Positions 1 to 64,000 of a DNA stretch of 64,000 nt are shown in pieces. The position numbers and the translations under genes were made by a program. The notes beneath the pieces were generated by a model that worked only from the letters and a program-made list of their open reading frames with translations, was not told the origin of the DNA and did not search any database. Origin of the DNA: Sminthopsis crassicaudata (lineage: Eukaryota); contig NC_133620.1 in the NCBI RefSeq assembly GCF_048593235.1, positions 451,203,261-451,267,260 of the forward strand, given 5' to 3'. Each line of letters starts with the position of its first letter. Within the stretch, counting starts at the first letter, position 1.

Positions 1-549
1 CGAAAAGAGGTAATGAGTCTCCCATTAGGGAAGGGCCATTAACCAGGCACGTGCAAAGCATTCCTAACCGAGCTGCGGGGCACCGGCCTATGCCCACAGA
101 CTTAGAGTGGATTCAAGTCAAGGTGCTGGCCTTCCCAGCAGTATTTGCATTCTAAGCTTTATCTGGAATTGAAAAGAAAAGGTTCTAGGAAAAAGAATAT
201 CAATGGGCCTTTAGGGAAAAGAGACGAGAGAAGAGAATGACTTCCAACAGCCGTCCTACCTTGAGGGAAAAAGATAGCTGAAATTCACCAACTTGGATGT
301 TTTAAATATCACTTTGGTAAATAGCGGCACTGACCTAGGAGCGGTGGAGGGCAGAGCCCGCACAAGTTAGGCTGTGCAGAACCTCGCACTATTTTGTAAG
401 GAGTGAAATCACAGAAGGACCCCCTACAGGTGGTCCCGGGCTGGGCGGGGGCAGAGCACCGTCCTCGCCCACAAACCCAGAGCCTGAGCCACGGTGCGGC
501 AGGACCAGCCTCAGACAAGCACAGGGCCTGCTGGTCACTCAAGTCCGGG

Positions 550-1900
550 GCTTCCTAGGGCCCCTACCCCAAGATTAACTCGCAGGGTGCAGGAAGCACC
601 CGACCTCCGGCAGTGACAAGAGGGGACCGGGCTGCGGCCCTGGGAGACAGAGCCGAAGGCTGAGGGCCGGGTCGGGCAGCACAGAGTGCAGGACCGAGAG
701 TGACCACGCCTAGCTGACCACGTGGCGACGAATTCGTCACCTATTCTGTGCCTCAGTTTCTTCGCTTGTAAAATAAAATCACTGGACTGGCTGAACTCTC
801 AAGGATGGAATGAAAAGTCCTGCTCCTGATTCCTTTGGTATTAGCGTAAGAGCACTGATCCGGGTCCCCAACGCGGAAAGGATGGCCAATTAGGTCCAGG
901 GAGGCAAAGCCAAGGGTCACACGTGCCCCGGGGGCCGCGACCTCGAGGAGGCCAGCAGCCTCACCCCGCCCCCCAGTTGCAGTGTCGGCCCGGGAGCGGT
1001 GACTAAGGCCCCCGGAAGCCTTCCGGCCCCTAGGAGGGCACGCCCCCGCTCCGGGCCTCAAGTTTCCTCATCCGCAAAAGGAGGCTGTGCGGGGAGGTGC
1101 GGGGGGCCTAACCGAACAAAGGGAGGGAAGCGACGGAAAACAAAGGCCTCGCTCCGGGCCGTCACTCCATCCCACTCGGGCCCAGATCTATGCGCGCGCA
1201 CCCACCGTCCAACCGTCCTCCGCCCTACTCCGGAGAGTCCGCACCTCTCGGCCAATCCGCTTCGGCCGCCTCTCGCCACACCCCCGGGCGATGGCCCCGC
1301 CAGCCATTCAGCGTGGCAGACATGACTGGCGCGAGGCGCTCGGGGCGGAGCGGGGCGCGGGGCGGGGGCGGGGCCGAGGCGTCCCGGCGGTGTCCGCCCG
1401 GCGCTCGAGCACTCTGGCATCGTTCGTTTGCCGGGGTGCCTGGCTTTTTCGCAGCTCCTCTGGCATCCCGGCCGGAATCCGAGGCACGATGGGCGCGCGG
1501 GGCGGGGCGCGAGCGCTGGAGTACCTGCTGGGCCTCTACTTCGTGATGCACGTCCCCATCACGCTTCTCTTCGACATGCAGGCTCTGGTGTCGGCTGATT
1601 TGTACCCGACCGAGGTGAGGAGGACGCATGCGCGCCGCGTGTCTCTGCGCCTGCGCCCTGGGTCCTGCGCCAGACGGCACACGAGGTGCCCTCTGCGCGC
1701 TGGCTTTGAATCCTGGGGCGGACACGGGCGGCTGTGTGTCCCTAGGCGAGGCGCTGGGCCCCGGGCGCCTCCTCCGGGAGATCTGGACTCGGGTGATACC
1801 CACGCCTCCTACCTCACCCGGGGATTGTGAGCAAAGCGCTTCGGAGAACTAGGGCTCACGCCCCTTAGCCCCCCGGCCGCGCCCCCAGACTCACCTTTTG
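550..1900 (+). promoter_or_regulatory. CpG island / TMEM97 promoter
   Basis: CpG-dense stretch around exon 1. Contains CACGTG E-box (~719-724), CCAAT boxes (886-890, 1252-1256), SRE-like CTCACCCCGC (960-969) and several GC boxes. Confidence 0.75.
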
Positions 1901-4630
1901 TGCCAAGGGCCCCCTAAAGTTTAGACTACCCCTAGAGATCCCCCAAAAGGCAGCCTTTGCCCCGAAACGTGTCATCTCCTCCCCAACTTACTCAGGCCTT
2001 GCCCTGATCGCTCCCCCATCCTTCCCCCTTCCTCAAATGCCCGAGCTCCAACTTACGTCACCCTTCCCCCAAAGCTTCTGCAGGGCCAAGACCACTCTTG
2101 GAGCCCTTCCCCCCAGGTAACGCGTTTGTCCACCTTTCCAGGCTGTGCTAGTGGCATCTTCCCCAAAGGGTCAGGTGGGTTCCTGGAACCCATTTGTAAG
2201 TCACCGAGAAAGCTCCCGTTGTTCACAAGGAAAATTACCTGAGCGCCCTTTCCCCGGCCCAGCCACCCCGCAGCCCCTCCCCCCCAGGGTCTCCTCCTTA
2301 GGTTTCCCTCCAGATTAATCCCTCCCAGGAAGGATCCTTGTGGCTCCTGCAGCCTCTCGTGGGGCCCCGCGTGGGGCCGGAGCCCGGCTGCTATTGCAGG
2401 GCGCCCTGGCACCCCTGGCTGAGCCCCTCCCATGGGGAACGGCGCCTGCCCCGAGGAAGTAAGGACCAACAGACTGCAAAGGGCAGTGACTGCCCGGTGG
2501 ACAGAGCCCAGCTTGGAATCCACCTGGTGACTTGGGAGCTCAGGTTTCCCTTTCCTGGCAAGCCTGTCTACTACTCAAAATAGTATCTTAAATTAATTGA
2601 TGGAAATGTTAGATTCCTGTGAGAGGTTAATGACCCTAAAGAGGTGAGGATTTTCCTCCCATCCTAATTCTCCCGGCCCTTGGGATCCTATGTTAAGAAC
2701 ACTTGCATTAGGGTCTCAAAAGGACCCTTTCAATTCCAACACCTACCTCCCTTCCCTCGTGTTTTTTGTGAAGTCATTTTTTTAGTCCAACTCTCCGAGG
2801 CCCCCTTTGGGGTTTTCTTGGCCATGCCCTTCTCCACCTCAAGGAAACTGAGGCAAACAGGGTAAAATGACTTGCCCAGACTCACCCAGCTAGTCAGGGA
2901 CTGAGGGGGGGGGGGGGGGGTTGAACTCAAGATAAGGAAACTTCCTGATTCCCTGCCCAGCTTTCCATCCATCCACTGTCCCAAATTTTGGGGTTCTGCT
3001 TTCATGCTATGCTGCTTGTTAAATGCTAGAGGTAGGAAGACAAAAGTGAAACAATCCCTGCTCTCAAGGATCTTCCCCCAGTTCTAATGGGGGAAGAAAA
3101 CATGCATATATAAAAACATGTAGGTAGTAACATACCAAGGGAATACAAGGTGCTTATGGGAGGGAGAGCTCCGGTAGGCTGGGCTGTGACTGAGTTTTAA
3201 AAGAAACCAGGGAATCTGAAAGGTCTAGTGAGGCCAGTGCATGGTAGGGAGGCATGGAGTACCATCCTCTCATCTGGCAAATGAGAGATCTGGCTGGACT
3301 GGATGAAGGGCAACAGTGAGAAACAAGGCTGGAGAGGGAGTTAGCTGTGGGTGCTGAGCCCCTAGCAGACCTTAGTGTGGGAGGGGAGGGTGCAGGAGGA
3401 CATTAGAAAGGGCCAAACTATACGAGCTTCAGATGCTAAACAGAGGAGCTGAGACCAGGGAGTCCCCAGTGTGTAAAGCCGGGAGCTGCCACGATCTGGT
3501 GCTACTTTGAACCAGGATGGGATGAAAAGAGTTATAACTCCAGACTAAGTGAGAGGGGTAGGGAAGATGTGCTCTCAATAACTACAAAAGGGCCCAAGAG
3601 CTGGAAATAAAACCTTTCCAGGAGCTCTTTACAGTAGTAACTGAGGCAGGGAGGAGACCAGACTCATTCTCCCAACAGTGACTTGGTCTGTCCAGGCTCC
3701 CCAAGCCACTACTGGAGCAGAGGCTTTTTTTTCCTTTCACCCTAGTCTTAGATCAGAACCAGCATAGTGGGAAGAACTGATTCACAGCAAGAGGATTGCA
3801 CAACTCTTTGTAGGTTCCACTAACAGCTGGATGCCAGCTCAGCTCCCTGAAAGTACCTAACCATTTCAGAAAACTGGTGGTAAGGCACAGATCTAGTATG
3901 AGGTATTTAAATTAAGAATCAGGTTGCCACCACCTTGCCTTTATAAATGAAATATGATGAGAGATGGGGAGAGAGTATGAATTGTTCTCAGTACCTTAAA
4001 ATCAAGATGTTAGACCGGTAAGCTTTGCTTTATGCAGTAGGGATTTCTGAAAAGTTACTTAACACTGAAGGTGAGTTGGAGTTTGCTGGCCCCTGTGTGT
4101 AATCCTTTCATGAGGCAAATTATCCATTCTGATTTTTTTGTGTTTGTTTGCCTGTTTCCAATTAGGGTTGCTTTGAAGCAACACCTACACAGATAAGTGT
4201 AGTGTAATATTATCATTATCAAGATATCATTAAAGAGTGAATCGAATCATTAATGTAAATTAAAATATCGAACAGATTTCAGCAGAATCCAATCAAAAAC
4301 CGAAGTCACTGCTGGAGGAGCACATTAATAAGACATAGGAGGACATAAGAAACAAAAAATGAGATTCAAAGTAGAAGAAAGATTTTTGTGAACTGATGCA
4401 GAGAGAAACAAGCAGAACCAGAACAATAGCTACTGACTACAATGGTCCCTAAAAAGAAGTTATTTGGACACATAAGTGAAGGAGACGACTTTTTGTAAGA
4501 GAGGTAGCAGATCTGGAGCCATCCAGATGCCTTGCTATTTCAGATTTTAGTCTCTTGTGGGAAGGTTTTTACTTTTTATCATAAGGACTGTCTAATATGG
4601 ATAAAATCTGTTTGCAGAGTTCAGTTGGAT

Positions 4631-4665
<35 letters not shown>

Positions 4666-7600
4666 AGGCAATTGTTGTTAAGTGACTTTTAAGGTCACAC
4701 ACCTAGGAAGTATTAAGTGTCTGAGACTAGATTTGAACTCGGGTCCTTCTGACTTCAGGACTGGTGCTGTAACCACTGTGCCACCTAGCTGCCCCTCAGT
4801 TGGATTTTTAATGAATGTTTGTCGATTGATAAGTTCTTTTTAGAAAAGATAAGCCACAAGGCCAAACTCCTTACTTTCATATTTCATCTTTTAACTATAT
4901 CCTGTAGAAATTTGCCTAAAGGTCAAGTTTTGACTGAGTTCTGTCTTGAACCTCACCCTTCACTTGAATCAAATTCAAGTTGCCTCAAACAAAGCTGCTG
5001 AAGACTACAGCCAGCTCTTCACACTAATACTCTTACATGAGGATTTCTCCCATCTCCCCACTAGCAAGTTGTGGGAAGAATTGAGGTTACTCAACCCACC
5101 TCCCCATTAGAATATCTACCAATCAGGATTATTTTACCTTTGCCAGCTACATGATGTACTGCCAAATATAGAGGACATACACATATTTAAAAAGTTGTCT
5201 GTCCTCATTCTAGATCTTTGGACATTGAGAGAGGCCATTGACCCAACTTATTGTTACTGCTAGCCTAATTAATAAATTGATCATGCTTGAATCAGTCTCA
5301 GTTTACCTTAATTTTCAAACAGTTGAAGATAGGGGAAGTCAAAAATTGTGCTCTGAATCTAAATTAAGCTGGATTAAGATTGGATTGGATTTCAGTTTAT
5401 AGTCAAATTGTTAACCTCAACATCCATAATTAATAGTTTTGGGATTGTAGCATGTTTGTTTCTGGGTAATCTCTCCCAAACTGATTCCCTTACTTGTCAA
5501 GCACATATATACTTGTCCAACTTGTTCTTTATTTTTCAATGAAAAAAATTTTTCTTTTACACCAGACTGGTGATTTCATCATTATATGAGGGCAGTCCAT
5601 CTGCCAGTGTATTACAGTGTATGATCTTAGCCATTGTCTGGGGATAAAGAGGTTATTGCCCAAGACCCATTGCCAGTGCAAAGAGGTCTATTTCTTCCAA
5701 ACTGCAAAGGCCAGTTCTTCAACAGATACCGATCCAAAAATTAACAGGGAAAATATCCTCATTTTATAGAGTAGTAAATTGATCATTGGACGATATTTTT
5801 ACTGCCTATGAATGATGTTAGGGTTTTCCCCCAATTGTTAAAGCAAACCAAAAGAAGTCAATTGGGGCAGAGTGTCTCTGATATCTAAGAAGGGGATAGC
5901 CAACGTGGCTTCTTTTCAACTTTCCTCTAGTTCAGACCTTTTGGATCTTTTTAAAAAAGACAAGTTTATTGCTTTCACCCTCCAACCCAAGTGGAATTTC
6001 TGCCCCAACCCCTCTCTCAGTGGCAACATGACATCATGAATTGTGATTGCGCTTGGGCAAGGAAGTTAATAAAGTCTAGAATAGAATTGATTCCCATTCC
6101 TCCTCCTGTTTAAACTCGTAATTCATGCAGTCAAAAGGAGGTTGTTTTTTCCTTCCAAAATATGTCCCTAGGAGCAGCTAGATGGTGCAGTGGATAAGAG
6201 TACCAGCCCTGAAGTCAGGAGGACCCAAGTTCAAATCTGGCATAACAAGTCTTAGCTCTGTGATCTTGGGCAAGTCACTTAATCCCAACTGCCTCAGCAA
6301 AAAAAAAAAAAAAAAAAGTCAAAATATGTCCCTCACCTTCTAAGAAAAATATGACTTAGGGGAATTGATGGACCTTGAGATGCTGGAAGAAGAGCATTAG
6401 GTTGTGGGTCTTTTGTGATTGCTCAGAGTGTAGAAAGCATGGCCAAGTTTGTGGCATTTTTTTTCTCCAAAGAAGTGGCAGCTGGAAGCTCAGGGCCAGC
6501 TTCAGGATACAGCTGTAGGTACCTTATAACCATTCCTTCAGGTCTGAAGTCTCACTCTTGGTTTTATTTTCTAAAATTTTTTTTTTACTCATAATCATCC
6601 ACAAACACAAGCATCCCAATAGCCAGAAAACAAGAGTACTATATGAAACAATGAATTATGTATATTTTATATTTTAAAAACATTAAAAGTTAACAAGGGT
6701 GTAATAAATTGCTCTGTGATCCTTACATTTTTTGTTGGATTTTTAAAAAAATATTTCATTGATATTCTTTCTTTTCTTGTAATTGGTTCTTTTATCAGGA
6801 ACAGATCATCAGAATCTGAGGACCAGTTCTATTTTTTAAGGTTATTTCTAGACTGTGAGAAAGGTCATTATTGTTCTGCTGAACAGCTTGTTCCAGGGAA
6901 CTTATTAATACCTGTTTTTGCAAGTGAAACTACTTGGAAAGCCAAACAGTAGAGGATGACTGGAGAACATAATTAATCTCAGCCTCAGTTTCCCTATCTG
7001 CACTTACCTCACACTTTAGAAGAATTAAGTAACCTACATGTAAAAAGGTGGTATGATTATGCATTACTATTATTATCAAGCCATGGAAAGTATTTGGCAT
7101 CCAATAGGGTCATATTTGTGGACAGCTATTTGATACAATGGGTAGATGGCCAGCCTGGACTCAAAAAGTCTCTTCTTCCTGAAATCCAGCCTCAGACACT
7201 TCCCAGCTGTGAAGCCCTAGACAAGTCACTTAACTGTTTGCTTGTTTCCTCAAATAGCTGGATAAGGAAATGGCAAATGACTCCAGTATCTCTAATAAGA
7301 ATACCCCAAATGAGGTCATGAAGAGTTGGACAGGACTGAACAACAGGGTCATAGTTGCCATTCAGCCTGGATGCTTGCTTCAGACCCAGAGCACTTGTTG
7401 CCTCTCACAGATTTTTGGCTCTCTTTTTTTAGACTTTGTAAAGATCTCCACTCTTGTTTAAGACCATATCATCCCAAGCCATGTTCTGAACAGCTAACTT
7501 TTTCTCCCACATAAATCTGCTTGCAATTTCAGGACATACCCTTCTCTTAAAATGTGGGTGATACACTGACCCTATCTAAAACAGCCCATTGAGAAGCCTC

Positions 7601-9268
7601 TTTTCAGGGTAGGCACTGATGCTTACAAATCATCCATTCTTGGGGGATTCTTAAACACGTTTTCCTGAGTTTCATTCCCAATATGTAGCTCATTTGGCAC
7701 TTCTATCCAGGCCAGAATACAGTTGAGTTACTTCATGCAAGTAAAAATGAATAGTCAATTTTTAGCTTGGGTCACATTTTTCATCCTGTAATTTTAACCA
7801 AAAAACTACCATCAGGAATGAATTGTTTACCCCAAATAGATTGCCCAGACTGTGCCAGAGAAGACTGATCAATTCAATATCTAATGAAATCATTGCCAAT
7901 CAGGTGGCTGAAGACATGTGGGAGTGTGCAGGGGGCAGGAGCTCACCTCTCGTCTCTCTCAGTTGACAGACATGTTGAAGTGGTATGTCCAGGCATTTAA
8001 AGACCCCCTGATGCTGAAGCCTCCAAGTTGGTTCAAGTCGTTTCTTTTTTGTGAGCTTGTGTTCCAGCTGCCTTTCTTTCCCTTTGCAGCATATGCCTTC
8101 TTCAAAGGTAAGCAGTGGGAAAGGAACTTAAGTGATTATGTCCTGAAGCCTCATTTTTACCCAAAAACCAAGCCTCTGTTAAAAGTGTGCTTATTGGGGG
8201 TTAGGGGGAAGAGCTCTGAGGACCACCAGAAAATACTCCTGAAAACGGGCTTAGGAGGCAAGACAATAAGAGGTTTTAAAGAACAAGGAAACAAAAGATG
8301 GGGGTCATTTTTGGAAGCAGCAGCAGCAGAGACCTGTAGCCTTGGGAAGTAGAAAGGCCCAAGAGAAGAGAATAAGCATAAAATTCAATGGGGCCTGGAA
8401 AGTCAAGTCAGATCTAGGCAGAAAAGAGATTTTTGGAGCCACCAGCTAAGATCTGAAGATTAGCTATTAGTGTATGTGTGACTCCCACTCATTGGGTACT
8501 ACAGATAGGCACACTTAGACACGGTTCACACTCGTTAAAACTCGTGGTTGTTGATCACTAGGTGTAATTTTTGCCACTGCCTCCATCTTGTCTGATTTTA
8601 TAGCTGGGGAAAGTCTAGTGAACAGTAGCATCAATGCTATCTCTTAAAAGATCCGGAAGTCAGTATTTTCTAAATTATTGTCCCCATTTCCTTCTCATAC
8701 CAGGAGGAGTGCATGATATTAAGCTAAAACAGCATTAAGCGGGCGCCTCTCCCATTAGGATCTTTCTTGGTATTGATCTATCGATCTATGATTTAGTCCC
8801 ACATATTTGGTAGGGAATTTCAGGTTCCACATTCTGTCCTCCTTTTAAGAGCAGGAAGCTTGGACAGCAAGCAGAGCCAATAAGTTTGGTTTTCTTTTAG
8901 ACCGGTTAAAAGGGAACTGCCTCAATTTCCCAGGGAGGCCAAATACTGCTATTCTCAGATTTTTTTTTTTTTTTTTCCTTGAACATTATAAACATTTCAA
9001 GTTTTCCCCTTATAATCTTTTAGGAAGTTGCAAGTGGATCCGCATCCCTGCCATTATCTACTCAGTCCATACGATGACGACGTTAATTCCCATCGGCGCC
9101 CATATACTATTTGAGAATTTTGCCCAAGGCCCCGGGACATTCCAAGAACGCCTCAGCCTTTTATCCATCTATGCCCCATACTTCTTCATTCCACTGATAC
9201 TCCTCTTTTTTATGCTTTGGAGTCCTCACTACAGCACTGAAGAGAAGAGGAAAAGGAAAACAAGGTAA
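1489..9268 (+). CDS. TMEM97: Sigma-2 receptor / transmembrane protein 97 (EXPERA domain), 171 aa, 3 exons
   Basis: join(1489..1614,7963..8107,9024..9268) = 126+145+245 nt with GT-AG junctions. Translation [31 protein letters not shown]...[28 protein letters not shown]...[22 protein letters not shown]...YAPYFFIP...EEKRKRKTR matches the TMEM97 family. Confidence 0.96.
4612..4795 (-). mobile_element. tRNA-derived CORE-SINE (WSINE1-like), older type, long poly(A)
   Basis: Reverse complement reads GGGGCAGCTAGGTGGCACAGTGG...GAGTTCAAATCTAGTCTCAGACACTTAA...GCCTCAGC followed by a ~50-nt A tail. Confidence 0.85.
6170..6317 (+). mobile_element. CORE-SINE (WSINE1-like) with 14-bp TSD
   Basis: Pol III A/B boxes and poly(A) tail. 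TSD CAAAATATGTCCCT at 6156-6169 and 6320-6333. Confidence 0.9.
7150..7345 (+). mobile_element. CORE-SINE with RTE/BovB-type tail (Mar1-like)
   Basis: CORE segment followed by AAGGAAATGGCAAATGACTCCAGTATCT...GAAGAGTTGGACAGGACTGAACAAC. Confidence 0.65.
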
Positions 9269-9953
9269 AGAAAGAACTGCTGGCAAGGGAGGGAGAGCCA
9301 CTGGCCCTTGTTTGGGCGCAGTCTCTCCAGGCCCCCCCTTGAAACACATCAGCAGCAACCCCCGAGAACAAGACAGCAGGTGGGAGAGCTCATTCCAGGT
9401 TTTATCTGCCAAGGGAATTACAAAAGACTTGATTCCCTGAAGCTGGCCAGGGGAAGCTGTAGGGAAACAGTACTGAATACCTAGCGTGTGCCTTAAGTGC
9501 CATTTCAGAATTATTAAAAGGGACACACCACCAGAATCCCCGGAACTAGATTCTTTGAAACTGAGTCAGAGGCTAGAGGTTAGTTTGACCTATAATCTGA
9601 ATGACCAACTACTTGGTGCTCTCCTCTCCAAGCCATATAATGAGACTGATCAAAAAAACACATTTCACAGGCCATTTTCCAATTCTTCAAGAAATTGTTT
9701 TTCTCAACCCAAATCAGACCAAACTAGCGCAAAAATACCTGACCTCTCATAGACCCACAGGTCTAATAAACGAGTACTCCAACAAACATCCTTGTCAATG
9801 CAGGCTTGTATTTTTAGAGCTAGTTTTAAAAGGTTACATAAATTGCCCCCCTCTATTCTAGAAACATTTTTTTCATGGGGAATATGGGATTTGTCAGGCT
9901 TTTTTTTTTTTTTTTTTTTTAAGAGAATTAGTTCGTTGGAAAAAAGGCTTGAA

Positions 9954-10098
9954 TTTTTTTTTTTTGTTGTTGAGGCACTTGGGGATTAACTGTCCAGCCT
10001 CACACAGGTAGGAAGTGTTAAATGTCTAAGGTCATATTTGAATTTAGGTCCTCCTGACTTCAGGGCTGGTGCTCTATCCCACTGCGCCATCTAGCTGT
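9954..10098 (-). mobile_element. CORE-SINE (WSINE1-like)
   Basis: Poly-T followed by the reverse complement of the SINE body, ending CCACTGCGCCATCTAGCTG. Confidence 0.85.
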
Positions 10099-10739
10099 CA
10101 TCTAAATGTTTAAGCAAGATTCATTCCCATCAAATTCTGACCAGAAATATTCTGACTGGTGCTTTGGTTGAGTCTTTCTAATTTCCAAGAATTCTGGGGC
10201 TTACGTCTTTTTAAAGATCCTCTAATCTCAACCTTGGTTTCCAATGTTACCTTGTTCATTCTCCAAAATCTGTTAATTATAACATTGTGTAGTCTAATGT
10301 CTCTTAAAATGATCATCTTTTCTATCACAATTTAAGTCTCCATTTAGTAAGATGAATAATAGCTGTTCACCCTATTCTCTTATTGCTTCCTGTACCTGGA
10401 CTTAGTGATCTAAAATGTGTTCCCCAAAGTGAAGCTTGCCATTCTTCATGGTAGAGTGGAATAGGACCCAATCAACACTGCCTTTGCTGGGCAGGTCCTG
10501 GAGACATGCAGCATGCAGGCTGGCTCCCCAGCTTCTCCCTATGGGGCTCCCTCCTGGAAGCACCCTAGCAATCTTGTCATGCTGCCATAGGCTTGATTCT
10601 GCCCCCCACTCACCTCCACCCTCCCAAATTCCCCACTTCTCCTTTGGCCTTCTCTCTTTGGAAACAGTAAGCAAAGTAGCTACCATTCCTGGAAAGATAA
10701 AATCACTATCCCTGTGACTTCCCAAAGTACATCACCTTG

Positions 10740-10900
10740 GCCACTAGTACCTTGTATGTATTGTCTTCCTATCTTAGAATGTAAGCTTCTTTAGGAGGGT
10801 AGGTAGCCTTTGTTTTTGGGGTTTTTTTTTTTGTATTTGTATCTCTAGTGCTTATTCCAGAGACTGAGTGAGCATTTAATAAAAGGCTTTTTCATTTATT
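10740..10900 (+). mobile_element. L2 LINE 3' end remnant
   Basis: TTAGAATGTAAGCTTC...TTTGTATTTGTATCTCTAGTGCTT...GCATTTAATAAA is a typical L2 terminus. Confidence 0.55.
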
Positions 10901-11464
10901 CATGATGTGCCATGAACTCCTTAAAGTCCTCCTCATAAATTGATATTTGCTTTAATTGTTGAAAACTGACTCTTGTGTAATGAATTCACTAAAAATGGCT
11001 GTTGATCTTGACTTCTTTTGTGGATTATGAGAGAAGAATCTTCAGTGAGAGCTGCAAATGTGTATTCAAAAGTGCAACAAGAAAATTACAAAAATCTAGA
11101 AATAAACATTTATTGCCTTATTCCTTTCAAAGTGGCAGATGATTCCAAAAAAGGACTGGTGTTTACAAATGTAGCTGGAGGTCACAAACTGACAACATAG
11201 GAGAGTCCACAGCAAAGAGGTCAGCCCTGCTGTCCTGGCTTCTGGACAGGCAGGTCCTGGTTACTGCCATCTGACTACAATTGGGCAGGATTCTAAAAAA
11301 AGTTTTGTTATTGCCTTTCCAGAAGACATGGTATCTGTTAACAATCCCAAATTGCATATATGCATATGTGGTCATCAAGTTTATTGGAATGATAGAGGCT
11401 TGCGGGTAAGAGAAGTTGGGGTTTTTTTGTTTTTTTAAATGGGGTTTTTACTGTAAAAATCAGT

Positions 11465-13396
11465 TTATTTCTGAAAAATAAATTGGTCAATAAATTCATT
11501 TTGTTCTGCTTCTACTTTACACAAAGCTTCATATTCAACCCGATACCTGAAAGACAGAAAATTGTTACAAATCCTAAAAAGGTATGAAAAGATGGAAAAC
11601 AAACCACTTGTCTACTGTGTGCACGTGTTATGGAAGCAAGGTGGTCACATGATTCTGAGGAAGAAAGAAGGTCCAAAAATTTTTAAGTAGGCAATCATTC
11701 AAAGAGAGTGAGAACAAGAATACAGAAGAAATTAAATAAAGGATGGAAAAGAAATGCATCATAATCCCAGAATCTATCTACCATAAGCACATTTCTTTTC
11801 AGGAAACCTGGGACAATTTTCAGTCCTATGGTGAAGACAGCCATAATCACACTAACCTCACTTTTGCTTCTAAGTTCCTCCTCCTGCCCCCACTTCTAGA
11901 AATGTTTTCCCAGATCTAACACTAAAAATGACCAAAAGGAGTCAGAATACACCTCCCTTCTTTGCTGAGTAGGTGGAACTATGGATAAAGGATGAAAACA
12001 CCACCAGTCAGATGATAAGTTGGTTTTACCAATGCATTTTTTTCTCTTATTTTATTATGAGGGACAATTCACTGGAAAGGAGAGGGAGGGGCGAACGATC
12101 CAGAAATGGGGGGGGGGGGGGAAATTGCTCAATATAAACAAAATAAAAGTAATCTTTTCCATCAAAAGACAAATCTTTGACTATCCAACAGCTCTAAGAT
12201 GTGGTTCCCCAGACTGAAGTGAAAGGAAGAAGTGAAGTAGGCTGGGTAGTACAAAACCTAATAGCAACAGTTGAGACTGCAATGAGCTAAGATCAGTTTC
12301 TCTCACAATTCTTACCTTTCTAGCTGCATTTTCTTCTCTGCTATTAGAGCCTGGAGTTGCTGCTGTTGGGCTTCCCTTTGCTTTGCTATGGATTTGAGTA
12401 AATTTCGAGCTCCAATTGCCTGTGGAGACAGATGACAAGAAAACTGAGCTGCCATTTCAAGATATATTCAACCTCTTCCCAAAGCAGCTCAAGAAAGGGG
12501 GGTGAACAAAGAAAATGGGGCAAAGACACGGCTATTCTAAAAACATGAAATGACGAAAAAGCTATTCAGAGAAATTAAGAGGAACAGGGAAGGCACTATC
12601 TTTGCTTTAACCTATCATCAAGGAAAGCAACATTAGCTCTGAAATGAAACCAAGCCCTATCTCTGCCTCATGGTGGCTAGGAGTAAAGGGGGAGGATGAG
12701 GACAGGAAGAATCAGAAAACAAAGGCTTCATTAAGATGCACACAACTGACATTCTAACCTTACCTTCATCTTCTCATTTTCAGCTTCTTTGGCGAGTTGG
12801 TCAACAAGTTCAATTAAGCCGCCTACTATTTTCTGAAATTGGCCGATTTCTTTCAGGGAAAGAAAAATTAAATTTTATTTCCTGTCAGAGCTCTTTCAGG
12901 GCCTGTTTTGCCTGGGCAAAATTTTGTATACCTTAAGCTGGTGAATTTAATGCCTAAATTGTTAATGCCATGAATGAAAATCCAATCCCTTCCTATGCAC
13001 TGAGAAGAATGCTGTCAAGAAGGGATGGGCAGTCACCATAGTGGTGCCCACTGCCTCAGAGCCTGAGGAGAAAGGGGCTATGTAATAAGGTGCTTGCCCA
13101 GGTCCAGACTCTTGTGCTTCTCAGTAATAGATCGAGCCCACGAGAGGGGACCCAGTCTTTAAATGTGAGCAAAGGCAATAGCCCCTTGATCTCACATGGA
13201 GAGCAACAGGAGGCTTGGTTTCTGGGCCAAGGGAGGCAGCTGTAGGAGACAGGGCCAAGGGCTACTCACTGTCCACAAAATCCTTGCATTCCTCCTTGAG
13301 TTCTATGGTTTGCTGAGTCACCTCAGGGTCCAACACTCGAAGCTTGTTCAGCTCGTCAAAGTGCAGGCCGGCATCGCCCAGGATATCTTTAGCCAT
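11465..13396 (-). CDS. IFT20: Intraflagellar transport protein 20, 132 aa, 4 coding exons
   Basis: complement(join(11465..11546,12316..12419,12764..12849,13270..13396)) = 82+104+86+127 nt. Translation [132 protein letters not shown]. Minus-strand AATAAA at 11380-11385. Confidence 0.97.
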
Positions 13397-14869
13397 GGCT
13401 GCAAATATAAAAAGTCCTTGCCTCAGCTACTCTTCAGTGACTGGAGGAAGGTCCTCCTCCCCGCAAGGGCAAAATGCCTAGCGTTCTGAAATCACTTGTC
13501 CACACCGGCCTTCCCTCAGAGGAAAGATGCTTGAGGCTGAGGGGTGACGCCAGCTAGTAGGAATGGCAGCTGCCACCAGAAGAACAAAGGGCAGAATTTA
13601 TTCCAGGGAGGAATAAAGTCCACCTGCCATGCTGGGTGGATGACTAATGAACATGCGTTATGGAGCCCACCCAGGGATCTCAGAATCCCTAAACAAAAAT
13701 CGCTAGGATGTAAATCAGACAAGACCAACTGGCCGTCCCATAATACTGGCCTTAGAGCCGGTGGCAGCAAAGAGGAAGGACCTGCGGAAGTGGGAGTGTT
13801 CTGGTGGGAGATGACTGACCCCAGTTTTTAGAGTTGTGTCTAGGACACGCATCAAACTACCCAATCTTGAGGTGACTATCCACTTCCAGCTGGCTCAACA
13901 AGCCACCTTCAGATTTGGGTATTCAGTCTCTAGAACAGAGCTGCAGACTAGAAGTATAGACCCTCCTATTACAAATGAATAAACTGACATTCTGGGTAAT
14001 AAATCAACCCCAAGAGTTGGGTTACTGCCATTGAGTTTCCCCAGGACTTGGCCATTTCTTGAGGAATTTTCTAGCTACCACCTGGGACCAGCTGCTCCAG
14101 GAACATCCTGCCTCCCCCAGATAAGCTCATCCCCTGAAATCTCATCATCTTGCTAAGGCCTCTCAGCACTCCTAGAGGCCGCTCTGACTGGAAGGCTGGA
14201 GGACACAGCAATGAGCTCTTCCCAAAGACTCTGCCAGTGAACTTCCTAACCATCGGCTGCTTTGTGGTTTTGGCCTCCAACATCATGCCATGTATCCAAG
14301 AGGGGGCTCCCTTCATGTAGCATCTCCCCCCATTTGCCTCTAAGTTCCTTGGGGGAAAGGGCTGGCTTATTTTTATTTGGATGCCCAGCTTGGCACCGTG
14401 CCAGGAACACATTATCGTTGTTTGGCCTTCCTTTTTAAAGACCAATAACCCTATGGGACGAGGTCTTAGCTTGCATGTGAACTAGGTTTCAGTAAAGTCG
14501 AGTGGTCAGCCTCACTCTTCCAGAGCCATTCAAGACCAGAATGGCCTTGGCCCTCTCAAAGTCAGACCAAGTTCTAAGGCCCCACAGCGCCTGCTTCAGT
14601 GGCCTTCGTGACCAGAGGAACATCTTCCATAGCTGGGGTGCCCATCATCCTGGGCCCTCGGCCAAAATGGTCTACTAGGGTCCAGCCACTGCACACGATT
14701 CAGTGCCTTGGAGCCAGGTGAGAGTCAGACACCAGGTAAGCCCCAAGGTGGATGAGCAGCCCTGACAGCCTAGCAAGCCCTCACACCAGGGGTGCTGGTG
14801 CTCCCTAAACAGCCCACAGACCCCAGCACATTGTTAGTGGTCAGTCATTTTCTCTTGTGTACACTTCTC

Positions 14870-15065
14870 TGTGGCTCCATTTGAGGTTTTCTTGGCAGAG
14901 ATATTGGAGTGATCTGCCATTTCTTTCTCCAGCTCATTTTACAGAGGAGGAAACTGAGGCAAACAGGGTGAAGCAACTTGTGTAGAATCACACATTCTAG
15001 AATAGAGCTGAACTCATTTTCCTAACTCCAGCTCCAGCATTCTATCCACTTTACCACTTAGCTGC
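14870..15065 (-). mobile_element. CORE-SINE with RTE-type tail (Mar1-like)
   Basis: GGTTTTCTTGGCAGAGATATTGGAGTGATCTGCCATTTCTTTCTCCAG followed by CATTTTACAGAGGAGGAAACTGAGGCAAACAGG. Confidence 0.65.
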
Positions 15066-15739
15066 CCTTAGGCACCCAGTAGGAACTTAATAAATGTTCA
15101 ATTATATATAGAATAAAATGATTTTCTGGAATTGCAAAGCTGAAGACCAGATCCTGGACCTTGGATGATTCCAGCTGTATCACGCTAAGAAGCCCCTCCA
15201 TGTGTCCAGAACCCCAACAATTTTATAATGTCAGCACAAGGCACAAAAACAAAGGGAAAAAGAGTGTATGTCCGTCCCTCTACTCACCAATTTATAGGGT
15301 ACAGAAGCTGAATACTTTACTGGAGGGAGACCCCTCGGAGAAAAGCGCTCAGAACGAGTTTTTGGGGAGGGGAAAGAGGAAGTAACAGGGGTTAAGTGAT
15401 TTGTTTAGGCTCCCATAGCTAATGTGTCTGAAGCCACATTTGAACTCGGGTCCTCACTGCTTCAGGATTGGCATTCTGGCCACTGTGGCGGTTCCAAGCA
15501 CTGCAGGAACCTCTGCTCGGCCTCCCTTAATATCCCCACACTCAGCGCTGGGTCTTTAATCTCAGTCCAGCCGCTCCCGGCTGAATGAACCTCAGAATTT
15601 CTCTGCTTCCTCCCAGGCGCCACTTGCCCTTTAATGATCTCCTCCAAATCTTTCTCTCATCCTCACCCCCCCAAGGATCAGTATCCCTTACTACCGTGGT
15701 CTTTCTGATCGCGAGCGAGTCTTCTCTCAAGAAAAATGT

Positions 15740-17200
15740 ACCGCTTTAAAGCAGAGTCTCTCGGCCCCGCTCAGGCTGGCCCGCCACGGCACCCCAGTGC
15801 GGACCGGCGCGGACGTTCTGCTCCTCTAGGGCCCCTCCTGGCCCCGGCCCCGCCCCCCTTCCCAGGGGTGCACGTGCCATCAGTCGGCAGCGGGAGTCCG
15901 GGCCCTCACCCCGCCAGAAGTACCATAGACCGAACCACCACGCCGCTTACACTTCTGCAGAACGGGGTCTCCTTCCTGCGCTTTCTGGGGGCTCGTGCCG
16001 GGGAACCTCGGCTCTAAGGGCCTCCCCCCGGGTGGGCAGGGGCTCGGGGCCGTCCCTACATCCCCACACGCCCGGCCCACTTCCAGCGGTCACTGACCCG
16101 GGCCCGGCGGCCCGTCCTCACCTCCAGAAGCCGCCAGGTGCCCAAACAAGCACGCGGGCGCCCGCAGGTTCTGGATACAGGGAAGGAAGGAAGCTCCCGC
16201 AGGAGGCGCAAGTCGGGCTGAAGGCCCGCTTCTCTCTAGAACGGTCCCATCCCACCCGAAGGGCCCCCCCACCCCTCCCACCCCTCCCACCCCTCCCACC
16301 CGCCTCCTCCTTCGACTGCGTCCGGGTCGAGCACAGGGCAATCCCGCCGAGCCGCTGCCGAGGCGCCGGGCCTGAGGCCACGGTCCCTCCCGCCGGGCTC
16401 TCCGAGAAGCGCCAGTATCCAGACTGGCCCACGCACCTTCGCCGCGGGGCCGAGTGTGGCCCGAGGCTTGCGGGCGCTCCCCTCGTAAATCGTGCCGCCA
16501 CCTACCTGACGCCGGGCCCGCCGCGATGCAAGGCGGGCGCGGGAGACGGCGGCTTCGCTATCCGGTCGCTGGCTGACTCCGCCGCCCGGAGCCGCACGCT
16601 CCCGCCGCTGCCACGGCTACAGCTCCTGTTTACCGCATGCGTCACTTCCCTTTTTGAAATGCCTGCTGGGAAGCCGAGTCTGAAGCGCGATGCGTGGACT
16701 CCCAGCCACGCCTCCTCCAGTCCTTCCGCCGAGGGAGGAGCCAGAAGTAGCTTTCCTTCTTTCTCCGGGATACGGCGGCGGTGGAGGAGGGTTGGGCAGA
16801 AGAAAACACTCACACACACGTGCCTTTGCTCGCTTTGCATGTTGGGGGTTGTAGTCGGGGGCCCTCCCCAGCAGGCGTGGGAACTGGGCCGAGAGGGAGG
16901 GGACTCGGGGTGGAGCCACAGGAGGATATGAGCTCACGATCCGAGCCTGGGGCGGGCGGGGGTCGGGGTCAGGGTCGAGGCGCTCTACTTGGCTGGCGCT
17001 GTGGGGGCTAGAACTGGGGTCAGGGCCGGAGAGAGCCCTGGGGAGACGCTCCCGGGAGGAAGGTAAGAAAAGGGGTGCGTCTGCCCTGGGAGGGCGGGAG
17101 GCTCCGGCCCTAGGAGGTGGGGGCGAGGCAGGGAGGCCGGGCCGGCCGCAGCGCCCCGGCCCGGGACCGCGTAAGTGCCCGGTCCCCGGCCTCCGACGCC
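15740..17200. promoter_or_regulatory. Bidirectional CpG-island promoter of IFT20 (-) and TNFAIP1 (+) with non-coding first exons
   Basis: CpG-dense. Minus-strand donor CAG|GTAGG at 16506/16505 (IFT20 exon 1) and plus-strand donor AAG|GTAAG at 17062/17063 (TNFAIP1 exon 1). GCATGCGTCACTTCC at 16635-16649 is an NRF1-like plus ETS/CRE-half composite. Confidence 0.75.
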
Positions 17201-17214
17201 CTGCCCGGGGGTGG

Positions 17215-17535
17215 AGAGAAGGGAGGAGGGGGAGGAGAAGAGGAGGGATGGATGGGAGGCAAGAGGAGAGAAGGGATGGCGGGAGGAAAAGGAGGAGAGC
17301 AAAGGGAATAAGTAGAGAGATGGAAGATAGAAAAAGGGGAGGAGGGATGGGTGCGGGAAGAAAGAGAAGTGGAAAGAAACGGGAAAGGAGGCAGGAAGAG
17401 GGGGTGGGAGGCAGAAAAGGAAGGAAAAAGGATGGGAGCGAGAGAGGAGAACAAGGAGGGAGGGAGAAAGGACAAGCGCTGGGAAGAAAAGTGAGATGAG
17501 AGGAAGAAATGAAGAGGAAGGAGGTAAAGGGGGAG
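17215..17535. repeat. Purine-rich (GA) low-complexity tract in TNFAIP1 intron 1
   Basis: ~320 nt, nearly all A/G on the + strand. Confidence 0.85.
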
Positions 17536-20500
17536 TTTCCTTTCTGATGGTCCACCCCCAGTGCCGACTAGGGAGCAGGGAGTGTGGTCAGCCTCCTCCC
17601 GAGCTCCCCGGAGGCTCTGGGTGACCTGGGGAGGAGGGGGGCCGGGGCCGCCACGGCCCGGCTGTTGCTGGTTTCTTTCTCCTTCCCGCATCCCAAGCAG
17701 GGCTGTGGGGAGGGCGCTGGTCCAGAGCAGTGAAAGTTCTGTTAATGGCCGCCCGTTCTTCCTGGGGCCTCTGACTGCACCCCTTCCCAGGGCTCTCCAT
17801 TTCCACCGGCTCTGTTGGTTCCCTGTTCCAGGATTTCTTTTCACCTGACTGGTTGAGGCCGGACTTAACACCGAGCCACATTAACCTCTCAAAGAAAGGC
17901 CCCACCAAGTCCGGAAGGAAGTCCACCGTGGGGTCCATGGAAACTTCTTTTTCCCTGGAGTCAATGTCAGGGCGTTACTGTAGCTGGGATCCCAGAGCCC
18001 ATTGGTGCAGAGTAAAGTGGAATTTGTCCGGGAAGGGCTCAGGGGCCCCCAGTGAGTGCTTTGTTAGAGGGGCCACACATGGCTGCCGATGGGCGGGTGA
18101 CTTTCAGACTTGGAAAATTCCTCAACTTTGTGGTATGAATGTGTGTTTTTTCGGCTTGCTTGGAAAGGAAAAAGGAGAAGCTTCCAAAAGCTCTTGAAAG
18201 TCTTAACAGGTTGAAAATCCAGGAAGGGAAATACCCTTTTGGTTAAATGTCACAAAATTCAGAAAGCGGAGGCCACAATTCATCCCTTTCCTTCCTATTC
18301 TGGGATGATTGCTCCTCTCCGGCCAGGGGCGCCTTCTCAGACTCCCAGAGTGGCAATCGGCAGCGGCCTCAGGGGCCGGTCCAGCCCGGGCTCTACTTCA
18401 GTAATGCCCCCCAACAAAACCAGAGAATAAGCCGCCTCCTTTTTCTTGAAGAGTTCTGCTCCAGGCAGAGTCCCCCGGAGGAAGCCGGTCCACTTTTGAT
18501 TCCTTTTCCTTGCTAAGAACGTTTTGCTCACATGGATGTGAAACCTGTTTCCCTAGAATTTGCACCCATTGTGTCAGCTTCTGCCCTATGGGGTCCCAAA
18601 GAACAAGCCCAATCCCGTTCCTCTGTGACAGCCCTTTGGACTCTTGTAACTGGTTTGTCCTTTCTTCCCACTCCCTCTCCCCGACTTTGATCCAGGCTAA
18701 ATAACCACAGTTCCTTCTGCCTCGGGTCTTACAGTTTACCCCAAGGCCTTTTTCCCTAAATTCCTGAAATTGAACAGCATTTCAGAAGTGGTCTGACTGC
18801 ATGAGAATCCATGAGAACCCTCACCTATCTCCTGCAAAGACCATATTCATTTTTTTCCCTAATATTCTGCCAGCACAATATATAGCATGCTGTTAATGGC
18901 AGAACATTAAACCTGCAAGGTCTTTACCCACCACGTTGCTCTCGAGCCATGGTCATTCCCTCCTTAGTCTTGTCCTCTGCTTCCTCACCTGCACAGAGAG
19001 GAGCTGACCTAGGTGCATAGATATAGTCCCTCAGATCCCTGTGATACCATAATGCCTTATCCTTAGCTTGTGAAGCTCATCTATTTGGATCCAAATGTAA
19101 CCCTTTACCTTTATCACTTAAACTTCCTTCCAACATTCTATGCCACAAAAATCTTTTTAGGGTCTGTCACCATCCAGAAATTTGGTCAGTCCCTATTTCC
19201 TAATCACCCATAAAATGGGTACCAAAATAGAGCCAGGAAGCCCCTGGAGCACTTCACTAAACTAAGGCAACATTTCTTAATGCTTCTTCTATAGAACTTG
19301 TCATTCAGTGTCCCGGCCACATAAGCGCAGCTGAAGATCAAATCTTTGCTAAAATCTAGCTTTTCCAGGAGCTTGTCCATTGCAGCACTCACTTATCTAT
19401 TTCTGGGTTGTTTTCTTGAAGTCTGGAATGTCTTCCTGCTATTCAGCCTAAAATCCTTTTAGCCGCAGTTTCTGTTTCAGTCAGTATCTACACCTACCAT
19501 GTGCAGACATTCTGAGGAATCCAAAAATAGAGCATTATTTTTACCCTAAGAGAATTTACAATCTAGTTGGGGAGCCAAGCCTGGTATGTTTGTTCTGTTC
19601 CAAGGGTAGGTGAACAAGCAGGGTATACCTTGCTCATTGTTTTTTTTGGATGGAATTTGTGATTTCATGGATGTAGGGAATTCCCAACAAGGAAAGTTGG
19701 CTCTATAAAAGCAGTTCAGTGAAATGTATTATATGGAAAAGTTGCCTTTGGACCTTGAGAAGTGAAGGGAGTGGTTTGGAGTCATTTAGGACTGAACTCA
19801 AGACAGCCCCCTAGTAATAGTTCTGCTGCCCTTAAAAGAAAACCAGTCAGTCTCTGATGTGCAAGGTTTAGCCCCTGTCCCTCCTCCACCATTCCTGGCC
19901 CAGAGTTCCATGTCACAGTGAATCCCCTGTGAGGGAGAGGGGGGACCCTATGGGAAGCATTTCCAGGAAATAGGAAAGGGCTGGGAAGCCCTGGCCCCGT
20001 CTCTCAGGAAGACAAAGAGAGACAAACCAGAGAATTAGAGGGAACTCCCCCCCCCTCCACTTCAGGTGGTGGTACCTTGATTCTTTTCTTGGCACAAAAT
20101 TCATGCCAATCCTTGATATCACCATCATGTTTAGAGAAATGATCAGATCTAATTCTCTAGGTTTTGAGGACATCCTTCTCTCTCCTGATTCCTCTCCTGC
20201 CTCTGACTCTTCTCCTCACTCTCTCCAGGTCAGTCTTGAGCCTTCTCCACAGCTCTGTCCCAGGCCCACTTCTCCCTTTACATGACTTCATTTGCTGATC
20301 TTATTGGCTCTCATGAATTTGTTTCTATGTTATGTTTCTCACATCCAAGCCAAGCCAAGCCTTTCTATTGACCTTGTTGACAGCTGAAGATGCTGCTGGC
20401 TTGTTCCAATCTTTTCTCTCAAGTCACCTTGCTTTTCATTCCTCACTGACACCCCAAGTGGTGACTCAATTCCTTCACATGTTTGTATCAGAGGGTTGGC

Positions 20501-21289
20501 TTTTCTTGCTTTCTCAGTGTAGGAAGGGAAGGGAAGGAGAGACTATAGACTAGAAAATAAAATGAACTTTTAACAAAGGAAGAAAGCACAAGGAGGCAAA
20601 GGGAGCCAACTTCTTTTCTCTTTAAATGGATGGTTTAAATGGCATTCATCTGAATTCTGGGGGAACCTTCCTAGTTGGCTTGACTAAAGTCAGGCATAGA
20701 ATCCACATCTAAGACTGAAAGAAATCCTGTTTGTCATTTATAATGTCTCACATCTTATTCTGAAGTTTTTTGTTGTTCCCGTGACCTCTGTCATCAAAGG
20801 GTCTTCAGTTTGCTTCCACCTCTACTTGGTCCCCTGCCCTGGATCTCTGAGGGCTGCTAAACCTTTTTCATGGGGGCCTGGAGAGACAAACAGGGTGCTG
20901 CCAGATTGTGGGTGCCTTCTCTTTAGGTCTGCCTTATTTTCCTGCTTCTCAGTCTCTTCAGGTCAATCTTGAGCCTTCTCCACACCTCTGTCCCAAGCCC
21001 ACTCCCATGAGAAAATAATGCCAGGGAGTCTGAAGGGTCACCTTAAGGAGACTGGCCAAGTTCTCAGTCTCACTGAGACTTGGGTTGGCTAAGATCTGAC
21101 TGGTTTATTGCAAATCCTTCTAAGCTCCCAGCTCAGCTCCTGACTCCTGGTGTTCTCTCTTCCTTCTGCCTTCAGTCCTGAGATTATGAGGCTCTGGCCT
21201 CCACCGGCTGCTTACCTGTGACTTCTTCCACCACAGTGGAACGCCCCAGGCCCACCTCCTGCCGTGTGGTCATCTACCTGCAGCGGGAG

Positions 21290-24036
21290 ATGTCCGGAGA
21301 CACCTGCCTGGCTGGCCTGTGCCCAGCCTCAGGGTCTAAGCCCAAACCAGGGGGTTTCAAGGGCGGGGGGATGGGCAACAAATACATCCAGCTTAACGTG
21401 GGCGGCTCCCTGTACTACACCACGGTGCGGGTGCTCACCCGGCATGACACCATGCTCAAGGCCATGTTCAGCGGGCGCATGGAGGTGCTGACCGACAAGG
21501 AGGGTAAGGATCCTGGGCGAACCTAGGCTCTGGGCAAACCTTGCAGGAGAGAGGGGGGAATCTCCCCTTGCATAGACTGGTCTGAGGGTCGGTCAGTGAG
21601 GGCCCAGAAGGAGTGACCTCCCACTCCAGCCACTGCCCAAGAGCAGCAGAAACCCAGGTAACCCCCCTGGATTCTGAAATTCCCAGGCTGGATCCTCATA
21701 GACCGATGCGGAAAGCACTTTGGCACCATTTTGAATTACCTCCGAGATGACACCATCACCCTCCCCCAGAACCGGCAAGAGGTCAAGGAGCTGATGGCAG
21801 AAGCCAAATATTACCTCATCCAGGGTCTGGTGGACATGTGTCAGGCGGCACTGCAGGTGGGCAGGACGGGCACCAGGACCCCTTCCCGTTCATGTGGCCA
21901 CAAGGCTGTGGGTCAGCATGGCTTGGGGGGGAGGAGGGACACCTAGGTTCTAGGCTCTACCTTGCCCCTCACCAAAGTGTGGCCCTCATCAAGTCATCAG
22001 GCAGGTTTCATAGTAGATAAAGTGCTGGGCCTGGAGTCACAAATTCAGCCATAGGGCTGACGAGCTGGGCACCCCAGACAAGTCACTTAGCTGCCACCTG
22101 TCTCCATCTCCTCATCTGTAAAATGGGGATAAGAGCATCTCCGTCCCAGAGTGAAGACAAAATGAGATCTTTGTAAAGGACCCAAGATTTAAAGACCTAA
22201 AAGGCTAGCATTTTTTCCCGGGACCCCCTTTTCATCCTCGGTAAAGTAGGGGGCTGATCTCTGTGTTGCCTGCTCACCCCAGTAAGAGCCACCCGGGGCC
22301 AGGTACCTAGAGGGCAGCCAGCCTCTGTCCCAGAAGGCAGCCCCCTTCTCTCTCCCTCCAACATAGGATAAGAAGGAATCTTATCAGCCCGTGTGCAACA
22401 TCCCCATCATCACATCCCCAAAGGAGGAGGAGCGGCTCATCGAAGCCTCCACTAAGGTAGCACCAGCCCCTGGAGGGCAGCTGGGGGCAGGGGGGCCAGG
22501 TGCAGCCCCCCACATCACTCTTCTCTGCCTTCCCCTTGCAGCCTGTGGTAAAGTTACTCTACAACCGAAGCAACAACAAGTACTCCTACACCAGGTAGGT
22601 GCTGGCGCATGGTTCCCTTGCCCTTCCCTTTGGTCAGCTATGGCCCAGCCTCAGGCAAGTATGAGGGAGGGCGTCCTGGCAGCTCGGGGCCCACTGTCCA
22701 ATGTCTCCTTTTGTAGCAACTCTGATGACCACCTGCTTAAGAACATTGAGCTGTTCGACAAACTCTCCCTGAGTTTCAACGGCCGGGTGCTTTTCATCAA
22801 GGACGTCATCGGAGACGAAATCTGCTGCTGGTCCTTCTACGGCCAAGGCCGAAAGCTGGCCGAAGTGTGCTGCACCTCGATCGTCTACGCCACTGAGAAG
22901 AAGCAGACGAAGGTACCCGGGTCAATGTCAGCGGGCGCACGTCTCGAGGCGGTGATGTCATAGCTCGTGATCAGTGTCGGGGAGACATCCAGTCAGGGAA
23001 GCTTGCTCGCAGAGGGCACAGCAGGAGACACGGGGAGGAGTTTGCAGTTCCCATGGCAGCTGTCCCGGGGTCACAACCAGGAAGAGAAGAGAGATGAGAG
23101 CTTGTCTACAAAAAGAGCCCGAGTCTCCCTAAAGAGGGAGCCCAAGAGGTCAGGGGGTGGTGCCAGGACAGCCCAGGGCATGGATATTGGTCTCTGACGG
23201 GCTTATTCAGCTGCTATGGGGCCTTGACCATTCTCAGGCAGGCACTTTCCCATCCATAATTTCAATCTATCATCACAAAAACCCATCAGTGGGTGAGAGA
23301 GGTCCACCCCATTTAGCCAGTGAGGAAATTTAAGAGGTCAGCTAATTTCTGTAGACCAAAGATACAAAGGACCTTGGAAATCACTTTGTGTGACACCCTC
23401 CTTTGATAAAGGGTTGGGAAAGCAAAACACCTTTCCCAGATAGCCCAGAGAAGATCTGAGGTCTCTGGACATCCAAAAACCAAACCTTCCACCACACTGG
23501 AAGGCAAGGTCAGCCAGCATCTCCCCCTACACCTTCTCCCCCTCCTCCCACATATCCTGTTGACCTTCTGTCAACAGAAGCTGTCTTCTCACAAGAAAGC
23601 CAGAGATTTTGGAAAACACAGGGGAGCACTTCTTCCCATTTCTTAGAGAAAAACTGAGGCCTGCGTTAAGAGGGTTTAGTCCAGCTCAAAATGAGGCTTT
23701 GGTGCTTGGGCAAATTCACAGCAGGTGATGAAGTCACAGAGCTCAGCCCAACAGCCTCGGATCCTCTCTGCAACCCCTCTTGCTTTGTCTGGACCCTAGG
23801 TGGAGTTCCCAGAGGCCCGCATCTATGAGGAGACACTCAACGTCCTGCTCTATGAGACCCCCCGAGTCCCCGACAACTCTTTACTGGAGGCCACCAGCCG
23901 CAGTCGCAGCCAGGCCTGCCCTGGTGAGGATGAGGAGGCCTTTGAACTACGGGACCGAGTCCGCCGCATCCACGTCAAACGCTACAGCACCTATGATGAC
24001 CGGCAGCTTGGCCACCAGTCCACCCATCGGGACTGA
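21290..24036 (+). CDS. TNFAIP1: BTB/POZ domain adapter for CUL3-mediated RhoA degradation (BACURD2), 319 aa, 6 coding exons
   Basis: join(21290..21503,21687..21856,22367..22456,22542..22594,22717..22912,23800..24036) = 960 nt. Translation [15 protein letters not shown]...[53 protein letters not shown]...[23 protein letters not shown], which includes the C-terminal PCNA-interaction-like motif of the family. Confidence 0.97.
22010..22210 (+). mobile_element. MIR SINE in TNFAIP1 intron
   Basis: GTGCTGGGCCTGGAGTCA...CAAGTCACTT...CTCCTCATCTGTAAAATGGGGATAA. Confidence 0.6.
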
Positions 24037-27000
24037 CATCCCTCAGGGCAGTGGGACCCAGACAGCCTAGTCTCCCCCTTCTCCTTGGTGCATCCAAACC
24101 AGCATCACTTGTTGGGCAGGCATCCATCTCAGCCCTCAGGGGTGGGACAGAGGCCTCCAGAGAGGCTCAGGGGGCTGGGATGGAGAAGGGTCTTCTCCCA
24201 CTCCCCTGCTTTTGCCCAAGGGGACCAAGCCAGGCCCACCAATGGCCCAGTTAGCCCTTTTCCACACCTGCCTGGTCTTCTGCCTCGATGGCCCTAGGGC
24301 ACTGTTCAACAGATCCCAGCCTTATATCCTGAGCATCAGCCTGTCCTGGCACTCCTGAAGGTCTAGACCTGGTTTCTTCTTTTTATTCTGTCTCATGCTC
24401 TTTAATGGATCTTCTTGCTCTTCCCAAAATATGTAGGGGTGGGCCACTTCTTCAGAGCCTGTTTCTAGGATCAAGGAGACTGAGGAATCTGGTTCTAGGA
24501 TGGTCCACTAAGAAATTTCTGATCACAGGGATAAGCAGCAGCTTTTTGTATGGGATATCTTAAATTCCACAACCTGGAGGCCTCCCTGTTCTCTTAGGTC
24601 ATTGGTGCAGTTGTTTCTTCTTTTGCAAAAAGACATCAGTTCGAATTCACCAAATTCTTACCAGAAAAACAAGTAGGGTTAATCTTCCCATGTTTTCCTT
24701 TCTTTTTTTCCCCCAATCCCTAATCCTGCCCCCCCTCCCCTCATCCTGTCCTAGGACCACCCCATGAGAGGAAAAGCAAATACAAGTCAGGTCCCATGAG
24801 TGAAATGAAACTCTAAAAAAAGAGCAGGATCAGACTGCCCAGGCCAAATTCTCAGGCTGTGACACTAGTGAGTCCAGCCAGAAAGGGACTCAGTCCTACA
24901 AACATCCTTCAGCAGTCAGTGGGCAGGCCTCTGAATAGGGTGGCTTCAGCAAGCCCTGGCCTCACTTCGGCCTTAGCAGAGCAGTATCGCACAGTGGAAG
25001 GGCCTGGGTTAGGCTATGGGAATATAGACCGGTCCTAGTCAGGGCTGCAGGCTTCATGTTTCCTATTTGGTTCAGTTCAACCATCAGTCTTTCAGAATTT
25101 TTTCCCAGAACGTGCAAGAAATCAGTGCCTTCTTCCTCCCAGGGGATAGGTTTTCCAATCAGCTGATATTCTACTTCTTAAGTCAGTGGAGGCTTGTAGG
25201 AACCCAAAGGAAGGATGGTAAGAAGGTGGTACTTGCTCCATGTGACTCAGCCTTTGAATGGCACCTGCCTAGCCACCTAGTTCTGCCCTTCCTTGGGGCA
25301 GGACAAATCTACATTCACCTCTTCATCAAAAGAGTTGCTAGTGGCAACCAGATCCGCCTCACTCTACACTAGGGTCTTTCAAGTATGATCTGATTTTTTT
25401 CAAGTGGCTAAAATATACAATAATTTATTTTTCCAGGTTGTTCATGTTCTCCCTTCTTTTAGTCTTCAGGGTGAAAACCTTTTTTTTTTTTTTTTTTTTT
25501 TTTTACAATAGGTGGAAGCCTCTCTGTGCTGGGCTGCTGGGGCCTCTCAGCTTCCACTTGATGCTCTAGTCCTCAAGAGGAGCCTGGACAGGAGGGGTTC
25601 TGCAGTTATATGATGTCATCACCTTTCCCCCCCCCCTTTTTTTTCTAACTTTCTCACATAGAAATTACTGGGCATCTTACATTGCCCCGGATGAGACTAT
25701 CAGAAAACGGTCTATTGAGAGGACCACTGCTGCTTTTATCAGAAACACTAGCTGTAGGCAAAAAGTAGTTGAATTTCCTTTAGAAGGCACTAACGCCACA
25801 TTCAAAAAGTAGAGATATATTTTTCAAGTGTTCACCAGGAAATCCTTAAGTTACTCATCTCTTAACTGTGGGAACTTTTAACTTCAGCAGCCAAAGCAAA
25901 TGAAAAACACAGGTTGGAGACAATCACTACTTGGCTGCAGAACTTGCCACCATGGCACCCACCCCCACCCCCTCAGCTCTACCCCAAGTGGCTTTGGTGT
26001 TAACGTTTTGTATGGCACTTTAGAAATGACTGTCCTTTCTTTAAGCTGCTGTTTGTGTTGGGGTTTTATTTTTTTTTTAATCAGAACTGGATGACCTTTC
26101 CCTAATATATACCCAAGGGGTTAAGAGATTTGGGTGTGGTGTGGTGGAAGCTCAGGGTGGTACTGATATTTACCACCCTCACCCAAGACACTATACCTGA
26201 AACTTCAGACTCCATTTGGGCAGTTTAATTGCAACCCAGCAGCCAGCTAATAGGCAGCTGGTGTTGGTGGGAGGGTCTCCTTATGGATTGTACAATCAGG
26301 CTGCTTCTGGCTCCAAGGGAGGTCTACTGTTCCTTTCTCTGCCTCAAAGGTCAGGCAGGCCTTTGGCTCAATGAGGGCCTCTTTTCTCACTAACCTTTTA
26401 CGTGGCAATATTTCTGCTCCCTGATAAGCACAGGCCATGGAAGCAAACAAACACTAATTTTTAATAAAATCCCCTTATGCTGTAAATTGAGTGGGAATTT
26501 ATTTATGTGTGATGCGGCGTGGCCAGGTCTTGATTTGGGGTAAATTACTACATTTCCTTTCTGGAACCCAAACCCAGTGTGGTCTGGGTACACTGTGGCA
26601 GGTGCTCCCCAGTCAGAGCAGCAACCTTTTTTTTTTTTTTAAACTCCTAAAATGGGCCATATTGGCCCTTTCATCCTAACAACCAAATCAACTTCAGCGG
26701 ACAAGGATCTCTGCTGCTGGGACAGGCACTCCTGCTTCTCCTTTCCTTAGAAAAATCCTCTTCTTCACTTTCCAGACAAGACAGAAAAGTTCTCAGCAGA
26801 GGCCTCTAGGACCAGTTTTCTGTCAATCCTAACATAAATCTGAATTAAGCCCAGGACCCCTTTTTATAATTAGTTTCCACATTGACCCAGTCACCTGGGG
26901 TGATCTGTGACCTCAAAAGCCTTTCCTAAGCAGGGGGATGGTGTCTAAGGCCAGACCAGTCACCTCCCTTCCATGCTTCCGTCTTCCTGTTGCCACAAAC

Positions 27001-27641
27001 CAAAGAGACAGGAAATCTCTCACCCAGGTCCATACTCGGTCCACAATAATGACCAAAGCCAGGAATGGCCAGGTCAGACGGAACATAACCAGAGGGCCCA
27101 AGCTAGAGAATGGAGAGACGCTCAAGTCAGGCCAGAGTTGGAGCTCCCCCTGGGGAAAGAGTGCTGGGAAACCCACCGTGCTCAGAGGTCATGGTGGCTG
27201 CTCCAGAAAGTGGGGGGGGGGGAGGGGGCGGAGGGGGAAGCCAGTGGCGTGATGCAGAAATGGAGAGGGTGGCCAGGCGTGCACTGATTTATTGACCAAA
27301 CCTCACACTCCAAAGCAACTCATAGAATGAGCAGGGGGGACAGCCCTCCTGTCTCCTGGGACAGCCGAGCAGGGCAGGCTCCTGCTTGGGAAGGTTTACC
27401 CTAACATGGTGTGAGGAGGGCAGGGGAAGCTGATTTTAGAGGAGCCCAATGTGGGTCTTTAGAGAAAATAGTTACACAACTCAAAAAAAACCACAACCAA
27501 ATGGAACAAACTATAAGAAGACGCCAAACCCATGGTGGCCCATGAGAAGTGAAGGAAGAGCCCAATGTTCTGCAGCCACTGGGAGGTGAAAAGTCACTAT
27601 TCGGGCGGGCGGCCACGGCTAGACTTGGATCCAGAGCTGCC

Positions 27642-30600
27642 CTACCAGTGCAGACCAGACGGGGGCGTTTTCTCATCCTTATTGCTCTCCAGGGAGAAGG
27701 GGGGAATTCGGACATCGAAGTGAGATCCATCGGGCCTCTCAAAGCGGAACGTGCCCCTAGAAGACAAGGAGGAATCCAGCTCAAGAAGACCTCTGTCCTG
27801 CACCCCTCATGCTATTAGGAACCCCACATTCTTGGCTCTAAAATAAGTATGGGAAAAAGCAGCAGGAAGGTCTCACCTTCCCAGCAGGGGGAGAGATACA
27901 GAAGTACACAAAGTGCTTAACCAATCCTCCTCCTCTACAGCAAACACGCCTCCTGACTGTCTGTTCAGGGGCAAAGGTTCTTAATCTGGGGTGCGTGATC
28001 TATTTTTTAAAATGCTATAACAACTGTATTTCAATGTAATTCTCTCCCTTTGAAGTCCCAGACAGTATATGCATTTAGAAACATGGTGGGCTTCCCTAGC
28101 CCTCCATAGGGGGCCTGCCCTGGATGCGGCCCCAGCCTTGGCCCTAAGACTCAAGTCAACTAGCAGGGCCTGGAAACCTGCCAAGAAGGAGCAGGTCTTG
28201 GGCCATCCTCCCCTCCCCCACTAGGACTCGCAACCAGTCAGCAGGAAGGCCCCCGAGCTGAGCCCAGGAGGGAGGACAGGACCCATGCTGATAGCTGTGC
28301 CTGGACAAGGGGTCACTCACCACATGTGCCCACTGGATGCCTGCAGGGAGACGTGGCTGCTGTACTGGAAAGCTGGCTGTTCTTTGGATAAGACAGGCTC
28401 CTGGGGGGTCCAAGAGAAACAGGCAGAATCACGGGAGGGCTCACAAACACGGAGAGAAGGAGCAGGGGACCCTCATACAGGCCCTGGCTCTCCTCTCTGT
28501 CCTTGCTGTCCACTTAAGCTAGCACGACCCTGAAGCCTCTACTGGAGCCTGCACAAAAGAGCATCTGGTGCCATTGCCTTTGGCCCCAGAGAGTTTTCAC
28601 CAAAGGAGCAGGCACGTGGTCCGCCCCGTCCAGGGGCAGGTGCCTCCCCTCGCCGAAGCTACACTGACCTGACCGACGGCTTCAGCGAACTCCTGACGAA
28701 CGGATGGACACGATCTCAGGAGCCAACCCCGCCCAGACATGGGCAAAGTGTCTGCCCAGCGCTGTCGCCCGGCTCACCGACACCCCCCAGCACAACTTAC
28801 GAAGAGGAAAGCGAACAGGAAGGACTAGGCTGGGGACCAGCCCGGGAGGGGGCTCCACCTTACCCTGCCCACCACACCTCGGCCTCGAACCGTCTCCAAC
28901 GTGCCCGACAAGCTGAATATCCTCCAGTGACGCTCCCGAAGCTGCACGACGTCACTGTCCAGGTTTTCCAAACGGATGCAGTAGCGCCACTGCCCAAGGA
29001 AAAGGCAGCTCAACGAGGGGACAAGGCAGCGGGCTAGCCCAACCCCCTCGGCCTCTTCCCTCCATCCCCCCACCCCCACCCTGGAGGCCCCATGGAAAAA
29101 AGCCACTTACCCAGTATACGTGGGAATTCTGGGCCTCCTGAGGAGAGAAGCACAAAGGTCATGAGGGTGGCAGTGGGGCGGCATCTGCTCAGGGCAGGCA
29201 CCAGGTGGGAGGCTGATGGCCCCTCCCCCAGTCCCTCAGGGACAGAGCCAGGAAAGGCGACCCCAGACCCCTCCAGACGGCATCACCCAGAGGCAGCCCA
29301 AGCTCCTGTGGCCGTGGGGAAGACAAAGTGCAGCTCGTGCAGGAGAAGGTGTCCCCCACCCCGGTGACCCCACGGCAGCGAGGCAGCGGGAGCCCGATGC
29401 CCCAGGGGCCACTCTGCTGCACACGGGAGGGCCGGACAACGGAAGCGGGGGCAGCCCCAGGAGAGGCCCCGTCTGGGGCAGAGGCCCGTGGCCCAGCTCT
29501 CGGATGCCCGGGGGACACGTACCCGCATACCCATGTAGAAGGGGATGACAGTGACACGGATGTTCTCGGTGGTTTCCCGGTGGACATCTGACAGCTCTAG
29601 CCAGGGGTGATTCTTCTCCTGCCAAGCACGAAGGGTCTCCCGAGCCACAAAGGGCGGAACTGGGAGAGGAGTGGACCCGCCAGCTGACCCGCGGGCTCTG
29701 CTCTCAGCCCAGCCCAGAAGGGTCTCCCCCTCCCCCACCCCGGGGACAAGCTCTGCGCCCGAGCCCCACTCGTCTCCTTAGGGGTCAGTACCTTTGGACT
29801 GCTCGTAGAGGAGAAACCTTTCAAACAGCTCATGCTGGATGGGGACCTGGTCAGTGGAGCTGTAGGGGAGGATGTCTTCATGGCTGACATAGTCCAATCC
29901 TAGGGGAAAAGCCAGAGGTGAGTGTCCAGCAGGGCAGAGCCGCCCAGTCTGGGCCCAGGGGGTCCTGGAGTCCCCGAGCCGAGGTCCGTGCCCCTCGCTC
30001 CCTGCGCCCCCTTCCTGTCGTTGCCACAGACGCCCAGACTCGGCTCCCAGCACAGAGACGCTCACCGAGCCCGGGGCCTGGGCAGCGACTCCCCTGAGAT
30101 GAAATCAGAACCAACAGGGGCTGAGCCTGCCCTCCCCGGGGGCTCCCTCCCAGTCTGAGAGGCCAAGGGGACCCCGACGCCTGCCCCCACCTGGTATGGC
30201 ATAGAGGGCTCGACTGTCATCGTGATTGGCCAGGAACGTCACAGCTTCTGTCTGGGATCTCTGAGACTGAGGAAGGGCAGAGTCAGAACGGGTCTCAGCG
30301 TGCCCGCGGGGTGAGGGGGCTTCATGTCCGGTCTCAGACGCAGGAGGGACTACGGCTCCACCTCCCCCCACCCCCCAGGCCCACCCACGGTCCCCCCACT
30401 TACTATGTGCGGGCAGTCCCGGGCATCGATCAGCACCTGGTAGTACGTGTGGGTTTTGCCTTTCACCTCCTTGGAGCCGTGGCCGGCGGGGTTCTCCGTT
30501 CTGGGTAGGAGACAGAGTTGTGATCAGGGCGGGCTCTGCGCCTGTCAGAGCTGAGGACACGGCCCCCGGGGGCTCCTCCCCCCTCTTCAGCGCCACCTGG

Positions 30601-32751
30601 GATCCCTCAGGCAGAAGCAAGGCCTGCAGGGGGCGCAGCGCGTGCTGCCAGGGCTCCTGTCTCTGTGGCGCTCGGCGCCCTCCTCCGCCACTCAGGGTGC
30701 CAGGGGATCACTGGGCCGGGACTCGTCACTAAGGCTCCTGCTCCCCGCGGACCCTCCCCCGGCCGCTCGTGAGGCACAAACGGGGCAGGAGACTCACTTT
30801 TCTGGCGCGCTGGAAGCCACGTCCCGGTCGTACAGCCTGGCCTGCCAGGGAAACAGGACGACCCCTCGGTAGCCGAATATGCTATGAAGGAAGAGCTGCG
30901 GGAGGAGGAGGGCGGTGAGCCTGCACCTGCTCGGCCCACCTCCATCAGCCCGAGCACTGCAGGAGACAGCCGCCCCTGGGGGGGGCGCCCCTCAAAGCCA
31001 AGCGCCCCCCCCCCCCCCCGCGGGCTCCTCAGTCCCCCTGCTGTCAACGCCCCGTCAGACTCTGGAGCGGGGCCTCCCCTCCGTCCGTCTCCCGGTCCTC
31101 CAGAGCCCATCCCCCACGCGGCTGTTCTGTCTCGTTTGGGCAGCTCAGGGGGCCCAGGATGGAGCACCCCCCCAGACACACCCGTGTGGGGCCCCGGACC
31201 AGTCACCTCGCCCCGGCTGGCTCAGTTTCCGGAGGAGACAACGGCCGACCACTCACATGCTCCCTCAGAGGTCACTGTGGGGACTCGCTCTGCTGACCTC
31301 CCCCTCCCACAGGCTCAGAGAACCGGGCCGATGCAGCGCCCCCTCCGGCCGAGCCCCCTCCGGCCGTGCTCCCCCCCCTACCCCACCCCGTTCCTCCCCC
31401 CCCAGCCGTGCCCACTCCGGCCGTGCTCCCCCCCAGCCTCCCTCCGGCTGCCCCCCCCTCACCTGGCCTGTCTCGTATTTTCCGTTCTGCTTTGGCACCT
31501 CGAAGACACCGACTGTTTCCAACACTTTGCCCTCTGGTCGGTTTCTGAGAAGAAGCCACAAAGTGAGCAGTGGGGGGGAGGGGGGTCCACCATCAGGAGA
31601 CATTCATGGAGACCCTGAGCTTAAGGAATGAGCAGGAGGCAGCTGCCCGCTAAGGGGCTTTAAAGTGCTGGGCCCGAGTGGGGAAGATCCGAGTTCAAAT
31701 CCCGCCTCAGACCCTGACTGGCCGAGACCCCGGCAAGATGCTTCACCTGCCTGCCTCAACTCCTTTAACTGCAAACGGATGGCAGGGTTCCCGTGAGGAC
31801 CTGCAGACTGCCCTCCACACTCCCAGGCCGGCCCTCGTTCAGTGGGCCTCACTCTCTCACTTCTAGTCCTGCACCCGCAGACCCCAGAAGCTCCCAGGCG
31901 TCTTCATCAGGAGTCCAGCCCCACCCCCCACGGGGGTCCTTCTTCTGCGGACACATTGGCTCCTGCGCTCCCAGTTACTGGCTGACATCTCTCCTGGTAA
32001 CGCGGTACCTGGGGCAGGGCCGGCGCGGAGGGGGCCATGTCGGCGGGCTCTGCACCTGTTTGTTCTCCGCACCCTGAGGGCACCGGGCGGCCAGGCCTGG
32101 GCCCGAGCCTGGCGGGCCTTTAACAAACGCTGCGGGCTGACTGCGCGGCCGCACACGCTAATGGGGGTGGCTCACGAGGGCGCAAGCCTGCTGTTCCAGG
32201 ACCCTCCCCCCGAGCTCCCTCCCTGGGCCCGGCGCGGCAGGCGGGCTGGGGCAGCCGAACTTTCTGTGACTCTAAACCTCAAAGCTAAGCTGCTCCACCT
32301 GCCGCTCCACGGGCCCCGAGAGGAGAAAGCGGGCCCTGCCCGAGGGGAGCTTCCGCTCGGCCTGACCATCACCGAGGGCTCCCGGCCCGGGCTGGGCGCC
32401 GTGCAGACGGGAACGGAGGCGGAGAGTCTGCCCCGGGGCAGGGAGCGCTAACAGGCCGGCCGGCTCCCGCTCCCGCCGGGCTCACAGGCTGCCCTCGAGG
32501 AGCTCACATCCGCCGGCCCCGGAACACAAATCCCCGAAAACTACTCCTCAGGGAAGGGCGCCCCCCCCCCCCCCCCCGCTCTGCCCCCCTCACCGGGACG
32601 AGAGGTGTCTCCGCGCCGCGGCCGAGGCCGGGGGCGCCGGGGGGAAGGTCGCGAGGGGCCGCAGCAGCCGAGCCCCCGCCAGCGGCCGGGACCACCAGCA
32701 GCAGCAGCGGCCGCCCACGGCCAGGGCCCGTCGGGCCACACAGCCCGCCAT
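27642..32751 (-). CDS. POLDIP2: Polymerase delta-interacting protein 2 (YccV-like + ApaG/DUF525 domains), 367 aa, 11 exons
   Basis: complement(join(27642..27756,28321..28400,28864..28989,29111..29137,29523..29659,29792..29899,30191..30266,30404..30500,30798..30895,31463..31544,32594..32751)) = 1104 nt, all GT-AG. Translation MAGCVARRALAVG...RNRPEGKVLETVGVFEVPKQNGKYETGQLFLHSIFGYRG...WRYCIRLENLDSDVVQLRERHWRI...DEKTPPSGLHW. Confidence 0.97.
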
Positions 32752-33480
32752 GTCGGCGCCTGGGCCGCCGCGGACGCGCGGACTCAGTCACGGTCACAGA
32801 GGCGGACGCCGACGCCGATGAGGGGCCCAGCGAGCCGCCTCCGCCGCGCCCCGCCCCCGGCCCACAAGGCCCCGCGCGCCGCTCTCCGCCCCGCGTGCCG
32901 CAGCCGCTCTAGGCCTCCCCCGGAAATTCTAGGCGGCTCCGCCTCCGATCACCTGACACCGCCCGGCCCAACATGGCGTCCTCCGTGCGCGCCGGGGAAC
33001 GGCTACGGCGGGGCCTGAGTCCCCGAGGGGAACTGGAGGCGGCGCACCTGCCCTGCGGCCTGCGGGCGCGGCTGGAGGCGATTCTAAGAAAGAAGAAGGC
33101 CTCCGGGGGCGAGGGCGACGACCCCCGGCCCTTGGTGCCCTTTCATCTGCTCCGGGAGCTGCGCGTGCACCTTAGGGAGCAGGGTGAGCGCGCCCCCAGC
33201 CCGCGCGGGAGGCAGATTCCGGGGGGACCCTGCTCGACCTAGTGTCGTATTTCACCGGAAAACTAATTTCTGATTCTGAGGAAGGGTCTTAGCTGGTGCA
33301 GGGTCCGAGCCCGAGTCTGGACCCACCCTGAGGCCCCGCCCCCTTCGCGCCCCCATCTCTGCACCAAACCAGCTTCCGCCCCCCCCCCCAGCCTTGTCTC
33401 TGGGGATCCCCGCGCGCCGCGGAGGCGAGAGCGTTTCCTCAAAACCAGGGGTCCGGCTCTGACCGCCCGCTCGTCCTCTC
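32000..33480. promoter_or_regulatory. Bidirectional CpG-island promoter of POLDIP2 (-) and TMEM199 (+)
   Basis: Divergent ATGs at 32751 and 32973 are only 221 nt apart. The region is CpG-dense with GC boxes, an ETS-like CCGGAA (~32920) and ATCACCTGAC at 32948-32957. Confidence 0.85.
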
Positions 33481-36400
33481 CGAGGGTCCTTCTGCGTGAA
33501 GGGGCACAAAAGTAACCAACAAGCCAATTATTAGCTGTTCCATAATCAGCGGTCCCCGATTTGTCTTGGGTTCTCTGCCTCCGGGGGAAAGGCCTTTGGA
33601 AAAGAAGCTCAACCTCCCAGGACTAAAGTCAGGCCTGCCACTTTATCCGAACCTAATTTAATTTGGCCCTCGGGCTGCCCCGGCTGAGCGGGGTGGGGGG
33701 GGGCACTTCTGAGAGGGGCCCCCATCCCTCTGCGGGTCACAGCGCTAACCTTGCTTTTCCAGACACTCCTCTCTTCCTCCACGAGCTCCTGGAAGGCAGC
33801 GAAATCTATCTGCCCGAGGTGGTGAGACCCCCCAGGGTATGTGACCGAGGGCGCTGGGGAGGGGGCAGCGAGACCCCCCAGGGTATGTGACCGAGGGCAG
33901 TGGGGAGGGGGCAGGGAGACCCCCCAGGGTATGTGACCGAGGGCAGTGGGGAGGGGGCAGCGAGACCCCCCAGGGTATGTGACCGAGGGCAGTGGGGAGG
34001 GGGCAGGGAGACCCCCCAGGGTATGTGACCGAGGGCAGTGGGGAGGGGGCAGGGAGACCCCCCAGGGTATGTGACCGAGGGCAGTGGGGAGGGGGCAGGG
34101 AGACCCCCCAGGGTATGTGACCGAGGGCAGTGGGGAGGGGGCAGCGAGACCCCCCAGGGTATGTGACCGAGGGCAGTGGGGAGGGGGCAGCGAGACCCCC
34201 CAGGGTATGTGACCGAGGGCGCTGGGGAGGGGGCAGTGAGACCCCCCAGGGTATGTGACTGAAAGGTTTGGGGAATTGGGGGTGGAATCTATCTGATGCC
34301 AGTGGCGAGACCCTCACGTTAGCCACTTGAGCTTCTTAGTTGATTCTTTTCGGACAGTGGTCCTCAAACTTTTTAAGTAGGGGCCGGTTCCCTGTCCCTC
34401 AGACTGCTGGAGGGCCGGACTATAGTAAAAACCAAAGCCTCGGCTTTGAGAACCCCTGATTTAGGAGAAGGAAAGAGGCCGAATTTGACCCTTTCTACAC
34501 AGAGAAAAATCTAGACTTAGAGAGCCCGAGTCACCATCACACTTGCAGCAAAGGAGTTAGCTCTAGAACACAGTGTGAGAACTGGAAGCCGCTTTGGGCG
34601 GCTAAGGGGATCCGTGCCAGTTTGTCCGGCCTGTTTGTCTCCCTAGAACCCAGAGCTGGTCGCCCGCCTGGAGCGGATCAAAGCGCGGCTGGCCAACGAG
34701 GAGTACAAGAGGATCACCAGGAACGTGTCCTGCCAGGTGAGGCTGACTGCCCGCACCCTGTGCCCGAGGGAGGAAGCAGCCCATGGCTTCTGCCTCCTCT
34801 CAGAGATTTCTAATCCGAGGGAAAAAAAGCCACAAAAACCACATAGTTAAACCTTATTTAGAGACCAGTCGGTCGTAGCTCTGAAAGAAAACCATTTCAG
34901 CATTAAATCTTACCTTCTTCAAACAGGAGTTCTTTAGCTTCACTCAGGACACAGCCATGGATGGATTAAAAAATTAATCTAAAACAACTGTGCACCTGCA
35001 TACATGTATTGTATTTAATTTATACTCTAACATATTGAACATGTGTTGGTCACCCTGCCATCTGGGGGAGGGGGGAAGGAGGGGAAAAATTAGAACAAAA
35101 GGTTTGGCAATTGTCAGTGTTGTAAAATTATCCATGCACATATCTGGTAAATAAAAACTATAATTTAAAAAAAATTCATCTATCAAGTTGATGGTTCAGA
35201 CTGGACAAAAGCCAGCTGGGTGGAGCTATGGAAATAGGTGGAGTAATGTTCCCAGTGAATTCATTGTAGAAGAATGTGGCACCAGGAAGGGAAGGGAGCT
35301 CTATTTCTTTTTGGTCCCTGGAGATCTGTTTTAGCCACTAGAGGGCTCTGCAGTTAGAGAATAAAGGATGCCATTTAAAAAAAAATTTTTTTTTAACTGC
35401 TGGTTTCTTAAAACTACACTGTAGGGGGCAGCTAGGGCGCGCAGTGGATAGAGCACCAGCCCTGAATTCAGGAGGACCCCAGTTCAAATCTAGTCTCAGA
35501 CACTTAACACTTCCTAGCTGAGTGACCCTGGGCAAGTCACTTAACCCCAGACTCAGGGGAAAAAAAGAAAAAAACACCGTAAGATAACCAGAGAATGTTC
35601 TATCCCCCTTTCACAGATGAGAAGACTGATTAGGGAAATAGGTTTATTTAAAAGAGGGTGTCTGCATGCAAGGATCTTCCATTCTAGTTTACCAAGTACT
35701 TTCTTCACGATTCTTTAACGTGACTCCCACTTCATGGGTGAGGAAGCGAAAGCCCAGAAAGGCCAGTTCTTCAGCAGCAGCAAAGCAGGGGGTCAGAATC
35801 CAGATCTCCTCACCCTTTCTCCCTCTCCCAGCTGCCTCACCGCTCTCAGCTGGCAACTGTCCAAGGTGGTGTAACCGGAGTCAACTGATGCTTTAGTAAT
35901 GGCTCATTAGAGAATGGCCCAGCTTCTCCAAACAGAAAAGGAAGTCCAGTTCACCTTTGGAGGCAAGATCTGGGACAGAGCCCCCTGCTGTGTACCAGGC
36001 CTGGGAGTTGTGTTCTGGCCCACAAACCCTGACCCGATGATTTGATGGTAGATAGGAGATCTGTAATCTCCCCCCAGGTGTCAGGCTGGGGAGAAAAAAT
36101 TAAAGTTGGCAGCAAGGAGGAGGGTGAAGGTGTCCTGTCCCTGTCTGAACGGACAGATGAGAACCCCTGAGGTGCCTCTGCTGTGCCATACCACGCGCCT
36201 TTTCTTCTCCCCAGGCCCTGAGGCAGGAAGGCAACCTAGCTGACTTCGGACGGCAAGGTGAGCTCTCTGAGAAGGCACGGGGCGGGAAGCTAGAGTCCCT
36301 CCCTAGGGCCCTGCCCGTCCCCCCTGAGCATCCCTTGAGCTCTCGGAGGGGGAGGGGTTGCCTGTGTGCACACAATATGAAGAGGAGAACAGTCCTCCAG

Positions 36401-37476
36401 GATATGACACCAACCTTTCTGTCCTGTCTCCCTTTGGCTCCCAGTGAGGTCGGTGAAGGCAGTGATCATCACCATCTTCAACTTCATCGTCACTGTGGCA
36501 GCAGCTTTTGCCTGTACCTTCCTCGGAAGCCAGTACATCTTCTCCGAATTGACCGCGGTAAGTGGGCACCGGGCTGCAGGGGCCGTGTGGCAGGCTGAGG
36601 GCATGGGAGGAGGGTGACAGTCGAGCCTTCAGGTGAACAACACATAAACATGCACATAAAAAATTAGGGCGAGGGGCAATCCCGAGAGAAACTTGGCCTC
36701 CTGCTGCCGTTCTCGCATTTCCTGCTCAGACTCCGAAAGGTACCAAAAGCTGCTCTCTCGGGAGAGAGGAAAGTCTCCTTCACCCTGTGTAATGTTCTGG
36801 TTGGTTTTCTGCAGGTCTTGGGATCAACCTTCCTTTCAGCAGATTTAATCACCACAAGAATAGTCAGGTGTTAAAGTCCAAATTCTTTATCTCCTTTCCA
36901 GTCTGTTTCCTTGCCTGGGCCTGGGCCAGCTTTCTTGAGGTCCTCTGGAACGAGTCTTGGTTTCTGTGGGGGAGGCAGGAGGACCGCCTCCTGTGCTCCT
37001 GTCTTTGTCTTGAAGTCAGTCTCAGTCCCAAAGCCTGTGCTCCAGCCCCTAGTCTTCTGTCCCCTCCGAGTCTGTCTCTGGCTCAGACGGGCCTCGGTCT
37101 CGGTGGAGAAGTGGAGGAGGACAGGTCTGCCGCCACGGTGGTGGGAGATGAAGTGACTGTCTCTGGCTGAGTTTGTCCCAGCTTATGTGCTCTGTTATAA
37201 TTACATCGTCGTAGGGAGTAGGGGTCAGTCTTATAGAGCTATACTAAGTACTAAGAACGTGTACTGTACTAAGCACCATGCTAAACTAGATAACCATTGT
37301 CTTTATCAGTTCCACTGACTTAACACCTTGTTCCAAGTACAGAGTTCTGGCCCATAACAACCCCGTGTTTTCTCTCCCAGAGGGTGCTGGCTGCGGTGAT
37401 CGTGGCCTCCGTGGTGGGTCTGGCTGAGCTCTATATCATGGTCCGGGCCATGGAAGGGGAGTTTGGAGAGCTATAA
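32973..37476 (+). CDS. TMEM199: V-ATPase assembly factor TMEM199 (Vma12/Vph2 homolog), 208 aa, 6 exons
   Basis: join(32973..33183,33763..33836,34647..34736,36215..36257,36445..36557,37381..37476) = 627 nt. Translation [11 protein letters not shown]...[52 protein letters not shown]...[16 protein letters not shown]...[26 protein letters not shown] at 39014-39019. Confidence 0.96.
33824..34260 (+). repeat. 46-bp GC-rich minisatellite (9 full units plus a partial 10th) spanning the TMEM199 exon 2 / intron 2 boundary
   Basis: Unit GAGACCCCCCAGGGTATGTGACCGAGGGCAGTGGGGAGGGGGCAG(C/G). GTATGT occurs at 33837, 33883, 33929, 33975, 34021, 34067, 34113, 34159, 34205 and 34251. Confidence 0.97.
34975..35173 (+). 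mobile_element. 5'-truncated L1 3' end
   Basis: Marsupial L1 3'UTR terminus (...CTGCCATCTGGGGGAGGGG...AATAAAAACTATAAT) followed by an A tail. Confidence 0.75.
35424..35573 (+). mobile_element. CORE-SINE (WSINE1-like), younger G-tail subtype
   Basis: Full body with GAATTC, ending ACTCAGGGG plus an A-run. Confidence 0.88.
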
Positions 37477-37751
37477 CCCCTGAGAGCCACTCAGATCCCA
37501 GGCGGGTTCCAGGAGGCCCCGGGAGTGCTGCTCAGCCCAGCTTCAGGACCCCAGGTCTGCCTGCCAGTCCCCAGTGCAGGGCAGACCTCCTCCGCACATG
37601 GCCTTGTGGTAAGGTCCAGGGAAGAGGGCCGGGGCTGCTCTCATCCCCATATCGGACCCACGTCCCCACACGCAGGACTAAGATGGTATCCGCTCAGACT
37701 GAAGAAGAACACAGCCTCTGGCCAGGACCTTGCAGAAGAATTGGTTTTTCA

Positions 37752-37897
37752 GGGTAGTTTGATGGAGCAGTGGAGCAGTTCTGGCCTTAAGGGCAGGAGG
37801 ATCTGAGTTCATATCCAACCTCAGACACTTAAGACTTCCAGCTGTGTGACCCTGGGCAAGTCACGTAACCCCAATTGCCTCAGTAAAAAGAAAAAAG
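37752..37897 (+). mobile_element. CORE-SINE in the TMEM199 3'UTR, older subtype
   Basis: Diverged body ending CCCCAATTGCCTCAGT plus A-run. Flanked by AAGAATTGG(T/C)TTTT direct repeats. Confidence 0.8.
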
Positions 37898-39447
37898 AAT
37901 TGGCTTTTTATGACCTTAGTTTCTGCCTTTATATTGACCTTCAGATTTCTTCTGATCCTTCCTCTTATCCACTTCGTGTGTCTGTATCTGTTCCCCTGCC
38001 TTAGGTGTCTTTTAGGCCTCCTGCCTTCAAATCACTGTGTCTTCTGCTTCCGAGGATGGGGGAAGGGGAGGCAAAACCTGGTCTAGAACTCCCTGCTCTG
38101 GCTCCTCTTGTGTTCAGAGAAAATCGCTTCAGGGAATCTTCTCCACTCTGAAAAGAACACACAGCCACTTTTGCTTGGATGCTTGTTTTGAAAAATGTGA
38201 ATTTGTCCCACTAAGACGGACACATTCGGGAACAATTTGAGCCCAGATTTTGTTTGCTTAGGTTTCAGTTTACCTGACAGAAAACTGTGCCTCTTCAGGA
38301 TAGTTCAAAAGCATCCACCCTTCTACCACCTCCTTCCTCAGGCAAACTTCAGGTCTTTTTCAAGGTGAAGTGCCCTATATCTACGGTGCAAGGGGAGCTT
38401 TGGGCTGAGGAGGACTGCTCTCTCTCTCTACCTCTTCTCCCATCTTCCTCTCTGGGCAAGACCTACCCCTAGTCCAGGAGTTTCCATCCACTGAAACCCC
38501 AGAAGCAACTGGGCTCGGCCAGCCTGGGCCCCATGAGATCTGCAGGCGTCACTGCTATTTATGTAGTATTTATGTATTTCTTAACTATTTTTATTAGATT
38601 TCCTATCTCTGTGTGTGTGTGTGTCTGACTGGGAAGTTTTTGAGTGTTGTCCTTCATGCCATTTTTCCATAAACTCTGGTTTTTATTGCAAGATTTTTGC
38701 ATTGCATTGTGGTTCTTGGGCACATATGTCAAAGAGAACATCTTTTGTGTATGCTGTGTGTAATATAGCCTTTATGGTTGCTTAATGAATGAGAAATGAT
38801 GTGTGTGTGTAATGGACTTATGTGTGTATATACAAAGGGTATTCTTAAAGAATCGTTCTTACCCTATTACCTAAGAAGGCTCCCATCAATAAGAAGACAT
38901 TAACTGTTCTGCACTCAGAGTTGATCTCAACGAAGAAATTTCTGTCCTTAAATGCTGTCTTCAGCATTTTTTGTCATGTTGCGTTAAAGTTTATGTAATC
39001 TGTTAAAAGTTTAAATAAAAACTGTCCAAAGATGTTTGGATGCTTAGCTCATCTGGGCTCCCGTTCCCAGAGGATTGTTTTATCACTGAGCACCTGTAGT
39101 GTCCTGAGGTCATCTAGGGTACTGTGAGGGGAGTGATCCTCCAGTCTCCATTCCTGGTCCTCTTGACCTGACTTTGTCCCTGGGCTACCCAACTGCCGTA
39201 GCTTCTGCACCCTCACCTTCGTTTCTGAATTGTTTCCTCTAAACTGAACCACTGTCCCCGCCCTCCGCCACCTTCTGGGAAGGGAGAGGGGGTTCTGATT
39301 TTCACAGGGAAAGTGCTTCCCCCCCAGGAGAGAGGGCGGCCCCCAGCACTGGTGGGCCTGTGATCCACCATCCCCATCCAAGATCTCCAGGGGAAGGAGA
39401 TCAGAGGAAGGTATTTCCTTTGGCTTCAGTTGAAGGAAGCCAAGGCA

Positions 39448-39592
39448 GGGGCAGCTAGGTGGCGCAGTGGATAGAGCACCAGCCCTGGATTCAGGAGGAC
39501 CCAAGTTCAAATCTGGTCTCAGACACTTAACACGTTCTAGCTGTGTGACCCTGGGCAAGTCACTTAACCCCAGCCTCAGGGGGAAAAAAAAG
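39448..39592 (+). mobile_element. CORE-SINE (WSINE1-like), younger subtype, 13-bp TSD
   Basis: TSD GGAAGCCAAGGCA at 39435-39447 and 39593-39605. Confidence 0.92.
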
Positions 39593-40916
39593 GGAAGCCA
39601 AGGCAGCTTGTATGTGTCCCCCCTGTGGGGTGTCCTTAGGGTTCACAAGGACTACAGAAGGTAATAATGGGAAAAGACATCCCTGCTTTTCTTCAGACCC
39701 ACCCAGCAGAGCCCTGACCTCTCTGATTAAACATCCTCCCAAGTCCCTTCCAATATTAAGGGATCTGTGCTATAACCTGGCCCTATTAAGGGATTAAGCA
39801 GTAGAACAAGCTCCCAGGAGGCCCCATCCCCACCACCCCCCAGCCACTCATTTGCAAAACAGCTCCAGATTAAGGTAGAGGAGCTCAGTTTTATTTGGGA
39901 GATTAGTTGGTATTACAGTTGATGGATGGGCTGAAGCACACTGCCCTCCCTTTCCCATACCCCCTTGTACATAGGATCCTCTAGCTGGTGTCAGGTGGGC
40001 CTTGGAGCAGGGGTCAGAGCACTTGTGATTCAAATCCTGATAAGCTCAGCCCTGGATTTCTCTTTATTACTTTAATAATATTCCCTCTGCGGGGAAAAAT
40101 GATATTTTCTCCCTCTGGTCCCAGAAGTGCCAGGGTCTAGATTAATTTGTCCAGTGGGGGTGGGGGTCAGGATAGGGATGTAGGAAGGGGAGGTTAACCC
40201 TCTGTGAACTGGACCACAGCATGCATGGACCAGCTGCTGGCAGCAGCAGCCGGGAAGCGGAGAGATGGGGAGAGCATTCTAATTGCCCAGCTCTCTCTGC
40301 TTACATTTGGATTTTAATTAAGTAATGTCGGGGAGGGGGTGAGAGGGAAGTGGACATCTGCCTTCAGAGAGAGCAAATGTAACTGGATGGGGGTGGGGAG
40401 TCAGCCAGGGAGGGTTAGCCTGGCCTGGGCATGGAAGTGTCATCCCAAAGGACCCCTCCTCACCCAGTCCCTCCCAGAGGGATCTCTCACCAGCCGTTGT
40501 CCCGCTGCAGGAACAACGGGCATTCCATGTTTGTCGTATGTGGTGCTGGGGACTCCTTTGGTGCATGGATTGGGCTAGAGCTGCTGAGGCCCCGGGCGAT
40601 GGGAGGGTCAGTGTCACAGGTCTATGTTCCAAGGATGTTCCCCCCTTAAGGGATTAGCCCCCGCTCTACTCATACAGGCATCTTTAGGTGTCCCCCTGGC
40701 TCTCCATATATATTTAGTCCAGCTCTCCCTTCTGGACCTTGGAGGGGATGGGAAAAGGAGAAAAGAAACCCAAGGCAGACCTTACCCTCTCAGGTAACTC
40801 TTCTGTAGGGCAGGGGGTTGAGCAGGGATTGGCTACTGATGTGGACGGCTCCCACAGAGTCAAGGGGAAAAAAGTTCCTCCCGGGGAGAGAGAAAAGGAA
40901 AGGGCCCACGTCCCAG

Positions 40917-42310
40917 TTAGGCGTCATCCAAGTTGGTGACAATGGCCGCGTTATAGATGAGGTCGGAGAGGCTGCCCAGAGAGGTCTGGCTGGCAGCCCG
41001 TTCCCAGCGGCTGAGTGGCCCCGGAGGCTTGGGCATCCCACTAGGTGGGCCTACCCCGCCAGGGCCCAGTACCTTGACCCTCATGGCACCGTGACCTGGG
41101 GCCAGACCCGGTGTGGGACAGTTGGGGTCCCTGTCACGCGGAGAGGAGTGTCCCCAGCTCTCAGGGTCCTGGGGGCGCAGAGGATTATGGGCCGGAGGCA
41201 GAGTTCGCCGTGGCTCCTTGGTCCAGGAGCTCAGTCCTTCGGGCTTCCTGCTCTTGATTCTCCGAGCCCGGCGGTTCTGAAACCAAACCTGGGAATGAGG
41301 AAGGAGAATCAGTTCCAGCTTCTAAGTCCATTTCCAGAAAGAAAGGGGATAAGCCTCACAAAGCAGAGTCTGAGGGCCGAGTGGCTGGGACCCCGGAGTC
41401 CTGCTTCCCAGCCCTTGGAAGGAGGCGGGAGGAGGGCAGGCAGAAAGGGCAGGAGAGGCAGCTTCACCTGGATTTTGGCCTCGGGAAGACGCGTGAGCCG
41501 GGCCAGCCGCTCTCGGGTGCCGATGTCTGGGTAGGGCCGGGCAGCGAACACCCTCTCCAGCTCTAGCAGCTGCCCCCTGCTGAACGTAGTGCGTTTCCGA
41601 CGGCGGGTGCCGGGCACCGGAGCCCGCCCTGGAAAGAAAATAGCGTTAGGGTAAAAACTAGGGCTGCTCTACTCATTCATCTCCACACTGGCTCCCTCTC
41701 CTCCAGTTCCCTCTTCTCCCTTCCCCCTTCCCCTAATTTTTCTCTTAATCTTGAAACCCACCCCTAAATTCTCCCACTGTTTCCACTTTCTCTCCTATCG
41801 TTCCCCTCCATCCATCCAAACTCTCACTTCCTTTTTCAACACCGATCTCCCTTCACCTTTCCCCCTTTGAACTCCTCCTGATGTCCCACTCCCATTCCCA
41901 AGCCCCTCCTTCCCAATCTCCCTGCCACCCTCCCATGCAAATCTCCCCATCTTTCCCCTTCAAGCCCCAGTCTCCCGGTCCTTTCTATCCAACCTGTCAC
42001 TCTCCTCATTTACTCTTCAATCACTCAACTCCCTTTTCCTTTCCCAATTCTCCAAAATTTCCCATCATCCCTCCCAACTCTATATTCAGTCTTCTCTGGC
42101 TCCCTCCTTAATTTATCCACAAAAAGCTATTTTTCCTGCCTCCCCTCTTCCCTCCTACTCCCATCTTGTCCCCAAACATCCCAATCTCCCCCAACTTCCC
42201 TCCTCTCTCTGCTCCCCTTCAGCCCCACCTGCCTCTGAGGTATCCATTGGAGGCCGAGAGATTGTTTCTCCTGCTGGGGAGTCGAGCATTGAGTGGAGGA
42301 GTCTGGCCAT
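40917..42310 (-). CDS. SEBOX: SEBOX paired-class (Q50) homeobox protein, ~204 aa, 3 exons
   Basis: complement(join(40917..41288,41468..41628,42229..42310)). Homeodomain [46 protein letters not shown]|[12 protein letters not shown] and C-terminal SEBOX-like motif [23 protein letters not shown]. Position between TMEM199 and VTN fits. The start codon is less certain: in-frame ATGs at 42310 (good Kozak, first ATG after a CATAAAA box at ~42428-42434), 42289 and 42247. Confidence 0.9.
41690..42210. repeat. Pyrimidine-rich low-complexity tract filling SEBOX intron 1
   Basis: ~520 nt almost devoid of G on the + strand. Confidence 0.8.
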
Positions 42311-44294
42311 GACCGAGGGTCTGCCCTGAGCTTTTTGGGAGGTCTGACCCAGCAGAGATCCCAGAGGTTCCTCCTCCACTGTCTCTCAGCCCCGGACAAC
42401 TGAGCTAGGTCCTCCCCCAACCCTGGCTTTTATGCTGCTCAGCCGAGCCCTGCCCCGCCTCTGACAGTGCCTGGGATGCTCTGCAGCTCTGGCCCTTTCC
42501 TAAGGCAAAGCTCTCTGGTAGGTGGGAGACCCCAGGAGCCTGAGTCTGAAGGCTGGAGCGCAGAAGAGGCGAAGGGAACTGGGGGCTTAGGGGTGGCTGG
42601 AAGTGATGAAGGAGTTTAGAGGAAGGGGGACTCCCTCTCCCTCTTCTCCCTCGCACCCCAGCTTCTCCAAAACCTCTGCCTAATTGCTTCACCACCCCCT
42701 TCAGGAATCAGAGCTAGCAGTGATAGAGCTCTCAGAGATTTGCAAGCACTTTACAGATATTCTCCCATGAATCCTCACAACAACCCTATTAGGGAAGCGC
42801 TGATTTTATCCTCATCCTGCAGCCGGGGTCCCCAGAGTCACGCGGCTGAGGAAGTAATCGAGGCAGGCTAGAAACTCCTGCTTTCCAGCCCTCCAGTCAA
42901 AATATCAATATACACACTACCTCCTGCCTAATAGCTTCCACTTCTAAAGCACTTTGAAGTTCACAAAGCTGTGTGTAGGGGGAGGAGGGGACGGCGTCTC
43001 ATTTGATCTTTGCAATATCTCTGCTCAGTAAGTACCACTGGGACCCCCGTCTTACAGAGAAATGCTTATTGACTGACTGGCTGATAAAGAAACTCAGCCA
43101 CCCCATCAGCTTCAGCCTGGCTTGGCTCCCCATCACTCCCCTGAAGCTGCTCTTTCTCAGCCCCACAGGGAGCTTGATCACTGAGTCATCCTCCTTGAGC
43201 CCTTTTATCCCCCCTAAAAAGCTGCTGCTGCCATCTAAACTTCCCTTCATCACCCATGACAATACCATCCTCCCTGGCACTCAAAACCGTGCGGCCTCTC
43301 TGACTCCTTCCTCCCATCATCCATTTGAAGGGTGGTCAAATGGCCATCTATTTGAAGTCATGGCCACACAAATAGAAGCCAAAGGGGAGGCCTAAACCCA
43401 TTAAAGTCTGATTTAATGTCCAACGCGCCACCCTTATGTTGTTTTCCACTTTTTCCCTGGTTGATAGCACACAATAAGAGCTTAATAAGTGTTTGTTGAC
43501 TTGACTATAGCAAAGTTACTCATCAGTGTCCTTAGGGATATAGATTTATGACTGGAAAGGACCTTAGAGTGTATCTAATCCAACCACCTCATTTTACAGA
43601 GAAGGAAGCTGAAGTTAAAGAGAAGAAGCCCTAAATCACAATTAATAAGTAATGGAGACAGGATTTGAATTCAGCTCCTTTACCTACAAATCCAATGTTC
43701 TTTCCACTATGGCATATAGTCTCCACACTCTCCAGCTGCACAGCCCTCCCTCACTTACATTTAATTCACTGGCATGTCATGGTCCTCTTAGAGAACGAAG
43801 GAAAAACAACAAAAGAACCCTTGATTTGGAATCACCTCAATCCGAATCCCAGGTCAATATTCAAAGCTTACGCAACCTTGGCCACTCATCTTTCCTTTGA
43901 GGGAATTGGGCTTTGATTATCTCCAAGATCCTTTCCAATCCTAAATCTCTAATCTTGTCAATCTGCAGAAAAATCCCAAAGAGCATAAAATCCAAACTCT
44001 CTAATTTTCTCAATCCAGCCCCAAGCTACCTAATGAGCTCTCAAATTTAGACCTGAAACGGATCTTAGCAGTTGTCCAGGTTGAACTCCTTCATTTCAAA
44101 CCATGTTCAAACCAGCAAAGCCTTTGCCATTCTTCCTGATTCAGTCCAAATTCCTGCCTCCACACAGCCCTCCCTGAAGCCCCTTGGCCAGAGGGAGTGT
44201 GTGGAACTTTAGGTCAAGTGAAATAAGCTGCTTGGAAGAGTGGGTAACGCGTCGGACTTGGAATCGGGATCCCATGTTCAAATTCTATACATTA

Positions 44295-44460
44295 ACATAT
44301 ATTTTTAACATATTTAACATGTATTGGACTGCCATCTAGGGTGGGAGGAAGGAGGAGAAAAGTTGGAACAGAAGGTTTTTCGAGGATCAGTATTGAAAAA
44401 TTAGCCATACATATGTTTTGTAAATAAAAATAAACAAACAAACAAATATATAAATAAATA
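44295..44460 (+). mobile_element. Short L1 3' end nested in a MIR/CORE SINE
   Basis: L1 terminus with an (AAAC/AAAT) tail. TSD AATTCTA(T/C)ACATTA at 44281-44294 and 44461-44474. Confidence 0.8.
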
Positions 44461-45959
44461 AATTCTACACATTACTAATTGTGTGACCCTGGGTAAGTCA
44501 CTTGATCACACTCAACTTCAGTTTCTACAGCTATAAAATAAAGGCTGATCATTTGGGAGCACTGACTCTAGGTAGGTCTCCCTCAGCTCCCCACCCACGA
44601 TGGGCATCCCCCCTGACACCCCTTGAGGATGTCACCTCATAACTCCCAGAGTTGTTCTGAGGAATAGATGCATAAAGCACTTCATCAGCCTTAAATCACT
44701 ATGTAAATATCACTTAACATCAAGGGTTATTTTTAAAAAACAGGTTGGGTTTGATTTTTACCTTTTTTTGCTGTTGTTTTTGGTTGTTTATCTGAGTAGA
44801 TGAAGTGAAGAGGGTATTGAAGGCTCACATAAGCAAAGGTCAGAGTGGGGCACACGATGGTGGGGAAGAGTAATAAATTTGGTTTGGAGAGGTATCTTAC
44901 CTCCTTCTCAAAATGATAAACTTAGGAAATCTCTGAGAATGGCTTTCTTCGGAAGTTAGAGGAAAGACCCTATTGAGAAATGGACAATGTTATAAAAACA
45001 AAAGCTATCAATAATATTAATAATAATAATGTGTTAATTTAATAACAGTATAATAATAATGAAAGCAATTTAGTAAAGTAGCATGGTAGTAATAATAATA
45101 ATAATTTATCAATAGTAACAAAAGTTTGTGGTATTACATTAGCTTTCATATGATAGTTGCTAAGGAAATGTTTATTGATCAGAAAGAAGAGGTTTGACCA
45201 TAGCACTCTTTCTTGGGATAGAGCCTGGATCTAGATTTCACTGGTACAAAATAGTGATGTTAAATTGAAACACAAAGGGATCACTGCAGAGCACATATTA
45301 ACTTAGAAAACCACAAATTAACATTATCTATGTTGTGTTATAATTTTATTTTTGTTAAACATTTTCCCAACTAACTTTTTAATCTGGAAAAAAGGAAAGA
45401 TTAGAGATACTAAGTTTGGAGGGGCTGGGGTAAAGGGGACCAGGGATGAGAAGGGTAGGAGGATGCTCATACTCCGTAAGCTCATTAGATATCCAGGAAT
45501 GCTCTTCCTCTATTCACAGAACCACCCTGATAAGGATTCCAGGTCCATCGTGTCTTCTTGTTTCCATAGCTGCCACATCTCCTGACTGTGGACCTTGCTA
45601 GCCCTCATGGACACCAGCTGATGTCTTTTCCAACACAGATCCATCACCTTCCCAGAATTCATAGAATCTATCTAAAAGGAACTTCAAAGCACATCTTGTG
45701 CAACATGTAGCCAAAAAATAATTTCCCTCTTCAGTATTCTCAATAAGTGGTCATCCAGCCTCTATATGAAAATCTCTTGTCCATCTGGGGACAGCTGTCC
45801 TTGTTGGGGGCTTTTGCCTCTTACATCCCTTGTTTCTCTCTGGTTCCAAAAGGGAACAGTTCAGGATTCCTCTTGTACAACATGATGGCTAACATTTATA
45901 AAGCTCCTACTGTGTACTAGGCATTGTGCTAAGAGTTTTACAATTATATATTACATTTG

Positions 45960-46103
45960 ATTTTTTTTTTCCTGAGGCTAGGGTTAAGTGACATGCCCAG
46001 GGTCACACAGCTAGGAGGTGTTAAGTGTCTGAGATCACATTTGAACTTGGGTCCTCCTGAATTCAGGGCTGGTGCTCTCTCCACTGCACCATCTAGCTGC
46101 CCC
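45960..46103 (-). mobile_element. CORE-SINE (younger subtype) inserted in a MIR
   Basis: TSD TACATTTGAT at ~45952-45961 and 46104-46113. Flanks at 45890-46240 are MIR-like. Confidence 0.88.
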
Positions 46104-46995
46104 TACATTTGATTCTTACAGCATTATTATCCCCATTTTATAGATGAGGAAACTGAGGTATGATTGAAGTGACTTGCCCAGGATCCCACAGCTAGGAAAT
46201 GTCTGAGGCTGGATTTAAACTCAAGTTCTCCTGACTCCTACCTCACTACTCTCTCTTCTGCATTAACCATTTCAACATTCTGAATGTTTTAAAACAGTCT
46301 CCAAGTGGCCTCTAGAGTAAACAAATATCTCATTTCCTCCCATGCATGGTCTCAAGGCCCCCAGGGTCCGTGATGTAGTCACTCCCCTGATTGTTCTCCA
46401 ACATGATAAAATCTTTCTAAAACGGCAACGTTCTGAACAGCCTCTCTCCTGTCCTTCTCAGGATCACCCCCGGAATCCTTGACCACCAAGACAGAGGACA
46501 CCTCGGTATACAGAGTACAGAAGAAAAACAGTGGCTCTCCCTCCCTGCTTTGTTGAGATGGGAGATCATGGATATGGAACTGCACGGACTGTGCAGTCTG
46601 AGCTGTTGTTCCTCCTCCGCTGCCCTTCTCTTTCTTTTGTATTCTTTGCTACAAGGGAAAAAACTCTTTGGGGGAGGTCATAGAGATATGTGAAGATGAT
46701 TGTAAAAATAAGATAGCAAGAGCACGGCAATCCACATCGGTGATTCCTGCTACAATGTAGGTTGAAGCAAACAGATTGTTTGGACTTCTGAGTTCTGAGC
46801 TCCAGGGGGACTGAGCCCATCTGAGACCCCCAATCCATGTAGTATCGGTATAGTGAAGACACTAGGAGGAGGATTTTGACTAAGGAAGAGTTAACAGAAA
46901 CAGAACAGACCAAAAATCCCATACTGATCAAAGCCTGTAAGCCCCTGCACTTCCTCCCAAATATATACATATTGTGTATCTTAATATTAGAAATA

Positions 46996-47607
46996 AACTA
47001 AGATCATGGCAACTAGTCCATCCCTTCTGGAACACAAGAGAAAGAAATGGAAGCAGCGTCAGATTTTACATTCTCGGGCTCAAAGATCACTGCAGCCATG
47101 AAATTTAAAGATGTTTGCTCCTTGGAAGGAAAACAATAGCAAATCTGGACAGCAGACTAAAAAGCAGAAACATCACCTTGCTGACAAAGGTCTGTAGAGT
47201 CAAAGCTACGGTTTTTCAAGTAGTGTGTGATGGGGGGCTTGACTATAATCTGGGCACTGGAATTGACTCTTTCAAATTGTGAAGAAGACTTTTAAGAGTT
47301 CCTTGGACATCAAGGAGATTGAATCAGTTAATATTTAAAGAAGTTAATTCAGACTATTCACTATTCAGACTATTGAAGCTGAAGTTTAAATATTTTGGCT
47401 ACATAATGAGAAAGGGCCCTGATTCTGAGAAGGATCGAAAGCAAAAGGAGGAAGGAAGGGGAGAGGAAGAGATGGATAGTGTCATAGAAGCAACATGCGT
47501 GAACTTAGACAGACTTTGGGAGATAATGGAGAGAGAAGGGCCTGGTTATGGACCATGAGGTCATGAGATTGAGAAGAGTCAGACATGAGTGAACAACTTA
47601 ACAATAA
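46996..47607 (+). mobile_element. RTE/BovB-like LINE 3' fragment (degenerate RT C-terminus plus tail)
   Basis: ACTAAGATCATGGCA...GGGCTCAAAGATCACTGCAGCCATGAAATT...CTCCTTGGAAG...GTCAAAGCTACGGTTTTTC...GAGTCAGACATGAGTGAAC matches the BovB/RTE 3' ORF and terminus. Followed by a (TA)/(TG)n microsatellite to ~47662. Confidence 0.8.
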
Positions 47608-47626
47608 TGCACGCATACATATACAC

Positions 47627-47664
<38 letters not shown>

Positions 47665-49263
47665 CCCCTGCCCCAAAGGTATGGGACTCTCTTATTTATG
47701 GAGATTAATGCCTGTCCTGTGTAAGGGATAAGACTGAGTTGCTGAGAGAATGTCAGTTACCAATCAGTCTCCTTTGAGTCTCTTTGGGGGCTTTTCAGGA
47801 TCAAGTCCCCATTTAGGGACTCATCAAGCATTAGACTCTTCAAGTGTCCAATTTTGGAGACTTCTGCTCCCAACTTCAAGAGAAAAGATAGAGGAAATCA
47901 ATCCCACTTCAGGATGCTGGGAAAAAATGCTTGGGATATTAGGAGAGCTGGTGGTCTCCATCATGTCCTTATTCCCAACTTGTTGCTCTAGAGATTTTAG
48001 GAAGTTTCCCTTTGGATGAGAACCAGGACCATTACTCAGTTGAACTGATTTATCTTATTCCCAATATGAGAGCCCTTTCATTCTGTATAGTCTAGTATGA
48101 ATGTTTATGGGTGTGTATGTGTATATATATGTTTATAGTTTATATATACTGATTCTCTGATTAGTTTTGTTAAAATTTTCATAAATGGGTTTGTTTGCTA
48201 TGTCTATTCATTGAGGAACTGCTAGTTGGTGGGAAAGGCATCAAGCCTGGGATATAGACTTTGGGATCCTTCTTCCCCATACCTTGCCAGAAACCAATTC
48301 AAACCCTATCATATCCCCTACATTAATAATATTTAAGGGCACAAATAAATATACGTTAGCTCATAAGGAGATCAGAGAGCAGCCTCTGGTTCCGACTTCT
48401 TGCTCCCCTCCTGGCAGGAATGAAAGTCTCCCTTGGAGAAGGATGGAGGGAAAAGAGGCTGTAGATGTCTCCGCTGCCTCCTTTGGAGATACATGACAGG
48501 TTTTGCCATCTGTGAGTCCCTATCTACACATAGGGCTCAGCTCTCTCCCTACAGATAAGTAGATATAGATAAATCTCTGTGTACATATATATATCTAGAT
48601 GCAATTACATACATATATACAAGTACAGTATGATTTGTATAGCATTTGTATAAGTGCTTTACATATGTTATCACATTTGATGATCTCAAAGATTCAGTAA
48701 GTAGATGCTATTGTTATCACCATTTTACAGATAAGAACATTGAGACTAGAAGTTTGTTAAGTGACTTGTTTAAGGCCATACACAAAAGCTGAAGTCTGAG
48801 GCAGATTTGGACACGCAGCCCCTGACTCTAAATCCAATGTCCCATCCACCAGCAGTTATGTGGTTCAGGGGTTAGAGCACCAGCCTTGGAGCCAAGAAGT
48901 TTTGAGTTCAGATTTTGCTTCAGACAGACACTTGTGAGTTGGGTGACTCTAGATGAATCATTTAACCCTGCGGTGTCTCATATTTCTCATCTGCAATATG
49001 GGCTGGGGGGAGGGGTTGGACTCAGTGGCCCCAAGGTTCCCTTTGAGCTCCAAATCTATGATGGATAATAATTTAGAAAAGCATTACATAGGCCAAAAGG
49101 ATTTTATTAAAAGCACACACCATAATAGGGATAATTTTCCCTTTGAGCTTTGTACGCCTAGCATACAAAGGTCCCTGAGCATGGCAGACCTTTCATAAAT
49201 CCTTGTTGGATTGGATCTGGTCTGAGAGGATCCCCAGGGGTGCTTGGGCTGTGACAGTTGAGT

Positions 49264-52200
49264 TCATTTCTCAAAACTTTTCAGAACTGGGCAGCCCAGC
49301 CAGTACCGGGCAATGGAGCGTGGGTAGGAAGGAACCACGGTGTCCACCATCTTGGTTCGGAGGTTAACCCGGTAATACTTGTCTGAAAGAGAGAATGGGG
49401 GATTTGGGTAAGAAGGATCCAGCTCAGACCCTCTGGCAGGAGCTGCAGCCTCTCCTGCCCCTCTCCCTCCAAACCTCCCTCAGGGAAGAACAATAGAATC
49501 ACCATTCCTTGAAATATTGCCAGGAATTAGGGGAAGAAGAGAAAGAAAAGAGGGGAGGGAGAGGGAGGAAAAGAAAGGAGGGGGAGGGGGAGAGAAAGAG
49601 AGGGAGGGAAAGAAAGAGGAGGTAAATGGAGAGAGGGGGAAAAGGCAGGAAAGAGGAGTTCAGCTCACCCCCCACGTAGAAATAGATGCTCTGGATGGGC
49701 TCACACTGGGATGGTTGGAACCAATCAAAGTTGAGACTCAGGTCATAGTATGACCCATATTCTTCGGAGGACAGCAAGCTCCATATATCCCGGGAGTGGC
49801 GGGAGTGGTGGGAGTGGCGGGAGTGGCGGGACCGGTAGCGCTTGCGGTTCCGGTTCCGGCGGCCCTTAGCCTTGGCCTTGGTCTTGCGCTTCTGAGCCCA
49901 ATCAGAGTGGGTATGAGATGGCGAGGAGAAGTAGATGCGGCCGGCCATGGCAGCATCTACCCTATCGGGCAGCCCGATCCAGTGATCCTGGATGAGCCAA
50001 GGGCCCCTTGTCCCCTCTGGAGGGCAGAACAAAGAATGGGTGGTTGGGAAGGGAGCGCACAGGACTCGACACCGACCCCCACCGCACCCCTGATGCTCTT
50101 GTTCTCGTCTCCCATCATCAAACAGCAGATGCCCAAGCCGGATGGAACCGAGCTCAGAACCAACCTTCTTCCTTTACAAAGAAAGCAACTGAGGTTCAGA
50201 AAAGGGTGGTGGCTTCCCCAGGGCCACACAGCTGGTCACTGGACCATAGGATCACAGCGTTAGAACTAGAAAAGGCCTTACAATTCAACCCCTTCATTTA
50301 CAAACTGGGTCCCCATCTCAGATATTTTCCCCAGTGTCATAAGTCATCAGTGGCAGAGCTGAGATTTGAAACTAGTTCTTCTAGTTCAAAATCGAATACT
50401 TTTTTCTACCATGCCATGAGTTAGGCATAGAACCAGCCCCCTGATCCTCCATCCCTTGTCCACACCAGAAACTCCGCTGCTTTTTGCCCTATTCTCCAGA
50501 AGACCATCTCTGGGGAAGTCCTTCTCTTGTCCTCCAACCTTGGAGTTGGAGGAAGGGAATCTCCCCTGAGAATCCTCTGATCCTTCCCCCCTCCACCATT
50601 TCCTGGCAGAGCACTGGCCCTCCTGGGCCACACCAGACAAAGTCCAAAGTGTGGGGGTCTGAGCTCCGCCAAGCTGGGGCTTAGGTCAATAAATGCAAAG
50701 TCTAGGGTTAAGCAAATAGAAATTGTGAGGTCATAAACTTTGTGGGCTTCCCCTGAGGCCTCCTTTTCCTCCCAAATCTTCTTGTACCCCAACAGGATGC
50801 CAACGACAGCCCACGCCACATGGGAGCAGAGAGAGGAAGTGAGGAGGTGAACGTGGCCAGAGCTGAAGGCTCAGGTAAAGAAGGGGGAGGCCACGCCAGA
50901 GATCCTGCTGCTCCTCCACTGGAAAGTAAGCCCCTTGAGGTCAGTATGGACTTTGATTGCTCTCTATTTCCCCAGTACTTAGGACATGAAAATGCTTAAA
51001 AAATGTTTTTTTTCCTATCCATTCTAGAAGCAGAAAAGGCTTAGGATACCTGATTCATCATCCCCGAAGAGGAGTTCAAAGATACTGCTCCAGCTATCTC
51101 TCTGAAGGACCGCAAAGTGTTCGAACACTGTGGACATTGTGCTCCCCTCACACTCCTCCTGGCTGGGCTGCTGTTGGAACTCGTACTCCCAGTACTGGTT
51201 TCCTAAGGGATGAAGAAGAGAAAGCATATGGCGGAAATGTCTACAGGGCCATGCATCCTTGACCAAAGCCCTCCCCTTCCCTAGGCAATGGGTCCCTCAT
51301 CTATATAGTGAAAGCATTGAAATCTCTAAGGTCTCTCATAGTTCTACACTTATAATCCTATAAAGAGCAGGAGTAAGGGTTAGAAATAGTCACCTATCAA
51401 TAATCATTCTAGGGGGTTAGAGTTAGTGGGAGGATCAAATGCTATAGTACTTGTAGAGTAGCTAGCACACCCTGGCACATTTATTTAGTCTTCATGACCT
51501 TATGATCCATAGCATGCCAGTGCTGCCATAGGGTTTCTGGGATACTGGAGTGGTTTGCCATTTCTTTCTCCAGTAGATTAAAACAAACAGAGATTGACTG
51601 CTAATATCTGAGGCTGGATTTGGACCCAGGTCTTCCTGATCCCAGGTCTTAACTGCCTGGCACATAGCAGAGACTTAAGTAATTTGTGTTTCTTTCCCTC
51701 AACCTGACAGGGGATTGAGGTTGGAGCACATAGACTTCAGTGAATTCAAATCTTTCTGTCTTGAGATGGAATAGGAAGGACACTGGTCTGGGATTCTAGA
51801 GCCATGTTCTAAGACACTTCAGTTAGCACAGTCTTTTTTCCTCTGGAAAATGAGGGGTTTGCTACACGTGCAAAAATGTTTGTAGCAGCTCTTTTTGTGG
51901 TGGCAAAGAATTGGAAAGTGAATAGATGCCCATCAATTGGGGAATGGCTGAATAAGTTATGGCATATGAAAGTAATGGAATATTGTTGTTCTATAAAAAT
52001 AATGAACAAGCTAATTTTAGAAAGACTGGAAAGAGTTGCACCAACTGATCTGAGTGAAACAAGCAGAACCAGAAATACATTGTACACAGGAACAGCAAGA
52101 GTGTGCGATGGTCAACTATGAAAGACTTGGTTCTTCTCAGCGGTTCAGTGATTCAAGGCAATCCCAATAAACTTTGGATAGAAAACGCCATCTGCATCCA

Positions 52201-55200
52201 GAGAGAGAGCTATGGAGACTGAACGTAAATCAACACATGCTATGTTCACTTTTCTTTTTCTCATTTTTTTTCTCTCATGATTTTTCCCTTCCAATTTTTC
52301 TCTCTCAATATGATCCACAAAGAAATGGGGTTTTTTTGTTTGTTTTTTTGTGTGTGTTTTTTTTAAATGGACGTACTATGTTGTATTTAAGATATTTAAC
52401 ATGTATGGGTCTACCTTCCATCTAGGGGAGGGGGTGGAGGGAAAGAGGGGAAAAGTTAGAACAGAAGTGTTTGCAAGGGTTAATGTTGAAAAATTACCCA
52501 TGCATATGTACTATCAATAAAACGCTATAATAAAAAATGAATGTACACATATAAAAAGAAAAAATAAAACAATAAAAAAATGAGGGGTTTGGATAAGATG
52601 GTTTTTAGGGTCCCTAGTAATAATTGCTGAGTTTTCTCTAGGGTTTGCAAAACAGTTTCCATGTAGTCTTCCATTTGATCCAATTGAAACTTATAAAGGC
52701 TAAACTGGCATAGGGCCACACAGATTATAAGTCTCATCAGTGATATTCAAACCAAGGTCTTTCTTGTTGCCAAACTGCCTCTCTGCTGTTCTTGCTGCTT
52801 TTGATGAAGGCCACTGAGATATGGGAGGAAACAAATAAAACAGGTGTTAATTTGCAACACTGTCCTAGCAAGTAGAGGCTTTGGCACGAACAATTACCAA
52901 AAACCCCTGGTGTAAGTGACCCTCTAAAGGGAATCAGGGCTAGAAGATGGAACAACTAAACTGCTAGGGCCATGCTGGATAATGGGGGAGCTGATTACAT
53001 GACCTGTATCCTCCTTCTCCTTTTCCTTCCTCCCTCATTACGCCTCCAAACCTTTGAAGAAGTAAGCTCGCTCTTGGCCACTGTAGCTATGGGCGGGAAG
53101 GGCCACAGCAGCATCAAGATTGTTTGGAATATTTCTGAAGCCATCGGAGATGTTCCTTGGGAAACCCGGGTCCAGGATGCCATCCTCAAAGCGCCAATAC
53201 AAGCTACCCTGTGGGAAGGGAGGTTGAGATTATAGATCCTAGCTAGAAAGGATCTCTGAGGTCATCTAGTCCATTTTACAGGTGAGGAAACTGAGGCTCA
53301 GAGATGTGAAGTGACCTACCTAAAATCACACAGTCAGAGTTCAAACCTAATTTCTCCCATTTCAAACCAGATGCTCTTTTCTCTGTATCACATTACCTCC
53401 CTAAGGAAGATGCTTCCTCCCACTCTCACAGGCTGCCTATCTCCTGCCCTTGGAGCTCCAACAGTACCTTCAGCCTGAGAGTTGGTGTCAAAGGACCTAA
53501 ACTAACCCATCTTCTTTTATAAATCATGCTGTATTTCTTATACCTAACATTTCTCCAAAGAAATATTTAGCCCCTCTCCCTCCCCTAGCAATTCTTTCCC
53601 CTGGGGTTTTCTCTCACCAGACCACCCTATTTTCACTCCCACCTTGAAGAGGTAAGTTTTCCCCTGGCAGTTGATCCTGGTAAAGGCAGCATCAATGGGC
53701 CCCTCAATGCCCCAGACATCCTGGATCAGCTTGGGATACCCAGGAAGTACACTTTTTTCATCCAGCTCATAGAAATACTTCCCTGGAATTCCCAAGGTAG
53801 AGAAAGGAACCTGAGTAAATTATTTTTCCAAGCCTAGTACCTTCCTCTCTTCCCTCTACCCCACCCTTATCCCCTGTAGCTCCTCTGGCTCAATACCCCA
53901 TTGGCTTTCTGACCCCTTGGATACCTCGAAAAGCAAAAAGGGAGCCATTTTTGAGGTCAGTGAAGGCATCAAAAGGTTTCCCATTGCACACTTCTTCCTG
54001 TTGGTCCCCTTCCTCTTCTTCAGGTTTTGTAAAGTGGGTTCCAGTGGTGGTTTCTGGATCTATGAACCCTGGGGTGGTTTCCTGTCCTGTGTTGGAAACA
54101 GACTCTGTCCTAGGGAACTGGGTGCTACTTTCAGTAGGGCTGGGGGAGGTGATGATGTCAGTGACAGGATCCATGGTGCTGAAGATCTTGATCTCATAAT
54201 CAATGTCTGAGTACTCATCCTCAGGCAGGGCAAACACATCTCCACGGGTCACTGGGGAAAGAAAAAGCCCTGAGCCTCCAACACTATCATTGGCAAAAGG
54301 TAAATCATATAAGAGATACATACATGGGGAGCTGAGGGGGAGGAAGAGGATCACCATCATCCCTAAATCACATTGATCCTAGCTAGAAGGAAATATTGAC
54401 CCTTCTCTCCCCATTAGAATATAAACTCATCAAGAATACCGGCTGTTACAAGATTAAAAGGGAAGCAATAAACTGGGGAAACATTTTTAAGTCAAAGGTT
54501 CTGATAAAGGCTTCATTTACAAAATACATAAAGAATTGACTCTAATATATAAAAAATCAAGCTATTCTCCAATTGATAAATGGTCAAAGAATATGAACAA
54601 ATAATTTTCAGATGAAAAAATTGAAACTGGGGCAGCTAGGGGGCGCAGTGGATAGAGACCCAGCCTTGAATTCAGGAGGACCCAAGTTCAAATCTAGTCT
54701 CNNNNNNNNNNNNNNNNNNNNNNNNNNNNNNNNNNNNNNNNNNNNNNNNNNNNNNNNNNNNNNNNNNNNNNNNNNNNNNNNNNNNNNNNNNNNNNNNNNN
54801 NNNNNNNNNNNNNNNNNNNNNNNNNNNNNNNNNAATGTAAATTAAGACAACTCTGAGATACATTACACACCTATCAGATTGGCTAAGATGACAGGAAAAG
54901 ATAATGGTGAATGTTGAAGGGGATGTGGGAGAACTGGGACACTGATGCATTGTTGGTGGAGTTGTGAACAGATCCAGCCATTCTGGAGAATGATTTGGAA
55001 CTATGCTCAAAAAGTTAGAAAAACTGTGCATACCCTTTGACCCAGCCATACTACTACTGGGCTTATACCCCAAAGAGATCTTAAAGAAAAGAAAGGGACC
55101 CACATGTGCCAAAATGTTTGTGGTGGCCAGAAACTGGAAACTGAGTGGATGCCCATCAATTGGAGAATGGCTGAATAAATTGTGGTACATGAATGTTATG

Positions 55201-56740
55201 GAATATTATTGTTCTGTAAGAAATGACCAGCAGGAGGATTTCAGAAAGGCCTGAAGAGACTTACAGGAACTAAGTGAAATGAGCAGAACCAGGAGATCAT
55301 TATACACTTCAACAACAATACTGCATGATGATCAATTCTGATGGAAATGCCTCTCTTCAACAATGAGAGGATCCAAATCAGTTCCAATTGTTAAGTAATG
55401 AAGAGAACAGCTACACCCATCAAAAGAACACTGGGAAATGAGTGTGGACACAACATAGCATTTTCACTCTATCTGTTATTGTTTGCTTGCATTTTTATTT
55501 TCCTTCACTTTTACTTTCTTTATAAATCTGATTTTTCCTGTGCAGCAAGATTACTACATAAATATGTATACATATATTATATTTAACACACACTTTAACA
55601 TATTTAACATGTATGGGACTACCTGCCATCTAGGGGAGGGGGTGGAGGGAAGGAGGGGAAAAGTTGGGATAGAAGGTTTCACAAAGGTCAATGATAAAAA
55701 GTTACCCATGCATATATCTTGTAAATAAAAAGCTATAATAAAAAATATATACTCTTCCCCCCCTCAGGCTAGGGTTAAGTGACTTGCCCAGGGTCACACA
55801 GTTAGGAAGTGTTAAGTGTCTCAGACCAGATCTGAACGCGGGTCCTCCTGAATTCAGGGCTGGTGCTCTATCCACTGTGCCATCTAGCTGCCCCCCAAAA
55901 TACATACTCTTAAAAAGAATTATGAAAAAGAAATAAAAGCCTCATTTGAATCACAAAAAAAAAAGAATACAGGCTGTTTGTATTCCATCATTTGCATAGT
56001 GCCTAGCATAAAACAGATACTTAATAAATGCTTGTTGATTGATTTATTGACTACTGCTACATTGACCATCATTACTCACAATAATGGTAACAATTGACAT
56101 GTTTGTAGCATTGTAGGCTTTACAAGATACATAGCAGCCCTGTGAAGTATTATTGGTGTGATTATCTCATTTTACAGAGATTTAAAGGGACCAAATGACT
56201 TAGCCATGATGACCCAGTTCTAGATGATCCCCTCCCCCCTCCCTCCAACAGGGAGCCCAGACCCCTTCCTAAAGCTATCTCCCAGCAGGCCTGCAAATAT
56301 CTTGTGTCCATGTGTAAAGCGCAGGGAGGCAGGCGCCATACCTTGGGGTTTGCAGACTGCCACGTAATCCATACAACAGCTTTGATAATAGGAGCAGAGT
56401 TCATCACACTGGCACTTCTTTTTGGAATTGAATCCTTCTTGGCAGCGGCCTTGACATGACTCTGCATTGGGTAGGAGGGGAATCATGGAAAAAGAGGAAT
56501 TAAACTTGTCTCGGCTGGTCTTACTGTTAGGCAGGTATCCCCAAGCACCCAAGAGCCTTCTCACCTATGTCTGCCAATGGACAGTGAATTGAATGGATAA
56601 GGGAGCTGGTGTCCAGGGTCCATTCCTTCTTCTTCCCCTGCTTAAGTTTGTACCCATCCCAACCCTCACTGGGACTTGTTACCTTGATCAGCTGAAGCAG
56701 CACAGACAAGGAGGACCACGAGAAGAGAGATGAGGGACAT
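49264..56740 (-). CDS. VTN: Vitronectin (signal peptide, somatomedin-B domain, RGD, hemopexin repeats, heparin-binding region), 473 aa, 8 exons
   Basis: complement(join(49264..49382,49669..50016,51050..51202,53052..53208,53643..53782,53925..54251,56342..56461,56683..56740)) = 1422 nt. Translation MSLISLLVVLLVCAASADQESCQGRCQEGFNSKKKCQCDELCSYYQSCC...PQVTRGDVF...CNGKPFDAFTDLKNGSLFAFRG...YPRSIARYWLGCPVLKSFEK. Minus-strand AATAAA at 49103-49108. Confidence 0.97.
51862..52576 (+). mobile_element. 5'-truncated L1 (ORF2 C-terminus plus 3'UTR) in VTN intron 5
   Basis: KMFVAALFVVAKNWK..CPSIGEWLNKLW motif. Perfect 15-bp TSD AAAATGAGGGGTTTG at 51847-51861 and 52577-52591. Confidence 0.92.
54629..54701 (+). 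mobile_element. CORE-SINE 5' half (cut by the assembly gap) nested in L1
   Basis: GGGGCAGCTAGGGGGCGCAGTGGATAGAG...GAATTCAGGAGGACCCAAGTTCAAATCTAGTCTC followed by Ns. Confidence 0.85.
54702..54833. other. Assembly gap (132 N)
   Basis: Run of n characters. Confidence 1.
55753..55896 (-). mobile_element. CORE-SINE (younger subtype) inserted in an L1 tail
   Basis: TSD AAAATA(T/C)ATACTCTT at ~55742-55756 and 55897-55911. Confidence 0.9.
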
Positions 56741-58188
56741 GTCCCGCCGAGTTGGTACGAAGACACGTCCTGAACTACTGTGGGCTCAAAGTAAGGGACG
56801 AACAGAGAAAGGAAGGGGGAGTGCAGGAAGGAGGAGGTGCCTTCAACTCTGTTTATCCAACCTCTCTCCTCCCAGCCTGCCCAGTGACCACAAGGTCAAA
56901 ACCAGAGAAGTCCTGGTAAAGAAAGAATATCACTATTCTCCCTCTTTAGAAACTCTGCAAGCATTGAGTGGGATGGGATCTTTGATCAACAGTGTTGCAA
57001 AGCAGATAGAGCACAGGACTAGGAGTCAGGGAGACTCAGATTTAAATTTTGTTTCAAACATTGTGTGAAACAAGGCAAGCCTTTTTTTTTTTAGGCTTTT
57101 TTTTTAGGCTGCAAAATAGAGTTAAACATAAGTACCTCCCCCAGAGGATCACTGTGAGGCACAGATATCCTTGTGTATATGAAATCATTTGCAAACTTTA
57201 AAGAACTGCAGAAATTTGAGTTTTAATCACTATTATATTGTCTTAGACCATGGAGAAGTCCCCCATAAAGCATCTAGCCTCTTGCATAATTCTAGTAAGG
57301 GAAGTTCACTACCTTTTTCACTACTGGAGAGCTCTCTCTGACTGTTACCTCTTTCCTGATTTTAAAAAGCAATCTAACTACATACTACAAAGTTTTGCTC
57401 TCTGGGAAGATACAAAAATAATCTTATCTCTTCTACCATTTTTGGTATTTGAAGACAGCTTTCATGACCTTCCCAAGCTTTTTCCTCTCCATTAACATTC
57501 CCCACTTCTTCAATTATTCCTCTTTTTCTCAAAGGACACAATTTTGAGCCCCCCTCACCCATTATGATTAAAATAGGTGCTAAAGAATGAAAACTCCATA
57601 AAGAAGGAGGGAACCTGAAAAAATAAAGGGCACATCTGAATTTTCAACCCTGACCTTTCATCTATCCTCTGTTGGTTACTGGTTAACATACGGTCTGGGG
57701 TCTGAGAGGGCTGGGGGGTAGGGAAGAACAACATTTTCATTCTCTTTATTGAGTGACCTGGAGAGAGGTGGAGATAAGGGAGTGAGAGAGGGTTTTTGAT
57801 CTGTAAAGTTCTGTCCTTCTCTTCCCTGACTGCAGGATCATTTTTTCTGCCCCTCATGGGATCCTAAATGGGATAGAGAGTTGGGAAAGGAACTTTCATG
57901 CCCTGAGGGTTTATGGGTGATATATAGGATGTAGAGGTGAAAGTTTCCTTAGGCATTTTGCAAGAAAATAAAACAAAACAAACCTTGACCCATAGAAAAG
58001 TAATTCACCAAAGGTAACACATTGATTAGGTAGCCCCAAATCTCTGATTCCAAATCCAATCTTTCTACTAAACCTCCCTGAAGGGGGAGGGATGATAAAG
58101 CTAGAAGGAGATGAAAGCTCTCCTATCTTTCTAAAACCCCAGGGGAAAGGCAGATTTAGATTTCACCAAGGGATAAAACTGAGGAAAG

Positions 58189-58298
58189 AACAAAAACAAA
58201 ATCAATAGCATTTGACCTCCGGATCTTGAGCTGCATTTTCATATTATCTCTCCAAGCTCAAGATCCGGAGGTCAAATGCTATTGATTTTGTTTTTGTT
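58189..58298. repeat. Perfect 44-bp inverted repeat with a 22-nt spacer
   Basis: Arm 58189-58232 AACAAAAACAAAATCAATAGCATTTGACCTCCGGATCTTGAGCT. Arm 58255-58298 is its exact reverse complement. Confidence 0.97.
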
Positions 58299-59799
58299 TT
58301 TTTAATTCTGAGGATGCAACCTTTCAGATCAACTAATCCAAATCCCTCATTTCACAGCTGGGAAAACTGAGGCTCAAACAAGAAAAGTTATTTGCCCAAA
58401 TGTTATATACATAGAGCAGACCTGAGTTTTGAATATAGGTCCTCTGATTCCAAATCTGGAATTTCTATACCTACACAAGTCTTAAAAACACAAAAAAGTT
58501 GGGGTTTTTTATACCCTTTGTTCTCATATCAAAGTCACTTCCTAACATTATCCCACTAGTTAGAGAACCCTTCCTTGGGACAGACAAAACAATTAAGCAA
58601 CATTGACGCAGAAAGTACCTCTTTTTGGTATACACAATATCTTGTATCCACAATCCCCTCAACTCTCTACAAAATGGAAATATGTTTAACCTTTGTTGTT
58701 ATTGTTGTTGTTGGTTCTAAACTTGAAAATAATAAATAATCCATCTGGTTACCTGTTAGCACATTTTCATTTGTTATTATAGTGACTGGGTGTTTTATTC
58801 TCCTAGTCTGATTTTTTTGATTTGCTTCAGGTCATGCAAATCTTACCATACTTCTCTGAATTTCTCAGATTCCTTGTTTCTTATAAGGCAGTAATTCTGT
58901 TGCATTCACATGCCACCCTTTCCCAAGCCAATTCACCAACACTTTGTTTCCATTTTACCACCAACCTTCTGTCCGCTACACCACCTAGTGACTGGAAGAT
59001 AAATTGTACATGAAATTACATAATTTCTACAACTTGCTTTTCTTTGAAAATATATAATAAATTCAACCTATAACTTTCAAAACTGTCCTGCTTGTCTGTT
59101 ACTTCCTTCAGTTCTCTTCTGTGCATTTTTTCATGACATTTGACTCAATGATCCTACTACTGGAATTATTCCTTCCTACCCCATCCCTGCAAAGAGGTCA
59201 AAGACAGAAAGAAGGTCCCCAATATACCAATATATTCATAGCATTTTAATGGCTGGGGTAGGGCAGGGAATGGAAAAGTGAATGTGGAAACAAATTGGAG
59301 AGTGGCTTAACAAATTGTAGCATGTGAATATAATAGAATAGTGCATTTGACTTTCCTGATCTCCTCTGTCCTTTGGTTATAAATTCTCCTTCTAACCCTA
59401 GTTCTGAAAAATTCTTTGATTCTCCTCTAATTTTGATATTATGTGCTTTTTTTTTTTTTTACATTGAGGTTGCTTATCCATTTGGAGCTTATAGTTTGGA
59501 GCTATTGTATGTAGTATAAGGGTTGATTTAAACTCATTTTTTTACCCAACTACTTTCCAATTTTCCCAGTAATTCTTGACAAAGTGGAAGTTCTTTCCCT
59601 AGGAGTTTGCATTCTTGGATTTCTTAAACTTAGTTTTACTGTGTTTATTTGTTTCCAAGTATATATATATACTTGGAAACAAATAAACACATCCATATAT
59701 ATAGAGAGAGAGTGTTATGTAGATAAATATACATATATGTATGTATATATATGTATCTGTGTATGAATTATATATATATACTTTTCTTTTGGAGGATAA

Positions 59800-60055
59800 G
59801 TTTTTTTTTTTAATTTTTATAATTATAACATTTTTTTGACAGTAATATGCATAGGTAATTTTTTTTTTTACAACATTATCCCTTGTACTCCCTTCTGTTC
59901 TGAATTTTCCCCTCCTTCCCTCCACCCCCTCCTCTAGATGGCAGGTATTCCCATACATATTAAATATCTTATAGTATATCCTAGGTACAATATATATGTG
60001 CAGAACCGAATTTTGTTGTTGTTGTTGTTGTTGCAAAGGAAGAATTGGATTTGGA
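59800..60055 (-). mobile_element. 5'-truncated L1 3' end
   Basis: Poly-T plus the reverse complement of the L1 terminus. Flanked by TGGAG(G/A)ATAAGTTT direct repeats. Confidence 0.8.
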
Positions 60056-60594
60056 TGGAGAATAAGTTTTAACATAAATCAATACTATATTTAATCTAGG
60101 CTTTTTTTCATCTATTGATCTAATTTGGAACACCCTAGTGAGATACATAAGGAGTTGCCTAAGGGTTCAAGAACACTTGGGAATAAATCCTGTCTCTCAC
60201 AATACTAGCCATCTGGGCAAGTTGCTTAACTTTTCAGAGAAGGTATAGATATTCAATGAAGAAATTCAAAGAGAAAGTTCCTTATCCAAGAGTTCTCTAT
60301 ATCAATGAAATCATGTGTAATCCTTAGCTCTTATCAGTTTAATCAGGTGGTTTTTGTTTTCTGTATAATAAATAAGATATTTATTGAAGGGACCTTAAAA
60401 GTCATCTAGTCTAACCCTTATTTTGAACTTTACCAACTTGGCCACTGATAATATTTTACATACTGCTATAGTCTTTAAACAATATTTTTGTTTAAATTTT
60501 TTTATTAATACTTCATAGTGAGATTAGTCTGTTGTGTTCTTTCTCTTCTATATCTCTTACTTGTTTGGGTAATAGGATTATAATTATCTCATAA

Positions 60595-61778
60595 AAAGAA
60601 TACAAATAAAATATTTACAGCAGCTCTTTTTGTGGTGGAAAATACTTGTAAATTAAAAGAATACTCATAAATTGGGAAATGACTAAACAAATTATGGTAT
60701 ACAATTGTGATGGAATACCATTACACTACATGAAATGACAAGCAGGATGGTCTCAGAAAAACCTGGGAAGACTTAGATGAATTGATGCTAAGTGAAGCGA
60801 GCAAAGTCAGATCATTGTACACAATAAGTAATATTGTATGATGATCAATAGTGAATGACACTATTCTTTTTTCTTCTTTTTTAATTAAAGCTTTTTATTT
60901 TCAAAACATATGCATGAATAATTTTTCAACACTGACCCTTGCAAAACTTTGTGTCCCAATTTCCTCCCCTTCCCCACCCCCTTTCCCTAGATGGCAAGCA
61001 ATCCAATATATATTAAATAAAAATATGTTAAATCTAATATATACATACATATTTGTGCAATTATCTTGCCTCACAAGAAAAATCAGGTCAAAGAGGAAAA
61101 AAATGAGAAAGAAAATAAAATGTAAGCAAACAACAACAACAAAAAGAATGAAAATGATATGTTGTGATCCACATAGCTCCCACAGTCCTCTCTTTGGGTG
61201 TAGAAGGCTCTCTTCACAAGACCACTGCAACTGGCCTAAATCATTTCATTGTTGAAAAGAGCCACGTATATCAGAGTTGATCATCCATCAAAGTTGATCT
61301 TTGTATAATCTTGTTGTTGCCCATATAAAATGATCTCCTGGTTCTGCTCATTTTACTTAGCATTGGTTCATGTAAAGACTTAGACATTCTTATCAATACA
61401 ATAATCCAAGATGATTCCAAAGGATTTATGATGAAAAATGCTATCCTCCTTCTGAGAAAGATCTGAGATCAAACCATATTTTTTAACACTATTTTTCTTG
61501 GTGTGTTTTTTTTTAGTCTGTTTTCTTTTGCAACATCACTAATATGGAAATATGTTTTGCAGAACTTTATAATCTATATCAAAGTGCTTACTTTCTCAAG
61601 GAAGGGGGAAGGAAAGGAAGAACAGAATTTGGAACTAAAAAATTATGTAAAATGAATGTTAAAATATATTTAACATATTTAACATGTATTGGACTATCTG
61701 GCATCTAGGGGAGGGAGGGAGGAGGGGAAAATTTGGAACAGAAGGTTTTGCAAGGGTCAGTGTTGAAAAATTACCTAT
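60595..61778. mobile_element. Older + strand L1 3' region (60595-60870, 61376-61778) interrupted by a - strand L1 3' fragment (~60875-61375)
   Basis: ACAGCAGCTCTTTTTGTGGTGG... ORF2 end on the + strand. An inverted L1 terminus (TTTTCAAAACATATGCATG...CCCTAGATGGCA) lies in between. Confidence 0.75.
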
Positions 61779-64000
61779 GGGGACTTCCAGCCAAGATGGC
61801 GGCATGGAGGCAGACAGCTGCTTGAGCTCCTCGTTTTCTCTCAGAACTTACTTCATGACAAGCCTCAGACTTAATGCTTGACCCAGAAAGAAATCCACAA
61901 ATAATCACCAAGAGAAGACATCCTTGAAAGTCGCCAGAAAAGGTCTGTGTTGGCTCGGGGGAGGGTCAATCAGACTGGGCGCAGACTGAGGGCAGGCAGC
62001 CAGAGCGAGACAGGCAGCTCACACAGCTCAGACCGGAGGGGGAGGGGTACGATCTCTGCCATTTCTGGGAAAAGACTTTTTCCCCAGTGTGGATACTCCA
62101 TCTTGGCAGCAAGCTAGGATCAGTGAAGAGGGTGTAAACACCGGAGGTGAAGATTAAAACCCCAGAAAGCCAGTGTCTCTCAGAAGCCGGCTACCCCCAA
62201 CCCCCACCTGGACTGATTCAGTGCGTTCTCAGAGCCTCAGAGCCGAAGACTCAGTACAGTCATTGCTGTTCTGTTAGTGGCTCTCTGCTGCCCTACCCCC
62301 AGTCTGTAGAGGAAGCCCGTTAATACCATCCAGCCCCAGCCCCCACAAAACAGACCAATTGTTTCTCTCGTCAATTTGTTTTCTTCGATTCCTACTCTGA
62401 CAAAATGAACAAAAAATTCAAAAGGGCTCTAACCATTGACAGCTTTTGTATGGAGAGAGAGCAGACTTCAAACAATGAGGAGACTAAAAATAGACTGTCC
62501 CCAGATGAATCCCCTAAGAGGGATATGAGCTGCTCCTCAATACAAAAGAATCTCCTAGAGGAAATCAAAAAGGCTCTCACAAGAGAGCTGGAAGAGAAAT
62601 GGGAAAAGGAAAGGGAAGCTTGGCAAGAGAGCCTGGAGAAGTCATCCCATGCATTCAAAGACAGAGTGGATAAAGAAATCAAATCATTGAGAAACAAGAT
62701 TAGTGAGCTGGAAAAGGTAAACAACTCCAAGGAAAACAGGATTAGTGAGCTGGAAAAAGAAAACAGCTCTCTAAAAAATAAAATGGATAAAATGGAAAAA
62801 ATTCCATAGAAGATAAAAACTCAATTGGACAATTACAAAGAGATATAAAAAAAAGTGAGTGAAGAAAATACATCATTGAAAATTAGACTGGAACAAGTAG
62901 AAATGAATGACTCAAGGAGAAACCAAGAGGTAGTCAAGCAAAACCAAAGAAATGAAACAATTGAAAAGAATGTCAAGTACCTTACTAGAAAGACAACAGA
63001 CCTGGAAAACAGATCCAGGAGAGACAATTTGAGAATAATCGGACTCCCTGAAAAATGTGAGGAAAAAAAGAGCTTGGACACCATTTTCGAGGAAATTATC
63101 AAAGAGAACTGCCCAGACGTTCTGGAAACAGAGGGTAAAATAGACATTGAAAAAATTCATCGATCACCTACTGAAAGGGACCCTAAAATCAAAACGCCAA
63201 GAAATATAGTGGCCAAGTTCAAGAACCATCAGACAAAGGAAAAGATATTGGAAGATGCTAGAAAAAAGCAATTCAGATATAGAGGATCCACAATAAGGAT
63301 AACCCAGGATCTAGCAGCGTCCACATTAAAAGAACGCAGGGCCTGGAACATGATATTCCGAAAGGCTAAGGAACTTGGTATACAGCCAAGAATAACTTAC
63401 CCAGCAAGAATGAGCATCGTTTTCCAGGGAAGAAGATGGACATTTAACGAAATAAATGAATTCCATCTATTTTCGATGAAAAAACCAGACCTACATAAAA
63501 GGTTTGATCTTCAAATACAGAACTCAAGAGATTTCTAAAAAGATAAAAAGAAATCTTGAGAACTATACTTCTGCCAAAAAAATATGTAAAGAACATATGT
63601 ACAATTTGTCTTAGAAACTAGAAGTGGAAAGGAAATTATATCATAAAAAAGTGTAAAGTGGTGGTACTACATCTCATGAAGAGGCAAAGGTAACCTATTA
63701 TATCTGAGAGAAAGAAAGGAGGGAGATGAACATAGTGTGTATCAATAGACATATTCGATTTATGGTGAAACTTCTTCCACTTCATTGAAAAGTGAAAGGG
63801 AAGGAGTAAGCTAAGGGGAAGGGAATACAGAAATTTTGAGGAAAAGGGGTAAAATAAGGGGAGGATCTTTAAGGTGGGGGAGGGATCCTAAAAAGGGAGG
63901 GCTGTGAAAAGCAAGTGGTGTTCACCAGTTTAATACTGGGTAGGGGGGTAAGAGGGAAGGAAAGGGGAAAAGCATAAGCAGGGGTTAGTAGGATGGCAAG
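61779..64000 (+). mobile_element. 5' end of a potentially full-length LINE-1 (5'UTR, ORF1, long inter-ORF spacer), running off the window edge
   Basis: Begins GGGGACTTCCAGCCAAGATGGCGG (YY1-type motif). ~625-nt 5'UTR, then ORF1. Confidence 0.92.
62405..63538 (+). pseudogene. L1 ORF1p (coiled coil, RRM, CTD), interrupted by compensating -1/+1 homopolymer indels
   Basis: ORFs 62405-62809 and 62855-63538 are in the same frame. Motifs DLENRSRRDNLRIIGLPE, EIIKENCPD, IEKIHR, PRNIVAKF, IRITQDLA, YPARMSI. Confidence 0.9.

Follow-up and report, generated by a model that had tools for sequence, protein, structure and literature searches.

The window analysed here, a 64-kb stretch of the genome of the fat-tailed dunnart Sminthopsis crassicaudata, carries on its + strand a gene of six coding exons, which were derived from stop-free stretches (Table 1). 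The exons were searched one by one, and their translations occur, in order and without mismatch, in the NCBI isoform X1 of S. crassicaudata TMEM199 (208 aa; P0130). This database protein was used in place of a joined spliced model, and its locus (GCA_048593235.1, CM109184.1) is identical to positions 29973-49482 of the window. Exon pieces match the Pfam family PF11712 (Vma12) collinearly at profile positions 20-47, 68-99, and 107-130, with scores of 19.4, 23.8, and 15.7 bits, each alone below the 25.5-bit cut-off; the cluster representative of P0130 (P0041; NCBI name TMEM199) carries PF11712. Marsupial TMEM199 proteins were reached through a search with the exon 1 peptide, a word search with the best full-length match, and a cluster look-up. 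The upstream, head-to-head neighbour is a gene with YccV-like and DUF525 domains, which is also found upstream in 6 of 7 other marsupial loci (for Petaurus no neighbour is listed). Downstream of TMEM199 are a homeobox gene and a gene with Somatomedin_B and Hemopexin domains. These domains fit the POLDIP2-TMEM199-SEBOX-VTN neighbourhood. An earlier note on this DNA had named the gene TMEM199, and on protein similarity this identity is confirmed: the gene encodes TMEM199/Vma12, an assembly factor of the V-ATPase. Loss of TMEM199 causes a glycosylation disorder in humans.

Table 1. Features of the TMEM199 gene and its intron 2 repeat (positions in the 64-kb window).
Feature	Position	Strand	Basis or remark
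Exon 1	32973-33183	+	Exon model, matches P0130
Coding exon 2, 74 nt; acceptor ttttccag|AC	33763-33836	+	Residues 72-95 of P0130
46-bp minisatellite	33824-34260	+	9 full units and first 23 nt of a tenth; Tandem Repeats Finder, register, composition
Donor 1, AGG|GTATGT, authentic exon 2 donor	33837-33842	+	Required by junction VVRPPR|NPELVARLE
Nine reiterated pseudo-donors	33883-34256	+	Same as donor 1 from -9 to +9
In-frame TGA	33888-33890	+	Terminates the frame for donors 3-10 and intron retention
Putative oldest, longer repeat unit with donor 10, diverged G-runs, and relic of the exon 2 3' part	34238-34329	+	Three-species alignment
Coding exon 3, single acceptor for all ten donors	34647-34736	+	Residues 96-125 of P0130; Vma12 profile positions 20-47
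Exon 4	36215-36257	+	Exon model, matches P0130
Exon 5	36445-36557	+	Exon model, matches P0130
Exon 6	37381-37476	+	Exon model, matches P0130

A tandem array lies across the boundary of exon 2 and intron 2, and its presence there is confirmed as real. Tandem Repeats Finder reports it as a single array (33824-34259; period 46, 9.5 copies, 97% matches, no indels, score 809), and it is the only tandem repeat scoring at least 150 in the window. Unit 1 takes in 13 nt from the end of TMEM199 exon 2 (GAGACCCCCCAGG, 33824-33836) and continues for 33 nt into intron 2. Across the window there are exactly 10 occurrences of the 18-mer CCCCCCAGGGTATGTGAC, each with its GT at 33837+46n (n=0..9). The first GT belongs to the authentic donor, and those of the pseudo-donors stand at 33883, 33929, 33975, 34021, 34067, 34113, 34159, 34205, and 34251. 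The coding strand of the minisatellite is G-rich (GC skew +0.34), and each unit contains runs of G3, G3, G4, and G5. The earlier note had described a 46-bp unit that spans the end of exon 2 and its donor, nine extra identical donors at 46-nt spacing, and G-runs after each donor, and all of this was recovered here.

Variation among the dunnart units is limited to an alternation of CGCT and CAGT and to the last base, which is C, G, or T. The tenth unit passes into diverged sequence, in which a relic of the exon 2 3' part is present (AATCTATCTGATGCCAGTGGCGAGACCC, 34286-34313; also written AATCTATCTG...GTGGCGAGA). After the relic follows a 3' flank (CACGTTAGCCACTTGAGCTTCTTAGT, 34313-34338) that is common to all three dasyurids studied. 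Taken alone, the similarity of the relic to exon 2 is within chance (score 25; shuffle maximum 32), and we accept it as a copy only because orthologous units of Antechinus and Sarcophilus align with 34286-34313.

The coding outcome of each donor was obtained by walking the frame exon by exon. Donor 1 yields the protein of 208 aa. Use of donor 2 adds 46 nt and shifts translation to frame +1, with a stop at 36241-36243 in exon 4. Since this stop lies 127 nt before the last exon junction, the transcript would be eligible for nonsense-mediated decay (NMD) under the usual 50-55-nt rule. The reading frame from donors 3-10, like that of a retained intron, ends at the TGA at 33888-33890 and encodes 112 aa, and a premature stop follows from every donor after the first. 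These results agree with the earlier note, which had placed a TGA at this position on reading through donor 1, had called the 46 nt added by donor 2 a frameshift, and had expected a truncated or NMD-type transcript from each alternative donor. The array was also considered as coding sequence; nine units (9 x 46 = 414 nt) are a multiple of three, but the TGA at 33888 is in frame, and this candidate was rejected.

The protein junction formed by donor 1 and the exon 3 acceptor, VVRPPR|NPELVARLE, is unchanged in 12 marsupial TMEM199 proteins and is present in both P0130 and P0097. Isoforms X1 and X2 of the dunnart in NCBI both use donor 1; X2 shares exons 1-5 and differs in the last exon alone. 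Conservation of the junction shows that productive TMEM199 mRNA requires donor 1. No alternative-donor isoform was found among the NCBI protein models of dunnart, antechinus, and devil. Because gene models lean partly on protein homology, donor 1 would have been picked in any case, and the models do not imply silence of the other donors. A search of the protein collection with dunnart residues 97-208 returned no transcript-derived dasyurid fragments (best match 82% identity, platypus).

The ten donors do not differ in predicted strength, with a U1 duplex energy of -7.0 kcal/mol for each. The exon 2 donor is the weakest in U1 pairing among the five of the gene (-7.0 vs -9.0 to -11.6 kcal/mol), and may therefore be easier to outcompete. 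G-runs of at least three are concentrated in the array, with 41 in its 437 nt compared to 6 in the remaining 386 nt of intron 2. Canonical G-quadruplex motifs (four G-runs of at least three, loops of 1-7 nt) number four, one per unit ending in CAGG, and 37 overlapping matches are obtained when loops of up to 12 nt are allowed; these counts refer to the sequence motif only. The minimum free energy of the array is -211 kcal/mol, whereas 100 shuffles average -245 (z = +5.1), so that the array folds less stably than its shuffled versions. On this result, masking of the later donors by a hairpin or another structure was rejected.

Intronic G-runs are splicing enhancers bound by hnRNP H/F. The TMEM199 array resembles such enhancers in having G3-G5 runs 10-40 nt downstream of a rather weak donor, but differs from them in that the G-runs are multiplied along with the donor and so cannot alone single out the first site. 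Given the same U1 pairing, the same G-runs, and no support for a masking hairpin, it would be position that singles out donor 1, the first site after a 74-nt exon.

Loci of Sminthopsis, Antechinus, Sarcophilus, and Dromiciops were compared, the outgroup evidence coming from Dromiciops alone. In Antechinus flavipes the same exon boundary carries an array of a 47-bp unit repeated 10.1 times, in which 10 AGG|GTATGT donors are intact. The array of Sarcophilus harrisii, again at this boundary, is built of 38-40-bp units in a 78-bp super-unit (12.6 copies). Dromiciops gliroides has one copy in an intron of ~170 nt, with GGGGGAGGGGG already present after the donor. To our best assessment this series of three dasyurid arrays and a single-copy outgroup is new in the present analysis.

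The units of the three dasyurids have an identity of 0.92, 0.96, and 0.89 within a species, against 0.75-0.84 between species, and each species has its own diagnostic changes, unit 1 included. Units that are more alike within than between species point to concerted evolution. The first 19 nt of the unit consensus (the 13 exon nt and GTATGT) are identical in the three dasyurids and Dromiciops, and outside these 19 nt, 6-12 of 27-28 positions differ. By alignment, the last unit of the dunnart, its relic, and the 3' flank are orthologous to units of Antechinus and Sarcophilus. Since the three species share an orthologous terminal unit and 3' flank, a repeat was present before the split of Dasyurinae and Sminthopsinae and is older than crown Dasyuridae; estimates of this split range from 20.6 to 28.6 My across analyses (PMC5715987). 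Antechinus and Sarcophilus contain another two or three relics, derived from a longer unit (~70-80 nt), and the last unit of the devil keeps the 46/47-nt form. So the array would have begun with the longer unit, and the short unit would have taken over later.

The devil is informative on the choice of donor. Its authentic donor reads AGG|GTGCGT, 11 later donors read AGG|GTATGT, and one is disabled (GC). The later donors have equal or slightly better predicted U1 pairing (-7.3 vs -7.8), and the devil models nevertheless use the first donor, which fits a rule of position rather than strength. About 10 intact donors persist in each of the three lineages, 17-29 My apart. The donor 9-mer also deviates less among units than the other columns do (3/279 vs 42/1121, Fisher p=0.02, with events that are not independent). 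Both observations could indicate selection on the copies themselves.

We consider it likely that the array is a tolerated intronic minisatellite of the F7 IVS7 type that evolves in concert and is spliced from its first donor. A segment of 13 nt from the end of exon 2 and 33 nt from the start of intron 2 would have been duplicated in tandem, likely by slippage or by unequal exchange, at a site ~850 nt 3' of the start codon that is rich in G and GC-skewed. The segment would have carried its G-runs already in the single-copy ancestor. The duplication would have taken place in an ancestor of living dasyurids, involving a unit of ~70-80 nt first and the 46/47-nt unit later, and the units have since been homogenised within each lineage by concerted evolution. 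Productive mRNA would come from the first donor only, the first site met in the 5' to 3' direction winning by exon definition or scanning. Since donor 1 closes the 74-nt exon 2, it would be this first site, as the F7 experiments showed for that gene. The nine later donors would be identical pseudo-sites, probably competent, and either silent or used at a low level. Transcripts from a later donor would contain a premature stop, and NMD should eliminate them, and the array would be tolerated rather than act as a regulator. We infer the origin of the array, the silence of its later donors, and its neutrality.

The array could instead be leaky. Donor 2, and perhaps later ones, would then be measurably used and would generate NMD substrates, and repeat length or the level of hnRNP H/F would set the amount of productive TMEM199 mRNA. 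The earlier note had put forward this idea as a copy-number-dependent dial on productive splicing, which gains no support here. We regard a leaky array as unlikely, although the ten donors are the same in sequence and in their downstream G-runs, each alternative product is NMD-eligible, and the authentic donor is the weakest in TMEM199. There are also human examples: the next two donors of IFI6 and CBS are described as constitutively used (PMC1557585), and in ABCA7 retention of one unit is ~2%, increases with cycloheximide, and is accompanied by a correlation of VNTR length with expression and next-exon skipping (PMC5954066). On the other side, the pseudo-sites of F7 are fully silent (PMC1557585), use of the second donor in ABCA7 does not depend on repeat length (PMC5954066), and the NCBI models of the three dasyurids lack any alternative-donor isoform. 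The ABCA7 data also mean that a VNTR 'dial' is a published idea for another gene, by a route other than the use of repeated donors. For TMEM199, the similar copy number in the three genera (10, 10, and ~13) gives no sign of a dial that varies between species.

It is quite improbable, in our estimate, that selection has kept the array in dasyurids for >20 My, whether as a landing platform for U1 and hnRNP H or as a valve, coupled to NMD, by which TMEM199 output is set. The platform in particular, which we hold to be very improbable, would consist of clustered U1 snRNP and hnRNP H/F sites in a promoter-proximal intron, which help the weak exon 2 donor while the copies stay unspliced; it could also aid transcription or protect against premature termination. 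The position of the array, 851 nt from the ATG and at the edge of a CpG island, is in line with such a role, as are the ~10 intact donors kept per lineage and the 19 nt that are identical across the three dasyurids and Dromiciops next to a divergent remainder. However, constraint on unit 1 alone, through coding and splicing, combined with homogenisation gives the same pattern. One copy suffices in Dromiciops, the genes of other marsupials are shorter, and intron 2 contains no AATAAA or ATTAAA that would need suppression. In the devil, moreover, one copy has become GC and the authentic site itself has drifted. Mis-assembly of the dunnart array or of its copy number is barely credible: 437 bp of 46-bp repeats is beyond the span of short-read contigs, but independent assemblies of two other genera show arrays at this exon boundary that have unit variants of their own, which argues against an artefact, and the internal variants of the dunnart units (CGCT/CAGT; final C/G/T) are ordered, unlike a featureless collapse.

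An array of identical donors is a natural experiment in the choice that the spliceosome makes among equal 5' splice sites. To our knowledge, the few that have been studied are all from human genes. The TMEM199 array adds a comparative series to these, with three dasyurid genera in concerted evolution and a single-copy outgroup. As donor 1 of the devil has drifted from its eleven copies, position and strength can be set against each other in a living species, and if devil RNA uses the first donor only, position beats strength in vivo. A leaky array, if it is leaky, could matter for assembly of the V-ATPase. If the array proved to be under selection, it would be the first minisatellite of this boundary-spanning donor type with a demonstrated function and with conservation between genera.

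Several human genes offer a direct comparison. The IFI6 (6-16) array has a 12-nt unit that keeps the frame and adds residues, whereas the 46-nt unit of TMEM199 never gives an open frame. According to PMC1557585, IFI6 has 25 pseudo-sites and the CBS intron 13 minisatellite has 15-20 repeats. Both start at an exon-intron boundary and reiterate the donor many times, as in TMEM199, but the first two pseudo-sites are used constitutively in each. The same paper reports use of the authentic donor alone for LMNB2 (unit of 100 bp, 10-15 copies) and for PDGF intron 4 (unit of 81 bp, 16-18 copies), where the minisatellite likewise spans the boundary and reiterates the donor. The units of LMNB2 and PDGF are longer than that of TMEM199. 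We know of no comparative data on either of these minisatellites.

In ABCA7, a 25-bp VNTR in intron 18 (De Roeck et al. 2018, PMC5954066) includes the exon 18 donor; its units are C-rich and number from 12 to several hundred. As predicted for TMEM199, use of the donor one unit downstream causes a frameshift and gives an NMD substrate, and in ABCA7 such use was seen as the above retention of one unit, independent of repeat length. The effect of VNTR length in ABCA7 falls on exon 19 skipping and total expression (PMC5954066), not on use of the repeated donors. ABCA7 is the closest published version of the idea that a VNTR tunes productive splicing.

Human F7 intron 7 has a 37-bp unit in 5-9 copies, of which only the most upstream donor is in use (PMC1557585). 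Fifty constructs showed this use of the first donor alone, and the F7 pseudo-sites become functional only once those upstream are destroyed; the same paper mentions duplicated-donor experiments of another group with the opposite result (Borensztajn et al. 2006, PMC1557585). In both genes the first monomer crosses the exon-intron boundary (4 + 33 nt in F7, 13 + 33 nt in TMEM199), and the identical donors (5-9 and 10, respectively) share one downstream acceptor, the later ones leading mostly to premature stops. The two differ in that first-donor use is experimental for F7 and comes from gene models for TMEM199, and in that the F7 array is polymorphic, whereas the dunnart array is known from one assembly. 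The donors also differ (UGG|gugggu in F7, AGG|GTATGT in TMEM199), and the TMEM199 array is common to three genera. With a head-to-tail unit of minisatellite size (~10-100 bp), a first unit that spans the boundary, and identical later donors, the TMEM199 array shows these features of the F7 IVS7 type. The earlier note had treated the arrangement as new, but the class was already described in human genes (PMC1557585, PMC5954066), and the TMEM199 array is a new case of it.

Exon 2 of dunnart TMEM199 contains a putative cryptic donor-like site, GTG|GTGAGA, upstream of the authentic donor AGG|GTATGT. Predicted U1 pairing favours the cryptic site (-8.1 versus -7.0 for the authentic donor), and a walk through the reading frame indicates that splicing at its GT (33822) would remove 15 nt in frame, leaving a protein of 203 aa. 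Every unit of the 46-bp array at the exon 2 boundary also carries an acceptor-like motif, CCCCCCAG|G, which overlaps the donor. The pyrimidine tract of this motif consists of six C's only. With such an acceptor-like site in one unit as its 5' end and the donor of the next unit as its 3' end, a pseudo-exon of 46 nt would result.

TMEM199 lies head-to-head with a gene whose product matches YccV-like and DUF525 domains, which we take to be POLDIP2-like, and the two have a GC-rich CpG island in common (GC 0.69-0.78, CpG observed/expected 0.74-0.95). In the other direction, the NCBI range of TMEM199 extends ∼9 kb beyond the stop codon and spans a homeobox gene on the opposite strand, because isoform X2 (P0097, 183 aa) has a distant exon in place of the last exon, with a C-terminal end reading ...SELTADHPRNP.

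Features of the window around dunnart TMEM199 (L001, the dunnart locus sequence)
Feature	Window position	L001 position	Strand	Remark
Gene with YccV-like and DUF525 domains	29973-32751	1-2779	minus	product domain matches
CpG island	32000-33499			span of the GC and CpG values
TMEM199, NCBI gene range	about 32973-46482	3001-16510	plus
Putative cryptic donor, exon 2	33819-33827		plus
Array with acceptor-like motif	33824-34260		plus
Run of 132 N	54702-54833			gap or masked stretch

One of the NCBI TMEM199 models from Sarcophilus harrisii (P0069, 240 aa) has 32 extra residues between those of exon 1 and exon 2 (about 97-128 nt). This insertion looks like the product of an alternative exon 1 donor, with no relation to the exon 2 array. 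At the devil exon 2/intron 2 boundary (L003:3739-3760, in the devil TMEM199 locus) the sequence of the first, authentic donor is AGG|GTGCGT, whereas AGG|GTATGT is retained in eleven downstream repeat copies and one copy has GC. Either the donor in use has diverged from the copies of itself in the repeat, or this position contains an assembly error.
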